Assembly: GCA_963701665.1 (NCBI GenBank)
Contig: OY969622.1
Span: forward strand, 1,088,001-1,152,000
DNA from: Candidatus Babeliales bacterium
GTDB taxonomy: Bacteria > Babelota > Babeliae > Babelales > JANWKD01
Length of the DNA: 64,000 nucleotides
Direction: 5' to 3'
Under the pieces are notes generated by a model. The model saw nothing but the letters and a program-made list of their open reading frames with translations. It did not search any database and was not told the DNA's origin. The position numbers and the translations under genes are program-made. This document shows positions 1-64,000 of this stretch, piece after piece (positions within the stretch are counted from its first letter, which is position 1; the number at the start of each line of letters is the position of its first letter).

Positions 1-1
1 T

Positions 2-187
2 CAAGGCGGTCAGCAAAATCCGCATGAAAAACAGGCTGAACAAGGAAGAAACCATAACCCTGGTAAGCATAACCAAAACCCACAAGGTCAACACCCAAAA
101 CATGAAGGTCACAAACCTCATGAAGGTAATAAACAACATGAAGGCAACAAGCAAGGTCAGAACCAAGGTAATTGGGAAAAAAAGTAA
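2..187 (+). CDS. 3' end of low-complexity Gln/Gly/Asn/His-rich hydrophilic protein (partial)
   Basis: Frame 2 is open from the window edge: QGGQQNPHEKQAEQGRNHNPGKHNQNPQGQHPKHEGHKPHEGNKQHEGNKQGQNQGNWEKK, TAA at 185-187; HEG repeats. Confidence 0.7.
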   Translation, partial: QGGQQNPHEKQAEQGRNHNPGKHNQNPQGQHPKHEGHKPHEGNKQHEGNKQGQNQGNWEKK

Positions 188-201
188 AACGGTCTAATGA
201 G

Positions 202-231
202 TAGGTAATAATAAATTTTTGTTATTACCTA
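202..231. promoter_or_regulatory. Inverted repeat (terminator or operator) upstream of the metallothionein-like ORF
   Basis: TAGGTAATAA-N10-TTATTACCTA followed by a T-rich stretch. Confidence 0.5.
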
Positions 232-263
232 TTTCCTATTTTTTTAAAAACCTGGAGAATACG

Positions 264-368
264 ATGAAATTCTTAATTTTTCATAAACCTGAAGGCTGTA
301 AATGCAACAACTGTAAAAACTGTAAATGCCAAGAAGGTAAAAACTGCGGCTGTTCTTGCTGCAAGTAA
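264..368 (+). CDS. Metallothionein-like Cys-rich microprotein (34 aa)
   Basis: GGAG RBS at 254-257; MKFLIFHKPEGCKCNNCKNCKCQEGKNCGCSCCK*; 9 Cys in CxC/CxxC/CC motifs; terminator follows. Confidence 0.75.
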   Translation: MKFLIFHKPEGCKCNNCKNCKCQEGKNCGCSCCK

Positions 369-395
369 TAACAACATCTTTTAGTAAAAAAATTA

Positions 396-432
396 AAGCA
401 TTTGTTTGAAAAAACAAATGCTTATTTTTTTA
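396..432 (+). terminator. Intrinsic terminator (possibly bidirectional)
   Basis: AAGCATTTGTTT-GAAA-AAACAAATGCTT, then T run; A run upstream. Confidence 0.75.
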
Positions 433-492
433 ATTACGCAAATTCAATACAGTGAATTTTGCTGCACAAAGGTAACATTGAAAACAAAAATC

Positions 493-643
493 GTCATTGC
501 GAGCGAATGCGTGGCAATCCAATTATAAAATTAGTTCCTTTAAGGATTTAATTAAAGTTTGGATTCTACTTCGTTAAAACTTCGTAGAACAGGTCCCCCC
601 ACAGCCCTTCGGAGCTCATAGAGCGAAGTAGGGTCGGGATGAC
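493..643. repeat. Palindromic intergenic repeat, copy A (two nested modules at 564-593 and 605-633)
   Basis: GTCATTGCGAGCGAATGCGTGGCAATCC ... TCGGGATGAC; shares arms and AT-rich spacer with copies at 2188, 22075 and 63641. Confidence 0.85.
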
Positions 644-655
644 GCGAGATTCGCG

Positions 656-1642
656 TCATTTCACTGTTTCGAAAATCTTTTTAACGGTCGCTAAACTTCC
701 CACAAGTGATGATGCTTCGTAAGGCACGACAATCATTTTATTATCCTTACCTTTTGTCATTTCAGGTAATGCTTTGATATAATGCATCGCAACCATATAA
801 GGAATTGGGTCCCCTTGCGGCACAGATTTTTGGATCATATCGATCGCCGATGCTTCTGCGTGTGCAATTTTTATACGTGCTTCTGCTTCACCCTGCGCGG
901 TCAAAACGCGCGCTTGAGATTCGCCCTCGGCACGTAAAATATCAGCCTCGCGCTCGCCTTCTGCTTCCAAAATTGCCGCGCGTTTTTTACCTTCAGATTC
1001 AAGAATGATCGCGCGTCTATCACGTTCCGCACGCATTTGTTTTTCCATGGCAATACGAATGTCGAGTGGCGGATTAACTTCTTGGAGTTCAACGCGGTTG
1101 ATTTTAACGCCCCATTTATCCGTTGCCTCATCCAAAATCAGTCGCAATTTTTCGTTAATAAGATCACGTGAAACGAGGGAACCATCAAGATCCATTGCCC
1201 CGATAACATTACGCAATGTTGTTTGCGTTAACTTTTCAATCGCTTCGGAAAGATTTGCTACTTCATAAACGGCAGATTTAGGATCAGTGATTTGATAATA
1301 AAGAAGTGCGTTAATTTCCATCGTTACGTTATCTTTAGTAATAACATTTTGCTTGGGAAAATCGTAGACCGATTCACGCAAGTCGATACGATTGGTAGAT
1401 TTTGTATAACGATAATAGCGCTTGCCATCACCTTCTGATGTAACGTAGGTCCAATGCACCATTCGTGTCGATTCAATAAATGGCACTACTATATGAATAC
1501 CTGCGCTCAAGGTACGATCATAGCGCCCAAAACGTTCAATAATGATAGTTTCTGCTTGCTTAACTAAATACACTGCTTTTGCAAGCACAATAAAAAAAAT
1601 GAATAACAGCGCAATAAGAATAATGCTAAATTCCAAAACCAT
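656..1642 (-). CDS. SPFH/band 7 (stomatin-like, QmcA-type) membrane protein
   Basis: N-terminal TM; IIERFGRY, QNVITKDNV, MEKQMRAERDRRA motifs; ATG at 1642 has a GAAGGGA RBS. Confidence 0.93.
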   Translation of the reverse strand: MVLEFSIILIALLFIFFIVLAKAVYLVKQAETIIIERFGRYDRTLSAGIHIVVPFIESTRMVHWTYVTSEGDGKRYYRYTKSTNRIDLRESVYDFPKQNVITKDNVTMEINALLYYQITDPKSAVYEVANLSEAIEKLTQTTLRNVIGAMDLDGSLVSRDLINEKLRLILDEATDKWGVKINRVELQEVNPPLDIRIAMEKQMRAERDRRAIILESEGKKRAAILEAEGEREADILRAEGESQARVLTAQGEAEARIKIAHAEASAIDMIQKSVPQGDPIPYMVAMHYIKALPEMTKGKDNKMIVVPYEASSLVGSLATVKKIFETVK

Positions 1643-1663
1643 TTCAAGTCCCTTCAAAAATAA

Positions 1664-2107
1664 TTAGTTCGTTTGCTTAACTATGCAGTGGCACCCACGC
1701 ACAGCAACAACTTCCACATATGACCCAGCGTGAATAAGATTATCAGCATGGGCACGTGCTGACCATTCTTCACCGCCAACTTTAATACGTCCTAAAGACT
1801 GTTCTGTAATATCAGTAAGCGCAACCCCCGCTTTGCCCTGCAGCGCAAACATATTTGTTTTTGGCTCATGAGCACGGTTAAGCTGCTTGGTCACCCGTAA
1901 AAAATAATGTAACACAACTACTGCTATACATGTTCCACCGAGCATGCTCACTAACTGGTAAAAAAAAGAAGCTTCAAACAACGTCGCTACTAAAGCGATG
2001 CCTGAACCAATGCTGAACGAAAGAAAGAAGAAAAGTCCTGGATGACCTAGTTCAAGGAGTAAAAAGATAAGTGTCAGCAACAGCCAAGTCATGCAATCGT
2101 AATTCAT
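1664..2107 (-). CDS. NfeD-like (YbbJ-type) partner of the SPFH protein
   Basis: TM N-terminus plus OB-fold motif GRIKVGGEEWSARA; canonical nfeD-SPFH pairing. Confidence 0.9.
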   Translation of the reverse strand: MNYDCMTWLLLTLIFLLLELGHPGLFFFLSFSIGSGIALVATLFEASFFYQLVSMLGGTCIAVVVLHYFLRVTKQLNRAHEPKTNMFALQGKAGVALTDITEQSLGRIKVGGEEWSARAHADNLIHAGSYVEVVAVRGCHCIVKQTN

Positions 2108-2187
2108 AATAACTCACTTAGGGTTAGATAAATGAACCTAAATTTCCTGCAACTATGCCACATAAGACGCATATTGGAAACAAAGTT

Positions 2188-2286
2188 GTCATTGCGAGCG
2201 AATGCGTGGCAATCCAGATAATAAAATTAATTCCTTAAGGATTGTATTAAAGTTCTGGATCCCCACGGCTAACGCCTCGGGATGAC
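2188..2286. repeat. Palindromic intergenic repeat, copy B (minimal form without modules)
   Basis: GTCATTGCGAGCGAATGCGTGGCAATCCAG-spacer-CTGGATCCCCACGGCTAACGCCTCGGGATGAC. Confidence 0.85.
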
Positions 2287-2493
2287 ATTCTTATGTTTAT
2301 AGTAAGTTTCATTGAGAATGTCAGTTTTAAATAGTATAGCAAGTCACAAAAAATTGTAAAAAAAATCATAGATGAAATATACGCTTATAAAGCTGCTAAT
2401 TGCAGATTTTATTTCAAATATTGATTTTGATTTTTTAATTATTGTACTATTTAACTAGGGGAATTATTGACGCTATCACCATTATAGAAAGAT

Positions 2494-2928
2494 ATGATGA
2501 TGAAAATAGTAAAAAATATCATTATTGTTTTAGGGATATTGTGCACTTTTTCGTTACATGCTGCCAAGGAAATTTCGATAACCATTAATAATACGCTCGA
2601 TAAACCGGTAATCGTAAACTGTTATGTTGGCAATCACCCTGATACGGGTGTTTTTGGCATACTCGTTCCGGCTAACACAACAGAAGAACTTGTGTTACCT
2701 GAATTCTATTGGTTTGATAAACACCCATCAAGTGGCATTATCACAAAAGGGCAACGTTCTGAAACAAAACTTGTAGATGTCCTCAAGCATTCGCCCCCTA
2801 CGCAACTTACATTGGTTATTCCAAACGAACAACGTCAATTTGTCACGATTAAACCCGAATCATTAATGATAAAGATTTCACCATCTGGTTCTATCGCTAA
2901 GGTGACTACGCAAAAGGCTCTTTCATGA
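2494..2928 (+). CDS. Hypothetical secreted protein
   Basis: Signal peptide ending SLHA; beta-strand-like mature part. Confidence 0.7.
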   Translation: MMMKIVKNIIIVLGILCTFSLHAAKEISITINNTLDKPVIVNCYVGNHPDTGVFGILVPANTTEELVLPEFYWFDKHPSSGIITKGQRSETKLVDVLKHSPPTQLTLVIPNEQRQFVTIKPESLMIKISPSGSIAKVTTQKALS

Positions 2929-3191
2929 AGTTGTTCATACGAATATTCATGATAAGTGCGCTTATTCTTTGCATAACCAACATGCAAGCAATGTCATACG
3001 GCCCCGTTTTCATGGCTGAACAAGATTTATGGGCTCCTAGTGATAGCCCAGCATATCCTTATCCATATATTTATCCGCAAGACTGGGATGATACGATCCA
3101 CATCCAGCCCTTACGATGCAGAAAAGAGCGGAAATACTTTGAACAATGCAGGGCGGAACAAACAAAAGCTTTTAGGCGGGCACCTGAATAA
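2925..3191 (+). CDS. Small hypothetical secreted protein
   Basis: ATGA overlap with the upstream gene; signal peptide ending MQA-M. Confidence 0.6.
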   Translation: MKLFIRIFMISALILCITNMQAMSYGPVFMAEQDLWAPSDSPAYPYPYIYPQDWDDTIHIQPLRCRKERKYFEQCRAEQTKAFRRAPE

Positions 3192-3271
3192 GCAAAGAAT
3201 CATTCGACAATCGATAAATTTTTTTTTATTGTTAGTTGTATAATCGTACAAAATATATAACAATAAAAATC

Positions 3272-4198
3272 ATGAACAAGCATTTTTTTTACAGCCTTCT
3301 GCTTATATTTACCTTGGTTGTAAGTTGCCGTTCAATCAACCTTGAAAGATGCTATTTTATCTATGGCAACGAATGCCCTCAAGCAGCCAAGCCTCTAAAA
3401 AATAGTTCGCAAAAAGGCCCTTGGATTACAATTTGGGTACATGGAACGCGCGCGTTTTTTTCACGCTATTTTTTCCAGAATTTCTTTTATTGTATTCCCG
3501 GCCTTAACGCCGCAGAAAAATTTGATAAACGGTATCATTTACGTTCAATTGCTGAGTTATTAAGCACGCAAGCGCCCGAACTTTTCTCCTTTGACACCTT
3601 TTATTTTTTTGGGTGGTCGGGGAAACTCAAACATAAAGGCCGCCTTAAAGCCGCGCAAGATCTTTTTAATGCTATTCATCTCGTGATAAAAAATTATGAA
3701 AGCACGTATAATGAAAAACCACGTATTAGAATCATTACCCACAGTCACGGCGGTAATGTTGCCCTAAACATGGCGCATATACAACAAGGCTGCAATCAGC
3801 TTATTATTGATGAACTTATCTTACTAGCATGCCCGATACAAGAACAAACTGTGCATTATGCTCATGATATATTATTCAAAAGAATTTATGCGCTCTATTC
3901 GCGCAGCGATAGCATTCAAGTTATGGATCCACAGGGATTTCATTATTGGCGCAGAAAGCATAAAATGCTCAAACCACCGACATTTTTCTCTGGGCGTTGT
4001 TTTCCAAAAGAATGCGCAAAAGTACAGCAAGTTGCTGTGCAATTAAATGGTAAAAATCTTATGCATATAGATTTTCTGTTTCATAAATTTTTGAAATTTT
4101 TACCCGATATTGTATATCGACTCAGAGAGTGGCGTAAAAAAGAAATAGATCAAAAGCCGACCGTCATTTCAATTACCACCAAAACTACATCACGCTAA
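3272..4198 (+). CDS. Alpha/beta-hydrolase fold (lipase-like) protein, possible lipoprotein
   Basis: WVHGT, FGWSG, THSHGG nucleophile elbow; VVSC lipobox-like. Confidence 0.75.
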   Translation: MNKHFFYSLLLIFTLVVSCRSINLERCYFIYGNECPQAAKPLKNSSQKGPWITIWVHGTRAFFSRYFFQNFFYCIPGLNAAEKFDKRYHLRSIAELLSTQAPELFSFDTFYFFGWSGKLKHKGRLKAAQDLFNAIHLVIKNYESTYNEKPRIRIITHSHGGNVALNMAHIQQGCNQLIIDELILLACPIQEQTVHYAHDILFKRIYALYSRSDSIQVMDPQGFHYWRRKHKMLKPPTFFSGRCFPKECAKVQQVAVQLNGKNLMHIDFLFHKFLKFLPDIVYRLREWRKKEIDQKPTVISITTKTTSR

Positions 4199-7100
4199 TT
4201 TTGCACGAAGTTCACCGATACGAGCTAATTGATCGTTATTAAGTACCAATTGTTGTATACTCTTCTCAGGATCGTAAACTTCAAAAAGTTTATTCGATGC
4301 ACTTTCTATGGCGTCCAATGTATCTAAAATTATAGCTTTAGAATCGGTAAATCCTCCAGAAGACCAAAATGCTTCATCTTGAGCAAGATTATAAAGTTTA
4401 TTGGCGTTATCCAATAACCAATCAACCAAAGATTCAATATCTCGCTTATGTTGCATAATTCCCAGCTGTGTGGTTCTGTTTGTATTTCGATCAAGTTTTT
4501 TTGTAGTATAAACATCCCTAAAAGCCAGATTACTTAAACAATCATTAATTGTCTCTTCATGGTTGTGATCTACAACTTTTTCAAAATTACGAGTAAAAAG
4601 TACTTGCATAAAATCATTAAAAACGGTTTCAGTTTCGATGCTCGCATAAGAATTTGCGAGGGTATAGGAGCGTTTTCCATTTTTCTGTTCAATATAGAGC
4701 GCTATATAATGCCCATCTCTGTGGCCACTCAAAAAATGATTCTCACTATTTTTACAATCATTGAGAATAACTGCAAATTTGCAATCGTTACCTGAGTTTA
4801 ATTCCTTTTGTATAGTTGCTATGTTTCGTGCTTCATTGAGATTAATTGTTCTATTACCTTTTAAATAACATGACAAATCAGTAATAAAAAATAGTTTTTC
4901 TTCTTGCCCGATGAGCCGAATTAGTCGTTGTTCTTCCTGGGAATCAAGCCATTGACAGTTTACCGTATCTAACTCCTTATCATCATCTCGTATTCCACTC
5001 ATAAGGGTTGCTATAGCAACATCATCATCTTCATCCAATTCTTCCCCAGCCTGCAACTTGGCACATTTTCTTTTTTGCGCAAGCCGCATCTTTTGAACAT
5101 ACAATCTGAGCTCTTCAATGCGACTATTTGTGTAATCAGGGTCTTCATCGTATAAGCTTATGCCATTGAGAATCGCATAAAGACCACATTCTGCACCGCG
5201 CTGTTGATTAAATATTTTTTTAACATTCCTATAGAGAGGTAACGTAACATGATCTTCTAATTCTGGTGTTCGACAGAAATTTCTGAAGGATAAAATTTTA
5301 CCCGTCCTTGAAGATTCATTGTCACGCTTCTTAGGTGCAATAGCAAATGCAAATAACGGTTCATATCCAGCTAAGATTTTTATTTTTTGTTCTAATAGAG
5401 GGTCAGTAATATAAGAATCGTTATTATTATATTTTTGCTTTAAGGTTTGAATCTGCTTCGATTGTTGTAGCTTCCTAATAGCTTCTTCAAGATTAGCCAC
5501 GACTACGTCAACCTCTTTTAACTCTGAATCAGATTTATGAAACCACCATTCATAATAATAGAATTGAATGCATGAAAAAATCGTAGAAAAAAAATCTCTA
5601 GCTTTACTAAAAACTCTCTGGCGTCCAGTTTCAGTAGCCTTTTTTTGAAAATATTGTTTCTGTTGAGATAGTTTTTCCCTTTTACGTAAAAATTCCTCAC
5701 GCTGTTTCTTTGAATCATCTAAAGCATTAATATAAGGTTCTGCTTCTCGATTTAATTGTGCTCGTAACAAAAATAAACATATTTGATCAGGTAAAAGTTC
5801 TAATACAGCCATTTCTTCAAATACTTTTGGCATAACCTCCTGAAATACATATTTTCGATCTTGTATAAAATGATATAGTTCAGGCTTAGTTTCACGTTCA
5901 GATCCGCATAAGTAATCTTCAGGCGCATGGTATAATCTTGATAGTTTTAAAGCAGCGTCATTCTTTTTTAATTCTTTTTCGAGTGCCTTATCAGAAGAAC
6001 TTTTTTCCTCTACGGGGAATAGGGGAAGTGGATTTATCGGAAACAAGCTGAAAATGGATTTAAAATCTAATCTCTTCGGATTTTCATGAGTTGGCTTATT
6101 GTTTTTTTGTTCTGGCAAACGGTCTTTTTCAGTACCTTCATCCGATAGCACATCAAATGTCTTTCGTCTAAACTTTTCATAAGATAGCTCATCACGCCAA
6201 TTTTCGGAAATCTTATCACCCATTCTATTCTTTAGAATATTATTAATATATCTGTTCAGAAAATATCTTGGCAGCTTGGTATCTTTTTGCTGTTTATATC
6301 TATCACGCAGATGTAACATATAGAACTCACATTCCTTCCCCAATCGTACCGCATTCGTATTGCTCGGAGATTCCTGCACTTTTTTGGAAACAAAAAAACT
6401 TGTACCTAAAAGCAGTGTATCGCGAACTAAGCCTAGTCCAAATAAACTAATTGAATTCAATGTTGGATAGTTTTTATTCAAATTTCCTTCCGTATCAAGC
6501 ATTGTATCTACAACACGAGCAACACTTTTGGGAAGAACCTTCGTTACAATTGGTTCAGTCATTAACTGCTTGTGATCATCGACTAAAGTTCTTAAAACTG
6601 CCGGTTCAGTTAATGTTTGCGCTACAGAATGGCTAAGACTAACGATATCTTCAGTAGTAATGCCTCGGGAAGTAGCTTCTTTATCTCGAGCTTCATCTAT
6701 TTTTTTTAGATTTAATGCATCATGGATTGAGTTTAAATGACTTTTTAATTTTGCTGAGACATCAAGTGATTTTTGTTTTTGTTGTTCATCATCATTTAAA
6801 AACAACGTATTTTTTATTCCTTGTGCTTTAAGTAAATTTTCAAGAGATTTTAAATAGAAATCTCTATCTTTTTCTTCTTGCCATAGTCTTAAATAAAAAG
6901 CTGCATTCATAAGTGCATGGTTATGCTGCTGTAACACATGAAAAAAGTTAAAATCAGTTTCAAATTTTTCAGAAACATCTTTTTTGGTGACACCTTTTGA
7001 ATAATCATCTCGTGACCATGAAAGCCCTTTTTCCATTTCATGAAGTTTTTTATCCTTTGAAACATTGCTTTTCCATGGCCTTGCGCCTCTTCTCAAAACT

Positions 7101-7456
7101 CTTTTCCATATTGAAATGGGTTGCTCGCACCTGATATTTGCAATTTTAGTAATGTTACTGCCAATGATATTGGTAGCTTTAATTGACTCATTAAGCTGTT
7201 TTGTAATTTTATCAACTTTAACAATTTCTAGGGTATCAGCCTCTAAAGCTTTAAACATTGTACTAAACGCTGCACGACTATACGCATCAAGACGAGCGAG
7301 GTCTCTCTCGGTTGCAGCAACAGCATTGGTATAGGCTTTTTGTTGGGTTTTGCTCAGCGCCACTTCTTTCATTCCATACGCATAGTTAAAAGAAAGAACA
7401 GCCGCGCAAACACAAGACATGCTACGAATAAAATTTAAATTTGAAAATATTGCCAC
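4190..7456 (-). CDS. Large secreted protein, coiled-coil plus C-terminal papain/Josephin-like cysteine protease motif
   Basis: 1088-aa ORF, signal peptide; QQRGAECGLYAILN ... GHYIALYI ... LANS. Confidence 0.6.
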   Translation of the reverse strand: MAIFSNLNFIRSMSCVCAAVLSFNYAYGMKEVALSKTQQKAYTNAVAATERDLARLDAYSRAAFSTMFKALEADTLEIVKVDKITKQLNESIKATNIIGSNITKIANIRCEQPISIWKRVLRRGARPWKSNVSKDKKLHEMEKGLSWSRDDYSKGVTKKDVSEKFETDFNFFHVLQQHNHALMNAAFYLRLWQEEKDRDFYLKSLENLLKAQGIKNTLFLNDDEQQKQKSLDVSAKLKSHLNSIHDALNLKKIDEARDKEATSRGITTEDIVSLSHSVAQTLTEPAVLRTLVDDHKQLMTEPIVTKVLPKSVARVVDTMLDTEGNLNKNYPTLNSISLFGLGLVRDTLLLGTSFFVSKKVQESPSNTNAVRLGKECEFYMLHLRDRYKQQKDTKLPRYFLNRYINNILKNRMGDKISENWRDELSYEKFRRKTFDVLSDEGTEKDRLPEQKNNKPTHENPKRLDFKSIFSLFPINPLPLFPVEEKSSSDKALEKELKKNDAALKLSRLYHAPEDYLCGSERETKPELYHFIQDRKYVFQEVMPKVFEEMAVLELLPDQICLFLLRAQLNREAEPYINALDDSKKQREEFLRKREKLSQQKQYFQKKATETGRQRVFSKARDFFSTIFSCIQFYYYEWWFHKSDSELKEVDVVVANLEEAIRKLQQSKQIQTLKQKYNNNDSYITDPLLEQKIKILAGYEPLFAFAIAPKKRDNESSRTGKILSFRNFCRTPELEDHVTLPLYRNVKKIFNQQRGAECGLYAILNGISLYDEDPDYTNSRIEELRLYVQKMRLAQKRKCAKLQAGEELDEDDDVAIATLMSGIRDDDKELDTVNCQWLDSQEEQRLIRLIGQEEKLFFITDLSCYLKGNRTINLNEARNIATIQKELNSGNDCKFAVILNDCKNSENHFLSGHRDGHYIALYIEQKNGKRSYTLANSYASIETETVFNDFMQVLFTRNFEKVVDHNHEETINDCLSNLAFRDVYTTKKLDRNTNRTTQLGIMQHKRDIESLVDWLLDNANKLYNLAQDEAFWSSGGFTDSKAIILDTLDAIESASNKLFEVYDPEKSIQQLVLNNDQLARIGELRAKLA

Positions 7457-7566
7457 GAAATCCCCATCTTAAAGGCAAAAATTATTGATTGATGATTTTC
7501 AATAACTATGAAAACTATTTCATTCTACTATAAAAAAAGCCTTTAAAATAGGGGCATTAGCGAGTT

Positions 7567-9432
7567 TTAATGTTTTATCATTTCCTGCACCGCCTTAATA
7601 ATCGCGTAGGCATCAATCCGCTCAAATGCCATCAATTCTGCTGGCAATCCTGAACGAGGCAATTTAGTAACGGCCAAAGAGAGTATTTGGATCTTTTCAT
7701 TAACGAGCGCACAGGTAACTGCCTCTCCTAAGCCACCCTCTTTATAATGATCTTCAACCGTAATTATTTTTTTGCCGGCCTTGTTAGCAACCGATAACAC
7801 CGTCTCGCGATCGAGCGGCTTAACGCTATAAAGGTCAATCACCGCCGCGTGCACGCCTTCTTTTTTGAGCGTTTCATGCGCTTTGAGCGCTTCAAACAGC
7901 GTAATGCCCGCGCCGATAATGCACACTTGATCTTGATCACTTTGTTTGACCACGCGGCATTTGCCGATCTCAAAACGCTCGTTATCATCATAGAGGCTTG
8001 GCGTTTCCGCGCGCGTTGTGCGCAAATAGGTAATGCCCGTTGAACGTGTGGCCATTTGGCAAACGAGTGCAGCGGTACTGCGCGCGTCACACGGATAAAG
8101 GATGACGGAATCTGGAATCGCGCGCATCATGGCAATATCTTCGAGGCCCATCTGCGAGGGGCCATCTTGCCCAATTGAAACGCCCGCGTGCGAACCGACC
8201 AGCCTCAATGGCACTCTGCCGATCGCAGCCATGCGAATTTGATCATACGCGCGTGTAAAAAAGCATGCGAACGTGGAAGCAAAAGGAATTTTCCCTCGTG
8301 CGGCCAATCCTACTGCCATGCCAATCATATTTTGTTCTGCGATAAATGCTTGAATAAAACGATCGGGAAATTTATCTGCAAAAAATTCTGCATAGGTAGA
8401 GTTTTTCACTTCAGCATCCAAAGCAACAACATCAGGCATCTGCTCTCCTACTTTCACTAATGCTAATCCGTATGCTTTACGGGTTGCCATAGGAGCATTT
8501 TTAGTATCCAGATGTATGGTAGGCTTTGCATCATGGGTAGCCTTCTTTTTTTTCGCACTTGTCGAAGGTAATTTCGGCGTCCATGTATAATCAGGTTTTT
8601 TTACCGCAGATGCAAATCGCTTTTCTAATTGGCCAAGTATCTTCGGCAATTCTTCTTTAGAGAACGCTTTGCCATGAAAACCGTTTTTATTTTCTGCTTC
8701 TTGAACCCCGTATCCTTTGAGCGTTTTTGCAATGATAATGGTTGGTTTGCCTCGCATTGTTTTTGCATCATCAAGACATTCCATAATGTCGTGCATATCG
8801 TGGCCATTGACAACGAGCGTGTGCCATCCGAATGCAGCAAAACGCTCGACAAAAATGCCGACGTCATGACCTTCCATTGTTTGCCCTGTTTGGCCCAAAC
8901 GATTGCAATCAAGAATACCAATGACATGATCTAATTTATAAAAAGAGGCAAGCTCAGCAGCTTCCCAGATTGAACCCTCAGAAACTTCGCTATCGCCCAT
9001 CATGACGTACGTATAAAAATCAAGGCCATCCATACGCGCGCTCAATGCCATGCCAATGCCAATTGAAAGCCCTTGGCCAAGAGATCCTGTTGCTGCTTCA
9101 GTACGTGAGAAGTTTGGTGTAGGGTGTCCTTCTAAAGGAGAATCAAATTGGCGATACGTCATCAATTCTTTCTCTGAGATCACGCCTAATTCTTTCCAAA
9201 CTCCATACAAAGCGGGGGATGCATGACCTTTTGAAAGAATAAAACGATCATTGTTAGTATTATGAGGATCTTTTGGATCAAAACGCATCGCATAAAAAAA
9301 TAGTGCTGCAACTAAATCCGCTGCTGATAATGCTGACGTAGGATGTCCCGATCCTGCTTTGGTTGTCATTTCTAGTGAAGAAACACGCATGTTGTAAGCA
9401 ACATGTTGCAAAAAATTTTCTAAAACATTCAT
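7567..9432 (-). CDS. tkt: Transketolase (short, animal-type class)
   Basis: AGSGHPTS, DRFILSKGHA, ATGSLGQG, GDSEVSEG TPP motif, GQDGPSQM. Confidence 0.95.
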   Translation of the reverse strand: MNVLENFLQHVAYNMRVSSLEMTTKAGSGHPTSALSAADLVAALFFYAMRFDPKDPHNTNNDRFILSKGHASPALYGVWKELGVISEKELMTYRQFDSPLEGHPTPNFSRTEAATGSLGQGLSIGIGMALSARMDGLDFYTYVMMGDSEVSEGSIWEAAELASFYKLDHVIGILDCNRLGQTGQTMEGHDVGIFVERFAAFGWHTLVVNGHDMHDIMECLDDAKTMRGKPTIIIAKTLKGYGVQEAENKNGFHGKAFSKEELPKILGQLEKRFASAVKKPDYTWTPKLPSTSAKKKKATHDAKPTIHLDTKNAPMATRKAYGLALVKVGEQMPDVVALDAEVKNSTYAEFFADKFPDRFIQAFIAEQNMIGMAVGLAARGKIPFASTFACFFTRAYDQIRMAAIGRVPLRLVGSHAGVSIGQDGPSQMGLEDIAMMRAIPDSVILYPCDARSTAALVCQMATRSTGITYLRTTRAETPSLYDDNERFEIGKCRVVKQSDQDQVCIIGAGITLFEALKAHETLKKEGVHAAVIDLYSVKPLDRETVLSVANKAGKKIITVEDHYKEGGLGEAVTCALVNEKIQILSLAVTKLPRSGLPAELMAFERIDAYAIIKAVQEMIKH

Positions 9433-9471
9433 TATACATTCTCATGTTAATCTTTGAACATAACTATCGCT

Positions 9472-9500
9472 AAAGTACCAAGCTGCGCAAACAAGTGCAA
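9472..9500 (-). promoter_or_regulatory. Putative sigma70 promoter of tkt
   Basis: Minus strand TTGCAC-N17-TACTTT with TG extension. Confidence 0.5.
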
Positions 9501-9505
9501 ACTTC
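9489..9505. repeat. 17-bp direct repeat, left copy (AAACAAGTGCAAACTTC)
   Basis: Exact match at 11028-11044; the two copies bracket the AAA/DUF4143 gene. Confidence 0.8.
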
Positions 9506-9541
9506 CAGACATTAAAAATTTTAAACAATGTTGTAGATTTT

Positions 9542-10861
9542 TTACTGTTGCAATAAAACTTTTGCAATCGCATACAATGGATATGAATGAAGTTTTTGAA
9601 ATATTGAATAGTTCAAAGTAGAAAACCGAATGCCATAAGGAGAATTCGGATGGCTTTCTAAGAATAATTGCATACTTTTAAGCGTTGTACCACTGCTGCT
9701 TTTTACTTCAATCGGCACAATAAAATCTTCATGCTGGATCAGATAATCGATTTCAGCTTGGCTGCTTCGTGCAGTTCTGTGCCAATAAAATAATGAACCT
9801 TTTTTATAAGGATTTGAATATGCCAGCATTTCTTGACCAACAAATGCCTCTACAATTTCCCCTTTATTAATAAATTGCTTCAATGGATTAACCATCCAAC
9901 TACTCATGCCTATTCCAAGAAAAACCTGAGCCAATGCTACATCCAAAAAAATTACTTTAAAATCATCAGGGTCTGCTTGGGCACCTAAGGGGATACCATT
10001 TCCAGAACTAAATAAAACCTTATTAACAACACCCGCAGTTGTTAGTAAATCAAGACAAGGGGCTAGTTCTCTTTTTTGATATTCCGTATCAACCTCACTG
10101 TATTTAAATTTTTTTCCCAATCGTAATGGAATATGATCATAGAGCAAATTCAAATATTTGATTTGGAACCTTTTGGCATATTTATTAAAATCTTGGCGAT
10201 ACGTATCAATAAGGGTCTGTTGCAACACAAAACATTCAAATGGGTCTTTATCTTTTTTTTCTTGCCAACATTGTACAATCTCAGGCATACCACCAATTGC
10301 TAAATATTCTCCCACAAATGAAAGGAGTTTTTGATGAATCGGATCACTTAAAGGAGCTTCTGGCGTATGCTTTAAAATTTCTTCTACTAAAAAATCTTGA
10401 TGCAATGCACCTAAAAACTCGATAAAGGATACAGGATACATATAAAGTGATGTTACCCTACCTACGGGAATCCCTATATACTCTGTAACAAAATCCAACA
10501 ATGAACCGGCGGCAATTACATGCAGTTCAGGCATAAGCTCGTAAAAATAACGCAATGAAGAAAAAGCTTTTGGCACCGATTGAATCTCATCAAAAAAAAG
10601 TAACGTTGTGCCAGGAACTATTTGTCGGCCAATAAATAAAGAGAGTTCACGTACAATTCTTTGAGGTTCAAGATCTTTTTCAAAAATTAATGCCACATCA
10701 GGGTTCAATTCAAAATTTATTTCAACAAAATTATCAAATAATCTTCCCAATGATCGAACAGCAAAGGTTTTACCTACCTGGCGAGCCCCTCTTAAAAGCA
10801 AGGGTTTCCGTGTTGTACTTTCTTTCCATTCTGCAAGATGCTTATCAATAAATCGCTTCAA
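9542..10861 (-). CDS. AAA+ ATPase (AAA_14) with DUF4143 and C-terminal PD-(D/E)XK-like domain
   Basis: GARQVGKT Walker A, FFDEIQ Walker B, AAGS, GGMPE, EIDYL...PIEVKS. Confidence 0.9.
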   Translation of the reverse strand: MKRFIDKHLAEWKESTTRKPLLLRGARQVGKTFAVRSLGRLFDNFVEINFELNPDVALIFEKDLEPQRIVRELSLFIGRQIVPGTTLLFFDEIQSVPKAFSSLRYFYELMPELHVIAAGSLLDFVTEYIGIPVGRVTSLYMYPVSFIEFLGALHQDFLVEEILKHTPEAPLSDPIHQKLLSFVGEYLAIGGMPEIVQCWQEKKDKDPFECFVLQQTLIDTYRQDFNKYAKRFQIKYLNLLYDHIPLRLGKKFKYSEVDTEYQKRELAPCLDLLTTAGVVNKVLFSSGNGIPLGAQADPDDFKVIFLDVALAQVFLGIGMSSWMVNPLKQFINKGEIVEAFVGQEMLAYSNPYKKGSLFYWHRTARSSQAEIDYLIQHEDFIVPIEVKSSSGTTLKSMQLFLESHPNSPYGIRFSTLNYSIFQKLHSYPLYAIAKVLLQQ

Positions 10862-10881
10862 GAGAGTCCTTTCTCCTGTAA

Positions 10882-10966
10882 ATGTTTAAAAATCAAACAT
10901 AATTTACCCTATTTTTGCCTAAAAATCAAACATAAATTTTCTAAATTATGTCAAAAATTCAAACAT
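10882..10966. promoter_or_regulatory. Three phased AAAA(T)TCAAACAT repeats upstream of the AAA gene
   Basis: Copies at 10888, 10921 and ~10953 (about 33-bp period); the first is part of ATGTTT-N7-AAACAT. Confidence 0.55.
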
Positions 10967-11027
10967 GCTGTCCATGCCAAAAAAATCTAATTTCTGAGCA
11001 ATCAGCTCTATTAGATTGCCATTACAA

Positions 11028-11044
11028 AAACAAGTGCAAACTTC
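11028..11044. repeat. 17-bp direct repeat, right copy
   Basis: Identical to 9489-9505. Confidence 0.8.
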
Positions 11045-11179
11045 ATTCATAACTTCACTGACTTTTAAAAAAAATGAACAGCTTTCGATTGTTTCATAAT
11101 CTTTATTTTAATGTATTGACTTTTTTTTCAAATATTACGAGCATACATGCAATATGAGCCTTAGTAAGGAAAGCATTAT

Positions 11180-13006
11180 ATGATTCCATTAAAACTATAT
11201 GGTGTCTTTTTACTAATACTATGTTCAACAATGGGAAACATCTCGTGTATGGATGTTTTATCCCAAAAGCTCCCACCTCTTACTTCTAATGACAATCCCG
11301 TACCAATAACAATCCACATAATCGATAAAAATCAAGAACGCAAACATACTTCATATTGGAATCAACAGCAGTTAGCTCATGCAGCTTTTCTTGATAACCA
11401 GTTTAATTTTGATAGCAGTGATGCACTCATTGTACCGAGCGCACATGTGCCTATACATCAATTTCAAACGATAGAAAAAATTACGCACATGCTTTCGACT
11501 GCTGAATCAACACTATCTCCTGTAGAGCGAGAAATAAAAAAAATTTTAAAAAAAGTAAAGCGATCGCCTTATGCTCTTTATAGATTATGGTCAGCAGCAG
11601 ATTATTTAGACTGCCCATTTGTTTACAACTCCTGCCTTAACCATCTATTTGAAAAAACTAAAAATCATCTTGCTAGCAATAGAATAGGTCCTGCGCTTGA
11701 ACTCGTAAGCCCTGCCTATGGCATGCGCACTATGTACATCGGCTACAAATTACTGGAAACATACAAACCTTTAAGGAATTTTCTTACTCATGTAAGCAAA
11801 CAACAACACGTTCATGAAGAAACTAATGACTGGTACTCATGGGATGGTCAAGATACTATTATGTTTAAAACACTTGATTCTGCCCCTGAAACAAATATTA
11901 AATATTGGTTTGATGGAAAAACTTATATAATTCCCACTAAAAACAAGTCAGCTGTTTATCGTTCATACATTTGTCCAACGTCAAAAAAGTTTTTCTGCCT
12001 CTTTGAAGATCATTCACTCGAAGTATATGATCCCACCAATGCAACCTTATTAGGCACCAGCAAAATACCTAATCATTTATCAACAATTCGCTACTCTCCC
12101 AATCTTGGAAAATTATTACTGATCGATCAATTTAATCTTAGACAATATAATGTTGAGCAAAACAATGAATCAGTGGAAGATACCAAACAATCAATAAAAT
12201 TTGAGGAAGATCTAGTACAACCGTTGGATAGGATGAGAATTTTTGCTCACGATGAATCCACGGGAATATGCTATATTGTGTTTGAAAAAAAACATGGGAT
12301 ATTTAAGTATGATCCGACACAAAAAACTATAGAAAAACATTTTTTTACAAATCCAAAATCTAACCAAAGAGTTTTTTCAAGCTTGTGTTTATCGCATAAT
12401 AAAAAAATGCTTTATTCTCTCTCAATGCTGCAATATTATAAGAATGGCCAAAAACGACAACAAGTAGAACTTTGTTTTTGGAATATTAGAAAAAGAAAAT
12501 TGATTAAAAGTATTCCTTTACGACAATATTCAGTCTATGACCTGCTTATTTCTCCGGATGATTCTTTATTGGCACTCGAAGGATATCGTAAAAATAAGAT
12601 TATTTTGCATGATGCGACAACAGGAAAGAGAATAACCACGCTGCCCAACTGTTCTTTTCCAGCTGCATTTTCGTCAGATAGCAACACCTTAGCAGCAAAG
12701 ACAAAAAATGGATTTGTGGAACACACATTACATGATGAAACTCTTGAAAAGAAATTACTCACGTATTCTGCTGAACATATAGCATTATTAGCTGCCTGCG
12801 CTAAACCAAGAACACCTCATGAACCAAACTGGGATGAAATGCAGTATTATGTTAGGAACACTGAAAATACAAAACATCTCCTCTCGGAATTACCCGAATC
12901 ATTACAAAAACATCTTTCTTCATTCGCCTCAATCCCTGATGCATCGCACTCAAAACAAAAAAAATTAAAAAAATTTAGACAACGAGCACGCAAAAGATTA
13001 CATTAG
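11180..13006 (+). CDS. Secreted BTB/Skp1-like plus WD40/beta-propeller protein
   Basis: Signal peptide; LWSAADYLDC (BTB/Skp1-like); YSPN, ISPDDSLLA, FSSDSNTLA, LCFWNI propeller blades; basic C-tail. Confidence 0.65.
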   Translation: MIPLKLYGVFLLILCSTMGNISCMDVLSQKLPPLTSNDNPVPITIHIIDKNQERKHTSYWNQQQLAHAAFLDNQFNFDSSDALIVPSAHVPIHQFQTIEKITHMLSTAESTLSPVEREIKKILKKVKRSPYALYRLWSAADYLDCPFVYNSCLNHLFEKTKNHLASNRIGPALELVSPAYGMRTMYIGYKLLETYKPLRNFLTHVSKQQHVHEETNDWYSWDGQDTIMFKTLDSAPETNIKYWFDGKTYIIPTKNKSAVYRSYICPTSKKFFCLFEDHSLEVYDPTNATLLGTSKIPNHLSTIRYSPNLGKLLLIDQFNLRQYNVEQNNESVEDTKQSIKFEEDLVQPLDRMRIFAHDESTGICYIVFEKKHGIFKYDPTQKTIEKHFFTNPKSNQRVFSSLCLSHNKKMLYSLSMLQYYKNGQKRQQVELCFWNIRKRKLIKSIPLRQYSVYDLLISPDDSLLALEGYRKNKIILHDATTGKRITTLPNCSFPAAFSSDSNTLAAKTKNGFVEHTLHDETLEKKLLTYSAEHIALLAACAKPRTPHEPNWDEMQYYVRNTENTKHLLSELPESLQKHLSSFASIPDASHSKQKKLKKFRQRARKRLH

Positions 13007-13046
13007 GAAATGTTTATAGTTTTTTAACAGCTCTTGTCGCACTAAT

Positions 13047-14015
13047 TTGAAAATAACTGCACAATCATGTCTTGCATGGCTTTTTAATTTTTTTCATGTA
13101 CAGATTTTTCTCACGCTTATTTCTTTACCATTTCTTGTTGCATGGGGATTACCGCTTTCGCTCATGGCTCCCATCGGCAATATTATCTTTTTACCTTTTT
13201 TAACCATATTTTTATTCGTCGCTACGCTGATTTTCTTTTTTGAGCTGTGCGCGATTCCCAATATGTTTCTCATCTACGTGCTTGAAAAAATAATTTCAAT
13301 CTGGTTGTATCTGATGAGTTTTAGCAGCAAAACATGGCTCATTAGTTTTGCAAAACCGTCATTGCTTTTTCTCGTGTGCATGCCTATTTGCGCACTCGCC
13401 ATTCTTTTTAAAAAAAAACGAGTGAGTCATTATTACACAACGCTCGCATTGCTCGCCACCTTATTATTTTTCTGCGCGTGTTTGAAATATCCATTTCTTC
13501 CCTCAACAGAATTAGTAATAACAGTTCCTTGCAATAAAGGTGAAATTATTATGGTGCGCAACAATGCGCAAATAAGCATTATCGATCCTGGCTATCTTGG
13601 GCAAACGATTTCTAGCCCGACATGGATAGAATTTACCCTTGTGCCCTTATTGAACCAACATTTTGGTTCTCAAACAATTCATCATTTAATAGTATTGCAA
13701 CCAAGCATCATGACTTTTGCGTGCGTGGAAAAACTGTGTCAACTGTGCACGGTGCGACATTGTTATATTCCTTTATGGCAAGGCAATGCCGATAAACCAT
13801 TATTGCGTTCCTATGGCTATATGAGACGTGCGCTGGAAAAAAATAAAACTGATTTGATACGTATAAAAAATACACCATTAATCGTGAATGCTAGTACCAT
13901 CTCTCCTCTTGAACAGGCCATAGTGTATAAAGATATCACGTTTCAGGCTATGCGTGTGAACGTTTTATTGAAAGAGAAAAAACTTGAAATTTATTCAGCT
14001 AAAAAGCAAAAATGA
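13047..14015 (+). CDS. ComEC/Rec2-related membrane protein (C-terminal part, degenerate MBL-like domain)
   Basis: QIFLTLISLP..PIGNIIFLP TM pattern; IIDPG, TIHHLIV. Confidence 0.55.
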   Translation: MKITAQSCLAWLFNFFHVQIFLTLISLPFLVAWGLPLSLMAPIGNIIFLPFLTIFLFVATLIFFFELCAIPNMFLIYVLEKIISIWLYLMSFSSKTWLISFAKPSLLFLVCMPICALAILFKKKRVSHYYTTLALLATLLFFCACLKYPFLPSTELVITVPCNKGEIIMVRNNAQISIIDPGYLGQTISSPTWIEFTLVPLLNQHFGSQTIHHLIVLQPSIMTFACVEKLCQLCTVRHCYIPLWQGNADKPLLRSYGYMRRALEKNKTDLIRIKNTPLIVNASTISPLEQAIVYKDITFQAMRVNVLLKEKKLEIYSAKKQK

Positions 14016-14046
14016 TATACTGGAATAATAACCAAAAGGAGCCCCT

Positions 14047-15876
14047 TTGCAAAAAGTTGATGCTAAAGACACGATTCACATTGCTCAACCAAAAAAAAAG
14101 ATTAAACCGACTAAAGTTATTTTAAAACTGCTTCCTTATTTGTGGATCACTGATTGGCGACTCCGCGCACGCGTATGCTTATCAATTTTTTTTATCATAA
14201 TAAGCATGGCTCTCAATCTGAGCATCCCTTTAGTATTAAAAAAATTAATTTCTTTATTTGAACTTTCAACACGCCCAGTTTTCATCACCCAACTGTTTTT
14301 GATCGCCTATGGCGTTTTGTGGACACTCAGCCAAATCACTATTCAAATGCGTGAGATAGTTATGTTTCGCGTCATGGAACGCGGCATTCGATTATTAAGC
14401 TTAAAATTATTTCAACATTTTCAAGCACTTTCATTGCGCTTTCATGTTGCACGCAAAACGGGTGCCATCGTAAGTGCCATCGAACGAGCGCAAGATAGTT
14501 TCCCCGATATTTTTTGGGGTATTTTTCTTTCAATAATTCCGACCATAGCAGAAGTACTTATTGCCATGGCTATTTTGTGGTATATGTATGGCTTTCAATA
14601 TGGGCTCACACTTTTTTCTATTTTAGTAAGTTATATAATTTTTAGTTCCATAAGTATGGAATGGTCAACAAAAGCGCAACGAATATCTAATGAAAAAAAA
14701 TTGAATGCAGGCGCGCGTATCGTTGATAGTTTGCTCAATTTCGAAACAGTAAAATATTTTAGTAATCAAAAATTTGAAATTGAACAAACCAACAAAATTT
14801 TAAAAGAGCGTGAAGACGCAACAACCAATTATCATATCACGACGGAATTAGTGCACCTGGGTCAAGGCATCGTTTTAGGCATAGGGCTCATCACATTGAC
14901 TTGGATGGTAGGTAACAACGTTATTAAAGGTACGATGAATGTGAGTGATTTCATTTTAATTAATGGGTACCTCATTCAGTTTGTTACGCCACTCAGTTGG
15001 TTTGGTTATGTTTTGCGTAAACTGCGCAAAGGCCTCACCGATATGGAAGCGGTGTTTAATCTCTTGCAGTTAAAACCTGAAATTGTCGATGCACCGAACG
15101 CCATCTCATTGCATATCACACAAGCAACAATCAAATTCGATCATGTTTATTTTTGGTATGATGCTCGCCGTCCCATTTTAAAAGATGTCAATTTTTCAGT
15201 CCCGGTAGGGCAAACTGTTGCAATCGTCGGGCCAACCGGTTCAGGAAAATCAACTATCGCGCGTTTGCTTTTTAGATTTTATGATGTGAACGAGGGCAGC
15301 ATCAAAATTAATGATCATGATATACGCTCGATTACTCAAGAATCTTTGCAAAAAATCATGGGGATCGTTCCCCAAGATACCGTACTTTTTAATAACTCGC
15401 TGTATTACAATGTTGCTTATGGCGATATACATGCCAGCCCAGAAGATGTTGAGCATGCCATCAAACTTGCTCATTTAGATGGTTTTATTAAACGACTTCC
15501 CGAGGGTCTTAACACGCCGGTTGGCGAACGAGGGTTGAAATTATCAGGCGGCGAAAAACAACGAGTGGCGATTGCACGTGTGCTTTTGCATAAACCCGTT
15601 ATCTACATCTTTGACGAGGCCACCTCAGCACTCGACACGCACACAGAACAAGAAATCCAAAAAAACTTGGAAGAAATCTCTGCCGGATCAACGACCCTCA
15701 TTATTGCCCACCGCCTTTCGACGGTCACCCATGCTGATACCATCATTGTTCTAGAGCACGGCTCTATTGTTGAACAAGGCTCCCATAGAGAATTACTCAA
15801 AAAAGGCGGATTATATGCCCGATTATGGGCAAAACAAGCACAGGAATGCGAAGAGTTCGTTGAGTCAATTTCTTAG
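14047..15876 (+). CDS. ATM1/HMT1-type ABC exporter (TMD+NBD)
   Basis: LSLRFHVARKTG, DSLLNFETVKYF, GPTGSGKST, LSGGEKQR, DEATSALD. Confidence 0.92.
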   Translation: MQKVDAKDTIHIAQPKKKIKPTKVILKLLPYLWITDWRLRARVCLSIFFIIISMALNLSIPLVLKKLISLFELSTRPVFITQLFLIAYGVLWTLSQITIQMREIVMFRVMERGIRLLSLKLFQHFQALSLRFHVARKTGAIVSAIERAQDSFPDIFWGIFLSIIPTIAEVLIAMAILWYMYGFQYGLTLFSILVSYIIFSSISMEWSTKAQRISNEKKLNAGARIVDSLLNFETVKYFSNQKFEIEQTNKILKEREDATTNYHITTELVHLGQGIVLGIGLITLTWMVGNNVIKGTMNVSDFILINGYLIQFVTPLSWFGYVLRKLRKGLTDMEAVFNLLQLKPEIVDAPNAISLHITQATIKFDHVYFWYDARRPILKDVNFSVPVGQTVAIVGPTGSGKSTIARLLFRFYDVNEGSIKINDHDIRSITQESLQKIMGIVPQDTVLFNNSLYYNVAYGDIHASPEDVEHAIKLAHLDGFIKRLPEGLNTPVGERGLKLSGGEKQRVAIARVLLHKPVIYIFDEATSALDTHTEQEIQKNLEEISAGSTTLIIAHRLSTVTHADTIIVLEHGSIVEQGSHRELLKKGGLYARLWAKQAQECEEFVESIS

Positions 15877-15889
15877 TAGCCCCCTCGAT

Positions 15890-16053
15890 GTCATCATGAG
15901 GAGCCGTCCTACTTCGCCAAGGCTTCGCAGGATCCGCAAGAAGCGGCCTGTCCGACATAGTTTTAACGAAGGCGGAACGTAGTGATCCAGTCTTTATAAT
16001 GAAAAATCCTAATTAGACCTGGATTCCTACGGCACAAGGTGCCTCAGAATGAC
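15890..16053. repeat. Palindromic intergenic repeat, copy E (modules at 15908-15931 and 15947-15976)
   Basis: GTCATCATGAGG...GTGATCCAG-spacer-CTGGATTCCTACGG...CTCAGAATGAC. Confidence 0.75.
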
Positions 16054-16144
16054 ACTTCTCCTAAACCATGCTTTTTCTTCAATTCCTTTTCTTGATAACG
16101 CTTAGTAAAAAGTGCAAATTATTCCAAGAAATCAGCTCTTAAAT

Positions 16145-16173
16145 TTGCCAATTAAGCAATTTCATGCTACGCT
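16145..16173 (+). promoter_or_regulatory. Putative sigma70 promoter of rpsA-ndk
   Basis: TTGCCA-N17-TACGCT with TG extension; AGGAG RBS before the ATG. Confidence 0.55.
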
Positions 16174-16237
16174 GCTAGCTGTATTATTATATGTTTAACC
16201 CCTTAAACCCCTCTCACTCTTTAGGAGTCTTTTTTAC

Positions 16238-18088
16238 ATGTCAAAAGAAGTAATCAAAAGTAGTCAGTTTGCACACGTCAAACAGCAATCAATCGATGAA
16301 GCACTAAACCTAAATCAAGAACAACACAAAGAACTTGCCTCGTTATATGAGGGTATTGTAGACCTCTTTAAACCGGGCAAAATTGTTATTGGTAGAGTTA
16401 TTAAGGCTGATTCTGATGGCGTTTTAGTGGATATTGGTTATAAATCTCATGGCCAAATCCCTCATTATGAATTTTCAGAGCATGAATTTAAAAAATTAGC
16501 ACCCAACAGTGAAATTGAAGTTATCCTTGATGAGCTTGAAAACCTTGAAGGAAACTTAAGCCTTTCTTATGAAAAAGCAAAGGCACTTCGTGCTTGGGAC
16601 TCAATTACGAAACTCTATGAAGAAAATAAGCCGGTGGAAGGTATAGTCACTCATAAAGTACGTGGCGGACTTAGCGTCGATATCGGCGTTCCAGCATTTT
16701 TACCTGGCTCACAAGTAGACGTACAACGCGTTAATGACTTTGATCAATATGTTAATCAAACCATTACAGCGTATATTATTAAAATTAACCAAAAACGCGG
16801 CAACGTTATCATTTCTCGCCGTAAATTCTTAAATGATCAACGCCAAGAATCTCGTAAGAAAGTACTCGATCAACTTAAAGTTGACCAAGTTATTCAAGGT
16901 GTTGTTAAAAATATTACCAATTACGGAGCCTTCATTGATATCGGCGGTGTTGATGGTCTTCTTCATATTACTGATATGACCTGGGGACGCATTGCACATC
17001 CGAGCGAACTTCTTAAAATTGGTGATAAAATTTCTGTCAAAGTTCTTTCATTCGATCCTAATAATGAAAAGATCTCGCTTGGCATGAAACAATTAACCGA
17101 TAATCCATGGGCACACATTAGTGAAGAGTTCACCGTTGGTTCAAAAATCAAAGGCAAAATCTCAAGCATCACCGATTATGGATTATTCATTGAAATTCAA
17201 AAAGGCGTTGAAGGACTTGTTCATATTTCTGAAATATCATGGACCGATAGAATTCATGATTTGCATAAGCATTTCAAAGTAGGCGATGTCATCGAAGTGC
17301 TCATTGTCTCTATGGATAAAGAAAACAGAAGAATGTCACTCAGCATCAAGCAATTGCAGAAGAATCCATGGCAGGCTATTGGTGAACAGTTCAAAATTGG
17401 TCAAAAGATCAAAGGCAATATTAGCAACATCACTGATTTTGGGATCTTTGTTCAACTTATACCTGGCATCGACGGTTTAGTACATATTTCCGACCTTTCT
17501 TGGACTGAACATGTTACTCATCCGAGTGATATTTATAAGAAAGGTGAAGAAGTTGAAGCTGTTGTGCTTGCTATTGATGAAGCGAATAAGCGTATATCAC
17601 TTGGCATTAAACAACTGCAACCAAATCCTTGGGAAATGATTGAACAAGAATATCCTGTTGGCAAAATCATCGAAGGTGAAGTTTCAAAAATTACCAATTT
17701 TGGTGCATTCATCAAGCTTCCTATCGGCATTGAAGGACTTGTCCATATTTCTGAACTTTCAAAAAATAACGTAGAAAACGTTAATGAAATTCTTAAAGTC
17801 GGACAAAAATATCCTTTCCGTGTTATTAAGGTCAGCAGAGAAGAGCACAAATTAGGATTAAGCTTGAAACTAACTGATGACGAAGAAGTAAAAGAGAAGA
17901 AACCGAAAAGAGAAGCTTCTCAATCTTCTGAACGCTCGCCTAAGAGAGAAAAACGCTCGTCCTATGATCACTCAATGAGTTCTTCTTCGCAACAAACGGG
18001 TGCAAAACCTAAATCACTCCTGCAAATTGAGCTTGAAAAATTGGCTGCTCGAAATGGCTCTGATGATAGATCAGGAAATGAAAGGTAG
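16238..18088 (+). CDS. rpsA: 30S ribosomal protein S1
   Basis: Six S1 repeats (AFLPGSQVD, GAFIDIGGVDGLLHITDMTW, GLVHISE). Confidence 0.97.
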   Translation: MSKEVIKSSQFAHVKQQSIDEALNLNQEQHKELASLYEGIVDLFKPGKIVIGRVIKADSDGVLVDIGYKSHGQIPHYEFSEHEFKKLAPNSEIEVILDELENLEGNLSLSYEKAKALRAWDSITKLYEENKPVEGIVTHKVRGGLSVDIGVPAFLPGSQVDVQRVNDFDQYVNQTITAYIIKINQKRGNVIISRRKFLNDQRQESRKKVLDQLKVDQVIQGVVKNITNYGAFIDIGGVDGLLHITDMTWGRIAHPSELLKIGDKISVKVLSFDPNNEKISLGMKQLTDNPWAHISEEFTVGSKIKGKISSITDYGLFIEIQKGVEGLVHISEISWTDRIHDLHKHFKVGDVIEVLIVSMDKENRRMSLSIKQLQKNPWQAIGEQFKIGQKIKGNISNITDFGIFVQLIPGIDGLVHISDLSWTEHVTHPSDIYKKGEEVEAVVLAIDEANKRISLGIKQLQPNPWEMIEQEYPVGKIIEGEVSKITNFGAFIKLPIGIEGLVHISELSKNNVENVNEILKVGQKYPFRVIKVSREEHKLGLSLKLTDDEEVKEKKPKREASQSSERSPKREKRSSYDHSMSSSSQQTGAKPKSLLQIELEKLAARNGSDDRSGNER

Positions 18089-18097
18089 TATCCATCA

Positions 18098-18508
18098 ATG
18101 TTAGAAAAAACCTTTGCCATTATTAAACCGCATGCAGTTGCTGACAAACTTTCAGGCGCAGTCATAAGTCTGATTGAAGGGAATGGTTTTGAGATTCTTG
18201 GTATGCGTAAAATGCGTCTTACCAAGGAACAAGCAGAACATTTTTATGCTGTGCATAACAGTAAACCGTTTTTTGCTGATTTGGTAAAAAATATCACCGG
18301 CGGGCCTGTCATTGTACTTGTCTTACAAAAAGAACAAGGCATTAAGGCTTGGCGTGATTTGATGGGAGCGACTGATCCATCCAAAGCAGCAACAGGCACC
18401 ATCCGTAAACTATACGGAACCTCATTGGATTTCAATGTAGTGCATGGTTCTGATGCGCCAGAAACGGCAAAAGCTGAAATAAAACAGTTCTTTCCAGAAC
18501 TTGCATAA
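18098..18508 (+). CDS. ndk: Nucleoside diphosphate kinase
   Basis: EKTFAIIKP, MGATDP, NVVHGSD. Confidence 0.97.
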   Translation: MLEKTFAIIKPHAVADKLSGAVISLIEGNGFEILGMRKMRLTKEQAEHFYAVHNSKPFFADLVKNITGGPVIVLVLQKEQGIKAWRDLMGATDPSKAATGTIRKLYGTSLDFNVVHGSDAPETAKAEIKQFFPELA

Positions 18509-18536
18509 ATAACTTTATTTTAAATAAAGAAACTTT

Positions 18537-18570
18537 AAGGAGCAGAAAATTTTTTCTGCTCCTTTTTTTT
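18537..18570 (+). terminator. Intrinsic terminator after ndk
   Basis: AAGGAGCAGAAAA..TTTTCTGCTCCTT plus T run. Confidence 0.85.
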
Positions 18571-18657
18571 ATACTAATCTTTAATATATTTTCATTTATT
18601 CCACTTTTATATTATAGTGATTATCACTATTCAATACGTAATATTAAAGGAAAAATC

Positions 18658-18999
18658 ATGAAATATTCTCACATAATTTTTACAGGAATTATTTTTTATT
18701 GTTCCAGTGTTCATCCTATGGAAAAACAAAACGGGTTCACAGAAAGCGAATTGAAACAACAACAGGACCGTCTTTTAGCAACGCTCAGAGAAGCGCACAA
18801 ACAACGTGGACAATATAGCCAGACACCCAATGTAGAAAAACAAGATAGCTTGGACAAAGAAGCTTTTCTAGCACGACTTAAAAACGCTCATACTGATTGG
18901 ATAACACAAGAAGCATTGGGAGAAAAGCACAACAAGAAACCTGTTGATAGCGATGAAGTCAGAGAAATACAAGGATTAGAAAAGAAGCTAAATAAGTAA
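18658..18999 (+). CDS. Small secreted hypothetical protein
   Basis: AAGGA RBS; signal peptide then ME; helical and charged. Confidence 0.7.
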   Translation: MKYSHIIFTGIIFYCSSVHPMEKQNGFTESELKQQQDRLLATLREAHKQRGQYSQTPNVEKQDSLDKEAFLARLKNAHTDWITQEALGEKHNKKPVDSDEVREIQGLEKKLNK

Positions 19000-19064
19000 T
19001 CTTTAAGCTTTTTTGATATCCGTATTATTTCAACGGTAGGGCCATTCCTGGAAACAATTCAAGC

Positions 19065-20375
19065 ATGACTAGTTATCACATGACTAAAGCATTCGCACTC
19101 TGTTTATTTCTATTCCATTCATTGCAAGGCATGGATGGCGAAGGAAAGAAATGTTTTAATGCCTATTTTTTCATTAATACTACAGAAGTAGTCGATGATG
19201 TTCCTCAAAATGATGATCATAATTTTTCTGCAACGGAGGCATTAGCAGAACAGCTTTTCAACAAAAAAACTGATTTTATCTTTTTCCCCTATTCGATGCT
19301 CACCATCATTCATCAACATTTTCAGCAAGCAAAAAAGGTCTTATCAACATACGGAATAACAGATCCACTTGAACAAACCATCATTGAAAATAGGGGGAAG
19401 TATTACCCATCAAAACTCTATTCATTTGAGCCAACAGATCCGCTCTCTATGCAGTCTACTCAGAACGAGTTCGGTATGCGTGAAGTCGTTTATAAAAAAG
19501 CAGCATTAGTGATGCATCCTCAAGCAGTTGAGGATAAATTTTCTAGTACTCTTTCAAAGGATACTTACCGCCATTTTCTGTTAAAAACAATCAACAATAA
19601 AGAATTTTCACTTGATGTTGAAAGGTATTACAAGTTATTTTTAGGGCTTAAGCTCAACTTGTGGAGACTTTTTGATACAGCAATCGGATTATATTGTTTG
19701 ACTTCCTTAGATCAACATAAAGATTGTCCAATATTGTTGAAACATTTTATTGAAATCCCCGATTTAGAACAGGCGGAAACAAAAAAGGATTCAAATGAGT
19801 GGACAGCAAAATTAGATTCATTATTTAACTGTAGCAGTAAAGCCTATTGGTCAATGTATATTCATGGACATGGGCAAGAAGATTTTTCAGAGGAAGCAAC
19901 AATTGCTGGCCTTCCTGGTAAAAAATTAGCAAATGTATTAACGTTTTTTAATGATAATCTTGCAGTACACCATGTTACCTTTTTTTCGTGTTACACTAAT
20001 ACTGAACGCTTACATAATGTTTTAAAAAAATACACGCCATTATCATCATTAAACTATACACTACTGGCACCAAGTTCAAAGAAAGACACTGCCCGAAAAA
20101 TGATACCAGCATTACAACATTATTATCCACGATGGTTTAAGGTTCGTAATCACATAAAATTAATCGATAATTCAACCGTTCTCAAGATTGTTCCTAGTGC
20201 GCTCAAAGAAAATTATGACGATCAAACACTATTAACATTCATCTGTCGATACTCTCGAGATCACGCACATTCATTTCATCCTTTTTCAATTTTGCCGGCT
20301 CATACACAAGAACATTTAACTTTTGATAATAAAAAAGTTTTAGAAAATTACTTAAAAGAGCATCAATCGCAATAA
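19065..20375 (+). CDS. Secreted protein with clan CD (C80/caspase-like) cysteine protease motif
   Basis: Signal peptide; WSMYIHGHG...TIAGLPGKKLA...HVTFFSCY. Confidence 0.55.
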   Translation: MTSYHMTKAFALCLFLFHSLQGMDGEGKKCFNAYFFINTTEVVDDVPQNDDHNFSATEALAEQLFNKKTDFIFFPYSMLTIIHQHFQQAKKVLSTYGITDPLEQTIIENRGKYYPSKLYSFEPTDPLSMQSTQNEFGMREVVYKKAALVMHPQAVEDKFSSTLSKDTYRHFLLKTINNKEFSLDVERYYKLFLGLKLNLWRLFDTAIGLYCLTSLDQHKDCPILLKHFIEIPDLEQAETKKDSNEWTAKLDSLFNCSSKAYWSMYIHGHGQEDFSEEATIAGLPGKKLANVLTFFNDNLAVHHVTFFSCYTNTERLHNVLKKYTPLSSLNYTLLAPSSKKDTARKMIPALQHYYPRWFKVRNHIKLIDNSTVLKIVPSALKENYDDQTLLTFICRYSRDHAHSFHPFSILPAHTQEHLTFDNKKVLENYLKEHQSQ

Positions 20376-20446
20376 AGTTCTTTGTAACAAGTATCCTTTT
20401 TTGGCTATACTTACATACAAAAAAACAATTTTTTGTATGAGAAAGT

Positions 20447-21223
20447 ATGATACGTAAAGCCATAGTATTAGTATTCCTCTTTTTTTCATCATATTCTTTA
20501 GCAAAGACCATTTTTATCATTGTTCCCGGCACCTGGGCGCATGATCATGGCTGGCATTCAGAAGATGGTGATTTTTTTACTGCATTAAAAAATACTGTTG
20601 ATCAAAATACAACGTCTGTCATAACCTATTATTGGTCAGGCAAAAATACACACACAGCACGAGAATATGCTGCACAAGGATTAGTAAATTTAATCTGTAG
20701 TTTTAACGAATATGATACTATATATCTGGTGACGCATAGCCACGGTTCAAATGTTGCCATTTTAGCTTCACAATTATTAGCACATCATCCTAAGAAAAGA
20801 AAAATTGAAACTATATATGCATTCGCAACGCCTGTGGATCCAGAAAGTTATTTTCCCGACATGAGCATAATACATTATTTTTTTAACTTTTTTTCTTATT
20901 CAGATTTTGTTCAAACAGTGCTGTGCACCTTCCAACGTGTTTATCCAAGGCACAAACGCATTGCCAATATTTCCGTAACCATAAATCACCTACAACCAAA
21001 TCATGATACCATTCATGATGCATTGATCGCATCATGGCTATTAAAAATTCCTGCATGTTTTGATACCTTTGATTTTCAACAACCCGGATCGATTGCTTTT
21101 TTTTCAGGCAAACGACCGGAATATTATATAGAACTTGATCGAGAAGAACGCCTTGAACATGATTTTTATTTGACGCAACAGTATTGCTTAGTGCTACAAG
21201 GAAGAAACAATGCTAAAAACTGA
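20447..21223 (+). CDS. Secreted alpha/beta-hydrolase, similar to 3272-4198
   Basis: IVPGTW, YYWSG, THSHGSNV, FATPV. Confidence 0.75.
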   Translation: MIRKAIVLVFLFFSSYSLAKTIFIIVPGTWAHDHGWHSEDGDFFTALKNTVDQNTTSVITYYWSGKNTHTAREYAAQGLVNLICSFNEYDTIYLVTHSHGSNVAILASQLLAHHPKKRKIETIYAFATPVDPESYFPDMSIIHYFFNFFSYSDFVQTVLCTFQRVYPRHKRIANISVTINHLQPNHDTIHDALIASWLLKIPACFDTFDFQQPGSIAFFSGKRPEYYIELDREERLEHDFYLTQQYCLVLQGRNNAKN

Positions 21224-22019
21224 TCACAAAATCGTAGTGAACGCATCATCACGGATTGGTTTTTTTGATTCCGGCATTGGCGGGCTCACCATTCTTAAAC
21301 AATTTTTACCATGTAATGCTGCAAAATATATATACGTTGCTGACACTGCGCATATGCCTTATGGCAGCAGATCGAGACAAGAAATTCAAGCATACAGTGA
21401 AGCAATCGTACGTTTTCTTTTGAATAACGCGTGCGATCAGATCATCATCGCGTGCCATACTGCAACTGCACTCGCTTTTGAACATGTACAGACTGTTTTT
21501 AAAAACGCGCGCATCATAGGCGTTGTCGAGGGTGTTGTGCACGAAGCACTGGCTACTACAAAAACAAAAAGAATCGGCATTATTGCAACCGCAGCCACCA
21601 TAGCGAGTGGCTATCATGAACAACAGTTAAAAAATTATGATCCTGGAGTTCAAGTATTTCCCGTGCCCTGCCCCCTTTTGGCATCAGCCATTGAATTTGG
21701 CACTCATCGAGGCGAAGCGTTGCATACTCTTATAAAAGAATATCTCCAAGCTTTTGAACACACCAATATCGACACGCTTATCTTAGGATCAACGCACTAT
21801 GATATCATCAAAGATACGATACGAAGACTCGTTAGCCCTGCAATTACGATAATTAGCGCGAGCGATGTCATGCAGAAGACATTGAACAATGTTGCACCAA
21901 GTAATGAAATTGTATCGTCATTATCATGGTACGTTACGGGAAATAAGCATCTATTTCTAGCGAGTGCAAAAAAAATTCTTTCGTTGCCCGAACAAAGTCT
22001 CTCATCATTAAATCTGTAA
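21210..22019 (+). CDS. murI: Glutamate racemase (atypical active site)
   Basis: FFDSGIGGLT, PYG, IACHTA, IGIIATAATIASG, LILGSTHY. Confidence 0.88.
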   Translation: MLKTDHKIVVNASSRIGFFDSGIGGLTILKQFLPCNAAKYIYVADTAHMPYGSRSRQEIQAYSEAIVRFLLNNACDQIIIACHTATALAFEHVQTVFKNARIIGVVEGVVHEALATTKTKRIGIIATAATIASGYHEQQLKNYDPGVQVFPVPCPLLASAIEFGTHRGEALHTLIKEYLQAFEHTNIDTLILGSTHYDIIKDTIRRLVSPAITIISASDVMQKTLNNVAPSNEIVSSLSWYVTGNKHLFLASAKKILSLPEQSLSSLNL

Positions 22020-22074
22020 ATAGCCCAAATTCGACATGACTATACCTCAGCAAATGCGTATTGGAACCAAAATT

Positions 22075-22232
22075 GTCATTGCGATCCTACTTCGCTCTAC
22101 GAGCTTCGAAGGAGTTGGCAACCTGTTCTACGAAGTTTTAACGAAGTAGAAACCAGATAATAAAATTAATTCATTAAAAAAGGAATTTATTAAAGTTCTG
22201 GGTCACCACGTCACTACGTTCCTCGTGATGAC
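22075..22232. repeat. Palindromic intergenic repeat, copy C (modules at 22086-22112 and 22122-22151)
   Basis: GTCATTGCGA...CCAGATAATAAAATTAATTC...TTAAAGTTCTGGGTCACCACG...CTCGTGATGAC. Confidence 0.85.
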
Positions 22233-22293
22233 ATTTCGAGATATTTTTATTCAACGATAAGTCGATAATTTTTTTTATTGAATTCGCGTTAAA

Positions 22294-22839
22294 TCACTCA
22301 AGGCGCGGTGGCATCATAACTTCATCAACACTATGAATCATCACATTGCCTGTATCAATATCTGAACGATCTGGAATTATTGATGCATTATCATCGAGTC
22401 GAATCGTACCCGCAGTCGACTTAACAGAAATTGGTGTACCTTCCAACGTGTTAAGTTTATTGCTCGTACTAATGTTTTCGACACTTTCCTTATTAGGAAT
22501 AATATGATGTTCTAACAATTTTTGTAATGATTTTGCATCGTGAATGATACGTTCATAAGCATCTTCACCCACCATACTTCTTAATTCTTCAAAAGCTTTG
22601 TTAGTGGGCGCCATGAGGGTAACCGAACTTGCTTTTTCAAGAATAGGATGCAACCCCGACTTTCTAATGAGTTCAGCTAGCGTGGATAAATCCTTTTGTT
22701 TATCAAGAACTTGAAATACGTCTTTATTATCGATAGGTTCATCAGCATCAGCAAGATCAGTCTGGTATTTAACTAATATATAGAGAAGAGCTGCAAGCAT
22801 GACACAAAAACAAATACCAATTATCGTTATTCGCTTCAT
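22294..22839 (-). CDS. Fasciclin (FAS1) domain protein
   Basis: VTLMAPTNKAF, LLEHHII, NVMIHSVDEVMMP; N-terminal TM; AAGGA RBS favours the start at 22839. Confidence 0.9.
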   Translation of the reverse strand: MKRITIIGICFCVMLAALLYILVKYQTDLADADEPIDNKDVFQVLDKQKDLSTLAELIRKSGLHPILEKASSVTLMAPTNKAFEELRSMVGEDAYERIIHDAKSLQKLLEHHIIPNKESVENISTSNKLNTLEGTPISVKSTAGTIRLDDNASIIPDRSDIDTGNVMIHSVDEVMMPPRLE

Positions 22840-23012
22840 ACGCTTCATTCCTTTTTCAAAAATTTTAACATCAATAATATTAGAATAACAAACAGAAACT
22901 TGCGCAAGCAATAATTATAAATACGCATTAAAAGTGTTGCGCTCCTTGAAATTCTTTTTTTAAAGTATCAATAATCAGTTTTTCTATCTGATCCACAAAA
23001 AAGGGGGATTAC

Positions 23013-24875
23013 ATGAAGCATACTAGTATTTTACTGCCGATCAGTATTTTGAGCTTATTTTTTGCATTTCTTTGTCAGGGACAAGAACCAAAACCCAAAA
23101 CATCATTACGATTCAAAACTGCTTATAGCCTTGCAAAGCAACTCATAGATTTACATGAAGCTGAAAATTATCTAAATGCACCCAAAAAAGAAATCGATAA
23201 ATTACCGCAAGAATTGAAAAAGAAAGTTGAGCAACTACGCCAATTAAAAGAGCAAATTAATACACTGCCAACTGAACTTAAACACTATGTAGCTTTACTT
23301 TATAACGTTAAATTAAACCTTACTAATGCACTTTGGGCAACAATCATCTTCTCAGAGAATTATTCAATTGATATAGCAAAAGATCTTATTGAAGCTAATG
23401 CTCAATCACTTAACGATGTAGCTCCTGGGATGATTAGCCTATTTGATCCGCGAGCACAAGGCCATACTGTGTTGAGTTACACGGTTTCAAAACATTCAAT
23501 CGATCTCGTACAAATTATCTTGGATAATGGCGCTGATATTGAGCGAGAGATTCGTGGCCTATCTCTTCTAGCAATCAGCATTATTCGAAATAATCCGGCA
23601 ATGGTCAAACTTCTACTCAAAAAAGGAGCCTATCCTAATCACTTTATTCATGGCATGACTCCCCTATCACTAGCCGCACTATGCAATTTGTCGAAAGAAT
23701 ACACGGTGAATACAATCGATTATGATACCAATAAACTCTTAACGGCATTCCAATCTCTTGAAGGTTTTATTGATGCGGATGTCTCGTCGAATAAAAAAAC
23801 TATCACACTTTTCTGTAATACGCCTTATCAGATCGAAGACATCAATGAAATAATTGCTCCACTTGGCATAATTTTTGTTAAAGAACGTTTGCTCCCGCGT
23901 GATATTAACATTTTAAAATTACTCCTACACTATAAAGCAGATATTAATCTTATAGATCAAAGAGGATGGACAACGTTGATGTATGTTTGTCCATTTGGCG
24001 TTATTCCCCTCGTTAAATTTCTTGTTAACAACAAAGCAAAAATCAATATTCAAAATAATGAAGGCCAAACGCCTTTGACGCTAGCAGTACAATTTGACAG
24101 GACCGCAACTGTTAGATTTCTCCTTGATCATGGTGCACATATTAATGAACCAGATCCAGATCCTTTATTTTGGGCAGCCAGTTATAATGCCAAAAATACT
24201 GCGACGCTGCTCTTAGAACATGGCGCAGATATAAACCGCAAAAACTCAGGTGGGCTTACGAGCCTCATGCTTGCCGCAGAATACGGTTTCACATCCATTC
24301 TCAGTATACTTATCGCACATAAAGCTTCGCTCAACCTTCAAGATAATCAAGGGCTCAATGCCTTGATGTTGTCTGCAGAGTATGGCCGTATTAACTGTGT
24401 AAATATATTACTTGATGCAGGTGCTGCACTTAATATGCAAGATAGTGAAGGCTCAACTGCACTTATGCGCGCCGCGATCACCCTTATTAATATGCTTGAA
24501 GAAGGCGAAACAAATGAAGAAGTTCTTGTTGCCTCAAGAGATTCATTCCAAGAAATAACAGCCGCCTTACTTGCACGAGGAGCTCAAGTAAATATTCCAG
24601 ATAATGATGGAGCAACGGCACTTACTTTGGCCGTCCAAACTAATACCCCTTCGGTCGTTACTCAATTATTAAATACTGGCGCTCACATAAATCATCAGGA
24701 TCAGAATGGCGCAACCCCATTAATTATAGCTGCAGAACATGGATATCAAGAAGTTGTGCAAATATTACTTGCGGGCGGTGCCGATAAAAATCTTACTGAT
24801 GTTGATGGCAAAACTGCCTTAGATCTAGCAAGCGAAAATGGCCATGAAGGCATTGTAACATTGTTAAGCGAGTAA
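23013..24875 (+). CDS. Secreted ankyrin-repeat protein
   Basis: Many GxTPLxxA..LLxxGA repeats; signal peptide. Confidence 0.93.
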   Translation: MKHTSILLPISILSLFFAFLCQGQEPKPKTSLRFKTAYSLAKQLIDLHEAENYLNAPKKEIDKLPQELKKKVEQLRQLKEQINTLPTELKHYVALLYNVKLNLTNALWATIIFSENYSIDIAKDLIEANAQSLNDVAPGMISLFDPRAQGHTVLSYTVSKHSIDLVQIILDNGADIEREIRGLSLLAISIIRNNPAMVKLLLKKGAYPNHFIHGMTPLSLAALCNLSKEYTVNTIDYDTNKLLTAFQSLEGFIDADVSSNKKTITLFCNTPYQIEDINEIIAPLGIIFVKERLLPRDINILKLLLHYKADINLIDQRGWTTLMYVCPFGVIPLVKFLVNNKAKINIQNNEGQTPLTLAVQFDRTATVRFLLDHGAHINEPDPDPLFWAASYNAKNTATLLLEHGADINRKNSGGLTSLMLAAEYGFTSILSILIAHKASLNLQDNQGLNALMLSAEYGRINCVNILLDAGAALNMQDSEGSTALMRAAITLINMLEEGETNEEVLVASRDSFQEITAALLARGAQVNIPDNDGATALTLAVQTNTPSVVTQLLNTGAHINHQDQNGATPLIIAAEHGYQEVVQILLAGGADKNLTDVDGKTALDLASENGHEGIVTLLSE

Positions 24876-24886
24876 AGGAACGTTAT

Positions 24887-26758
24887 ATGAAGCATAAAAA
24901 TACTAGAATAATGATCATCGCCACCGCTTTTATTTTGTCTTGTTCTGCAATGGAAGAGCAAAAAGTAATTCAATCTAAAAAAGTTCCATCCTTACGATTT
25001 CAAATGGCATATGGCATTGCTAAAAGACTAGTTGAATCAAAAGCATCGACATCGGAAATCAATAAACAACTAGAAAAACTGCCGCCTGAACTTCAGGAAT
25101 ATGTACATATCCTTGGCTACAATCTTTTAAACCTCGTTGATGCGTTCTGGTATGTATTGGCTAAAGCCCCATACAAAATAGATATGATAATTGATCTAAT
25201 ACACGAAAATCCTGCACTTATTAATGCAATATCGCCTAAAGAGCTTAGTAATAAACCTGGGCTTCAACAAATCAGAAATCATACACCTCTCAGTTACAGC
25301 ATAGAAAAAGGATTCTATGACATCGTTGAACTTCTATTAGATAATGGAGCAGATATAAAGATGGAGGCTGGTGGCTTTCCACCATTGGCTGTAGCCATCA
25401 TGAATAATCATTCACGCATCGTTAAATTATTGTTAATAAATGATGCCAATCCTAACTATATCTTCCATGGTATAACACCTTTGACTCTAGCGGCACTTTG
25501 CAGTTTACAAATGGAATATACTTTTGATAGAGCAAATGGCCCTTCCGAACTCTATTTAGCATTAGATTCCAAAAAAATCCTCATCAAATTGGGACAAATC
25601 AATGATACTACAATCGACTTAGTAACAAAGATTCCATATAGCATCGAAGAACTCAATGAATTTATTGCTCCTGCAAAGGTAAAAATTATCAGTGAAAGCA
25701 GAAGCGTTCCTAATCTAGATATTCTGCAATTACTATTTCAATTTGGTGCCGATCCAAATCTCAAAGATGAAGTTGGATGGACGCCACTGCTATACACCTG
25801 TCAATTTTATTCTCTTGAATTAGTTAAATTGTTTGTTGAACATAAAGCTGAAATCAATGTTAGAAATAATACCGGGCAAACACCTCTGATGTTAGCATCA
25901 CAATTTGATCGCACGGCTATAATGGAATATCTCATAACCAATAAAGCCGATGTAAATGCACAAGATGCTCAAGGTGATACAGCTTTAATATGGGCAACTC
26001 GGAGAGAATATAAATCAGCTGTAGATATTCTACTACGCCATAAAGCTAACGCTAATCTTCAAGATACTTCCAGAATGACAGCATTACTGTATGCAACAGC
26101 TGCTGTAGATGACCTTCATGATATTCTTGCTGCACTCATTAATCATGGAGCAAACGTGAACATAGCAACACCGGAAGGATTAACTGCTTTAATGATAGCT
26201 GCCCTTAATGGAAAACTCGATTGCGTAAATCTTCTGTTAAACGCGAATGCTAACATCAATGTACAAGATCCCCAAGGAAAAACGGCATTGGCGTATGCCT
26301 TACAGGTTCCTCTACTGGTGGTCAATCGTGAGATGAGAAAATTAAATCAGCCGGGAATAACCCAACCTGAAGCACTTAAGATATTCAATCAAAAAGCAAT
26401 GGGAGCTTTCAACTCAGCACGTAAAAACGCTGAAGCAATAGCATCTGCCTTGTTGGATAAAGGAGCTAACGTTAACTTACAAGAAAATAGCGGCACAACA
26501 CCACTCATATTAGCCGCACAAGATAATTTGCCCACACTTGTCACTCGATTATTAACAGCAGGAGCAGCTATTAATCATGTAATGCGAAACAATATATCCG
26601 CATTAATTGCAGCGGCATTTTTTGGCAATACTGAAGTCGTAAAAATACTCTTGGCCCATGGCGCTAACAAAGATATTGTTGATCGTGATGGCTACACTGC
26701 ACTCGGTTATGCACAGCGGTATGATTATCAAGAAATCATAAAATTATTAAGCGAATAA
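24887..26758 (+). CDS. Secreted ankyrin-repeat protein, tandem paralog
   Basis: Same architecture as the upstream gene, colinear similarity. Confidence 0.93.
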   Translation: MKHKNTRIMIIATAFILSCSAMEEQKVIQSKKVPSLRFQMAYGIAKRLVESKASTSEINKQLEKLPPELQEYVHILGYNLLNLVDAFWYVLAKAPYKIDMIIDLIHENPALINAISPKELSNKPGLQQIRNHTPLSYSIEKGFYDIVELLLDNGADIKMEAGGFPPLAVAIMNNHSRIVKLLLINDANPNYIFHGITPLTLAALCSLQMEYTFDRANGPSELYLALDSKKILIKLGQINDTTIDLVTKIPYSIEELNEFIAPAKVKIISESRSVPNLDILQLLFQFGADPNLKDEVGWTPLLYTCQFYSLELVKLFVEHKAEINVRNNTGQTPLMLASQFDRTAIMEYLITNKADVNAQDAQGDTALIWATRREYKSAVDILLRHKANANLQDTSRMTALLYATAAVDDLHDILAALINHGANVNIATPEGLTALMIAALNGKLDCVNLLLNANANINVQDPQGKTALAYALQVPLLVVNREMRKLNQPGITQPEALKIFNQKAMGAFNSARKNAEAIASALLDKGANVNLQENSGTTPLILAAQDNLPTLVTRLLTAGAAINHVMRNNISALIAAAFFGNTEVVKILLAHGANKDIVDRDGYTALGYAQRYDYQEIIKLLSE

Positions 26759-26763
26759 AAACA

Positions 26764-27285
26764 TTAATGGGAAATATCGGGTTGAACGGTTTTGCCATAT
26801 TTTTTTAAAGCTTCATCAAGAATGCCATTAACAAACTTGTAAGAATCTTTTTCTGCAAAACCCTTGGCAAGCTCAACGGCTTCATTGATAACAATAGTAG
26901 GACTGGTATCTGATGATTGCAGTTCCCAGAGCGCATAGCGCAGAATAAGTTTTGTACACATACCAAGACGCTCAAAACGCCAGTTGCTCAACAAAGGTTT
27001 GCATTCTTGATCTAAGAGTTCACGCGCATCAATAATCGCACGCGCTGTGTGTACAACATCACTATCAAGAGGAATATCAAGGCCAAACCCTCGATTAAAA
27101 TTGTCAACGATCGATTCAAGAGAAGCTTGATATTCAAAGGCTTCGGCAGCATAGAGAAGATGAAAGATTAATGATCTTTTTTCTCGTTTTGAAAGGTCCG
27201 CAAATAAGCGATCTGATAACGATGTATTCACGGTAGACTCTTCGTTAAGGGTGGCTTGAACAGATGAAGATGAAAAAGATTCCAT
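26764..27285 (-). CDS. nusB: Transcription antitermination factor NusB
   Basis: NWRFERL, ILRYALWEL, INEAVELAK, FVNGILD; ATG at 27285 avoids overlap with efp. Confidence 0.92.
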   Translation of the reverse strand: MESFSSSSVQATLNEESTVNTSLSDRLFADLSKREKRSLIFHLLYAAEAFEYQASLESIVDNFNRGFGLDIPLDSDVVHTARAIIDARELLDQECKPLLSNWRFERLGMCTKLILRYALWELQSSDTSPTIVINEAVELAKGFAEKDSYKFVNGILDEALKKYGKTVQPDISH

Positions 27286-27295
27286 GGCTATAATC

Positions 27296-27862
27296 CTATT
27301 TTTTAACACGTTCAATGTAACTTGCATCACGTGTGTCAACTTTGACTATATCACCTTCATTGACAAACAAAGGAATTTGCAACACGAGACCAGTCTCAAG
27401 GGTGGCTGGTTTTGTTGCACCGCCTTGCGCTGTATCCCCACGAATACCCGGGGTTGTTTCAACCACCTTTAACTCCATAAATAAGGGCGGATTAACGGCA
27501 ATAGGTTTACCATTGAAATTAAGTACGTTGTATACTTCTTGTTCTTTTAGATAATTTTCGACATCTGAGAGTTGCTCTTTATTGAAGGAAACTTGTTCAT
27601 AGCTCTCTTGATCAAGAAAATGATACAAATCACCATCATTATAAAGATATTGCATATCATGATATTCTAAATCAGGCTCTTCAAATTTTTCGCCAGATCT
27701 AAATGTTTCGTCATGGACAAGGCTGGTCAACATGTTTTTCATTTTGGTGCGGATAAAAGCGCCACCTTTACCAGGTTTAACCCAATGGAAATCAATCACC
27801 ATATAGGGCTCCCCTCGGAACAATATTTTAGATCCTTTTCTAAAATCAGAAGTTGAAATCAC
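27296..27862 (-). CDS. efp: Elongation factor P
   Basis: VKPGKGGAF, PGIRGDTA, KPATLETG. Confidence 0.97.
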   Translation of the reverse strand: MISTSDFRKGSKILFRGEPYMVIDFHWVKPGKGGAFIRTKMKNMLTSLVHDETFRSGEKFEEPDLEYHDMQYLYNDGDLYHFLDQESYEQVSFNKEQLSDVENYLKEQEVYNVLNFNGKPIAVNPPLFMELKVVETTPGIRGDTAQGGATKPATLETGLVLQIPLFVNEGDIVKVDTRDASYIERVKK

Positions 27863-27900
27863 AAGTACCGCCTTTCAAACCAAAACACGTATTGTCAATA

Positions 27901-27925
27901 AGAGGTTGCTTTTGAGGCAACCTCT
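27901..27925 (-). promoter_or_regulatory. Hairpin in the efp leader just downstream of a putative promoter
   Basis: AGAGGTTGC-N7-GCAACCTCT; minus-strand TTGCTT..TATACT immediately upstream. Confidence 0.45.
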
Positions 27926-27970
27926 ACCTTTTTAGTATAAAAAAAAGAATGCAAAAAGCAATGTAGCCCT

Positions 27971-30715
27971 TTATACTCTACCTATTTTTATGGTCACCAT
28001 GTTGTTCGTATCGACTAATGAGCCAACCGCATGCTGAATCTTAGGCAATGTCACGGCATCAAACTGCTGTGCTCTCGTATCAAAAAAGGTATCTGGGAGG
28101 TTGAACCTCTCTAAAAATAGGAAACTTGCAGCAATGCTTTTATTAGTCTCAAAGTTATCAACTAACGAGTGTTTGAGGGCGTCTTTTGCCTGCTTGAGCT
28201 CATCTTCCGTTACGGTAGCTACGGCAGTATTAATCACCTGCTTAATCGCTGTTTCTGCTTCCTGCAACCTATCTTGAGAAACGATCGTTTTTATAAACAT
28301 ATGGCCTGGCTGGTCTTCTGAATTTTTTAGTAATGAGCCACTGATAGTATAAAATAAACCCGTCCGCTCACGTAACTGAAAGAGGCGTGAACTCATAGCG
28401 CCTAGAGCCCCGCCAGTCAAAATCTGATCAAACACTAAAAGCGCATCAAAATCTGGATGTTCACGCGCTACTGATAATCCTGCGAAAGCAAGGACGACTT
28501 GATCTCGATTCATGGGATAGAGAACTTCATGAGCTTGCACTGGTTCCAGATGAGGAAAAACTGGCTCTTTAATCTCAACTGGCTTCCAATCACCAAAAAC
28601 TTTAGTAACTTCAGCTTTGATATCAACACCCTCAAGATTACCTACAAGGGAAAGAACCGTTTCTTCAGGGGAAAAACAATGCTTATAAGCATTGACTAGA
28701 TCTTCCTGCGTGATAGCGTTCAAACTTTCCTTAGTTCCTAATGAAAGCAGGCTATAAGGGTGATTTTTGTAAACTTCTTTGCGCGCCAAATAACCCACAA
28801 ACTGCGATGGGTTATCCCAGAAATTATCAAGCTCACTGAGCATTTGTTTGCGCACTTTTTCAATAGCTTTTTTGGGGAAATTAGCATTGGTAAGCACTTC
28901 ATGAAGCAATGATAAACCTTTTTTAACATCATCACTTAACATACTGAGTGCTGCAAAACCAGGTTTAGATTCAAACGTCATACCGAGCGTTTCAATAGCA
29001 TCTGCAAGCTCTTGCGCTGACATGCTATGAGTACCTTCAAGCAACATTTTATTAACGAAGGTGCTCAATCCTTGTAACTCAGCAGGATCGTTGCATTGGT
29101 CTTCTTTAAACTCAAGGATTGCCTCAATTTTGGCAATCGATGGATTGTGATAATAAAGAACCGTTAATCCGTTAGGCATTACAAAGCGCGTGGGTTTTGG
29201 AAAATGAAAGAGTGGTGCAATGCCCGGCTCAATATCATGCACGCGTTTACCCTGCTCAACCTCGACTTCACGAACTATAGCTGACAAAATACGCGCGTCT
29301 TCTTTATCCGAGCGTTCTTGGGCAATTTGCCAAAGATCTTTATCTTTTTGTTCAAGTGGCAACAGCAAGCCTTGATGCATCAAGCATGCGCGGAAATGCC
29401 GCGTTAAAATATCGTGAAGCGCGGGCACAATATTGTCAACAGGATATTCCAAGAATTTTGTTAAATATTCATGATCACCTGTTGCCAAATACGATTCGCC
29501 AATAACATAGGCCTGTTTTTGATTATCTTCTAATACTGAAAGATAATCGTTTTGCACCTGTTTGATGGCACGCGTTAGCTCTTGTTCTTTTACTCCGTTG
29601 GTAATTAGTTCTTCAATTTCAGCAACAATAAGCTTTTTGATCTCTTCTAGATCTGAAAGCTCTTTTGGCTGGAAAATAATAAAGAACAAACCATGTTCAA
29701 AAAAATCGTAGTTGAAGGTTTCAATGCTGGTAACCAGTTGCAAATCGTCTTGTAATTTTTTTTGTAACCGCGAAGCTTTTCCTGAAGCTAAAATGAAGGA
29801 AAGGATATCATAAACATAATCATATCCTGCGCGTGCACCCGGAACTAAGAAAGCTAAAGCAACGATAGGATTACTTACTTCGCGATAGAGTGTCACTGAA
29901 GTATTTTCTATATCAGTGCCGTGATAAAATTCTTCTTTTTTATAATCCCAATCGGGTTCGATATGGCCGAATGCTTGTTGAGCATACGCAAATACTTCTT
30001 CTGCTTTCACATCACCCACAACAACGAGCGTTGCATTGTTAGGAATATAGTGATGGTTATAGAACGAAACGAGTGCATCTCGCTTTAAGTTCCACAAATC
30101 CTGTTTAAAACCAATGATGGGATAATGGTAGGGATGATCGGCAAAGATGGTAGAAACCATTTGTTGTACCAGCATTTTGACGTAGCTATCGCGATACATT
30201 TTTAGTTCTTGTACTACTGCCTTCATTTCAGAATTTAAAAAATCCTGTTTAAAACTACAATTGCGCATGCAATCTGCCATGATATTGAGGGCCTCATGCC
30301 AATGATGGCTTGGAAAATCGAATAAGTATCCCGTGTAATCATAGGAAGTAAACGCATTGCAAGAACCAGAAAGTTTCCGGGTAATTTTATCAATATCAGA
30401 TTCAGATAATTTTTCTGTTCCTTTAAAAATCATATGCTCAATTAAATGAGCAATTCCTTTTTCTCCGGTCTTTTCATCTTTTGAGCCAACATTATACCAG
30501 AGTTGAAGAGATGTTTTAGGAATGATATGATTGGGTCTGACTAAAATAGTTAAACCATTATCTAAGATTTTTTTAAAAACTTGATTGTGGAGCGACATAG
30601 ATTTGATTTTTTCCCTGGTTACTTTTTTTGAAAATTCATGTTCTAAGCAAAAGAGCTGACTACAAAATAAAAAAACATATATATAAAGAGTAAATAATTT
30701 CATTCTATTTATCAA
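27971..30715 (-). CDS. M16 family zinc peptidase (pitrilysin-like, fused halves)
   Basis: GIAHLIEHMIFKGT, NAFTS, SRLFQLRERTGLFY. Confidence 0.93.
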   Translation of the reverse strand: MINRMKLFTLYIYVFLFCSQLFCLEHEFSKKVTREKIKSMSLHNQVFKKILDNGLTILVRPNHIIPKTSLQLWYNVGSKDEKTGEKGIAHLIEHMIFKGTEKLSESDIDKITRKLSGSCNAFTSYDYTGYLFDFPSHHWHEALNIMADCMRNCSFKQDFLNSEMKAVVQELKMYRDSYVKMLVQQMVSTIFADHPYHYPIIGFKQDLWNLKRDALVSFYNHHYIPNNATLVVVGDVKAEEVFAYAQQAFGHIEPDWDYKKEEFYHGTDIENTSVTLYREVSNPIVALAFLVPGARAGYDYVYDILSFILASGKASRLQKKLQDDLQLVTSIETFNYDFFEHGLFFIIFQPKELSDLEEIKKLIVAEIEELITNGVKEQELTRAIKQVQNDYLSVLEDNQKQAYVIGESYLATGDHEYLTKFLEYPVDNIVPALHDILTRHFRACLMHQGLLLPLEQKDKDLWQIAQERSDKEDARILSAIVREVEVEQGKRVHDIEPGIAPLFHFPKPTRFVMPNGLTVLYYHNPSIAKIEAILEFKEDQCNDPAELQGLSTFVNKMLLEGTHSMSAQELADAIETLGMTFESKPGFAALSMLSDDVKKGLSLLHEVLTNANFPKKAIEKVRKQMLSELDNFWDNPSQFVGYLARKEVYKNHPYSLLSLGTKESLNAITQEDLVNAYKHCFSPEETVLSLVGNLEGVDIKAEVTKVFGDWKPVEIKEPVFPHLEPVQAHEVLYPMNRDQVVLAFAGLSVAREHPDFDALLVFDQILTGGALGAMSSRLFQLRERTGLFYTISGSLLKNSEDQPGHMFIKTIVSQDRLQEAETAIKQVINTAVATVTEDELKQAKDALKHSLVDNFETNKSIAASFLFLERFNLPDTFFDTRAQQFDAVTLPKIQHAVGSLVDTNNMVTIKIGRV

Positions 30716-30727
30716 AAAGAAAGTTTT

Positions 30728-30982
30728 ATGAATATACGTATTATCTCTACATGTATGGTACTAAGTATCTGTCTAAGTTTAGCAAACCCTCATTATCTCT
30801 CAAGTATGCACCAACCTAATAAACCTCGAGAGATATTTAAACGACCAAGGAGTGAGCACATAGAAGAGGATAACAGAGCCATCCAAATGATTCCTGCACA
30901 AAAGCCTTCTCGTATTAAACAAATGATTCATGCTTGGAATGCCCTGTCGGATCACTTGATTGATAATCACGCTGGGTGTTAA
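30728..30982 (+). CDS. Small hypothetical secreted protein
   Basis: Signal-like N-terminus; only 12 bp from the divergent gene's first ATG. Confidence 0.4.
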   Translation: MNIRIISTCMVLSICLSLANPHYLSSMHQPNKPREIFKRPRSEHIEEDNRAIQMIPAQKPSRIKQMIHAWNALSDHLIDNHAGC

Positions 30983-31059
30983 TCATTCGACTTGCCCAGA
31001 GCAAAAAACTCATCTAAGGTAATATCCAAGATAAAAAAATTTTAATTGAAAAGAGTAGT

Positions 31060-32463
31060 ATGAAAACAATGAGTATTGCCTCTGGGCAGCAATCTAAAAC
31101 CTACCTATATTGGTTAAAAAAGAATTGGTATTATCATCATTTTATTGCAAAGCTCTATAGCTTTTTAGTTCCTATTCATTCATCGGTTTTGCAAATACAA
31201 TGCAGAAACGGTTTTTTGCTCTCATCCCTGACGCCATCTTTTGGCGTAGGGATTGATGAAAATGCATCCTATATTCAAGAAGCACACAATACCTATAGTT
31301 CATTTACTTTTATGCATCAATCAATTAATGCATTATCTATCGATAAAACATTTGATTATATTCTTCTTTCTTCTGCCATCATGGAAGCTGAAGACGTGCA
31401 GCTTGCATTAGAAAAAGTTCATCAGTTTTGTCATGAAGGCACGCGCATTATTTTAGATTTTTATTCTTGTGCATGGGAACCAATATTATGGCTTACCCAA
31501 AAATTAGGACTTCGCCGCACAACGTCATTAAAAAATTGGCTTTCCAAAAATGATGTGAAAAATTTTCTCTACCTAGCGGGTTTTGATCTCATTCGGCACG
31601 AAGCGCATATTCTCATACCAATTTATATTCCATTCTTTTCATGGTTTATTAACACCTATATTGCCCCATTGCCGGGTATAAACAGCTTATGTTTAACGCA
31701 AATTATGATCGCTCGCCCTTTGAGCTCACTCGATAAAAAAACGGAGCACTCGGTTTCTGTCATCATTCCCTGTAGAAACGAGCGCGGCAATATCGAAGGC
31801 GCGGTTTTGCGATGCCCCTCGATGGGCGCGTGGACAGAAATAATTTTTGTCGAGGGCAATTCTCATGATGGCACGCTTGAAGAAATTAAACGCGTGCAGG
31901 AAAAATATCCTGAAAAAAAGATTCGTTATTTTGTGCAGGGCGGCAAAGGTAAAGGTAATGCTGTGCATTTAGGATTTTCTCAAGCGCACGGCGATATTCT
32001 TATGATTCAAGATGGCGATCTCACCGCCCCGCCTGAAGAATTGCCAAAATTTTATCATGCACTCGTTAGTGCAAAGGGCGAATTCATCAATGGCTCTCGT
32101 TTAGTCTATGGCATGGAAGATGAAGCAATGCGCCCGCTCAATTTATTTGCAAATTTTTGCTTTGCACGCGGATTTTCATGGTTGCTCGGACAAACAATTA
32201 AAGACACCCTCTGTGGCACAAAAGTATTATTTAAAAAGGATTATCAAAAAATTTGGCAGAACCGCGCGTTTTTCGGTAATTTCGATCCTTTTGGAGACTT
32301 TGATTTGCTTTTTGGTGCCGCCAAACAAAATTTGAAAATTATTGATATGCCCGTGCATTATAAAAATAGAACGTACGGCAGTACTCAAATCAGCCGCTTT
32401 AGGAATGGATTTTCATTACTCTGTATGTGGTTACTCGCATTCAAAAAGTTTAAATTACGTTGA
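31060..32463 (+). CDS. Methyltransferase-like domain plus GT2 glycosyltransferase
   Basis: SVIIPCRNE, QDGD, DTLCGTK, DPFGDFDLLFGA; N-terminal class I MTase-like fold with degenerate motif I. Confidence 0.88.
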   Translation: MKTMSIASGQQSKTYLYWLKKNWYYHHFIAKLYSFLVPIHSSVLQIQCRNGFLLSSLTPSFGVGIDENASYIQEAHNTYSSFTFMHQSINALSIDKTFDYILLSSAIMEAEDVQLALEKVHQFCHEGTRIILDFYSCAWEPILWLTQKLGLRRTTSLKNWLSKNDVKNFLYLAGFDLIRHEAHILIPIYIPFFSWFINTYIAPLPGINSLCLTQIMIARPLSSLDKKTEHSVSVIIPCRNERGNIEGAVLRCPSMGAWTEIIFVEGNSHDGTLEEIKRVQEKYPEKKIRYFVQGGKGKGNAVHLGFSQAHGDILMIQDGDLTAPPEELPKFYHALVSAKGEFINGSRLVYGMEDEAMRPLNLFANFCFARGFSWLLGQTIKDTLCGTKVLFKKDYQKIWQNRAFFGNFDPFGDFDLLFGAAKQNLKIIDMPVHYKNRTYGSTQISRFRNGFSLLCMWLLAFKKFKLR

Positions 32464-32476
32464 ATTATGAAAAATA

Positions 32477-33637
32477 CTAGCCTTTTAATGCATCAAAAAT
32501 TTTCCCTATATTATCCAATCCACAAACAAATATTTTTTCATCTAAAATATAATAATCACTTTTGGGCACAATGATGTACACATAATCAAGATTAAGATCG
32601 TTAAGCGCACTATGCATAGATTTAGTCACTTTAGGATTGTCTGAATATTTAAATTCAAACCCCAATCGTTTGCCATACTTCATAAGAAATAAATCTAATT
32701 CAGCATCTGAATATGTGGACCAAAAAAAACATTCCGATGTTAATACTTGCGCATAACTAATAGTTTCTTCCAAAGCAAATCCTTCCCAAGAAGCACCAAC
32801 TTTTGGGTTATTGTAGAGTTGATTTTCATCATCAATATTTAAAAGCGTATGTAAAATGCCACTATCACGGAAATATATTTTTGGAGATTTTACTTGTCGC
32901 TTATTAAGATTTTCAAACCATGGTTCTAATGCTCTCACCATAAAAGTACCTGTCAAGATATCTAAATATTTTTTAATGGTATGATGAGAAACCCCCAAAG
33001 ATCTTCCCAATTCACTCGCATTAAAAATTTGACCATGATAATGAGCAAGCATAAGCCAAAATCTGCGCAACTGTTGCGGAGGAATTTGAAAACCAAGATT
33101 AGGAATATCTTGCTCTAAAAAAGTCGTAATATAGTTCTGACGCCAATTAACACTTTTTGCTATATTTTCTGCTAAATATGATCGAGGAAATCCCCCTCGA
33201 AGCCACAATTTTTTACTTTCATGCGTTTCTTCAATGTTAAAAGGCATAACTTCAACATATCCGATTCTACCGGCAAGAGATTCTGAAGATTGTTGTATCA
33301 ATTCACGAGAAGCACTTCCCAAAATTAAAAACTTATGTTTGTTGGAAGTATCATCCACTAAAAATCGTAATATGGGAAACAGATTAGGTCTTCTTTGAAT
33401 TTCATCTATAACAATCAGTGTTTCTGAAGTTTGATTTATAGCAAGAACAGGATTTTCAAGCCGCGATACATCAGCCGGATTTTCTAAATCAAAAAAATGA
33501 TAATCATTAGGATAATATTTTTCAGCATACATATGCGCAAGCGTTGTCTTCCCTGCCTGCCTCGGCCCTAAAAGCCCGCATATGGGATGAACTTCAGCAT
33601 TAAACCTGACTTTAGAAAGTAACTGGGGTCTATTCAT
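32477..33637 (-). CDS. AAA+ ATPase (AAA_14) with DUF4143
   Basis: GPRQAGKT, IDEIQR, ESLAGR, RGGFP, YFRDSG, ELDL..GFEFK. Confidence 0.9.
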   Translation of the reverse strand: MNRPQLLSKVRFNAEVHPICGLLGPRQAGKTTLAHMYAEKYYPNDYHFFDLENPADVSRLENPVLAINQTSETLIVIDEIQRRPNLFPILRFLVDDTSNKHKFLILGSASRELIQQSSESLAGRIGYVEVMPFNIEETHESKKLWLRGGFPRSYLAENIAKSVNWRQNYITTFLEQDIPNLGFQIPPQQLRRFWLMLAHYHGQIFNASELGRSLGVSHHTIKKYLDILTGTFMVRALEPWFENLNKRQVKSPKIYFRDSGILHTLLNIDDENQLYNNPKVGASWEGFALEETISYAQVLTSECFFWSTYSDAELDLFLMKYGKRLGFEFKYSDNPKVTKSMHSALNDLNLDYVYIIVPKSDYYILDEKIFVCGLDNIGKIFDALKG

Positions 33638-33645
33638 ATTTATCC

Positions 33646-33678
33646 TTGAATTTTGGAAGGTCTTATTCCAATTTTCAA
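33646..33678. promoter_or_regulatory. Inverted repeat directly upstream of the second AAA gene
   Basis: TTGAATTTTGGAA-N7-TTCCAATTTTCAA; half-site TCCAATTTTCAATAAA recurs at 33751-33766. Confidence 0.55.
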
Positions 33679-33775
33679 TAAAAATAGGCTAGAAGTCAAG
33701 AAAAAGTGTGTGTACCTGACCTACCCATGACATATTTAGGGGGTTGCCAGTCCAATTTTCAATAAATGTTATTTT

Positions 33776-34597
33776 TCACCACGTATAGCCTAAAGTCTTA
33801 AGAAGCGGGAGTGCTATCTTCCTAAATACAAGTTTGTGACGTTCGAGAAAATGGTTTTTCCATGAACCAATTTTTCCCTCTCGAAATGTTTCTGTGCCAC
33901 CAAATAATCTTTTAGTAAATCTTTCCGCCTCTTTCCTAGATATTTCAATACCAAGATGATGCGCGATTGCTTGAATTTCATACAGCTGTTCTTCCTTGGT
34001 TCCGCCGCCTTTTGGTCCGACTAACTTTTCAAAGGTGGTTGTATAGACGTTTGGATGAAATCTCCACGGTAAGAATAAATCATAAAAAGATTGTATGCCA
34101 TGCAAACTATTCCATGGCTCTTGCTCATGAAATACTGATTGCCAAATTGGGCCTCCTCCAACAATAAGTTCATCAATAATTTCTTCTAAAGGACGCCTAC
34201 CGTATAGAGGCCACGAAAGAGCGTTCTTTTGCAACCAAAAAGCTGTAGAAACTATTTGATCTCTTGGATCTCGATACATAAAAATTATTTTTATATTCTT
34301 ATCTAATAAAAATGATATATTATGCGGACAATATAATACATGAGAGACGATCAATACATCGCTTGTCATAAAAGTATGCATAATGTCGTCATCAAGAAGG
34401 TACACCGTTTTCGGTTCAATATATTTTTTATCTTTACGCAACATCAAGATAAGTTTTTTTACAAGATTTGTACCACATTTTGGTACGGAAATCAGCATGG
34501 GTAAAAAATTATGTTCAGTTTCATGTGCTTCATTATAAGTAATTGAGATTATAAAGACATACATAAGAAATAGGGAGTATTTATTAAAAAGACTCAT
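33776..34597 (-). CDS. Sulfotransferase-domain protein with signal peptide
   Basis: PKCGT (5'-PSB), YRDPRDQIVS (3'-PB), TFREGKIGSWK. Confidence 0.85.
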   Translation of the reverse strand: MSLFNKYSLFLMYVFIISITYNEAHETEHNFLPMLISVPKCGTNLVKKLILMLRKDKKYIEPKTVYLLDDDIMHTFMTSDVLIVSHVLYCPHNISFLLDKNIKIIFMYRDPRDQIVSTAFWLQKNALSWPLYGRRPLEEIIDELIVGGGPIWQSVFHEQEPWNSLHGIQSFYDLFLPWRFHPNVYTTTFEKLVGPKGGGTKEEQLYEIQAIAHHLGIEISRKEAERFTKRLFGGTETFREGKIGSWKNHFLERHKLVFRKIALPLLKTLGYTW

Positions 34598-34599
34598 AA

Positions 34600-35730
34600 T
34601 TATCTGGCTTTTAGAAGAGCACAATCATCATCAACCATTAGTTTTACTAATTTTTCAAACGTAACTTTTGGTTGCCATCCCAGTTTTGAAAAAGCTTTGC
34701 CAGCATCACCTAATAAATGATCCACTTCTGCCGGCCTAAAATAGCGAGGATCAATACGTACTAATACTTGATTCGTTACCGCATCAATACCTTGCTCATT
34801 AAGCCCACTACCTTGCCATTTTAAATCAATATCTACATGCGCAAATGCATGCTCGAGAAATTCTCTCACTGAATGAGACTCTCCTGTTGCAATAACATAA
34901 TCATCTGGTTGATCTTGTTGTAACATCAGCCACATTGCCTCTACATATTCTTTTGCATAGCCCCAATCACGTTTTGCATCTAAATTGCCTACATAAAGCG
35001 TATCTTGTAACCCACTCTTTATTCGTGCAACTGCGCGAGTTATTTTTCTAGTTATAAAAGTTTCACCACGTAAAGGAGACTCATGATTAAATAAAATCCC
35101 ATTGCAGGCAAAAATCCCATACGCTTCACGATAATTTACCGTAATCCAATACGCATAGAGTTTCGCTACTCCGTAGGGTGAACATGGATAAAAGGGCGTT
35201 AATTCGGTTTGCGGACAAGGTGCGTTACCAAAAAGCTCACTCGTTGATGCTTGATAAAACCGCGTTTTATCGGTTAAATTTAGAATTCTAATTGCTTCTA
35301 AGATTCGTAGTGTGCCTAAAGCATCAGCATTGGCCGTATATTCTGGTGTTTCAAATGAAACTTGCACATGACTTTGTGCAGCTAAGTTATAAATTTCGTC
35401 TGGTTGTACCTGTTGAATGATGCGAATAAGGTTCGTACTATCAGTAAGATCGCCATAATGCAAAATAAATTGAGGATATCCTTGATGTAAATCTTTATAC
35501 AAATGATCGATACGGGTAGTATTAATCGATGAAGATCGACGTTTTATACCGTGCACTTCGTAATCTTTTGATAGCAAAAATTCAGCTAAATAAGCGCCAT
35601 CTTGGCCCGTAATGCCGGTAATTAATGCTTTTTTTTGTTTATGTTTAGAGAATTCCTCACTTGACTCATACGCAGCTCCATACAACGAATAGATGCTGAG
35701 AAATGAGAGTGTTAATAACCTGAAATACAT
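34600..35730 (-). CDS. gmd: GDP-mannose 4,6-dehydratase with signal-like N-terminal extension
   Basis: [43 protein letters not shown]. Confidence 0.96.
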
Positions 35731-35734
35731 ACCC

Positions 35735-36823
35735 TTACCCCTTAATCATTGGCATTTTATACCCCAACATTTTTAAATCTTCAAGCCACGCTTTAAGAAG
35801 ATTCAATTCAGAAGGCTTAAAAAAATCTTGTTTAATCAATGTTGTCATGAAATCAAGTATACGAATCCCAAGATCAACTTCTGCGCAATCCCATCCGATT
35901 GCTGCTGTTATAAATTCTCCAGCTTTTAAATATAAATCAATTTCATCAGCAAAATCTTTAAGCAAATCATGTTCATTACGAAATTGAATGGCGGTTGCCG
36001 GTAAAAAACATAAGGAAGCATTAATATCCCATAATATTCTTTGCACCCAATAACTACGCCAAATATCACAAACCCTAAATTTCGGCGTAATAGGTAATAC
36101 TAAACCCCAAAAGGCATCGTAATGAAAAATGGTATTTTGAGAATTAAAAGGACACATTGTTTTTACAGGTAAACTGACCGGTTTTTGGGTTGATTCAAAC
36201 TCAATCTCTTGGCTATGCGTTAAACGAAAAATTGCATCAACATCAGGATCGCTATTAACAAGGCCTTGTTGAATTGGAATAAAAGATCGTTCTAACAAAA
36301 ATTGATGTGACCCGGCTTGATTAATTTCTTTTAACGGAAATCCACGTGGCCATACTCGTGGTTGACCAAAATCAGCATATACATTAACTGCACTCGCATC
36401 TGTTTGATACTGTAGCATTAAACTTTTTTCTGAAAAATACGTGATTGTATCTTCAATTGGAGTATTATCATCATCGGTGTCGTAAATTATTGAAGCACCA
36501 TGCTCTAATGCATATAAATACCCAATATTTTTTCTACTGTAATGATTCCAAGGTAATAATGGACAAATGTTATAGGGTAATTTTTGCTGATCAGCAACAC
36601 TCAAAAAATCACAATTATCCAAATGCCAATCGAGAGGTGTTTTCTTATCTGCAACCACAACCAAATGCCAACCATCAATATTGGCAAGTTTTTCTAATGC
36701 TGGAGTCGGATATTGAATGGTGGTTACTACAATCCATTTATCATGCTGCTGATTAAATAAGAACAAAGGACACAATAAAAGTACAACCGCAATGAAGCTT
36801 TTTATGAATCTGAAAACAAACAT
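35735..36823 (-). CDS. STELLO/DUF288-like glycosyltransferase, N-terminal domain
   Basis: [62 protein letters not shown]. Confidence 0.85.
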
Positions 36824-36845
36824 CCTCTCCCCCCAATTAAATATT

Positions 36846-37679
36846 TCACCTCTTCAACATTTTTTCAAAAAGATTTTTAATAAATATTTGATTTTCTTTA
36901 TATGAAAGCTTAATCGGATGATTAAAATGAGAATCGAATTTAAAAAGTTTATTTGAATCATAATAATGTAAATGAGTATGACTGCCCTTCAACCATAGCA
37001 ATTCTTCCTTTGAGCATAAGCAGGCTACTATTGTTGGTATCGCTAGCTCTAAAAAAGTATTATATTTACTAAAAATAGCAGCTAGCTCAATAAATTTTTC
37101 TTTATATACCGCAGGTATATACACAAAATCAGAAAATCCTGCTAACACTCGATGTTTTCCATAGTTTTTTGCTAATATTTTTTTATAAGATGCAGGCATG
37201 TCTTTATAGGCTTTCTCCACCGCTTTCCAACCCCATGGAGTGTGCCACCAACCCCACTTAGGAAAAGCGTTTGCTCCAAGTTTAAGATTGATGACATCGC
37301 CTCTCGTGCCAACAATATAAGTCATCTCACAAAGCCAGATTTTTAATTGATCCGCATTTTCCAATAACCATGGACCAAAAATGCAATCATCGTGCAAAAA
37401 AAAGTAACCATCAAAATTTGGGTAGCGCTGCATAGCATCGGAGATACACAAATAACTATAATACCCCTTATTATGTGCTAAAAAATGAACGTCAGGATGT
37501 TTTGTAGGACCATAAAAAACAATATTTGCAAAATAGGGTTCATATATCTCTTGCAATAATGGCATGGATTCGTAATGAGCATGATTATAATTTATGATTA
37601 ATAAAATATTATCAAGTGATTGAGAAAATAAATTATGTATAATTAATAAACTAATTATAAAAATTACTTTAACTTCCAT
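36846..37679 (-). CDS. STELLO C-terminal-domain-like protein
   Basis: LLIINYN, YEPYF, GYFFLHDD, SDFVYIP, FLELAIPT, HPIKLS; signal peptide. Confidence 0.7.
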   Translation of the reverse strand: MEVKVIFIISLLIIHNLFSQSLDNILLIINYNHAHYESMPLLQEIYEPYFANIVFYGPTKHPDVHFLAHNKGYYSYLCISDAMQRYPNFDGYFFLHDDCIFGPWLLENADQLKIWLCEMTYIVGTRGDVINLKLGANAFPKWGWWHTPWGWKAVEKAYKDMPASYKKILAKNYGKHRVLAGFSDFVYIPAVYKEKFIELAAIFSKYNTFLELAIPTIVACLCSKEELLWLKGSHTHLHYYDSNKLFKFDSHFNHPIKLSYKENQIFIKNLFEKMLKR

Positions 37680-37884
37680 TCTGCATTCCCCCCTACAATG
37701 AAAGTTATGGATAAAATCTTATGCTTCTCACAATATTTATCCAAAATAGTAGCAAGTTCTACAAAACCTTATCAAGGGTTAGATATAAAAAAGCAAAAAA
37801 GAGATGCCTACTTTGATATTACAACTTCCAACTTTGGATCAATTGTTTTTTAATTTTTTCTAAGATTTCTTGTTTGTAATCAAC

Positions 37885-38739
37885 CTATGAATTTAACATT
37901 TTAGCAAAAAGTTCTTTAATAAAAGTACGATTTGATTCGTATGAAAGCTTTATCGGATGATTCAAATGAAACTTTTGATTAAAGGCTTTATATTCTTCGT
38001 TATAAGGATAACCAGTACCGGTGCAATATAACCAATTCCATTCTTCTTTTAGGCACAAACATGACAAAATAGTTGGAAGAGCAGTTTCTAAAAAAGCTTC
38101 ATGTTTACCATAAATAACAGCAAGTTCTATAAATACTTCGCGATATTTAGCAGGTATATAAAAAAAATCAGAAAAGGATGCCACTACATGATTTTTACCC
38201 CAATTTTTTTCCAAAATTGCTTTACAATCTTTAGGAAGCTCTTTATATGCCTTTGTCATAGCTTCATAGCCAGATTTTCTAGACCACCAGACCCAGTCAA
38301 TCTTGGAAAAATCTTTAGTGCCCGGTTTTATACTGAAATCAATTGGATTTCCTCTGCTTTTACGCCAAAATAAAATATCAGGGGCCCAAATTGTTGTTGC
38401 GTCAAAATCTTTTAAAAGCCATGCATTAAAAATGCAATCATCCATTAGAAAGAAATACCCTTGAAAATTTGGATACTTTTTCATAGCGTCTGCAATACAC
38501 AAATAACTTAAATATCCTTGATTATGCTGTAATTCATGCACCCCCGAATGTTTAGAAGGCCCATAAAATACTATATTCTTAAAATAAGGCTTATAAATCT
38601 CTTCTAATAGTGGAATGGTATTATAATGAGCATGATTGTAATTAATAATTAATAAAACATCATCAAACAGCGAAGATGCGCAAAATACATTCTTAATGAT
38701 CAACAGTGATAGTGCTAGTATTGTTATTTTAGCCTTCAT
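37885..38739 (-). CDS. STELLO C-terminal-domain-like protein, paralog
   Basis: Same motifs (GYFFLMDD, SDFFYIP, FLETALPT, HPIKLS); GAGGAG RBS before ATG 38739. Confidence 0.7.
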   Translation of the reverse strand: MKAKITILALSLLIIKNVFCASSLFDDVLLIINYNHAHYNTIPLLEEIYKPYFKNIVFYGPSKHSGVHELQHNQGYLSYLCIADAMKKYPNFQGYFFLMDDCIFNAWLLKDFDATTIWAPDILFWRKSRGNPIDFSIKPGTKDFSKIDWVWWSRKSGYEAMTKAYKELPKDCKAILEKNWGKNHVVASFSDFFYIPAKYREVFIELAVIYGKHEAFLETALPTILSCLCLKEEWNWLYCTGTGYPYNEEYKAFNQKFHLNHPIKLSYESNRTFIKELFAKMLNS

Positions 38740-38888
38740 ACGTTCTCCTCTTTTAATACAACTCATATTTAAACACTATTTTTCATCGACTGACAATACA
38801 CAGATGTCATGCATTTCACCTTTTGTCAAATACATGCTATAAAGATTCAAACACCCTTTGCACTAACAAATAATAAAAAAGGTGATCT

Positions 38889-40850
38889 ATGTGTGGACTT
38901 GGTGGATATATAAATCTTTCAGAACGCTCGTTAACGCCCGATCACTCGCTTCTTGAACAGATGCAACAGCAACTTGCCCACCGTGGACCCAATGGCTATA
39001 GAATTTGGGTTGATGAACAACGAGCCGCAGGTTTTTTCCATCGTCGTTTGAGCATCATGGATCTTTCTGATGCCGGATTCCAACCCATGATGGATAAGGA
39101 AGAATCTGTCGTTGTTATGTGTAATGGTGAAATTTACAACCATCCTGAACTGCGCAAAGAACTTGAAGCGCTCGACTATCATTATGTTTCAAACTCAGAT
39201 ACTGAAACAATAATCCATGCCTATAAAGAATGGGGCATTAACGCGCTCAAAAAATTAAATGGCATGTTTTCTATTGTTATTCTTGATAAACGTAGCAATG
39301 AATTTTTTTTGGTACGCGATCGCCTCGGCATAAAACCGCTCTATTTTTCATTACAAGGAAATATTCTTAGTTTTGCTTCGGAAATAAAAGCTCTGTGGCC
39401 GTTGCCTTGGATTGAAAAAGAGCTCAATACACAAGCAATGTATCATTATCTGACCTATTTGATCACGCCCGCACCAATGACCCTTTATAAGGGAATTTAT
39501 AAATTGCCAGCCTCGTATTATCTTAAAATCGACGCTCAGAAAAATTACTCATTTCATGAATGGTATTCACCCCTAGAGCCTGAGATAACATACGACTCGA
39601 AATCATTACAAAGCGAGCAATTTTGTAGCACTACCTTGCAAAAGATGCTGCGTGAATCGGTCAAGCAACAAATGATGTCTGATGTACCCTATGGTGTTTT
39701 TCTTTCAGGCGGTATTGATTCAAGTTTGAATGTTGCGTTAATGTCTGAATTTACGCCACAGGTAAAAACATTTAATGTTTCGTTTGATGATGGGCCTGAA
39801 TATAGTGAAATTAATTGGGCTCGCAAAATTGCACGCAGATTCAACACCGATCATCACGAAATCATCATTTCTGAAAAAGAAGCGTTTGAATTTTATGAAA
39901 AGATGGTATTTCACCAGGACGAGCCGCTTGCTGATTGCGTATGCATTCCTTTGTATTATGTTTCAAAATTACTCAGCGATGCTGGCGTTGTTGTGGTACA
40001 AGTGGGCGAAGGTTCTGATGAATTATTTTGCGGTTATTCGATCTACGCCACTTATCTTGATTATTACAACCGCTATTGGAAACCATCACAAAAATTCATC
40101 CCGGCATTCGCAAAACAAACTGCCTATCAAATTCTTTCTACCTTATTTCCCCACAAGCAAAACCGCCTTGATATGATCAAAAATTGGGCAGATGGAAAAA
40201 GTTTCTTTTGGAGTGGAGCAACAGCATTCTCTGAAACATGGAAAAAGGAGATGGTACATCTTGCTTCAACATTGCCAGAACATGATGCTATCATTGAAAA
40301 AATCTATCCAGGATTTCAACAACTCTATAATAGCTATGTTGTTGTTGATTATCATTTAAAGCAATTAAAATTACATAAAAAAGATGCTGATTTTTTAACC
40401 TCGATGATCTATCTTGAACTCAAGCATCGATTACCAGAATTATTACTCATGCGCGTGGATAAAATGACCATGGCAACCTCCGTTGAAGCGCGCGTACCAT
40501 TCCTTGATCATCGCATCGTGGAATTTGCACTACAAATTCCTGCCTCGCTTAAATATAAAAATGGTATTACCAAATATATTCTCAAAAAAGCATGCGAGGG
40601 CATTTTACCGCACGATACTATTTACCGCAAAAAAATGGGCTTTGCTGCCCCAACAAGCCGCTGGTTTAAGCAAGGCAACTATTTCAAACCTTATTTCTTG
40701 GATTTGCTTCACAGCAAAAATAGCCCTTGGAACAATTATTTAGATATGAAAGCGGTAACGCACTTATTTGAACGCAATCAGCAACCAGAACATGAATATT
40801 CCGTGCAATTGTGGGCATTGCAAAATCTTATAGCTACCCAAGTCATATGA
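38889..40850 (+). CDS. asnB: Asparagine synthase-like glutamine amidotransferase (polysaccharide amidation)
   Basis: MCG N-terminus, HRGP, NGEIYN, RDRLGIKPLY, LSGGIDSS, GEGSDE, EARVPFLD. Confidence 0.93.
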   Translation: MCGLGGYINLSERSLTPDHSLLEQMQQQLAHRGPNGYRIWVDEQRAAGFFHRRLSIMDLSDAGFQPMMDKEESVVVMCNGEIYNHPELRKELEALDYHYVSNSDTETIIHAYKEWGINALKKLNGMFSIVILDKRSNEFFLVRDRLGIKPLYFSLQGNILSFASEIKALWPLPWIEKELNTQAMYHYLTYLITPAPMTLYKGIYKLPASYYLKIDAQKNYSFHEWYSPLEPEITYDSKSLQSEQFCSTTLQKMLRESVKQQMMSDVPYGVFLSGGIDSSLNVALMSEFTPQVKTFNVSFDDGPEYSEINWARKIARRFNTDHHEIIISEKEAFEFYEKMVFHQDEPLADCVCIPLYYVSKLLSDAGVVVVQVGEGSDELFCGYSIYATYLDYYNRYWKPSQKFIPAFAKQTAYQILSTLFPHKQNRLDMIKNWADGKSFFWSGATAFSETWKKEMVHLASTLPEHDAIIEKIYPGFQQLYNSYVVVDYHLKQLKLHKKDADFLTSMIYLELKHRLPELLLMRVDKMTMATSVEARVPFLDHRIVEFALQIPASLKYKNGITKYILKKACEGILPHDTIYRKKMGFAAPTSRWFKQGNYFKPYFLDLLHSKNSPWNNYLDMKAVTHLFERNQQPEHEYSVQLWALQNLIATQVI

Positions 40851-42100
40851 AGCACAAAAAAATATTGTATCTGCGCACGGATATTTGTGATACGCCACTC
40901 ATTGCTGGCGGTTCAGTTGCTCATACGCTCGGCGTCATTGAAGGCTTTTTATCGCTCGATTATTCCGTTATGTGCGCATCTTCACTTATGCATGAAACAT
41001 TACGAGCGTTACACGTATCATCTTTGTGTACCCTTTCAAACCCTCGTTTTTTACGATTTTTGCGTTGGAAGCTCAATTGTCTTCTTTCATCATTTTTTTT
41101 TACGCTACAAACATTCCGCTTTATTAGAAATGAAAACATCGATTTCATCTATCAACGTTATTCGCTGTTAAATTGTACCGGCATTTTGTTGGGCAAACTA
41201 AAAAAAATTCCTTTAATACTGGAATATAATGGTTCAGAAGTGTGGGTCGATACGTTTTGGACAAAACAGCATTGGCTCTCTTTACGATTTCTCATAGCAT
41301 TCTTTGAAAAACTCAATTTAAAATATGCTCATCTTATTGTTGTTGTTTCACAGCCATTGTGCGATGAACTTGTTGCACGCGGATTTTCACAAGAAAAAAT
41401 TTTGGTAAATCCCAATGGCGTTAACACCGAATTTTTCAATCCCGCGCGTTTGGATGATGAACGCTCGACCTTAAGAAAAACATTACATATCGAACATCAA
41501 TTTGTTTTTGGGTTTATCGGCACTTTTTCAGCATGGCATGGCATCGAAATGCTTGAGGAAATGATTCCAGAAATTCTCGCTCAAAAAAACGATGTTCATT
41601 TTTTGTTAATCGGTAACGGTCCCTTATTTGAAAGTTTTTACAAGAAAATAGAACCTTATACTATTTCCGGTAATGTTACGTGTACAGGATTAATTCCACA
41701 ACATCAAGCGCGTGCCTATTTGGCCGCGTGCGATGCATTTTTATGTCCCACGCAACCAAACCCAGACGGCACGCCATTCTTTGGATCACCGACCAAAATT
41801 TTTGAATATTTGAGCATGGCAAAACCTATTATTGCGTCGGATCTTGAACAAGTAGGCGATTTAATTTCCCCAGCATTTAAAATACATTCACTGCAAGAAG
41901 AAAAACTCTCCGTCACTAATCAAGTTGGCTTTGCGCTTCCCGCGCAAAATAAGCGAGCGTTTATCCACGCAGCATATCGATTAATTGATATGCAAGAAGA
42001 CGAGCGTTTAAAAATGGGGACTTGCGCTCGTCAAAAAGCTCTTGAAAAATATGATTGGCAACATCATGTTAACGAAATTATTTCAGCAATACAAAAATAA
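40847..42100 (+). CDS. GT4 family glycosyltransferase
   Basis: ATGA overlap with asnB; NPNGV, GFIGTF, SPTKIFEYLSMAKPIIAS. Confidence 0.9.
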   Translation: MKHKKILYLRTDICDTPLIAGGSVAHTLGVIEGFLSLDYSVMCASSLMHETLRALHVSSLCTLSNPRFLRFLRWKLNCLLSSFFFTLQTFRFIRNENIDFIYQRYSLLNCTGILLGKLKKIPLILEYNGSEVWVDTFWTKQHWLSLRFLIAFFEKLNLKYAHLIVVVSQPLCDELVARGFSQEKILVNPNGVNTEFFNPARLDDERSTLRKTLHIEHQFVFGFIGTFSAWHGIEMLEEMIPEILAQKNDVHFLLIGNGPLFESFYKKIEPYTISGNVTCTGLIPQHQARAYLAACDAFLCPTQPNPDGTPFFGSPTKIFEYLSMAKPIIASDLEQVGDLISPAFKIHSLQEEKLSVTNQVGFALPAQNKRAFIHAAYRLIDMQEDERLKMGTCARQKALEKYDWQHHVNEIISAIQK

Positions 42101-42108
42101 AGGACACC

Positions 42109-44628
42109 ATGCTCTTAAATTATGTGAAACGAGGGGCTTACAATAGTTTTATTTATGGATTAAGTTCAGCAATCATTAAAATTACTAATTTTATTTTTTT
42201 CCCCTATTTTCTTTCCGTTCTCACATTAGAAGATTTTGGTATTTGGGACTTCTATCAAATGTTTTTTTCATTAGGCATAACCTGTATAACTTCTTGCACT
42301 GCTACTTCTTTAATACGATTTTATTTCTTACACAGAGATAATATCTTAAAGCAAAAGCAAGTTATAGGGAATGCTTGTTTAATATGCCTAATTAGCATGG
42401 CAGTTTTTTTAATTACAATCCTAGGATTATATTATTATAATATTGTTCCAATTATGAGTAATTATTTAACTATAACAATAACTAATGTCTGTCTTTTCGG
42501 GTTATTTACCATTGTTATTTCATATTTACGAATTAACGAAAAATTGTTTTTATATTTGTTTTTTTTTACTGGACAAAGTACGTTAACTCTTGCATTAACA
42601 TTATTAGGCATACATTATCACTATGGCATCGATGCTTTTTTTTTGGCAAATATGATATCACTTTTATTGTTTGTTCCTTTTTTTTTATACCTTCTTTCCC
42701 GAAACTTTTATTTCTCTCTTAGCCTTCTCAAAGAGCAATTTATATTTGGCCTACCTTTACTCTCATATGCTATCATCTATATGGGATTTTTTTATGTTGA
42801 CCGTTTATTTATCACAAATATTCTTGGTTTAGAATCTCTTGGTATTTATGCTTTATTATGGCGATTCGGTATTCTATTTCAATTCTTCTCAATCGCTCTA
42901 ATAGATGCATGGCCAATCGTAGTATTTAATGCTGATAAAGAAAAAAACAGACAAATGCTTCTTACCAAGCTAAATACGTATTATATAGCAACTTTAATTA
43001 CATTAGGATTATCTACAACTATCGCTTCACAGTGCTTAATAAAAATAATGATTCCTATTAAATATCTCTTTTTAACAGAATATTTGCCTCTGTTTTTTCT
43101 ATCTTTGGTATTATTAGATATTGCCAGATTATTACAAACCAGCTTTAACTTAACAAACAAAACATTTTATATACCAATTTTAGCCATCGTTACTTTATGC
43201 ATTCAATATTGTACCTTTTTTATCTGCCAATTTTTTACAACTCTTAATCTTTCAATAGTGTTACTTATTAATATATTTACCTTTTCTTCTTACATAGTTT
43301 TAAGTTATATGCTGACAAAAAAATTATCCAATAAAACAATTGATGATAAACGTACCATAACCATGGCGTGCTTTCTCTTTGTGTATATAATCCTCTTTCA
43401 TATACTTTTTAAGTATCATGCATCTTTATCCTATTCTTTCCTCATGCTTTTTTCTTGGCCACTGCTATTGTGGTTTTCAAATATAATTTCAAGCGATGAA
43501 AAAACCTGGCTTTTAAAAATCATTTCAACAAAATTTCAATATTTATTTGTCGCCTACAATCAAAAAGAAAATCCTGTAACTGAGTATGAATTACATACTT
43601 ATTCTAATAATCTAATAAATAAAAAAATCGCTATATTTGGACCATATCCCCCACCATTTGGTGGCATTAGTGTTCACATCAAAAGAGTCACTCATAAATT
43701 ACTAAATCAGGGTAATGAGGTAAAAAATTTTGACACAACTATTAGACCACGATTTCGAGTTAGCTATATATTTCAGATTATTAGATTTTTAATCACATTT
43801 AAGCCGTCAATAATCTTTTACCACACACCCTATACAAAAAACGGGTTAGAAGAATTTGCAACTATAGTCTTTATAAAATTATTATTTGGCTCAAAATTAA
43901 TACTTATAGAACACGATTCCCGATATTTAGATAAACAATCTTTTTTATTTAAAATAATTTTCAACAAACTTATAAAAATGATTAACCAACAAATTTTCAT
44001 TGGGAAATCCCCCTTAGAAAGTTATTTTAATAACAAAATTTTTATACATTCACAATCTGTTATAGAACCAGCGTTCTTGCCGCCTGACTTATCTCAAGAA
44101 CAGAACATTTTAAAAAGCTATCCAAAAGAGTTATTTCATTTTTTAGAACACCGTAGTCCTATTCTAACAGCGAATGCATTTCAACTAATTTTCCTTGATG
44201 ATAAGGATCTTTATGGATTTGATTGGTGTATTGAACTTGTAAGTCAATTGAAACCAAAATTTCCAGACATCGGCTTTGTTTTTGCACTCGCTCAAATAGG
44301 CAACAAAACATACTATGATCAACTTGTAAAAAAGATAGAAAATTTAAATATAAAAAATAATTTTTATATCTTAACCAATCAAAAAGAATATTGGCCTTTA
44401 TTAAAAAAAGTTGACATATTTGTCAGGCCAACGCTTGCCGATAATTTTGGCATTAGTGTTGCAGAAGCTCTATATTTTGGAAAAATTTCTATCGCAAGTA
44501 ATGTTTGTACAAGACCAAAAAATACAGTTTTATTTAAATGGGGCAATAAAGAAGATTTTTTTGAAAAAGTGAATGCTTGTTTAAATAATCACATACATAC
44601 AAATATATCAGAGCAAATGCATTTATAA
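42109..44628 (+). CDS. Wzx-like flippase fused to a GT4 glycosyltransferase
   Basis: Polytopic N-terminus (LTLEDFG, DRLFI..LGIY); C-terminal PPPFGGISVH ... DNFGISVAEAL. Confidence 0.8.
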   Translation: MLLNYVKRGAYNSFIYGLSSAIIKITNFIFFPYFLSVLTLEDFGIWDFYQMFFSLGITCITSCTATSLIRFYFLHRDNILKQKQVIGNACLICLISMAVFLITILGLYYYNIVPIMSNYLTITITNVCLFGLFTIVISYLRINEKLFLYLFFFTGQSTLTLALTLLGIHYHYGIDAFFLANMISLLLFVPFFLYLLSRNFYFSLSLLKEQFIFGLPLLSYAIIYMGFFYVDRLFITNILGLESLGIYALLWRFGILFQFFSIALIDAWPIVVFNADKEKNRQMLLTKLNTYYIATLITLGLSTTIASQCLIKIMIPIKYLFLTEYLPLFFLSLVLLDIARLLQTSFNLTNKTFYIPILAIVTLCIQYCTFFICQFFTTLNLSIVLLINIFTFSSYIVLSYMLTKKLSNKTIDDKRTITMACFLFVYIILFHILFKYHASLSYSFLMLFSWPLLLWFSNIISSDEKTWLLKIISTKFQYLFVAYNQKENPVTEYELHTYSNNLINKKIAIFGPYPPPFGGISVHIKRVTHKLLNQGNEVKNFDTTIRPRFRVSYIFQIIRFLITFKPSIIFYHTPYTKNGLEEFATIVFIKLLFGSKLILIEHDSRYLDKQSFLFKIIFNKLIKMINQQIFIGKSPLESYFNNKIFIHSQSVIEPAFLPPDLSQEQNILKSYPKELFHFLEHRSPILTANAFQLIFLDDKDLYGFDWCIELVSQLKPKFPDIGFVFALAQIGNKTYYDQLVKKIENLNIKNNFYILTNQKEYWPLLKKVDIFVRPTLADNFGISVAEALYFGKISIASNVCTRPKNTVLFKWGNKEDFFEKVNACLNNHIHTNISEQMHL

Positions 44629-44666
44629 AAAACATAGAGGATTGTGTATTAAAAAAGGAACCTATT

Positions 44667-45344
44667 ATGAATCTAAAACAAACATTTCCTATTAATTACA
44701 TCATTAGTGCCTTTAATTACAGGAATAACACGCTTAAAGATAATTTTTCCAGTATATATTTAAAGAAAAAATGGGGCGGTATAGAAACATTATCCGGCCC
44801 GGGTTCAACGCTAGCCCAAACTGCTATTATTCGCAATGAGATCCCAAAAATCATAAAACAATTTAATATAACAAGTATCCTTGATGCCCCATGTGGTGAT
44901 TTCAATTGGGTGCAACATATGCAATTAGAAGAATGTAATTATATAGGATTAGATATTGTTCAAGAAATGATACATGATAATTCAAAAAAATTTGGGAATC
45001 AAAAAAGAAAATTTATCTGTGCAAATATTGTTGATAATGCCTTACCTTATGCAGATTTGATTTTATGTCGAGATGCTTTAGTGCATTTGAATTTGAAAGA
45101 AGCATTCGATGCCCTTAAAAATTTTCAAAATTCAGGATCACTTTACTTATTAATAACAACATTTCCAGCATGTGAAGTTAATCAAGAGACCTCTAATACC
45201 ATTTGGCGTCCCTTAAATTTACAAAAACCTCCATTTAATCTACCAGAACCATTAATGATCGTTAATGAAAACAATACTCATGATCCAGCTTATCCTGATA
45301 AATCTTTAGGCTTATGGAATTTAAAAGATATAAAATTTAATTAA
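44667..45344 (+). CDS. Class I SAM-dependent methyltransferase
   Basis: SGPGS, ILDAPCGDFNW, DLILCRD. Confidence 0.85.
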   Translation: MNLKQTFPINYIISAFNYRNNTLKDNFSSIYLKKKWGGIETLSGPGSTLAQTAIIRNEIPKIIKQFNITSILDAPCGDFNWVQHMQLEECNYIGLDIVQEMIHDNSKKFGNQKRKFICANIVDNALPYADLILCRDALVHLNLKEAFDALKNFQNSGSLYLLITTFPACEVNQETSNTIWRPLNLQKPPFNLPEPLMIVNENNTHDPAYPDKSLGLWNLKDIKFN

Positions 45345-45417
45345 GAAACTTTAAAAGCGTTTTAACAAAACCCATAACTAAATACGGTACTTTTAATTAT
45401 TGATAAAGAAAGGCCAT

Positions 45418-46269
45418 ATGAATAGTGAAGCAAGCGTTAAAGAAATAACAAAATCCGTTTGGGGCGCAAGTCCCGCTGGTTCGACCCATGCAAAACATCA
45501 CAGCAAGGGTACAAAAGAATTTTTTGAATCAGTTCTTGATCGCAGATTTTCAGAAGAATGTAAATGGATGGATGATATCGTCAACTTCGCACAATTCAAC
45601 GATAAAAATGTTTTGGAAATAGGTTGCGGTGCAGGATACGATGCTTACCAGTTCTGCAAGCATGGGGCTCATTACACAGGTATTGATATAACACCAGAAA
45701 ATCCATTGCTCACTAAAAAACATCTCTCATACTATGGGTACACGCCGCGAACTTTTGAAATGGATGTTGAGCATCTCGATCTTGAAGAAAAATTCGATTT
45801 TATTTTCAGTTTCGGCGTTTTACATCATACGCCCAATATCAAAAAAGCACTTTGTACTATTCGCGCAAGCTTAAAAGATGATGGTCAGGCACAAATCATT
45901 GTATATAATAAATATTCGATCTTTTATGTATTCCATGTTGTTCTTTTTGATTGGATTTTGGGATTAAAATTTTTAAAAACGTCATTAAAAGATCGTCGAT
46001 CACTTATTGAATATACAACAAGTTCAGCAAAACCACTTGTCAACGTGTATGGCAAAAAAGAAATCCATGATTTATGCAAAGAAGCGGGGTTTAAAATTAT
46101 AAAAACTGATATTAGAAAATTGGAAAGAGCAGATTTTCCGAACATACGGTTGATAAGCAAACTTTATCGCTTCATTCCCGATGCCTGGCTTGATTTTTTG
46201 GGTACAAGATTCGGTTGGTATGTTTCAGTACTTTTAGTTAAGGATCATAATGAATCAAGAAAATCTTAA
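45418..46269 (+). CDS. Class I SAM-dependent methyltransferase
   Basis: VLEIGCGAG, FSFGVLHHTP. Confidence 0.88.
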   Translation: MNSEASVKEITKSVWGASPAGSTHAKHHSKGTKEFFESVLDRRFSEECKWMDDIVNFAQFNDKNVLEIGCGAGYDAYQFCKHGAHYTGIDITPENPLLTKKHLSYYGYTPRTFEMDVEHLDLEEKFDFIFSFGVLHHTPNIKKALCTIRASLKDDGQAQIIVYNKYSIFYVFHVVLFDWILGLKFLKTSLKDRRSLIEYTTSSAKPLVNVYGKKEIHDLCKEAGFKIIKTDIRKLERADFPNIRLISKLYRFIPDAWLDFLGTRFGWYVSVLLVKDHNESRKS

Positions 46270-47050
46270 ACAAGAAGTGTATAATTACTGGAATAAAGCA
46301 AGCTGCGGAACTGAATTTATTAAACGAGAAAAATTCACCAAAGAATATTTTGAGGAAATTGAACAATTCCGCTCTACGATCGAACCAGAAATTTTTTCTT
46401 TTGCGCAATTCACGCGTTTTCACGGGAAAAAAATTTTAGAAGTAGGCGTTGGCGCGGGCACCGATTTTCTGCAATGGGTTCGTGCAGGAACGCACGCGCA
46501 TGGCATTGATTTAACACACGAAGCTATTTTTAACGTTAAACACAGATTAGAACTTTATAATTTGCAAGCAGATGATTTACAAGTCGCCGACGCAGAAAAT
46601 TTACCCTATCAAGACAACTCTTTTGATCTTGTCTATTCGTGGGGTGTTATTCATCACTCGCCAGATACCGTAAAATGTTTAGAGGAAATGATTCGCGTGA
46701 CCAAGCCTAATGGCAGTATCAAAATCATGATTTATAACAGACGCTCGCTGTTCGCATTTTACCGTTACATATTGTGCGCGTTATTAAAAGGAAAGCCATT
46801 CCGCACCTTGAGTCATGTTCTTTTCTATGACCAAGAAAGTCTTGGCACTAAAGCGTATACTATCAAAGAAATGAAAAATATTTTAAGAAATTATTCTATA
46901 ACGGTTAATGAAATAAAAGCTTCTGTTACTCAACATGATTTATTGTATTATAAATCAAAGCCATTTCAATGGTTAGCATATAGTGCTGCTTGTCTTTTTG
47001 GTTGGCATAAAGCAGGCTTTTTTATAACAATTAATATAACCAAAAAATAA
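46250..47050 (+). CDS. Class I SAM-dependent methyltransferase, paralog of the upstream gene
   Basis: ILEVGVGAG, DAENLPY, YSWGVIHHSP. Confidence 0.88.
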   Translation: MNQENLKQEVYNYWNKASCGTEFIKREKFTKEYFEEIEQFRSTIEPEIFSFAQFTRFHGKKILEVGVGAGTDFLQWVRAGTHAHGIDLTHEAIFNVKHRLELYNLQADDLQVADAENLPYQDNSFDLVYSWGVIHHSPDTVKCLEEMIRVTKPNGSIKIMIYNRRSLFAFYRYILCALLKGKPFRTLSHVLFYDQESLGTKAYTIKEMKNILRNYSITVNEIKASVTQHDLLYYKSKPFQWLAYSAACLFGWHKAGFFITINITKK

Positions 47051-47053
47051 TAG

Positions 47054-47758
47054 TTATATTTTTGATTTCTTTATAACAGCAACATATAAGCCATTCCACC
47101 AATTATCTTTATCGCAATTGTATCGCGCAGGAAGGGCCTCTTCAAAAAGAATGGCGTAACCCAATGCTTTAAATGCATCTTGCGTGCCATTTCTTACTTG
47201 ATCCCAATTCCAATCATCAACGATTGCAATAAAAATATCTGCAAATATCTCATCGTAGTGGGTAAATGCTTTGTATTGCGATTCATATGAATGATGCCCA
47301 TCGTAAAAATATATATTAACTGGTTGACTAAAAATAGCAGTTAAATTAACACTAAATGAATCTCCTTCATACAATCTAAAGGAATCCTTATCTAAATATT
47401 GAATACAATTATTAAAAAATATGTTTTTTTGAAAGCCGAATTCCGACCAATTATCTATAGCTATCGCATCGAGTAGATTATTTTTATAAAGAGCAGAAAT
47501 AAACGTTGATCCTTTGTATACACCAATCTCAAGATAGCGAGAGTTAGGCAAAGAACATATATTATTCAATAAATGCCTTACTTTTGAACTTGAGAATCCA
47601 TTCAATTGAAGAATCATAGTTGTTAAATTCGATTTGCCTGCCTTTGCTTTTTTTATACTTCGTTTAACGTGTTTAACAAGTAATTCAGCATCATCTGCCT
47701 GCATACAAAAAGACAAAATACTACATACAAAAAATAATTTTTTTAAAAATAACTTCAT
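47054..47758 (-). CDS. Methyltransf_24-like methyltransferase with signal peptide
   Basis: YLEIGVYKGST, YFYDGHH, IVDDWN; signal ending CMQA. Confidence 0.8.
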   Translation of the reverse strand: MKLFLKKLFFVCSILSFCMQADDAELLVKHVKRSIKKAKAGKSNLTTMILQLNGFSSSKVRHLLNNICSLPNSRYLEIGVYKGSTFISALYKNNLLDAIAIDNWSEFGFQKNIFFNNCIQYLDKDSFRLYEGDSFSVNLTAIFSQPVNIYFYDGHHSYESQYKAFTHYDEIFADIFIAIVDDWNWDQVRNGTQDAFKALGYAILFEEALPARYNCDKDNWWNGLYVAVIKKSKI

Positions 47759-47817
47759 TTTTCACCTTTTTTGTAGTTTATTTATCAAGAGTATGTTAAT
47801 ACAAAGCATACATTTTA

Positions 47818-49386
47818 TTAATGATGGGATTTTTGAATAACGGCAACGTATAATCCATCCCACCATTTTTCTAAATCGACATCATAATAAGCCGGCAAAC
47901 TCTTTTCATAAAGAATTTTATAGTTTAACTCACGCAATGCTTCTTTTGTCCCTTTCTGGACATCTATCAAATTCCAAGCATCAACAATAGCAATAAAGGT
48001 ATCTGCAAAAACCTTATCATAGTACACAAAAGCTTTTTTATGATCTTCTTTGGAATGATATCCATTATAAAAAAATATATTAATTGGGCGATTAAAATGT
48101 TCTTCTAAATGTAGGTTAAAAGCATCACAATAAATAACTCTATATTTATTGTGCGATAGAAATATATTAGCGTTTTCACCGAATTCATTTTTTCTATATT
48201 CAGACCAATTACCTATTGCAATTGCATCAGCTACATAATCATGGTTGCCATGTAAAGCAGAAATAAATGTTGATACTCTCAATACACCTGTTTCCAGATA
48301 TCGCACACCTACGATTTTACATAAATTATTCAAAAGACATCTTATTTCTGGGCTGGACATTCCGGGAAGAGCAAATATTTTTTTTGTTAGTCTTGATTTT
48401 TTTTTCTCAGCTTTATCAATACAATCCTGAACATGACATATCAAAAACTGCGGGTTTGTTAAAAATTCATTCTCAGGGCCTGTAACAAAAAATGGCAGTG
48501 ACATTTTATAATCTTTTATGAGATTAAGCCAATAAGGTAAAAATAATTTATCTTTATTATAGTGTTTATCTTGTATTTCTTGATATTTTTTTTCTAAAAA
48601 TTCTTCAGTAACTTCTTCCCAATTTTCGACAATAATAACTGGTAATCCTTCATATAAAGGATTCAATGTTGAAGAATGCACAACAGGAATTGACCCTACT
48701 AATAATGCTTCCCAAGTCCTGAAACAATCAAGCCCATAGCCAAATGGACTTAAAACAAACAAATATTCTGACATCTCCAAAAGATATTCTTTAAAAGGTT
48801 TTTGCGATGCAAGAAAAATAAATGGTTTATCTTTAAAGTGATTAAATACTTTTAAACGTTCTGGTATAACATCATGAACGGTAAAATTAATATACAATTT
48901 ATGATTTTTTTTATTGTGCGTAGGTTCACCAATAGAATCCAAAACAATATCCATCGTCCGTGTATCACCAAATGGAACATGAGGATTTGACATTCCAATC
49001 GGGAGTGGAAAAAATTTAGGGTGATAATTGATATCACAATTCTCACCGTACCATCTTAAAATTCTTGGATCATCAAGATATGAAAAAAACTCTCCGGGCG
49101 ATGGCCAATCGGCATTATGAGTAATTAAAATAAATGGTTCTATAATTTGAGGAAAAAGCTCATTGAAAAAAAAATTGGCTGAGACTCTATCAACAAATAT
49201 AACGCTCTTTGGCCAAAGACCTTTGGGATCAAAATTATATTGAAGATTCTCAACATAATAATAGGCAAAATTTTTAAATCCATTACCAGTTATATACTCT
49301 CTTGTACTATTAAATGCTTGTAAACAATAACAAAAAAATAAAAATAAACAAAATAAAGCTTTATGCAATTTCATAATTTTCATCAA
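47818..49386 (-). CDS. Exostosin/GT47-like plus Methyltransf_24-like fusion with signal peptide
   Basis: FVLSPFGYGLDCFRTWEALLVGSIPVV; degenerate MTase C-domain. Confidence 0.72.
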   Translation of the reverse strand: MMKIMKLHKALFCLFLFFCYCLQAFNSTREYITGNGFKNFAYYYVENLQYNFDPKGLWPKSVIFVDRVSANFFFNELFPQIIEPFILITHNADWPSPGEFFSYLDDPRILRWYGENCDINYHPKFFPLPIGMSNPHVPFGDTRTMDIVLDSIGEPTHNKKNHKLYINFTVHDVIPERLKVFNHFKDKPFIFLASQKPFKEYLLEMSEYLFVLSPFGYGLDCFRTWEALLVGSIPVVHSSTLNPLYEGLPVIIVENWEEVTEEFLEKKYQEIQDKHYNKDKLFLPYWLNLIKDYKMSLPFFVTGPENEFLTNPQFLICHVQDCIDKAEKKKSRLTKKIFALPGMSSPEIRCLLNNLCKIVGVRYLETGVLRVSTFISALHGNHDYVADAIAIGNWSEYRKNEFGENANIFLSHNKYRVIYCDAFNLHLEEHFNRPINIFFYNGYHSKEDHKKAFVYYDKVFADTFIAIVDAWNLIDVQKGTKEALRELNYKILYEKSLPAYYDVDLEKWWDGLYVAVIQKSHH

Positions 49387-49399
49387 TCTTTAAAAAAAG

Positions 49400-51034
49400 T
49401 TAATTATTATTTCTTGCCGGTTTCTTTATAACGGCAACATATAAACCATTCCACCAATTATCTTTATCGCCATTATACGGCGCAGGCAGTACTTCCTCAA
49501 AAAGAATAGTATAACCCAATTCTTTAAACGCATCTCGAGTGCCATTTCTTACTTGATCCCAATTCCAATCATCAACAATCGCGATAAAAGTATCTGCAAA
49601 GACCTTATCGTAATGAGTAAATGCTTTGTATTGCGCTTCATATGAATGGTTACCATCGTAAAAGTATATATTAACTGGTCTATAAAAAAGTTGATGCACA
49701 TTTATGGAAAATGCATTCTGATCTATGACTCTAAAAGCATTTCCCGATAAAAATTTATTCGTATATTGCTTAAAAACATCTTTTCCACCAAATTCAGACC
49801 AATTATCAATTGCAATTGGATCAATCAAATTGTTATTTTTATAAAGCCCAGCGATAAATGTAGAACCTTTATAAACGCCTATTTCAAGATATTGCGCACC
49901 TTCCAAAGAACACACGTTATTCAAAAAATGTCTCACTTTGGAACTAGACATACCATTTATAGATAAAACCTCTTTGGTTAGTTTTGATGTGTGTTCATTT
50001 GTTTTTGTAATACAATTTTTCACATGATATAGTAGGAATTGATCGTTAGTTAAAAAATCATAGTTAGTTTTTTCTAAAAATAACGGTAGAGAATCGTGAT
50101 ACAGATTTATATGTTCAATCCAATACTGCAAAAACAATTTTTCTCTGTTATATGGCAATCCCTTTATTTCTAAATATTTTTTTTCTAAAAAATCTTCCGT
50201 AACTTCACGCCAATCTTCAACTATAATTACTGGCAAATCTTTATAGAGATCATTTACTGTAGAGGAATGAACAACAGGAATTGACCCTACCAATAACGCT
50301 TCCCACGTTCTATAACAATCAAGCCCGCCACCAAAAGGGCTCAAAACAAACAAATATTGCGACATTTCCAACAAATATTTCTCAAATTGCTTGCGCTCAG
50401 CATTAAAAACGAAAGGCTTATTTATAAAGTGATTATATACTTGCGTTCGAGAAGGCACTGATTGACGTTTAGCGCGTATATCACTACTAAGCGAAAAATT
50501 CATGTATAATTTGTGTACCTTTTCTGTCCGGTCGAGTATATTCACACGTGCCAAAACAGCATCTAAGGTTTTAACATCATCAAAAACTGCACGCTTCAAA
50601 ATATCCATAGGGATATGAGAAAATTTAGGGTGCGTTATATCAAAATTCTGTTCATAACGATTTGGAATACCAATAGGAAGAGGAAAAAATTTAGGATGCC
50701 CTGTTATATCGGGATTTGCTCCGTACCATCTTAAAATACGCTTATCATCAAGATACTCAAAGAATTCGCCAGGAGAAGCTTGATCAGCATTGTGCGTCAC
50801 TAAGACGAAAGGCACCGTAATTTGAGGGAATATTATGTCGAAAAAGAATCGCAGAAATTTTCCATCAACATAAATAATACTTTTAGGTTCAATATTCTTT
50901 GGATCGAAGTTAATCCCGGATCTCAAAACTTGATATTTGGCATTTTTCTTAAAGCCATTACTTGTGATATATTCTCTTGAATCACCAAATAAATTTATAG
51001 ACCACAAGAGTAATAATAAATACTTCAATTTCAT
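49400..51034 (-). CDS. Exostosin/GT47-like plus Methyltransf_24-like fusion, paralog 2
   Basis: Same motifs; intact EIGVYKGS, YDGNH, VDDWN. Confidence 0.75.
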   Translation of the reverse strand: MKLKYLLLLLWSINLFGDSREYITSNGFKKNAKYQVLRSGINFDPKNIEPKSIIYVDGKFLRFFFDIIFPQITVPFVLVTHNADQASPGEFFEYLDDKRILRWYGANPDITGHPKFFPLPIGIPNRYEQNFDITHPKFSHIPMDILKRAVFDDVKTLDAVLARVNILDRTEKVHKLYMNFSLSSDIRAKRQSVPSRTQVYNHFINKPFVFNAERKQFEKYLLEMSQYLFVLSPFGGGLDCYRTWEALLVGSIPVVHSSTVNDLYKDLPVIIVEDWREVTEDFLEKKYLEIKGLPYNREKLFLQYWIEHINLYHDSLPLFLEKTNYDFLTNDQFLLYHVKNCITKTNEHTSKLTKEVLSINGMSSSKVRHFLNNVCSLEGAQYLEIGVYKGSTFIAGLYKNNNLIDPIAIDNWSEFGGKDVFKQYTNKFLSGNAFRVIDQNAFSINVHQLFYRPVNIYFYDGNHSYEAQYKAFTHYDKVFADTFIAIVDDWNWDQVRNGTRDAFKELGYTILFEEVLPAPYNGDKDNWWNGLYVAVIKKPARNNN

Positions 51035-51115
51035 AAGGCTCCTGTACTATTTTTACATTTTACTGTTATTTATTAAAAATATATCTTCCCCGAATAAGAT
51101 AGCTCATACAATGAT

Positions 51116-52693
51116 TCATTTTGAACCTATCCTAGTTGGTTTTTTTATAACAGCAACATATAAACCATTCCACCAATTATCCCTATCACCATTGTATTGC
51201 GCTGGAAGAATCTCTTCAAAAAGAATAGTATAACCCAATGCTTTAAATACATCTTGAGTGCCATTTCTTACTTGATCCGAATTCCAATCACCAACAATCG
51301 CAATAAAAGTATCTGCAAAGACCTTATCGTAATGAGTAAATGCTTTGTAGTGCGCTTCATATGAATGATAACCATCGTAAAAGTATATATTAACTGGCCT
51401 ATAAAAAAGTTGATGCACATTTATAGAAAATGCATCCTGGTCTATAACTCTAAAAACATTTTCCAATAAAAATTCATTTGTATACAGCTCAAAGGCGTAT
51501 CTTCCACCAAATTCAGACCAATTATCAATTGCAATTGGATCGATCAAATTGTTATTTTTATAAAGCCCAGCGATAAATGTAGAACCTTTATAAACACCTA
51601 TTTCAAGATATTGCGCGCCTTCCAAAGAACACACATTATTCAAAAAATGTCTCACTTTGCAACTAGACATACCATCTATTGATAAAACCTCTTTGGTTAG
51701 TTTTGATTTCTGTTCATTTGCTTTTTTAATACAATTTTTCATATGATGTATTAGGAATTGATCTCTAGTTAAAAAATCATAGTTAGGTTTTTCTAAAAAT
51801 AAAGGTAGAGAATCGCGATACAGATTTATAGGTTCAATCCAATACTGCAAAAACAACTTTTCTCCGTTATATGGCAATTCCTTTATTTCTAAATATTTTT
51901 TTTCTAAAAAATCTTCCGTAACTTCACTCCAATCTTCAACTATAATCACTGGCAAATCTTTATAGAGCTCATTTAATGTAGAAGAATGCACAACAGGAAT
52001 TGACCCTACCAATAATGCTTCCCACGTTCTAAAACAATCAAGCCCTTTCCCAAAAGGGCTCAAAACAAATAAATATTGTGACATTTCCAATATATATTCC
52101 TTAAGTGGCTTGCGCACAGCATTAAATACGAAGGGCTTATTTATAAAGTGATTATATACTTGCGTTCGAGCAGATATTGATTGACGTTCAGCGCATACGT
52201 CAGTATTAAGCGAAAAATTCATGTATAATTTGTGTATTTTTTCTGTTCGATCGGGTATATCCACATTTGCCAAAACAGCATCTAAGATTTTAGTATCGGC
52301 ATACAAAACTACGCGCTTAGGAATACCGATAGGAAGAGGAAAAAATTTGGGGTGCCCTGTTATATCAGCATTCTCGCCGTACCATCTTAAAATACGCTTA
52401 TCATCAAGATATTTAAAGAATTTACCTGGAGAAGGAAAATCAGCATGATGCGTCACTAAGATGAAAGGCACTGTAATTTGAGGGAATATTGTATCGAAAA
52501 ATAATCGCAAAAAATTTCTATCAACATAAATAATACTTTTAGGTTCAATATTCTTTGGATCAAAGTCAATCCTAGATTTCACAACTTGATATTTGGCAAT
52601 GTTTTTAAAGCCTCTGCTTGTGATATATTCTCTTGAATCATCACCAAATAAATTTATAGACCACATGAGTAATAATAAGTACTTCAATTTCAT
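51116..52693 (-). CDS. Exostosin/GT47-like plus Methyltransf_24-like fusion, paralog 3
   Basis: Long near-identical DNA stretches shared with paralog 2. Confidence 0.75.
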   Translation of the reverse strand: MKLKYLLLLMWSINLFGDDSREYITSRGFKNIAKYQVVKSRIDFDPKNIEPKSIIYVDRNFLRLFFDTIFPQITVPFILVTHHADFPSPGKFFKYLDDKRILRWYGENADITGHPKFFPLPIGIPKRVVLYADTKILDAVLANVDIPDRTEKIHKLYMNFSLNTDVCAERQSISARTQVYNHFINKPFVFNAVRKPLKEYILEMSQYLFVLSPFGKGLDCFRTWEALLVGSIPVVHSSTLNELYKDLPVIIVEDWSEVTEDFLEKKYLEIKELPYNGEKLFLQYWIEPINLYRDSLPLFLEKPNYDFLTRDQFLIHHMKNCIKKANEQKSKLTKEVLSIDGMSSCKVRHFLNNVCSLEGAQYLEIGVYKGSTFIAGLYKNNNLIDPIAIDNWSEFGGRYAFELYTNEFLLENVFRVIDQDAFSINVHQLFYRPVNIYFYDGYHSYEAHYKAFTHYDKVFADTFIAIVGDWNSDQVRNGTQDVFKALGYTILFEEILPAQYNGDRDNWWNGLYVAVIKKPTRIGSK

Positions 52694-52726
52694 AATGCCC
52701 AACTACTCTTATATCTCGTACATTTA

Positions 52727-53944
52727 TTATTTGTTAAAAATGTATCGTACTCGAATAAAATAATGCATATAATAATTCATTTTAAATATCTTATTCAGAT
52801 ACATCCCTTCTAAAAATTGCAGAGTATAAAAAAGACCAAAGACAAAAGCACAACAAATGAAACTAAGCGCATATTGTGGTGTTGGTAAGGTTAAAATAGG
52901 TGTAATGCTACTTAAGCCAAAGGTGCACAAAAATGCAATAATAAGATCATAGCGGCGCACTGAATAATAAAATGCAAACAATCCAAAATTTGCAAAAAAC
53001 AGAAGATAAAAAAGTAAAATCCCTAATTTTGAAAAAATAGTCCAAATTACGAAATACAATTGGGTTTTAATGAGCTTGATTACTTCATTTTTTAAGATTC
53101 TTTCATAATCGCTCGTTTGCGAAATCGACACGTCTGGATTAATTTGACGTACTTTATAATCCCCAAATGCGTCGTCCCATCTAATATCGTCTTTATTATT
53201 AAATTTTAAAAAACCGAATCCAATATATACTTGGTGCCAAAAAACATGTTTCGTTTGTAAAGAATCGAACTCTTTGAAATGAGTCTGAGCAAAGTTTCTA
53301 TATAATTTAATTGCATGTTCAAAGTAACAACTTGAAATGAAGATCCCTAAAAAAAGGCATGCTAACAATATGATTTTTTTTATAAATTCCAAATTTGCAT
53401 GCAACACTACCATGCACATAATAAACCCTAGTACGGGCAATGAAGAATATGTTCTCACATAATGAGAAAAGCCAATGATAATTCCTGCGAAAACCAAAAA
53501 ATAATTGAAAAATTTGGAATCGTTATTTCTTAAGGCAAAGTATAAAAATAAAGGGATAATTGATAAAAATGATACCAAGTATTCGTTATACACGTCATAT
53601 AATTGATAAAAAATAAGCCTTAAAAACAAACAAAATGATAGACACGAGACAATTTGTGTTGAGATTTTTGCTTTAAATAGCAATAAAAAACCGATTAAAC
53701 CAAGCACAAAAGCAACACCAATTTGGGAATAAAAAAATATATCGATTGCTTGCTGCAAAGAAACATTAAAAAATTGTACAATTTTAGGCACAAATAAATA
53801 TAAGCCAACATCATCAAACGTTAAAAAAGGTACAAATTTTGACCCATCAAATCCTACAAATGGGATTTGAATTTTTTCCATCGCTGCTACTATCTTTTGT
53901 AAGGTAACAAATCTGCATTCCATTATTAACATACTGCTTCCCAA
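52727..53944 (-). CDS. Polytopic membrane protein, putative GT-C glycosyltransferase
   Basis: DDVG in the first loop, HYVRTYS, HVFWH, WDD; multiple TM helices. Confidence 0.55.
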   Translation of the reverse strand: MGSSMLIMECRFVTLQKIVAAMEKIQIPFVGFDGSKFVPFLTFDDVGLYLFVPKIVQFFNVSLQQAIDIFFYSQIGVAFVLGLIGFLLLFKAKISTQIVSCLSFCLFLRLIFYQLYDVYNEYLVSFLSIIPLFLYFALRNNDSKFFNYFLVFAGIIIGFSHYVRTYSSLPVLGFIMCMVVLHANLEFIKKIILLACLFLGIFISSCYFEHAIKLYRNFAQTHFKEFDSLQTKHVFWHQVYIGFGFLKFNNKDDIRWDDAFGDYKVRQINPDVSISQTSDYERILKNEVIKLIKTQLYFVIWTIFSKLGILLFYLLFFANFGLFAFYYSVRRYDLIIAFLCTFGLSSITPILTLPTPQYALSFICCAFVFGLFYTLQFLEGMYLNKIFKMNYYMHYFIRVRYIFNK

Positions 53945-53969
53945 AATTCTTAAAAAATCTTAAATAATA

Positions 53970-55181
53970 TTATTTGAGAGTAATACCACATCTATATCTA
54001 TACGCCAATTTTTTTAACATAGCGCTTATTGGATATAACTCAATTAGCTTTGCTATGTTAATTATGCCAAAAAGAGTACTTGTCACAATAAATGATAAAG
54101 AATAATTGCCTTGAGGTAATGCCATGATAGGAAAAAGAGCGCTAATGGCAAAACAGAATAGCCAAGCTAACTGTTGCCTCCAATATGTTCGGGTAAAAAT
54201 TAAAGCCAAGAATCCTATATTCGCGTATTTGAGAAAATAAAAAAATAAAACGCCTAGTTTAGCAAAAATAGTTGCTATCACAAAAAAACGTTGCGTTTGC
54301 CACATATCAATCACTTCTTGTCTTACTGCTTTTTCAAATTCGGTCATAGTTAGAAATGAAAGTTGTGAATCACGCTTATTCACTTTTTTTTCAACACAAC
54401 TATCTTCAAACGATATATTATCAACGTTAAGATATTTCAAAAAACCAAACCCAGCATATACCGTCGTCCAAAAAGCATGCTTACTCGTAACATCACAATC
54501 CTTAAAATGTTCAGCTGCATATGTTTTGTACCGATAAACCTGATACGAAAAATAGCCGTAAGGCATACTTAAACCCAAGCATAACAAAAGAGCCAATGCA
54601 ACTTTTTGCTTAACAGTACTATGTACGCTAGTCAAAAAGGCAATAAGCATAAAAATTATAACTGATAGTCCTGAATAAGAACGTATATAATGTAAGGAAC
54701 CAAGCACTATACCACTTAGAACCACAAAGTATGGAAAAAGCCGATGAGATTTTTCCTGTAAAAAATAAAGATACAATGGCATGATACTTAATGGCGCTGC
54801 ACTATACGCTAAATAAACGTCTGTTATTGGAATATTGGTTATCGAATATAATAAAAATGCAAGTGATCCAAAACTGATAATACGTATTTTCCAAGAATTA
54901 TAGAGCAAAAAAAAGGCATATGAGGCAATTAAAAAAGGAATATACAATAACCCATAAAAAAATATATCGATTCCTTGTTGCAACGAAATGTTCAGCAATT
55001 TTACAATTTTTGGAATAAAAATATAAATTCCTATATCGTCAAAACAGCCTGTCCATGATCCTGCTGTTCCGGACATGGGTAAAAATGAGGCACCATCAAA
55101 ACCGATGAATGGTACATTAATTTTGTCACATGCGTTAAGTAAATATTCAAGAACCAAATAACGAGAATCTAATATCTTCAT
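53970..55181 (-). CDS. Polytopic membrane protein, putative GT-C, paralog
   Basis: FDDIGIY, HYIRSYS, HAFWT, FED. Confidence 0.55.
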   Translation of the reverse strand: MKILDSRYLVLEYLLNACDKINVPFIGFDGASFLPMSGTAGSWTGCFDDIGIYIFIPKIVKLLNISLQQGIDIFFYGLLYIPFLIASYAFFLLYNSWKIRIISFGSLAFLLYSITNIPITDVYLAYSAAPLSIMPLYLYFLQEKSHRLFPYFVVLSGIVLGSLHYIRSYSGLSVIIFMLIAFLTSVHSTVKQKVALALLLCLGLSMPYGYFSYQVYRYKTYAAEHFKDCDVTSKHAFWTTVYAGFGFLKYLNVDNISFEDSCVEKKVNKRDSQLSFLTMTEFEKAVRQEVIDMWQTQRFFVIATIFAKLGVLFFYFLKYANIGFLALIFTRTYWRQQLAWLFCFAISALFPIMALPQGNYSLSFIVTSTLFGIINIAKLIELYPISAMLKKLAYRYRCGITLK

Positions 55182-55334
55182 ATCAATCTTTATTAACCAA
55201 TTTTAATTTTGCGATTACTCTAACATAATTAGCTTTCATGTCTAGGTTAAGATCTTTCAAAATTTTGCTATCATAGATCCTACGAACCGTATTTTGTAGT
55301 AAAGAGGGTTGATAGTTTTCTTAAAAAAGAAAAC

Positions 55335-56294
55335 TTGAAGAAGCAGATGCAAAAAAAATTAGCCATCCAAAAAAAGATTTCAGTTATTTTGCCGGTATAC
55401 AACGAGAGTAAAAACCTGCCAACGGTTTACCACGCGTTAGAGGAATCTATGCACTCGTTGCTCGGTGCCTATGATTATGAAATTATATTTGTTAATGATG
55501 GCAGCCTTGATGAATCATGGTCGATCATCACATTGTTATCAGCGCAAAACTCAAAAATTAAAGGTATCAATTTCAGTCGCAATTTTGGCTATCAAAGGGC
55601 ATTAACAGCAGGCTATGATGCAGCAGTTGGCGATGCAATTATCACCATGGATTCTGATATGCAGCATCCGCCGCATTTATTACCGATGTTAATAGCAAAA
55701 TGGGAATCGGGTGCTAATATTGTATATGCAAAAAGAACCAATCGAGAAGATACCTTCTTAAAGAAAATGACTGCTCATTTTTACTACCAAATATTAGAAG
55801 CAATCTCTGATATTCATATTCCTCAAAATGTTAATGATTTTCGGCTCATAGATCGACGCGTATTAGTTTATATTAAATCAATGACAGAACACTCGCGTTA
55901 TTTACGTGGCATGATAGCATGGGCAGGCTTTGATTATGCGATAGTCGATTTTAATCAGCCCACTCGATTATCAGGAACAACAAAATATACCTGGAAAAAA
56001 TTATTTAAAATTGCTTTTGATGGTATTGCTAATTTTTCACTTTTCCCTTTAAAGCTTGCATGCTTCTTTTTCATACTTGTAGTCATATCAGGATTTAGTA
56101 TAGCAATGGGTATCGCTGTTCACTATGTATCGCATACTCATCGGTTTCAAATCATTGATTTGATGTATTTTTTGCTATATCTCACCTTCGGTTTACAATT
56201 TTTACTGTTATGGCTTTTGGGAAGAAATATTGGCATAATTTACGATCAACTCAAAGAGCGTCCCTTGTACATCATTAGAAAAAAAATCAACTGA
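55335..56294 (+). CDS. GtrB/ArnC-like polyprenol-phosphate glycosyltransferase (GT2)
   Basis: SVILPVYNE, NDGS, FSRNFG, MDSDMQHPP, two C-terminal TMs, RPLYII. Confidence 0.9.
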   Translation: MKKQMQKKLAIQKKISVILPVYNESKNLPTVYHALEESMHSLLGAYDYEIIFVNDGSLDESWSIITLLSAQNSKIKGINFSRNFGYQRALTAGYDAAVGDAIITMDSDMQHPPHLLPMLIAKWESGANIVYAKRTNREDTFLKKMTAHFYYQILEAISDIHIPQNVNDFRLIDRRVLVYIKSMTEHSRYLRGMIAWAGFDYAIVDFNQPTRLSGTTKYTWKKLFKIAFDGIANFSLFPLKLACFFFILVVISGFSIAMGIAVHYVSHTHRFQIIDLMYFLLYLTFGLQFLLLWLLGRNIGIIYDQLKERPLYIIRKKIN

Positions 56295-56316
56295 TTCCTT
56301 CTATTCAAACAATTGT

Positions 56317-57543
56317 TCAAATTCTTAATAATTTAAAATTAGCGATAGTATTAATACAATTTCTCATGGTATAAGCTATATTTTTTTCATACCTAGATAA
56401 GAAATGATTAATACTTATAATACAATAAAGAGTACTAAAACTAATAAATGAAAATGAGAAAAGGCGAATAGGTAATGCAATCAATGGAAAAAGTGTACTT
56501 AATGCAAAACCTATGAAAAATGATAGTTCAACTCGCCAAGGCTTTGGGTAAAAAAACGCAATTAGTAAGCCAAAATTCGCCGTAATTAATAAATAAAACA
56601 ATAAAACACCTAATTTGGCAAATAACGTCATTAAAACAAACGTCTTTTGATGCCTGCACAAATCTATAACTTTCTTTTTGACGATTTTTTCATATTCATT
56701 TATTTGAAAATAAGGTATAGACGGAAAATCTTTGTTAACAGCCCTTTCAACACAGCCATCATCATATTCAATATTATCCTTATTTAACCACTTAATAAAA
56801 CCAAAACCTGCATATATAGTATGCCAAAATGGATGTTGGGTTGGTAAACCATTAGAAGTATCAAAATGAACTACTGCATAGCTTCTATATTCTTTGATTA
56901 CGGTATCAAAATACATCTTTGAAACCATAAGCCCACTGACGAGTAATACTATAAGATATAGTTTTCTTTTATAATCAAAATCAGCATGCACCAAAAGATA
57001 GCACATTATAAAACCAAGAACAGGCAAACTAGAATATGAGCGGACGTAATGTAACATTCCAAGAAATACCCCTGAAAGAAAAAGAAAAGACATTAAAATT
57101 CTAAGGTTTTTTTTCTCTTGGCTGAAATATAAAAAAAGAGGAATAACCGCAAGGATTGCTGCACAATACGCTATATAAACATCCGATGCATAAACACAAA
57201 TTTTTAAAAATAAAATTAATGCCAAAATTGTTACACATCTTTGAAGCATAGTTTTATAGAGTAAAAATAATCCCCCAGCACCTAATGCTAGTGAACCATA
57301 AAAAAGTCCGTTAAAAAAAATATTAATGCCAAGATCAACCGATATGCCAAAAAATTTAATCAATTTGGGTATCAATACAAATATGCCAATATCATCAAAG
57401 CTCCCTGTCCATGATGCTAGAGTTCCTGTAAAAGGGATAATGTTAGTGCCATCATAACAAACCAATGGAACATCTATCTTAAATGTATTATAGGCATTCA
57501 TTATATAGTTAAGGGCTAAATATCGAGAAGGAAGAATGTTCAT
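56317..57543 (-). CDS. Polytopic membrane protein, putative GT-C, paralog
   Basis: FDDIGIF, HYVRSYS, HPFWH, YDD; start chosen to match the paralog's MKILDSRYL. Confidence 0.55.
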   Translation of the reverse strand: MNILPSRYLALNYIMNAYNTFKIDVPLVCYDGTNIIPFTGTLASWTGSFDDIGIFVLIPKLIKFFGISVDLGINIFFNGLFYGSLALGAGGLFLLYKTMLQRCVTILALILFLKICVYASDVYIAYCAAILAVIPLFLYFSQEKKNLRILMSFLFLSGVFLGMLHYVRSYSSLPVLGFIMCYLLVHADFDYKRKLYLIVLLVSGLMVSKMYFDTVIKEYRSYAVVHFDTSNGLPTQHPFWHTIYAGFGFIKWLNKDNIEYDDGCVERAVNKDFPSIPYFQINEYEKIVKKKVIDLCRHQKTFVLMTLFAKLGVLLFYLLITANFGLLIAFFYPKPWRVELSFFIGFALSTLFPLIALPIRLFSFSFISFSTLYCIISINHFLSRYEKNIAYTMRNCINTIANFKLLRI

Positions 57544-57574
57544 TAATCTAACCTTATTGTCAAAAAAGAGTGTC

Positions 57575-58282
57575 TTATTTGTTACCATTTAATTGTGCTA
57601 TGACAGCATACAGAGCTCCCACAGGAATTTTTGTCATGAAACGCTCAGTCCATCTTAGGTATTTGAATACGCGTGGATAAAAACAATAATATTTTGTAGT
57701 TAATGTCGCGTGCGGTAAAAACTCACCCATGATTGCGCGTGCATAGCTTGGATATAACATTGTTGCATGTTTATCAATTGGGTTATTTTTAAATGTTCGT
57801 ACCGTTAACGGATTAAAAGGATTCAATTCAAATAAAACGAAACACCCTTGAGGTTTTAAAACACGAAAAATTTCTTGCAGATATCCTTGATGACGATCGA
57901 AAGGAATATGATGAAAAGTTCCTGCTGAAAAAATAATATCAAAAGTATTATCTTCGAAGTCTAAATCAGACGTTTCATCGTAATTAACGGAAAATTTAAT
58001 CGAAGTAAAATGTTCTTGCGCAACCTTCACACTTTCGGCAGATGGATCGATACCATATAAAACCGATAATGGAAAATATTGTGAAACTAGATAGGTCATG
58101 AGACCATCGCCACAACCAAAATCTAAAATTTTTTGATTTTGTAGGCTTCTTGCCGGCATCCATTCTTTTAACTTTAATGCTTTATATTCTGCGAAGTATT
58201 CACTTGATTCCCCGGACAATGATAATGATTGATCAAGATTTTTACGATAATTTTTAATATAAGCATCGAATTCAGAATTCAT
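57575..58282 (-). CDS. Class I SAM-dependent methyltransferase
   Basis: ILDFGCGDG, GTFHHIP, FELNPFNP. Confidence 0.88.
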   Translation of the reverse strand: MNSEFDAYIKNYRKNLDQSLSLSGESSEYFAEYKALKLKEWMPARSLQNQKILDFGCGDGLMTYLVSQYFPLSVLYGIDPSAESVKVAQEHFTSIKFSVNYDETSDLDFEDNTFDIIFSAGTFHHIPFDRHQGYLQEIFRVLKPQGCFVLFELNPFNPLTVRTFKNNPIDKHATMLYPSYARAIMGEFLPHATLTTKYYCFYPRVFKYLRWTERFMTKIPVGALYAVIAQLNGNK

Positions 58283-58380
58283 AGGCACCTTTTTCAATTT
58301 CTTATAAGTCACTTAAAGTCTTTGTAATTTTTGCTATCATTAATGTCATTAACCCTACATTTTGTAAAGGTGCCAGAGTA

Positions 58381-59418
58381 ATGAAAAAGAAATTATCGAT
58401 CATCGTACCCATTTACAATGAAGAAGAAAACATAGCAGTACTTTATAAAACGGTGACCAATATTCTTCAACAGCTTTCTTCTTCCTATGAATATGAACTT
58501 ATCCTGGTTAATGACGGTAGCAAGGATACCTCTTGGTCAATCATCGCAGACTTAGCACAAACAGATACCCATGTTAGAGCCTTAGATTTTAGCAGAAATT
58601 TTGGCCATCAAATGGCACTCACTGCAGGGTATGATTATGCTTCAGGTGATGCAATAATAACTATGGATGCCGATTTACAAGATCCACCACACCTTCTTTT
58701 TGATATGATTAACGCGTGGGAAAAAGGTTTTTCTATCGTATACGCGCGTAGAGCGAATCGCATAGATAGTTTTCTTAAAAAAATAACTGCTCTGCTTTAT
58801 TATAAATTCTTAGATTCTATATCAGATGTTAAAATCCCTCGCAACGTAGGAGATTTTAGATTAATAGATAGAAAAGTCTTAGTAACATTAAAAGAATGTC
58901 GTGAAAAAGCGCGTTATTTGCGCGGCATGGTTGCATGGACCGGATTCAAGCACACGTTCATTGATTTCGATCGCCCTAATCGCCTCGCGGGCCAGACTGG
59001 CTACACATGGAAAAAAATGTTCAAACTTGCATTCGATGGTTTAACGGGTTTCTCGCTGTTTCCTTTAAAACTCGCTGCCTATGCAGGATTATTTGTCATA
59101 ACAACAGGTAGCATGATGTTCACCTACATTAGTATTGATGCTTTACTATTCAATACCTACTATCCTCTTTTTAAATGGCTAACGACCATTATTTACATTT
59201 TCATGGGCATACAATTTTTACTGCTATGGCTCCTTGGTGAATATATTGGTCGCATCCATGAACAACAAAAAAATCGGCCTCTTTATATCGTTGATGAAAC
59301 AGTAAATGTAACTATGTACGTACCAGCACGGAATACAACGATCCAAGATGAAGAAATTCCATATACTGCCGTATCAATGAAAAATACGGAGAAAGATAAT
59401 AATACTTCACCTTCGTAG
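58381..59418 (+). CDS. GtrB-like polyprenol-phosphate glycosyltransferase (GT2)
   Basis: SIIVPIYNEE, FSRNFGHQ, MDADLQDPP, GDFRLIDR, GEYIGRI, RPLYIV. Confidence 0.92.
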   Translation: MKKKLSIIVPIYNEEENIAVLYKTVTNILQQLSSSYEYELILVNDGSKDTSWSIIADLAQTDTHVRALDFSRNFGHQMALTAGYDYASGDAIITMDADLQDPPHLLFDMINAWEKGFSIVYARRANRIDSFLKKITALLYYKFLDSISDVKIPRNVGDFRLIDRKVLVTLKECREKARYLRGMVAWTGFKHTFIDFDRPNRLAGQTGYTWKKMFKLAFDGLTGFSLFPLKLAAYAGLFVITTGSMMFTYISIDALLFNTYYPLFKWLTTIIYIFMGIQFLLLWLLGEYIGRIHEQQKNRPLYIVDETVNVTMYVPARNTTIQDEEIPYTAVSMKNTEKDNNTSPS

Positions 59419-59935
59419 AACGTGCAGCATTATCAAATAATGCAATAATCTCTTTTGGTGACACCATGCGACTATTTTGTTCGGCATGATCTTTTTTAAA
59501 TTGACAGCGAGTGCCTCTATTATAGGGATTAAATTCAACAATAATTATTCTTCCATGAGTATTCAGAACCCGTAAAATTTCTTTACTATACAAAGAATAT
59601 TCTGTCGTTGGTATATGATGAAAAACATTCACGGCATATACAACGTCAAATGTATTATTTTCAAAAGGTAACGTGTAGGCATCTAACACTGAGAAATGTA
59701 TAGTTTTATAATCTTGAGAAGCTTGATCAATACTATTTTTATCTTTATCAACACCATAAAGTAACGCCTTGAAAAACGCATTTTGAACAAAGTTAGTCAA
59801 TTGACCATCACCACATCCGAAATCCAAAATAGTAGATTTTTTATTAATTAAATCTGGAATCAATTTTGTGATCTCTTCACAAACAAAGGCATCAAATTCT
59901 ATCTTCGATGCCTTATCAAGATCAAATAATTTCAT
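59312..59935 (-). CDS. Class I SAM-dependent methyltransferase, diverged paralog
   Basis: ILDFGCGDG, NVFHHIP, VEFNPYN; AAGGTG RBS before ATG 59935. Confidence 0.82.
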   Translation of the reverse strand: MKLFDLDKASKIEFDAFVCEEITKLIPDLINKKSTILDFGCGDGQLTNFVQNAFFKALLYGVDKDKNSIDQASQDYKTIHFSVLDAYTLPFENNTFDVVYAVNVFHHIPTTEYSLYSKEILRVLNTHGRIIIVEFNPYNRGTRCQFKKDHAEQNSRMVSPKEIIALFDNAARSTKVKYYYLSPYFSLIRQYMEFLHLGSLYSVLVRT

Positions 59936-60010
59936 AAAGCTCACCTTGAAAAAAAATAAAAGAAAACTACCTTTAAGTGTATGGTGAAAAAGTAAAAAAG
60001 AGGAAAAATC

Positions 60011-60712
60011 ATGAAAGCAGAATTTGATCGCTATATTAAAGATTTTCGCAAAAATCACGATAGAGAGATGAGCCTCGTCGGCGAATCAAGTGCTTTGATG
60101 GCTGAATTCAAAGTCATCAAACTCAAAGAATGGATCCCTCATCACATGCATAATGCAAAAAAAGTGTTTGATTTCGGCTGTGGTGATGGGCTCATGACAG
60201 CATTTATGAAGCAGTATTTTCCTAAAGCTGAAATGCTTGGCGTAGATCCTTCGAGCGCAAGCATAAAAATCGCACAAGAAACATATCCTGAGATTCATTT
60301 TTCTGTTAATTACGTTGAAAAATGTGATTTGGAATTTGAAAATAGTAGTTTCGATGTCAGCATCGCGGCGGGAGCTTTTCACCATATACCTTTTAAGAAC
60401 CATGACGGCTATATGAAAGAGATTTTTCGCACCTTGAAACCAAATGGCACCTTTGTACTCTTTGAATTGAATCCTTATAATCCTGGCACACAATTTATTT
60501 TTCGCCGAAGTCCCGTTGAAGTAAACGCCAAAATGTTAACACCTCGTTATGCAACAAATTTATTAAAGAAATATTGTAATGCTAACGATAAAATTACCCG
60601 CAAATATTATTTCTTTTTTCCTCATTTCTTGCGATTTCTAAGACCTCTGGAAAAATACCTTGCTTCATGTTTTCTTGGCGGTCTTTATGCCATCATTGTT
60701 GAAAGAAAATAA
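60011..60712 (+). CDS. Class I SAM-dependent methyltransferase, paralog of 57575-58282
   Basis: VFDFGCGDG, GAFHHIP, FELNPYNP; GAGGA RBS. Confidence 0.88.
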   Translation: MKAEFDRYIKDFRKNHDREMSLVGESSALMAEFKVIKLKEWIPHHMHNAKKVFDFGCGDGLMTAFMKQYFPKAEMLGVDPSSASIKIAQETYPEIHFSVNYVEKCDLEFENSSFDVSIAAGAFHHIPFKNHDGYMKEIFRTLKPNGTFVLFELNPYNPGTQFIFRRSPVEVNAKMLTPRYATNLLKKYCNANDKITRKYYFFFPHFLRFLRPLEKYLASCFLGGLYAIIVERK

Positions 60713-60724
60713 TTCGTACGTGAG

Positions 60725-61447
60725 TTAGTTATTCGATGCGCCAAATACCTTTTGAGCCAATTCTTTTCTAACAAAAAGAACATCACCAAAAGTAATGTGA
60801 TGCGTTACTTGATAGAGAGCTACAAATCCTTGATCTTCCATCCATTTTCTGAATTCATCACAATGAAGCGCATCTTTATAGAGATAGGTATAACTAACTT
60901 CAGCATAAACCGCTTTTACGGTACTCAACATTTTGGGTGAACTTTTCAGAACTTTTGCTTCCATACCCTGCAAATCAAACCAGAGTAAATCGATATGATC
61001 TATATTCATTTCTTCTGCCCAAGCATCAAGCGTGGTTGTTTCAACAATGATCTTGTTCTCAAAAGTGATATGAGGAAAATAATAACCCAAAAACTCATGG
61101 GGTTCTAACAATGAACTTGATTGATCTCCACCGCCACCACTAACATACATTAATGCGTGGCCAACTTTATCACTGAGCGCTTTTTGAAAGCAATGTATAT
61201 TTTTTTTAGTACACGTATTTACATTCAGTTGTTTAAAAATGTCGGGGACTGGTTCAAAAGCAAAAATAGTCGCTTCTGGCCATACATTAATCATCTCACA
61301 TGAATCTAGACCATTATATGCGCCAGCATCGACGATTATTGGGTTTTGCGGCAAAAAAGGGATAATTAAATCTTTAGGTAAATTTTCCGCATGTATACCT
61401 GCTGCATGAAACATTATTACAGAAAAAATAAACAATAGCTTTTTCAC
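60725..61447 (-). CDS. FkbM family methyltransferase with signal peptide
   Basis: VDAGAYNG, FAFEP, TTLD, IDLLWFDLQGME; signal ending IHA. Confidence 0.88.
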   Translation of the reverse strand: MKKLLFIFSVIMFHAAGIHAENLPKDLIIPFLPQNPIIVDAGAYNGLDSCEMINVWPEATIFAFEPVPDIFKQLNVNTCTKKNIHCFQKALSDKVGHALMYVSGGGGDQSSSLLEPHEFLGYYFPHITFENKIIVETTTLDAWAEEMNIDHIDLLWFDLQGMEAKVLKSSPKMLSTVKAVYAEVSYTYLYKDALHCDEFRKWMEDQGFVALYQVTHHITFGDVLFVRKELAQKVFGASNN

Positions 61448-61498
61448 TGTTTTCCTTTTTATTTTGGATGAGTTTGTGCCTATAATGGAAAATTTTTT

Positions 61499-62236
61499 TC
61501 AATAAATCAATGCAACCACGGTCATTTGCCGCTCGGCATTTTTTGATCTGCGAAATGAACAAAACGAGGGCATACATAAGGTGCACGCGTTATAAGCAAC
61601 ATTGCACGCGTTCTTTTTGATGCCGAGTACCTCAAGTTGCAAACGATTTAATGCAGCGACATCAAGCATCAAACGAGTGTCACGCTGTTGTATAACCTCG
61701 TCCTTAAAAGGAAATTTCTCAAAATGAGGCAGAATATCTTCTTTAATCTCATAACAACATGCTTTGCCCGAAGGGCCGAAGAAGAACTGTAACTGATCAA
61801 GTTTTGAACCAAAATTATTACACATCGCTTCAACAGCGCGTACAACTATTTCTTGTGCGCTGCCTCGCCAACCTGCATGCACATTAGCAATGACTTTGTT
61901 TGCTTCATCATAAATAACAATCGGCAAGCAATCTGCTGTTGCAATACCCAATCCAATATGCGGGAGTGCCGTAATCAAAAAATCTCCATCACTAAAAAAT
62001 AGATTTTCATGTTTTATTTGATCAGATGAAGAGACGACAACACCATGATTGCCATGCACTTGATGCAAAAATGTTACGTGCTCAAGCTGCATCATATGTT
62101 TAAGTTCATTAAAAGGCTCGTTACTCAAAATATTTTGTCTAACGCTTTGTTGTGCAACTTCATCAGGAATAAACTTCGTCCGGGCATTACCAAAATAAAT
62201 AGTAAAAGAAGAATTTTTATACAACATTTGTTTCAT
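61499..62236 (-). CDS. pgeF: PgeF/YfiH family peptidoglycan editing factor
   Basis: HQVHG, DFLIT, ATADCLPI, VHAGWRG, CCYEI, SFRR. Confidence 0.9.
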   Translation of the reverse strand: MKQMLYKNSSFTIYFGNARTKFIPDEVAQQSVRQNILSNEPFNELKHMMQLEHVTFLHQVHGNHGVVVSSSDQIKHENLFFSDGDFLITALPHIGLGIATADCLPIVIYDEANKVIANVHAGWRGSAQEIVVRAVEAMCNNFGSKLDQLQFFFGPSGKACCYEIKEDILPHFEKFPFKDEVIQQRDTRLMLDVAALNRLQLEVLGIKKNACNVAYNACTLCMPSFCSFRRSKNAERQMTVVALIY

Positions 62237-62326
62237 TTTTTTGTGCGCTTAAAACCAACTAATCTTGCATTTGAACAAAGCAGCAGCATACACTTAGAAT
62301 ATCATGGGTTAAAAAAAGGGAAACAT

Positions 62327-63265
62327 ATGAAGAATTCATTTGACCAAAAAATTTTAGAGCAACTTGAAAAATTAGGGCAGCAGATTTCAGACTATGGAAA
62401 TCGTATCAATAAATTAGAAACTACAGAAAGCCCTGCTCATGATAAGGTTGAGGATCATCAAAAAAAATCATCTTCATTTTATTCCCGCTCACTGCTCAAC
62501 TATAGTACGCTTTTGTTATTGAGCGTTATCTCGCTTGGCATTGGTTATTGGTTCTTACGGTTATCGTGGCATTCAACCATCTATCAACTCGCTATGCTTG
62601 CCTATTCGACGGCAGTCATCATTGGCGGCATTATCAAGAGCAATAAGTCAGTACGCGTTCTTGGGTATTTTTTATATATGTGCACACTCTTTTTGAGTGC
62701 TGTGTCATATAAATGCAATCATTTATTGCACCCTCACACGAGTTTCTCGTTGCACGCGCTTTTTGCAGGAATTTTCATTTCACTCGTATCACTCATATGC
62801 ACGCGACGTTATTATCAGAGTAATTGTTCACCACGCGAAGCACGTTGGCTAAAAAAAATTCTTATATTTTTGCTAACATCGCTCGTTTTTGTATGGGGCG
62901 CAGCAACGATTATTTTATGTTTTGATGAACTTTCAGCGCAACCATCGTTTTTCATGAAGCCATTTATCGAACATTCACGCGCCTATGATACCTTGATACG
63001 CACAAACACAACACAATTTCTTTTAACCCTTTATTATATGCTCTTTGCCTTTGCAACCTTTATGCTCGGCATTCGCTATAAATTCTGGATGCTAAGAATC
63101 TTTGGCCTCTTTACAGCCGCACTTTCCTTATATAGTACGTTCTTGCTTATGACCTGTGTACGCAATGCAGGCTATATAGCACTTGCACTCTGTTTGGGAA
63201 CCGTTTTAGTAGTGATGGGATATTTATATGCCAGAAAGCATAACTATGGAAAATTATTTAGTTAG
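62327..63265 (+). CDS. Polytopic membrane protein (DUF2339-like architecture)
   Basis: AAGGG RBS before ATG 62327; N-terminal coiled coil then multiple TMs; the longer ORF call overlaps pgeF. Confidence 0.6.
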   Translation: MKNSFDQKILEQLEKLGQQISDYGNRINKLETTESPAHDKVEDHQKKSSSFYSRSLLNYSTLLLLSVISLGIGYWFLRLSWHSTIYQLAMLAYSTAVIIGGIIKSNKSVRVLGYFLYMCTLFLSAVSYKCNHLLHPHTSFSLHALFAGIFISLVSLICTRRYYQSNCSPREARWLKKILIFLLTSLVFVWGAATIILCFDELSAQPSFFMKPFIEHSRAYDTLIRTNTTQFLLTLYYMLFAFATFMLGIRYKFWMLRIFGLFTAALSLYSTFLLMTCVRNAGYIALALCLGTVLVVMGYLYARKHNYGKLFS

Positions 63266-63413
63266 CAATGCCAGCCCAAGTCTTCGCTTATCCACGCCTT
63301 CCGGCTTGGCAAGCTTCGACGGGCAATCTACGCTGTCATTTCCTTAAAGAAAATTGGCGGAGCCAATCGTAGCCAAGTAATACATCGAAGTTTTTCCCCT
63401 CGAAGGCGTAGAT

Positions 63414-63490
<77 letters not shown>

Positions 63491-63640
63491 GCAAATTTTT
63501 AATTTCTAAGTATTTAGATAAGTATTTATGATTCTAACTTGTTTCGCGTGATTGTCAACGTAAAAAGGCTTTCAGGAAATATTTTACGCAAATTCGGTAT
63601 ATTAAATTTAGCCGCGCAAGGTAACATTGAAAACAAAATT

Positions 63641-63757
63641 GTCATTGCGAACCTACGAAGCCTTGGCGAAGTAGGTGTGGCAACCCAGCTTATAAAATTA
63701 GTTCCTTTAAGGAATTATTAAAGTTCTGGGTCCCCACGGCTAAAGCCTCGGGAAGAC
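63641..63757. repeat. Palindromic intergenic repeat, copy D (module at 63652-63675)
   Basis: GTCATTGCGA[CCTACGAAGCCTTGGCGAAGTAGG]..GTGGCAACCCAG..CTGGGTCCCCACGGCTAAAGCCTCGGGAAGAC. Confidence 0.85.
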
Positions 63758-63777
63758 ATTCTTGCTGATTGTATCAT

Positions 63778-64000
63778 TTATAATAAATTCGCATTATTTT
63801 TAACCCGTTCAATGACCACAAAGGCGGTAGCCTGTTCATCAGTGTGGGTCAGGGAGAGATGGGCCCTTATATTTTTGCATTTTTGTTGCCATTCGTGCCC
63901 TATTAATGCTTCCCAATGTATCGCTAAATACGCTTTTTTATCAGTAATGTCATGGCACACTGACACGTGTCTCAAAATGGCATAGACCGGTTTTTGAAAA
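63778..64000 (-). CDS. acpS: Holo-ACP synthase, C-terminal part (partial)
   Basis: HLSLTHTDEQATAFVVIE C-terminal motif; the frame runs off the window. Confidence 0.7.
   Translation of the reverse strand, partial: FQKPVYAILRHVSVCHDITDKKAYLAIHWEALIGHEWQQKCKNIRAHLSLTHTDEQATAFVVIERVKNNANLL

Follow-up and report, generated by a model that had tools for sequence, protein, structure and literature searches.

Metallothioneins are described as proteins of about 3.5-14 kDa with a high Cys content in CxC, CxxC and CC motifs (PMC13578184), and the Zn3Cys9 cluster of mammalian beta-domains is described as using nine Cys (PMC10243857). Two prokaryotic metallothioneins with a studied function are named in a 2020 account (PMC7387436), and the scarcity of known prokaryotic members has been presented as a knowledge gap (PMC11705764). 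According to the latter source, mining studies have returned hundreds of divergent environmental candidates, mostly His-rich, and 20 of the 23 candidates tested raised copper or cadmium tolerance in E. coli.

The window (the whole stretch of 64,000 nucleotides that was analysed) comes from a genome of the Babeliales, here G000. A sequence-only reading had proposed that it encodes a 34-residue peptide with nine Cys in the last 23 residues, and translation of 264-368 gives the identical peptide. An orthologue is found in G001, the only other genome of the genus. Judged from their sequences, both peptides have the size and the Cys motifs that define metallothioneins.

Like the animal beta-domain (M3Cys9) and short eukaryotic metallothioneins, the peptide has nine Cys in CxC, CxxC and CC motifs, is Lys-rich and very small, and has no aromatic residues in the Cys region. 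It differs from eukaryotic metallothioneins in that it stands alone as one domain behind an N-terminal tail of 11 residues, and the orthologue has Cys8 plus a His with the middle Cys shifted. The nearest named cluster in an Atlas feature search was PF02067 (Metallothio_5), at rank 6 with a score of 0.80, which is a lead only; the orthologue gave no metallothionein lead. The earlier proposal that the pattern is closer to eukaryotic-type domains than to SmtA/BmtA stands in part. The composition is nearer to eukaryotic-type metallothionein domains and PF02069 is not matched, but neither Pfam nor PDB gave a eukaryotic family, and no homology or host transfer is claimed.

SmtA/BmtA and Pseudomonas PflQ2 (PF02069) resemble the peptide in being products of small Cys-rich bacterial genes. 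However, SmtA/BmtA are listed with about 60 residues and about 16% Cys (PMC13578184, Table 1), whereas the peptide has 9 Cys in 34 residues (26.5%). PF02069 (SmtA/BmtA) has no match in G000 or G001 at E <= 10, and the S. elongatus control passes the cut-off. Cyanobacterial SmtA has a linked SmtB/ArsR, whereas no SmtB/ArsR was found in either genome, and the low-confidence model of the peptide has no structural match to the zinc-finger core of SmtA/BmtA. The Pseudomonas-type metallothionein is described, like the Cys ORF, without a linked metal-responsive regulator (PMC7387436).

MymT of Mycobacterium tuberculosis is also a tiny, Cys-rich and at first unannotated ORF of an intracellular bacterium, and is described as binding up to six Cu(I) and conferring copper resistance (PMC7558416). 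The likeness is one of description; the Cys peptide has no Pfam or NCBIfam match and no CsoR-family regulator is found here. For a metallothionein ORF that escaped annotation in a bacterium living inside cells, MymT is the best precedent.

The Cys ORF and its surroundings

The genome is a single contig of 1.34 Mb with 37% GC and is 93.6% complete. The gene order at the locus is ABC-F ATPase, 70-residue His-rich ORF, hairpin, Cys ORF, terminator, REP-like repeat, convergent SPFH and NfeD.

1-187, forward strand: 3' part of a His/Gln/Asn/Gly/Lys-rich low-complexity ORF (70 aa, Cys-free, starting 25 nt before the window)
200-245, forward strand: hairpin with T-rich tail, whose 10-bp arms (202-211 and 222-231) match perfectly and are lengthened by G-U pairs
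254-257, forward strand: Shine-Dalgarno-like GGAG, 6 nt before the ATG
264-368, forward strand: metallothionein-like Cys9 microprotein ORF (34 aa, 3.8 kDa (3,831 Da), pI 8.8)
396-423, no strand assigned: bidirectional intrinsic-terminator-like hairpin with T runs on both strands, ending the Cys ORF and the convergent SPFH gene
430-645, no strand assigned: REP-like dispersed repeat, inserted behind the terminator and outside the Cys gene
656-1657, reverse strand: SPFH/Band-7 gene, convergent, a syntenic marker
1664-2107: NfeD gene, partner of SPFH

The local signals that the sequence-only reading had named are all present, namely the GGAG ribosome binding site, a clean terminator behind the ORF, a His-rich low-complexity ORF ahead of it that ends at 187 and is kept in G001, and a 10-bp-arm inverted repeat with perfect arms, although this repeat is terminator-like. 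The Cys ORF stops at a TAA that is directly followed by a second TAA. Its Cys residues are at positions 12, 14, 17, 20, 22, 28, 30, 32 and 33, and it has seven Lys and no Arg. The 11 residues of the N-terminal tail include two Phe. The 396-423 hairpin folds with z = -5.0, and none of 200 shuffles is equally stable.

The density of Cys is exceptional in this genome. The 595 intergenic segments contain 1,341 ATG-started ORFs of 20-99 aa, a count that includes nested starts, and this is the sole ORF with nine Cys in 23 residues. In 20 sets simulated with an order-3 Markov model, of about 1,131 ORFs apiece, no count goes above seven. A longer form starting from a TTG at 219 was rejected, as its frame is broken in strain X4 by a 4-nt deletion at 244 and the orthologue begins at the equivalent ATG; in strains X6 and X10 the net change upstream of the ATG stays in frame and is uninformative on the TTG start. 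An AlphaFold model of the peptide, with metals omitted, is of low confidence (pLDDT 61.9, pTM 0.24). Two fold searches with it gave no match, and these nulls carry little weight because such a model is uninformative.

The upstream ORF has about 10 His (counted by eye) and no family match. Its counterpart in G001 has 72 residues and the same C-terminal WEKK, and its profile matches only these two of the 261 genomes of the phylum. One of the 14 sequencing runs is an RNA run, and a contig from it spans the His-rich ORF, with an in-frame 3-nt insertion, and ends before the Cys ORF. Ahead of the His-rich ORF lies a promoter-like element, read by eye, that is conserved in G000 and G001; no internal promoter was found for the Cys ORF. 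The 200-245 hairpin folds as RNA at -17.8 kcal/mol (z -2.8). In G001 a hairpin and T tract of unrelated sequence are found in the same place (z -5.0). Since the hairpin and T tract are conserved in place while the sequence of the repeat diverges, this element is likely the terminator of the His-rich ORF, and the inverted repeat at 202-231 was rejected as a metal operator. The Cys ORF lies behind this hairpin, so its expression likely needs read-through or an unseen internal promoter.

In an Rfam search no score came close to a gathering threshold. The neighbours of the Cys ORF include no gene or regulator related to metals, and no protein of the ArsR (PF01022), Fur or CsoR families was found in G000 or G001. 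The two MerR-family proteins of G000 have 0 and 1 Cys, and the one with a single Cys scores best as HspR; no metal-sensing MerR was found in this genome.

The REP-like repeat at 430-645 is missing from this site in G001 and apparently also in strains X10 and X11, and is thus a recent insertion. It is also found at 2182-2290. BLAST gives 48 places genome-wide, and a 28-nt core has 15 exact and 29 near-exact copies. Outside the window, positions 646248-653389 of the contig (G000:C1, L131) hold an island-like group of recombinase-like, viperin-like radical SAM, NUDIX-like and methyltransferase-like genes, in which the recombinase motif was read by eye and the viperin-like radical SAM is below the NCBIfam cut-off.

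Conservation and distribution

The G001 orthologue has 37 residues (4,201 Da), 8 Cys (21.6%) and a single His immediately preceding the first of them, and it retains CxC, CxxC and CC motifs with a GRAVY of -1.18. It has an AAGGA upstream of its ATG and is located between the same ABC-F and SPFH genes, which are 67% and 87% identical in the two genomes, and behind the same His-rich ORF. In an ungapped alignment six of the nine Cys have equal spacing (the N-terminal CxCxxC and the C-terminal CxCC), while the three middle Cys differ in position and the spacers change. Both orthologues thus have nine possible metal ligands, Cys9 in one and Cys8His in the other. With six of nine spacings kept, a fixed geometry like that of the beta-domain is not established. 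A flexible cluster would be easier to reconcile with fixed ends and a mobile middle than would a rigid zinc finger or an Fe-S site.

Fourteen sequencing runs were found and eight were compared (the small-share runs X3, X5, X7 and X12-X14 were left out, and habitat labels carry no weight here). The strain contigs have a depth of 2-3 and are mutually related, differences near contig ends were not counted, and X1 and X2, at 99+% identity, possibly represent the source sample. Five of the compared runs, from five studies, vary inside the Cys ORF. Substitutions are seen at eight sites, five of which are silent (codons 3, 12, 17, 26 and 28, three of them Cys codons), and the replacements K2E, I5F and K21Q cost no Cys. 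Under neutral models with kappa of 1-8, the probability of at least 5 silent changes in 8 is 0.003-0.048, and that of all three Cys-codon changes being silent is 0.001-0.019. The sole indel within the ORF is an in-frame 6-nt insertion after Cys17, whereas of the 8 flanking rows with an indel, 7 would shift a reading frame. On these comparisons, small in number, the Cys ORF is a real gene under constraint with its Cys codons protected. Conservation of the Cys residues in related genomes, suggested as a check in the sequence-only reading, is therefore seen for six of nine spacings in G001 and for every Cys in the strains, but it does not extend to the three middle Cys or beyond 2 of 261 genomes.

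These two genomes are the only ones in the phylum set that contain the gene by its profile. With the two-sequence profile, 11 further genomes gave matches at E 0.003-0.09 and all 12 loci were rejected as off-frame or stop-containing. A search of 61 relatives with the single peptide returned, apart from G000, 6 weak matches (E 0.04-0.23), and inspection placed none of them in a small Cys-rich gene. No free-standing Cys-rich ORF was found downstream of ABC-F in the relatives G002-G004, or around SPFH in G002-G004 and 80 metagenome SPFH loci (identity at most 75%, all outside this genus). A word-indexed search with a 49-codon open frame gave no candidate, and a related-locus search of genome contigs matched 225 stretches, none of which was confirmed. 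Loose DNA patterns run over the phylum gave matches (at least 565 for one pattern) that, among those inspected, were mostly off-frame Ala/Val codon noise. One such pattern misses the window's own gene, and diverged homologues are therefore not excluded by it.

In protein collections, HMMER found no match among 1.84 billion representative proteins at E <= 0.001, and neither the exact peptide nor its orthologue is present among about 15 billion predicted proteins. These nulls are partly artefactual, since gene callers skip such ORFs and both peptides are missing from the collection. No Pfam family matched either peptide at E <= 10, with the HMMER filters dropping weak matches, and there was no NCBIfam match and no PDB metallothionein match for the peptide. 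A full-text literature search, with subscription journals and supplements outside its scope, returned no report of a Dependentiae metallothionein and no description of a Babeliales or Bacteroidota Cys-peptide family.

Other Cys-rich small ORFs

When 185,579 genomes were scanned for a DNA motif, 40 stretches came back, which comprise the orthologue, 12 Bacteroidota loci, a Micavibrio locus, a collagen-like protein and noise, and a viral scan returned 14 stretches, 13 of them noise. The small ORFs are the following.

About 1440-1620 in each of L132, L134, L136, L137, L139, L141, L146, L150, L151, L154, L155 and L162: Bacteroidota 12-Cys ORFs
L166, 1495-1581, reverse strand: free-standing Micavibrio ORF of 28 aa with 9 Cys, a good ribosome binding site and a CxCxCCK end, between cysS and an amidohydrolase gene
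L254, 1492-1554, reverse strand: free-standing phage-contig ORF of 20 aa with 9 Cys

The Bacteroidota ORFs form a conserved, metallothionein-like family, encode 37-46 residues and come from Psychroflexus, Arenibacter, Mesonia, Kaistella and other hosts. Ten of the 12 stand directly before a gene for a SigZ-like ECF sigma factor, and one is also beside a CobW gene. The peptides belong to no Pfam or NCBIfam family and their own profile finds none in the protein collection at E <= 1. They may make up a system that is broader, and easier to test, than the Babeliales peptide. The Bacteroidota, Micavibrio and phage peptides (20-46 aa, no Pfam family) are like the Babeliales peptide in having CxCxNCK and a C-terminal CxCC, but the gene context is different. 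An hhalign comparison of the Babeliales peptides with similar CxC...CxCC peptides gave a probability of 39% over 10 columns. In a shuffle test with this set, which was chosen by its shared motif, the scores of the two Babeliales peptides are equalled by 50 and 218 of 1000 shuffles. Homology of these peptides to the Babeliales peptide is unproven.

Other Cys-rich genes were observed along the way. Another Babeliales genome, G062, has an 84-residue metallothionein-like Cys-rich ORF with a signal peptide (L173, 1396-1650, reverse strand) next to a DUF305 gene; DUF305 is presumably linked to the copper-binding CopM. In G000 itself, intergenic segments of contig C1 near 442862, 759455 and 992218 contain unannotated ORFs of 79-91 aa with 6-8 Cys in 23 residues. 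These three have signal-peptide-like starts and are candidate exported Cys-rich small proteins. The collagen-like protein is from Gottfriedia (L153, 214-1785, reverse strand), and its N-terminus is a long tandem CxCxxC repeat.

Metal handling and the role of the peptide

The protist setting assumed in the sequence-only reading fits the lineage, as the Babeliales are a lineage of protist parasites. Members of the Babelota reportedly live only inside cells, as parasites of phagotrophic protists (PMC12172432), and Chromulinavorax is described as entering via food vacuoles (PMC6561590). Amoebae are reported to load zinc into phagosomes, where ZntA-deficient E. coli die faster (10.1101/356949). CDF, HMA, FeoB, Cu/Zn-SOD and MNIO were found in none of the five family genomes, with positive controls. 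The single P-type ATPase of G000 scores best as a Mg-translocating IIIB type, and G001 has two P-type ATPases. No heavy-metal P-type pump (in G000) or CDF exporter was found; RND (Cus/Czc), ZIP, CorA, multicopper oxidase, Csp and phytochelatin synthase lie outside this search. The lack of CDF and HMA genes leaves room for a chelator. However, G003 and G004 (93-99% complete) have neither CDF nor HMA and yet have no match to the Cys peptide, which is therefore not a family-wide substitute for pumps.

The peptide is probably a minimal, single-cluster, cytoplasmic and metal-folded metallothionein-like chelator. Its 34 residues would stay unfolded in the cytoplasm until they wrap a few soft metal ions (Zn, Cd or Cu), and one small metal-thiolate cluster of about three Zn/Cd or several Cu(I) would form. 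The cluster peptide could then act as a minimal metal and thiol buffer. We infer the disorder, the metal binding and the stoichiometry, and also the cytoplasmic location, the last from the lack of a hydrophobic signal stretch, especially in the orthologue. Transcription may start at the conserved promoter-like element ahead of the His-rich ORF and reach the Cys ORF by partial read-through of the 200-245 hairpin. As no metal-sensing regulator was found, expression would be constitutive or stage-dependent and not metal-induced. The physiological purpose could be survival of Zn or Cu in the protist food vacuole, or buffering, or dormancy. Defence against metal poisoning by the host is plausible but unsupported, since family relatives without CDF or HMA show no detectable peptide, and it is rather doubtful. 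Even if true, metal binding need not mean defence, as the Pseudomonas metallothionein is described as not needed for metal resistance (PMC7387436). A bolder version is unlikely. It holds that the His-rich disordered protein and the Cys9 metallothionein form a newly arisen two-peptide metal sink, dosed by terminator read-through, that is the main Zn/Cu vacuole defence of a genus without exporters or sensors, and that the peptide is one of many independent, database-invisible CxC...CxCC mini-metallothioneins.

Some of the same features could be read differently. In a dormant or extracellular stage the peptide could be a redox or structural component, either a thiol pool or a disulfide cross-linker, and form a stress pair with its His/Gln/Gly-rich neighbour. 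Chlamydial elementary bodies are held by disulfide cross-linking, and the candidate exported Cys-rich small proteins elsewhere in the genome are in line with this. So are the failure to find any metalloregulator and the fact that the Cys ORF always follows a low-complexity, hydrophilic ORF whose distribution, 2/261, is identical. The Pseudomonas metallothionein is described as induced in stationary phase and as aiding survival of starvation (PMC7387436). Co-expression is made less likely, however, by the terminator that separates the two ORFs, and the lack of a signal peptide and the very hydrophilic orthologue place the peptide in the reducing cytoplasm, where its thiols would take up Zn or Cu anyway. 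A search for glutathione synthesis (PF03199) was uninformative, with no match in any control. A redox or structural role is distinctly unlikely. It is quite improbable that the peptide is a small Fe-S peptide that resembles the FeoC C-terminus and serves to sense or carry iron or oxygen. The sole PDB sequence match is to residues 49-70 of E. coli YhgG (1xn7), which we take to be FeoC, and the peptide contains a CxxCxxC run (C14, C17 and C20), but the match is not significant (E = 0.45), the two-sequence profile matches nothing and the third Cys of the run is missing in G001. In FeoC, encoded in the feo operon, the conserved Cys motif is part of a winged-helix domain, whereas the peptide has no DNA-binding domain and FeoB was found in none of the five family genomes; eight or nine Cys also exceed what one cluster needs.

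A RiPP precursor or a cysteine-sensing leader peptide might, like this peptide, have a Cys-rich core behind a short N-terminus with few Cys, and polycysteine leader ORFs have reportedly been found in mycobacteria (10.1101/834739). This reading is largely refuted and extremely improbable: MNIO was found in none of the five genomes, no radical SAM was found in G001 and the single one in G000 is viperin-like and far away, no transporter or protease is nearby, and a leader would have nothing on the same strand to attenuate, as a terminator and a convergent gene lie downstream. An ORF that is non-functional or barely translated and kept by chance in one genus could explain the presence in 2 of 261 genomes, the position behind a terminator, the lack of relatives in 1.84 billion representatives and the RNA-run contig that stops before the ORF. 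It is very improbable given that six Cys, the ATG with its ribosome binding site and the open frame are kept despite 67% identity of ABC-F, that strain changes are skewed to silent with every Cys kept, and that the Cys density is above all simulations.

The weight of the metallothionein-like reading is limited by the narrow distribution, the uncultured host and the recurrence of similar unannotated Cys peptides in many lineages. If it is true, the peptide would be a cheap and synthesisable test of the minimum size of a single-cluster metallothionein, at 34 residues, regulator-free and Cys-only. It would also test if metal sequestration can take the place of efflux in a protist host, for an obligate intracellular bacterium in which no Zn or Cu pumps were detected.

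Follow-up and report, generated by a model that had tools for sequence, protein, structure and literature searches.

Within the 64,000-nucleotide stretch of DNA that was analysed (the window), we identified a gene for GDP-mannose 4,6-dehydratase (Gmd) whose product consists of a 32-residue leader followed by a complete enzyme. Predicted leaders of this kind are a recurrent pattern of Gmd proteins in the phylum, well beyond the level seen in controls, and the window protein is probably exported. Given that this leader-bearing protein is a second Gmd in its genome and that about half of the copies in the phylum are leader-bearing as well, activated sugars are likely to be made outside the bacterium's own cytoplasm from host supplies. 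The genome concerned (1.34 Mb, 37% GC, 93.6% complete) belongs to a Babeliales-type member of Dependentiae and is labelled G000; G003, G004, G039 and similar labels denote other genomes of the phylum. Among the 120 EF-P homologs listed for it, just two bear a taxon name, these being Candidatus Babeliaceae and Dependentiae.

The window gene and its translation start

The window gmd (34600..35730, minus strand) encodes a paralog of 376 aa (P0001) that matches the Pfam profile PF16363 over its full length (profile positions 1-332) with a score of 516.5 bits against a cut-off of 27, and its best matches in the PDB are Gmd proteins (E values of 2e-158 and 5e-151; we take PDB entry 1db3 to be the E. 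coli enzyme). The ATG is located 4 nt past the stop codon of an upstream gene for a STELLO-like protein and is preceded, at a distance of 7 nt, by a Shine-Dalgarno-like AAGGGG (35738..35743, minus strand) that lies within the 3' end of that gene. The original prediction of a 32-residue leader ahead of the canonical Rossmann motif, with no internal ATG before the motif, was borne out: there is no second in-frame ATG ahead of the motif, and the frame offers no further start codon except for a TTG at position 16, which is not preceded by a purine-rich box. An internal start near the Rossmann motif was rejected, this TTG being the only candidate.

A run of eight A residues (A8) lies just before the Rossmann motif (35629..35636, minus strand). 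A short contig from run X3 (151 nt, depth 2, possibly from the source sample) reads through it with no indel and matches 35580-35730 with neither a difference nor a gap, and a homopolymer slip in the run as the source of the leader was rejected on this ground. Two out-of-frame ATGs inside the leader (window 35629-35695) run into the A AAA AAG stretch, at which a one-base slip could in principle yield a leaderless Gmd.

Features of the leader

The 32 codons of the leader (35635..35730, minus strand) encode a predicted Sec signal peptide of approximately residues 1-18/20 (35671-35730), followed by a polar linker. By our own rule, the leader has the features of a substrate of Sec and signal peptidase I (SPase I), namely an n-region with Arg4, a hydrophobic stretch and the small residues G18-A19-A20; cleavage near residue 18-20 was inferred by eye. 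The leader is on the weak side, with one positive charge, a best 9-residue hydropathy of 2.24 and a 19-residue hydropathy of 1.1, the latter being below the level of a membrane helix. No lipoprotein or Tat features were detected in it (no Cys, no twin Arg), and in an AlphaFold model it forms a low-confidence helix (pLDDT 45-58, residues 1-30) on a well-predicted fold. A search for a donor gene within G000 using blastn-short returned only chance matches of 13-21 nt, so that copying of the leader from another G000 gene was rejected.

Catalytic core

On every check except Arg183 the window protein is a Gmd, and its activity is predicted. It retains 180 of the 188 positions conserved among control Gmds, together with all of the GxxGxxG, KRR, T-S-E, YxxxK, NHES, GETF, RDWG and RPxEV motifs. 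These include the NADP-binding motif GITGQDG (residues 39-45, 35596..35616) and two catalytic motifs, T163-S164-E165 (35236..35244) and Y186-xxx-K190 (35161..35175), that were located by PDB match and control alignment. The exception is the conserved Arg of P-R-S-P-Y, which is kept by at least 90% of the control Gmds and is replaced here by Cys183 (35182..35184; all four on the minus strand), a residue shared with three other leader-bearing and three leaderless copies from the phylum or metagenomes. Gmds with a leader contain on average 2.4 cysteines, those without one 2.75 and control Gmds 2.0, so that no enrichment pointing to an oxidising compartment was seen.

Distribution of Gmd leaders across the phylum

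Gmd matches at E<=1e-90 were obtained in 128 of 230 genomes of the phylum. From the matches listed, 147 distinct copies in 124 genomes were scored by a rule that calls a leader when the start lies 17-70 codons upstream, the n-region is basic and the 9-residue hydropathy is at least 1.9; the set leaves out three fragments, one match at a contig end, six matches outside those listed and three full-length copies with variant motifs, all three of which are leader-bearing by eye. Leaders were found on 75 of the 147 copies, in 69 of the 124 genomes and in 7 of the 16 families. Among the 69 genomes, 52 possess only leader-bearing Gmd and 17 possess both kinds, and some genomes encode sister paralogs, one with and one without a leader. 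Ten metagenomic Gmd homologs are leader-bearing as well. When applied to 80 Gmd ORFs (79 loci) from outside the phylum, the same rule yielded two borderline cases; among in-phylum controls it picked out 0 of 28 phosphomutases, 1 of 22 WecB and 2 of 24 GalE proteins (30 loci each, the remainder being fused or without the anchor motif).

The 75 leaders have a median length of 32 residues and a median uncharged run of 13 residues, share no common sequence and contain no lipobox (0/75). In 56 of these Gmds, including the window copy, there is no ATG or GTG within 9 codons of the fold; the other 19 retain such a codon near it. On a 186-row Gmd tree the leader trait undergoes at least 13 state changes, which, as the root was not inferred, are not told apart into gains and losses, and a single leader-bearing clade was rejected (p-AU 1.65e-7, 41-row subset). 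The window Gmd belongs to a 12-row clade composed entirely of leader-bearing copies, next to which leaderless members of the window copy's family are placed (FastTree support 0.89). A leader on its own is common in this lineage, as 505-567 of the 1154 G000 ORFs (about 44%) pass a signal rule, SecA and EF-Ts being among the evident false positives; since nearly half of the lineage's proteins are thus leader-bearing, the lone window gene is less surprising than the phylum pattern.

Genomic neighbourhood and the leaderless paralog

In the window, gmd occupies the fourth place in a run of five co-oriented leader-bearing genes (all on the minus strand, assigned by Pfam scan and N-terminus), which encode three STELLO-like proteins, Gmd and a sulfotransferase. 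The STELLO-like protein directly upstream of gmd corresponds to an N-terminal half (35735..36823); the two before it correspond to C-terminal halves (36846..37679, and 37885..38766 with a likely start at 38739). The gene directly downstream of gmd encodes the sulfotransferase (PF00685, 33776..34597). In this part of the window (35735-38766) a plant STELLO-like protein is split over three genes, one for the N-half and two for the C-half, and a similar split pair lies close to the leader-bearing gmd of G003. The island in which the five-gene run is located also contains envelope genes of the cytoplasmic type that have no leader.

Elsewhere in the window, three tandem genes for RXYLT1-like glycosyltransferases (47054-52702) all have leaders; two of them carry a Pfam-matched class-24 methyltransferase domain, and a stand-alone leader-bearing methyltransferase of the same family is encoded in this region. 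Three ORFs of membrane type, related to one another, about 400 aa long and lacking a Pfam match (52727-53944, 53970-55181 and 56317-57588) are found beside GT2 genes at 51116-58312, and a polysaccharide flippase-like domain is fused to a GT4 glycosyltransferase domain in a protein without a leader (42109-44628).

In agreement with the original prediction, a Pfam scan covering 41 ORFs of the window and a PF16363 search of G000 turned up neither fcl nor rmd within the window. A leaderless gmd, with 74.7% identity to the window gene, and an fcl were both located elsewhere in the genome, in a manC-gmd-fcl operon (G000:C1:122358-125496). This fcl is the only copy in G000 and is leaderless, as are the remaining PF16363 matches of the genome, galE and one epimerase.

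Partner enzymes and transferases

Leaders were also found on other enzymes encoded at Gmd loci, namely on 35 of 85 Fcl and 18 of 49 ManC proteins. An adjacent fcl is leader-bearing in 30 of 41 cases beside a leader-bearing gmd, as opposed to 4 of 38 beside a leaderless one, a difference that comprises only two independent pairs, is not significant and is therefore no test of correlated evolution. ManC shows the opposite distribution, being leader-bearing in 1 of 5 cases beside a leader-bearing gmd and in 9 of 33 beside a leaderless one. In 25 genomes, 19 of which belong to the same family, leaders are present on all Gmd copies and on the sole Fcl detected; six genomes, including G000, possess both kinds of Gmd and a leaderless Fcl, and no Fcl was detected in nine genomes with a leader-bearing Gmd. 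Most leader-bearing Fcls retain the old Met, at which a ribosome-binding box is present in 3 of 34 leader-bearing and 16 of 47 leaderless proteins.

Full-length PAPS synthases of about 570 residues number five among 121 genomes (G119, G186, G127, G046 and G176; L263-L267). All five are leader-bearing, at least two of them adjoin leader-bearing sulfotransferases, and the one whose architecture was checked combines ATP sulfurylase with APS kinase. Other genes near the gmds of the phylum, encoding GT2, GT4, GT6, GT10, GT32-like, sulfotransferase and FkbM proteins, are mostly leader-bearing. G000 itself encodes a GT10 fucosyltransferase with a leader (C1:381611-382690) and leader-bearing sulfotransferases. 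Neither APS kinase nor MetK was found in this genome at its 93.6% completeness, so PAPS and SAM would be host-derived. A search with PF01531 (GT11) gave no match in G000 or anywhere else, and its result thus carries no weight for G000. Two neighbour proteins in relatives, which we presume to be GT11-like, had no Pfam match, and a tblastn search of G000 with the GT11-like neighbours of relatives matched only a methyltransferase.

Several nucleotide-sugar enzymes are leader-bearing in single genomes: a PF02719 dehydratase, a divergent Gmd-like enzyme, a UDP-glucose dehydrogenase and two GalE proteins (L100:4468-5601, L102:307-1422, L094:9672-11096, L348 and L351). In several genomes, most of them from family f19, WecB is encoded in open frames of 836-960 codons, suggesting fusion with another enzyme (L375, L376, L378, L383, L384, L392, L393, L395, L399 and L401).

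Secretion machinery and leader-bearing proteome

Among the type II secretion genes of G000 are those for GspC, two secretins, GspG, a PilM-like protein and GspE-type ATPases; SecA, two SPase I genes and Omp85 genes are also present. TatC and DsbB were not found in any of the five genomes searched, nor was LpxC in G000. The two secretins and the failure to find LpxC fit the description of Babeliales (PMC4776705), and Sec, type II secretion with two gspD genes and little LPS synthesis have been described for Dependentiae (PMC6561590, PMC4776705), in one relative of which 44% of proteins have signal peptides (PMC6561590). Chromulinavorax, another member of Dependentiae, is described as replicating in the host cytoplasm with vesicle budding (PMC6561590), and type II substrates of Legionella can reach the host cytosol (PMC5478897). 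The SPase I genes of G000 form a tandem pair (G000:C1:911724-913352); G003 and G004 likewise have two copies and G039 has one, and one of the two enzymes might handle a special leader class. G000 encodes four TLC-family nucleotide transporters, which implies that host nucleotides must reach the inner membrane and keeps the periplasm as a possible workplace.

A Pfam scan covered 316 representatives of the leader-type ORFs of G000 outside the window, 105 further clusters having been dropped by a stricter filter. The leader-bearing set includes a ubiquitin hydrolase and DOT1-like methyltransferase, MavL-like, macro-domain, WD40 and ankyrin proteins. The ubiquitin C-terminal hydrolase, the DOT1-like methyltransferase, the MavL-like ADP-ribosylhydrolase and the macro-domain protein are candidate host-acting effectors (L338:1277-2473, L313:13844-14500, L293:14101-15594 and L332:1-762). 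Glutamine synthetase, a thioredoxin reductase-thioredoxin fusion, an NADPH-dependent flavodoxin-fold protein and a radical SAM enzyme are leader-bearing despite needing cytosol-type cofactors (L278:5679-7064, L311:10896-12329, L306:6085-6750 and L309:13291-14316). A small residue followed by Met and then Glu, Asp, Gln or Asn occurs at positions 14-33 in 152 of 567 leader-type ORFs of G000, as opposed to 9 of 453 others, so that many mature G000 proteins would begin with Met; the window Gmd leader does not have this pattern.

A putative route from export to glycan

The following chain of steps is, in our estimate, somewhat short of an even chance as a whole. The window Gmd would be exported by Sec, its leader being cut near residue 18-20, and would be released to the host-cytosol side, likely by the type II secretion system or by vesicles. 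Sec translocates unfolded chains, so Gmd would have to meet NADP+ and GDP-mannose where it lands, and NADP+ would be bound at that destination. The exported enzyme would then convert host GDP-mannose to the precursor of GDP-fucose. Since G000 has no leader-bearing Fcl, reduction of the keto-sugar would be left to the host GDP-fucose synthase in this organism and would be carried out by exported Fcl in relatives. The product would serve the parasite's own leader-bearing glycosyltransferases and end up in a parasite glycan coat, comparable to that which chloroviruses make with host GDP-mannose.

The phylum-wide Gmd leaders, the leaders of partner enzymes, the secretion genes, the leader-bearing GT10 enzyme and the leader-bearing proteins that fit a eukaryotic setting all suggest this chain. 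The weakness of the window leader, the high base rate of leaders, Cys183 and the lack of a leader-bearing Fcl in G000 may count against it, as may the ManC leaders, which favour leaderless gmd neighbours, the leaderless envelope genes of the island and the nine genomes in which no Fcl was found. The original prediction that Gmd could act on a host GDP-mannose pool holds in part: export and reliance on host GDP-mannose have good, though indirect, support from the Gmd leaders of the phylum, the cytosolic paralog, the failure to find TatC and the leader-bearing partners that need host metabolites, whereas the picture of a lone enzyme was too narrow in view of the leader-tagged glycan kit and the leaderless fcl in the genome. 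More tentatively still, Babeliales may export an entire donor-making kit (ManC, Gmd, Fcl and PAPS synthase) along with transferases into the host cytosol and, in the manner of giant viruses, draw on host GTP, mannose phosphate, NADPH and ATP to build a coat or to alter host molecules, the signal peptides having been added many times.

Alternative explanations

An exported Gmd might also stay in the periplasm, the default end point of Sec substrates. There it would tailor the envelope glycan with host GDP-mannose, NADP(H), ATP and PAPS that seep in across an outer membrane devoid of classical LPS, an arrangement that we consider rather unlikely but deserving of serious weight. It would accord with the four TLC transporters, with the failure to find LpxC and DsbB and with the position of gmd amid envelope-glycan genes in G000, G003 and G004. 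Dark-staining periplasmic material, as described for Chromulinavorax (PMC6561590), is in line with it as well. However, among the genomes with a leader-bearing Gmd, G000 and five others have leaderless Fcl only and nine have no detected Fcl; the keto-sugar would then have to recross a membrane to be reduced. In addition, the ubiquitin- and chromatin-type enzymes with similar leaders point past the periplasm.

It is improbable that Gmd is an effector which, in the host cytosol, drains GDP-mannose or raises GDP-fucose, altering host glycosylation and feeding no parasite glycan (the original idea in its narrow form). Such a role would suit a leader-bearing Gmd that has no leader-bearing Fcl partner in G000, an f1-family copy that arose by duplication beside a retained cytosolic one and a leader type common to many host-type effectors. 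The occurrence of leaders on ManC, Fcl, PAPS synthase and many transferases (GT2, GT4, GT6, GT10, GT32-like, sulfo- and methyltransferases) argues instead for a building kit rather than a sink.

Equally doubtful, if not slightly more so, is a leader that does not export at all, being a neutral addition in a signal-peptide-rich lineage or a membrane tether, with Gmd acting in the cytoplasm, for example by way of an internal start. Leaders are frequent both in G000 and in the relative with 44% of signal-peptide-bearing proteins (PMC6561590), that of the window Gmd is weak, and a start codon persists near the fold in 19 of 75 Gmds and as the old Met in most leader-bearing Fcls. On the other hand, the 56 Gmds without a near start include the window copy, the ribosome-binding box at the old Met of Fcl is scarce among leader-bearing proteins (3/34, as opposed to 16/47), housekeeping sugar enzymes of the phylum seldom bear leaders, and the trait switched repeatedly on the tree. 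An assembly or annotation artefact, in which an indel in A8 just before the Rossmann motif joined an unrelated upstream frame to gmd, would fit the out-of-frame ATGs upstream and a related long contig that holds frameshifted copies of the window genes, but is largely refuted by the error-free 151-nt contig across the run and by the leaders on 74 other Gmd copies and 10 metagenomic homologs, and its probability is minimal.

Implications and comparison with known systems

The synthesis of nucleotide sugars and PAPS is a textbook cytoplasmic process in bacteria because the substrates and cofactors are absent outside. If the leaders work, a phylum of protist parasites has moved steps of both outside the cell more than once, which would change the reading of 'missing pathways' and of envelope synthesis in Babeliales-type genomes and would provide a counterpart, among bacteria, of the glycosylation carried out by giant viruses. 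The literature covered, which consisted of main texts, including those of the Dependentiae papers and a Midichloria preprint, most subscription papers being beyond its scope, contained no account of nucleotide-sugar enzymes with leaders. The term 'glycosyl' is absent from the main texts of PMC6561590 and PMC4776705, and 'fucose' from the main text of the latter.

The window Gmd shares its family and motifs with the enzyme of the bacterial ManC-Gmd-Fcl pathway (PDB 1db3 and 7kf3; E values of 5e-151 to 2e-158), and G000 also possesses an ordinary leaderless operon for that pathway. In contrast to bacterial Gmds, which are cytosolic and have only a few residues ahead of the fold, the window protein has a 32-residue leader and is encoded among leader-bearing transferases rather than beside fcl. 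In its richness in signal peptides, G000 resembles the secretomes described for Dependentiae (PMC6561590, PMC4776705). Normally cytosolic glycogen enzymes of Chlamydia trachomatis are secreted into the inclusion, where they use a host nucleotide sugar; however, they carry type III signals and act in the lumen of a vacuole, and the donor-making GlgC is not secreted, whereas in the present phylum the donor-making enzymes themselves have Sec-type leaders (PMC4829429). The secreted hexokinases of microsporidia likewise represent a cytosolic enzyme that gained a signal peptide in an intracellular parasite, but they follow a eukaryotic secretory route, involve a single enzyme and serve glycolysis rather than the supply of glycan donors (PMC6460350, PMC3976299). 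The chlorovirus PBCV-1 encodes a GMD (A118R) and a GMER (A295L), parasite-encoded enzymes that turn host GDP-mannose into donors for its own glycans (PMC9614988). These viral proteins are synthesised in the cytosol of the host and do not require a signal, and A118R in addition carries out a reduction to GDP-D-rhamnose; if the export route proposed above is correct, it is nevertheless A118R that the window Gmd would most resemble in its mode of action (PMC9614988).

Follow-up and report, generated by a model that had tools for sequence, protein, structure and literature searches.

A split STELLO locus in a Babelota genome: separate genes for a GT75-fold protein and two predicted GT-A glycosyltransferases

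Proteins of the STELLO/DUF288 family occur widely among invertebrates, algae and early-diverging fungi, and in plants they are needed for the assembly of cellulose synthase in the Golgi (PMC4906169); a literature search that took in a minority of subscription journals returned no report of an enzymatic activity for the family. The locus described here, part of a 64,000-nucleotide stretch of a Candidatus Babeliales genome (the window), raises the question of whether the two halves of the eukaryotic protein can exist as separate genes and what each half would then do. A reading made from the sequence alone had proposed that one N-domain gene and two C-domain paralogs lie side by side in this bacterium. 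It further held that the C-half might be a glycosyltransferase in its own right and that the set could serve as a tractable model for the family. The genes concerned are the following.

33776..34624, minus strand: sulfotransferase (PF00685) with a hydrophobic N-terminus, next after gmd in the run
34600..35730, minus strand: gmd, the second GDP-mannose 4,6-dehydratase gene of the genome, starting 4 bases downstream of N
35735..36823, minus strand: N gene, 362 aa, STELLO N-domain with a GT75/MtdL fold and a hydrophobic stretch at its N-terminus (residues ~2-25)
36846..37679, minus strand: C1 gene, encoding a STELLO C-domain on its own (277 aa), the GT-A fold paralog of C2, with a signal-like N-terminus
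37885..38739, minus strand: C2 gene, likewise encoding a STELLO C-domain on its own, of 284 aa counted from the ATG at 38739
38889..61447, strand not assigned: surrounding glycan cluster with an AsnB-like amidotransferase, GT4s, a flippase-GT4 fusion, methyltransferases, three RXYLT1-like proteins (two of them with Methyltransf_24), GT2s, three multi-pass proteins without an assigned family, and FkbM

The first five genes are co-oriented in the order C2, C1, N, gmd and sulfotransferase, and C2, C1 and N are all open. The ATG of C2 has an AGAGGAG ribosome site just upstream, and the longest C2 ORF begins at 38766. All the motifs named in the sequence-only reading were located, namely RKNIGYL (residues 97-103), DDDN (117-120), WPRG (158-161) and DPDVDA (192-197) in N, and the series LLIIN/GYFFLxDD/SDFxYIP/ExAxPT/HPIK in both neighboring paralogs, as LLIIN, GYFFL[H/M]DD, SDF[V/F]YIP, E[L/T]A[I/L]PT and HPIK. 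C1 and C2 share 55% identity and are sisters in the C tree (support 93/90), which points to a local duplication. N and C show no relatedness to each other by BLASTP (best E 1.1) or hhalign (prob 0.9%), and their origin as paralogs is thereby ruled out. A frameshift or an assembly split is likewise ruled out, because each gene has its own hydrophobic N-terminus and ribosome site and the domains occur as separate ORFs, in varying order and strand, in 16/16 Babelota genomes that have both. A promoter and terminator scan gave counts no higher than those of shuffled sequences (22 vs 25.4; 4 vs 3.0). The genome, a single contig of 1.34 Mb with 37% GC, contains exactly one N and two C genes. The bacterium, small in genome, is likely parasitic. 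Its close relatives that bear names are Candidatus Dependentiae/Babeliales, which places it in Babelota; cultured Babelota are described in the available text of PMC6561590 as intracellular parasites of protists.

All three proteins exceed the curated cut-off of the Pfam STELLO family PF03385 (27.8 bits), with N scoring 79.1 bits over model positions 1-112, C1 36.1 bits over positions 199-303 and C2 30.9 bits over positions 204-310. The plant side of our comparison consists of one sequence, the 771-codon Arabidopsis STL1 ORF, which was fetched by way of a primer from the supplement of the STELLO paper and agrees at both ends with the published STL1 cloning primers. N matches STL1 residues 112-465 with 35% identity (E 5e-73), and the alignment of the C family matches residues 507-755 (hhalign prob 98.7%, E 2.8e-16), bearing out the proposal that the eukaryotic two-domain protein is here encoded as separate genes. 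With animal, fungal and algal STELLO proteins N shares 41-48% identity. The long N homologs come mostly from molluscs, nematodes, annelids, rotifers, Mortierellaceae and green algae, and in 101 of the 120 best of at least 635 aa, out of 311 found, a match to the C profile is located behind the N match. Failure of the C-type ORFs to align with the STELLO C-terminal region had been set beforehand as the outcome that would speak against a split; they do align, both to STL1 507-755 and within these 101/120 fused homologs. STELLO typically joins the two domains in a single type II membrane chain; here they occupy three ORFs, and no bacterial ORF holding N and C together occurs in loci L001-L071.

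The model of N (pLDDT 96.2) matches MtdL in Foldseek with a TM of 0.79 (E 6e-24), superposing on it over ~370 columns, and rice UAM2 with a TM of 0.62; by sequence the MtdL match reaches E 6e-20 with a single sequence and 1.6e-31 with a profile. N is thus predicted, from alignment and model alike, to be a GT75 mutase-fold protein rather than a generic glycosyltransferase. Its site residues T34, D59, D117-D119, R160, D194, S228, Q229, R250, D253, R282 and H285 retain MtdL Thr13, Asp40, Asp109-111, Arg159, Asp195, Ser228, Gln229, Arg257, Asp260, Arg289 and His292, whose roles, as given in the available part of PMC9937993, we transferred onto the N alignment. They include the GT75 hallmarks: the DDD of D117-119, the acceptor arginine R160, the base aspartate D253, Q229, R250 and D194. 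All bacterial (19/19), fused (95/95) and other long (19/19) homologs retain the equivalents of MtdL D109-111, R159, D195, Q229 and D260, as well as those of R289 and H292, and the equivalent of R257 (N R250) is kept in 19/19, 93/95 and 19/19, respectively. In MtdL, the substitutions D109N, R159K, D195N, Q229A, R257K and D260N abolish activity, according to the accessible text of PMC9937993.

Two further positions, Y95 and Q280, are specific to the family and invariant in 133/133 sequences: Tyr95 stands in place of MtdL Asp87 (Ser in active RGPs) and Gln280 in place of the Mn-ligand His287. As reported in the part of PMC9937993 available, MtdL D87N and D87S are inactive, tyrosine is the residue of the inactive AtRGP5 at the Asp87 position, the S91Y substitution kills AtRGP2, and His287 is likewise not conserved in RGP5. 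Tyr95 and Gln280, in resembling the inactive RGP5, would argue against a standard mutase, and their invariance suggests that the chemistry of the N family may differ from that of a mutase. N thus appears to be an enzyme-like GT75 fold, although it lacks two of the features that mark the known mutases. Gln at the His287 position is also seen in L083, a chlamydial GT75 protein of more canonical type.

The model of C2 (pLDDT 94.8) is a complete GT-A fold. Its best VIA-align match is CHSY3-CHPF (Z 14.9, rmsd 3.2, 201 aligned), followed by B3GalT5 (Z 12.8), B3GalT6 (12.4), C2GnT (12.1), C1GalT1 (12.1), B3GNT2 (11.9), the galactofuranosyltransferase GfsA (11.7) and Fringe (11.3), with rmsd values of 3.2-4.0 A across these best matches. 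Seven of these eight top rows we take to belong to GT31, the remaining one being the GT14 enzyme C2GnT. By sequence, no membership of C in GT31 was found: neither C profile has a PDB match by sequence, no GT31 Pfam (Galactosyl_T, Fringe, CHGN) is among the 25 families listed for 109 C members (E<=1), and hhalign of C against the GT31-bearing P0067 gives a prob of 0.1. This absence of a sequence link to the GT31-like structural matches argues for a separate family. In BFVD, close viral structural relatives of C were not found, the rows being generic GT-A ones.

The conserved residues of C2 are an x-D-D motif (D100, D101), D191, a predicted base E218 and the H261-P-I-K264 motif. D100/D101 are kept in 36/36 bacterial and 90/95 fused homologs, E218 in 35/36 and 85/95, H261 in 35/36 and 82/95, and K264 in 35/36 and 81/95. 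The x-D100-D101 motif follows a strand, E218 lies at a helix start, and H261 is found with K264; the landmarks of GT-A enzymes, as set out in the available portion of PMC7948508, are an acidic pair after strand 4, a Glu at a helix start and a C-terminal His. The conserved residues of C2 thus appear to sit where these landmarks are described, and their roles are predicted on that basis. The complete fold, and the occurrence of C without N in other genomes, make it likely that the C-half is, as had been suggested, an independent glycosyltransferase. Of the DD motif on which that suggestion leaned, the conservation stands (36/36 bacterial C), but in the plant protein it was dispensable: C2 D100-D101 aligns onto STL1 D591-D592, and STL1 DD591-592AA still complemented stl1stl2 in Arabidopsis (PMC4906169).

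Among 251 Babelota genomes, N occurs in 17 (strong matches; an 18th is weak, E 2e-4) and C in 18, with both in 16, N alone in one and C alone in two. N and C are adjacent in 16/16 genomes with both, arranged as C before N in eight, C-N-C in one, N before C in four and on opposite strands in three; N is single-copy in all 16, and C is present in 2-3 copies in 7/16. Among 200 Chlamydiota genomes, C is found in five, a strong N in two and both in one. The mutase glf was considered as a furanose source in C-only genomes and rejected, being present in 1/5 of them. C, mostly without N in the Chlamydiota, thus seems to need neither N nor an obvious furanose source. The viral scans returned 27 loci, in which 11 rows represent nine distinct proteins fused in the order C-then-N, five of the fusions being on contigs labeled GVMAG. 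They lack an evident signal and keep every scored site residue, and a UDP-galactopyranose mutase adjoins one of them (L092). N also occurs beside other glycosyltransferases in phages and fused to a GT31-like domain (P0067), and both N and C are further fused to other enzymes (TylF, Methyltransf_24, an SDR). Fusion as N-C in eukaryotes and as C-N in viruses indicates that domain order does not matter; together with the split bacterial genes, the reverse-order fusions make STELLO likely to be a two-enzyme module.

Trees computed without outgroups place bacterial N and bacterial C each in one weak group, and when viral and canonical GT75 rows are added the eukaryotic N nests inside Babelota in one rooted tree, at a borderline AU test (p 0.0485); all are LG+G4 trees with no mixture model and with long branches present. 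Bacterial C forms one clade (97/94), and chlamydial sequences fall among the Babelota ones.

The N/C loci are glycan islands with GT10, GT6, GT32-like, GT92, GT25, LicD, TylF/FkbM methyltransferases and sugar-nucleotide enzymes, and signal-like N-termini are seen on many of the neighbors (82 chosen neighbors scanned). The gmd of the window, which likely shares an operon with N, has a ~33-residue N-terminal extension that is absent from the canonical gmd of the genome (C1:123332-124438, in a manC-gmd-fcl run). The link between gmd and N/C is weak: gmd lies within ~8 kb of 3/24 N/C loci and is present in 13/15 N+C genomes vs 22/45 N-less genomes, kin among which are not independent. The data do not support using a gmd with a signal to mark N+C genomes, since it is no commoner there, being found by script in 2/13 N+C vs 3/16 N-less genomes (13/16 and 16/29 loci read) and by eye in 4/13 vs 4/16. 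By a crude hydropathy rule, 100/117 N homologs and 52/58 C homologs have a hydrophobic N-terminal stretch, as do 436/776 long ORFs of this genome, so the N-termini of N and C say little; a comparable share, 44%, is given for Chromulinavorax in the accessible text of PMC6561590.

Drawing on the residue patterns and the models, we lean, with somewhat less than even confidence, toward a division of labor in which N would reshape an NDP-sugar and C would transfer the product. N would bind what is likely a GDP-sugar, a preference suggested by Thr34 (MtdL Thr13; Pro in UDP-using RGPs), a non-Asp residue at the Ser86 position and the adjacent gmd, and rework it by GT75 chemistry, probably from pyranose to furanose. 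By analogy with MtdL Arg159 and Asp260, Arg160 would be the nucleophile and Asp253 the base. C1 and C2, as predicted inverting GT-A transferases, would then pass the product to a glycan, with D100-D101/H261 as putative nucleotide and metal ligands and E218, at its helix start, as the putative base. Through a diffusible product, one N could feed between one and three C paralogs that differ in their acceptors. More speculatively, the hydrophobic N-termini may export or anchor the enzymes, which might work outside the bacterial cytoplasm and perhaps in the host cell, which contains NDP-sugars, SAM and PAPS. Counting against this mutase-and-transferase reading are the likeness of C to pyranosyl transferases as well as to GfsA, the Tyr95/Gln280 pair, the weak gmd link, C without N in Chlamydiota and the complementing STL1 mutants.

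Copolymerases such as the LARGE, CHSY and EXT families are usually built as a type II Golgi protein with two GT-A domains. STELLO resembles them in this respect, and the top structural match of C is itself a polymerase, CHSY3-CHPF. It is possible, if rather unlikely, that both domains are glycosyltransferases alternating on one chain, N transferring a sugar, perhaps via a covalent Arg160-sugar intermediate, and C adding the next. The departure of Y95/Q280 from known mutases, the fusion of N to the GT31-like domain and its place beside other glycosyltransferases in phages would fit such an enzyme, as would the autoglycosylation of Arg by GT75 proteins described in the available part of PMC9937993. 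However, N keeps nearly the whole closed sugar pocket of MtdL, that part of PMC9937993 describes no GT75 transfer to an external acceptor, and one N with up to three C is easier to reconcile with a donor in common than with a polymerase of 1:1 composition. We consider it improbable that N and C work independently on glycans and cluster only because they lie in fast-shuffling glycosylation islands, their fusions reflecting a shared pathway with no hand-over. C occurs alone in two Babelota genomes (G086, G119), four chlamydial ones and standalone proteins of Nematostella and Cavostelium (names available for 3/10 looked up). N stands alone in G067, G421 and phages, N-like proteins of 199-634 aa number 5224 vs 60 close C relatives, and each domain has other fusion partners. 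Against this independence, both are present in 16/17 N-bearing and 16/18 C-bearing Babelota genomes, they are immediately adjacent in four arrangements while other neighbors vary, and their fusions exist in both orders. Least probable, in our estimate, is that one partner is non-catalytic, whether N serves C as a scaffold or chaperone that binds nucleotide sugars, like RGP5 or CHPF-type proteins, or the pair forms a structural complex, as plant STELLO may. The Y95 and Q280 pattern of RGP5 and the function of STL1 despite degenerate sites speak for it; yet every other catalytic residue stays the same in bacteria, viruses, fungi, algae and animals, unlike in a dead enzyme, and neither the free gene order nor the reversed fusions call for a fixed interface.

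The mutase-and-transferase reading can be extended to a wider scenario that we regard as doubtful, in which STELLO would be an ancient module whose N would produce a GDP-furanose, unstable and either of fucofuranose or of L-galactofuranose, beside C, a GT-A family without earlier description. Animals, fungi and algae would make furanose glycans by this new route in the Golgi lumen, giant viruses would do so in the cytosol by means of their reversed fusion, Babelota would export the split kit into the host, and plant STELLO would be a largely dead descendant, kept as a scaffold on which cellulose synthase is assembled. The GT75 likeness of the STELLO N-half is already published, reportedly in Nikolovski 2012. 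Descriptions of a split or reversed STELLO, or of the C-half as a GT-A family of its own, were not found in the literature searched, which included a minority of subscription journals, and the STELLO paper (PMC4906169) has no description of the C-half as the second GT-A enzyme that we predict. The split trio consists of three compact proteins of one domain each, their predicted sites intact, so that each STELLO half could be assayed by itself or combined with the other; those of plants were for the most part insoluble in E. coli (PMC5466300, legend of S1 Fig).

Compared with the fused STELLO proteins (STL1/2 and those of animals, fungi and algae), the Babelota set has the same two domains at full length; here, however, they are separate genes, C is duplicated and the linker is absent. 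With MtdL/Hyg20 and the plant RGP/UAM proteins (available text of PMC9937993; PDB 7xps, 7yua, 8cid), N has the fold and most site residues in common, but departs from MtdL in Asp87 to Tyr, His287 to Gln, Asn42 to Lys and Ser86 to His, and adds to the GT75 mutases a hydrophobic N-terminal helix and a C-type transferase partner. The best structural matches of C are the inverting GT-A enzymes of the GT31 clade (CHSY3/CHPF, B3GalT5/6, C1GalT1, B3GNT2, Fringe, GfsA) and the GT14 enzyme C2GnT, from which it differs in its x-D-D motif, the first Asp of DxD being absent, and in the missing sequence link. STL1 in turn differs from the rest of the family. Its N-half has R207 for D119 of the bacterial N, F336 for Q229 and M357 for R250 and lacks the Q-x-R-N-x-H motif, and its C-half has K696 for the predicted base E218 and S746 for K264, residues that are mostly kept in the bacterial, animal, fungal, algal and viral proteins. 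The loss of so many residues near-invariant elsewhere, itself a testable point for the family, would explain why the DD591-592 mutant works, as does an Arg mutant of STL1, which likewise complemented in Arabidopsis (PMC4906169). The published numbering of the latter, 'R271A', mismatches the fetched STL1, in which an Asn occupies position 271, with the WPRG Arg at 260 and DVD at 296-298. Plant STL1 may thus be largely non-catalytic. The proposal that the trio is a tractable model for the family therefore holds for animal, fungal, algal and viral STELLO and less so for STL1, where the predicted base of the C-domain and several N substrate residues have been lost and DD591-592 is dispensable (PMC4906169).

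Fusions in which a STELLO C domain precedes the N domain, without a signal peptide, are found at nine viral loci:

L089:4986-6788, viral C-N fusion
L090:5022-6800, viral C-N fusion
L092:3116-6304, viral C-N fusion with an extra FkbM domain
L093:4596-6392, viral C-N fusion
L094:4791-6386, viral C-N fusion
L099:4239-5975, viral C-N fusion
L108:3385-5118, viral C-N fusion
L109:4173-6026, viral C-N fusion
L110:4245-5945, viral C-N fusion

A UDP-galactopyranose mutase gene lies head to head with the L092 fusion. Two of these proteins, L089 and L092, were scanned with Pfam STELLO, and neither gave a match at E 1e-4. The two domains also occur in other fusions:

P0067, GT31-like domain fused to N
P0178, N fused to an NAD-dependent epimerase/dehydratase
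P0166, GT92, RRM, N and C in one protein
L003:6874-8694, C fused to TylF
L019:7434-9110, N fused to Methyltransf_24

In a relative of the window's organism (G130), a premature TAA shortens the N gene (L006:6732-7628) to 299 aa with loss of the C-terminal helices, and an intact C gene adjoins it.

In Babelota, sugar-nucleotide enzymes that usually reside in the cytoplasm (Gmd and proteins like Fcl, RmlD and PseB) are found with signal-peptide-like N-termini, and a canonical copy is often present elsewhere in the same genome:

Window 34600-35730, second gmd, directly downstream of N
L017:3575-5822, L008:11891-12901 and L086:10788-12815, enzymes with signal-like N-termini
L117, L118, L122, L128, L133, L139, L150 and L154, further such loci

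Elsewhere in the window's own genome (G000:C1:892150-894435), a flavoprotein with a dinucleotide-binding start, presumably akin to UDP-galactopyranose-mutase-like proteins, adjoins an NAD-dependent epimerase gene.

The window also encodes a tandem array of three RXYLT1_C-like proteins (47818-52702), each with a hydrophobic N-terminus and two of the three with a scored fused Methyltransf_24 domain, of which 47054-47758 specifies a standalone copy. Interspersed with genes for GT2 enzymes (GtrB/DPM-like) are three multi-pass paralogues of ~400 aa (52727-57588), which gave no match in a Pfam scan. They are conserved in L002, L005 and L006 and are possibly GT-C enzymes with a lipid-linked donor. 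The ORF at 27971-30715, with a signal-like N-terminus, probably combines both subunits of an M16-type zinc protease, as judged by the HLIEH motif.

A chlamydial GT75 (L083:1435-2541), more canonical and signal-less, adjoins an Fcl-like gene; it shares with the STELLO N proteins a Gln at the MtdL His287 position and has Ile at the Asp87 position. Many of the near-invariant site residues of the STELLO family are missing from the Arabidopsis STL1 ORF (L072:227-2542), and the sequence of this ORF does not agree with the published 'R271A' label: residue 271 is Asn, whereas the WPRG Arg is residue 260.
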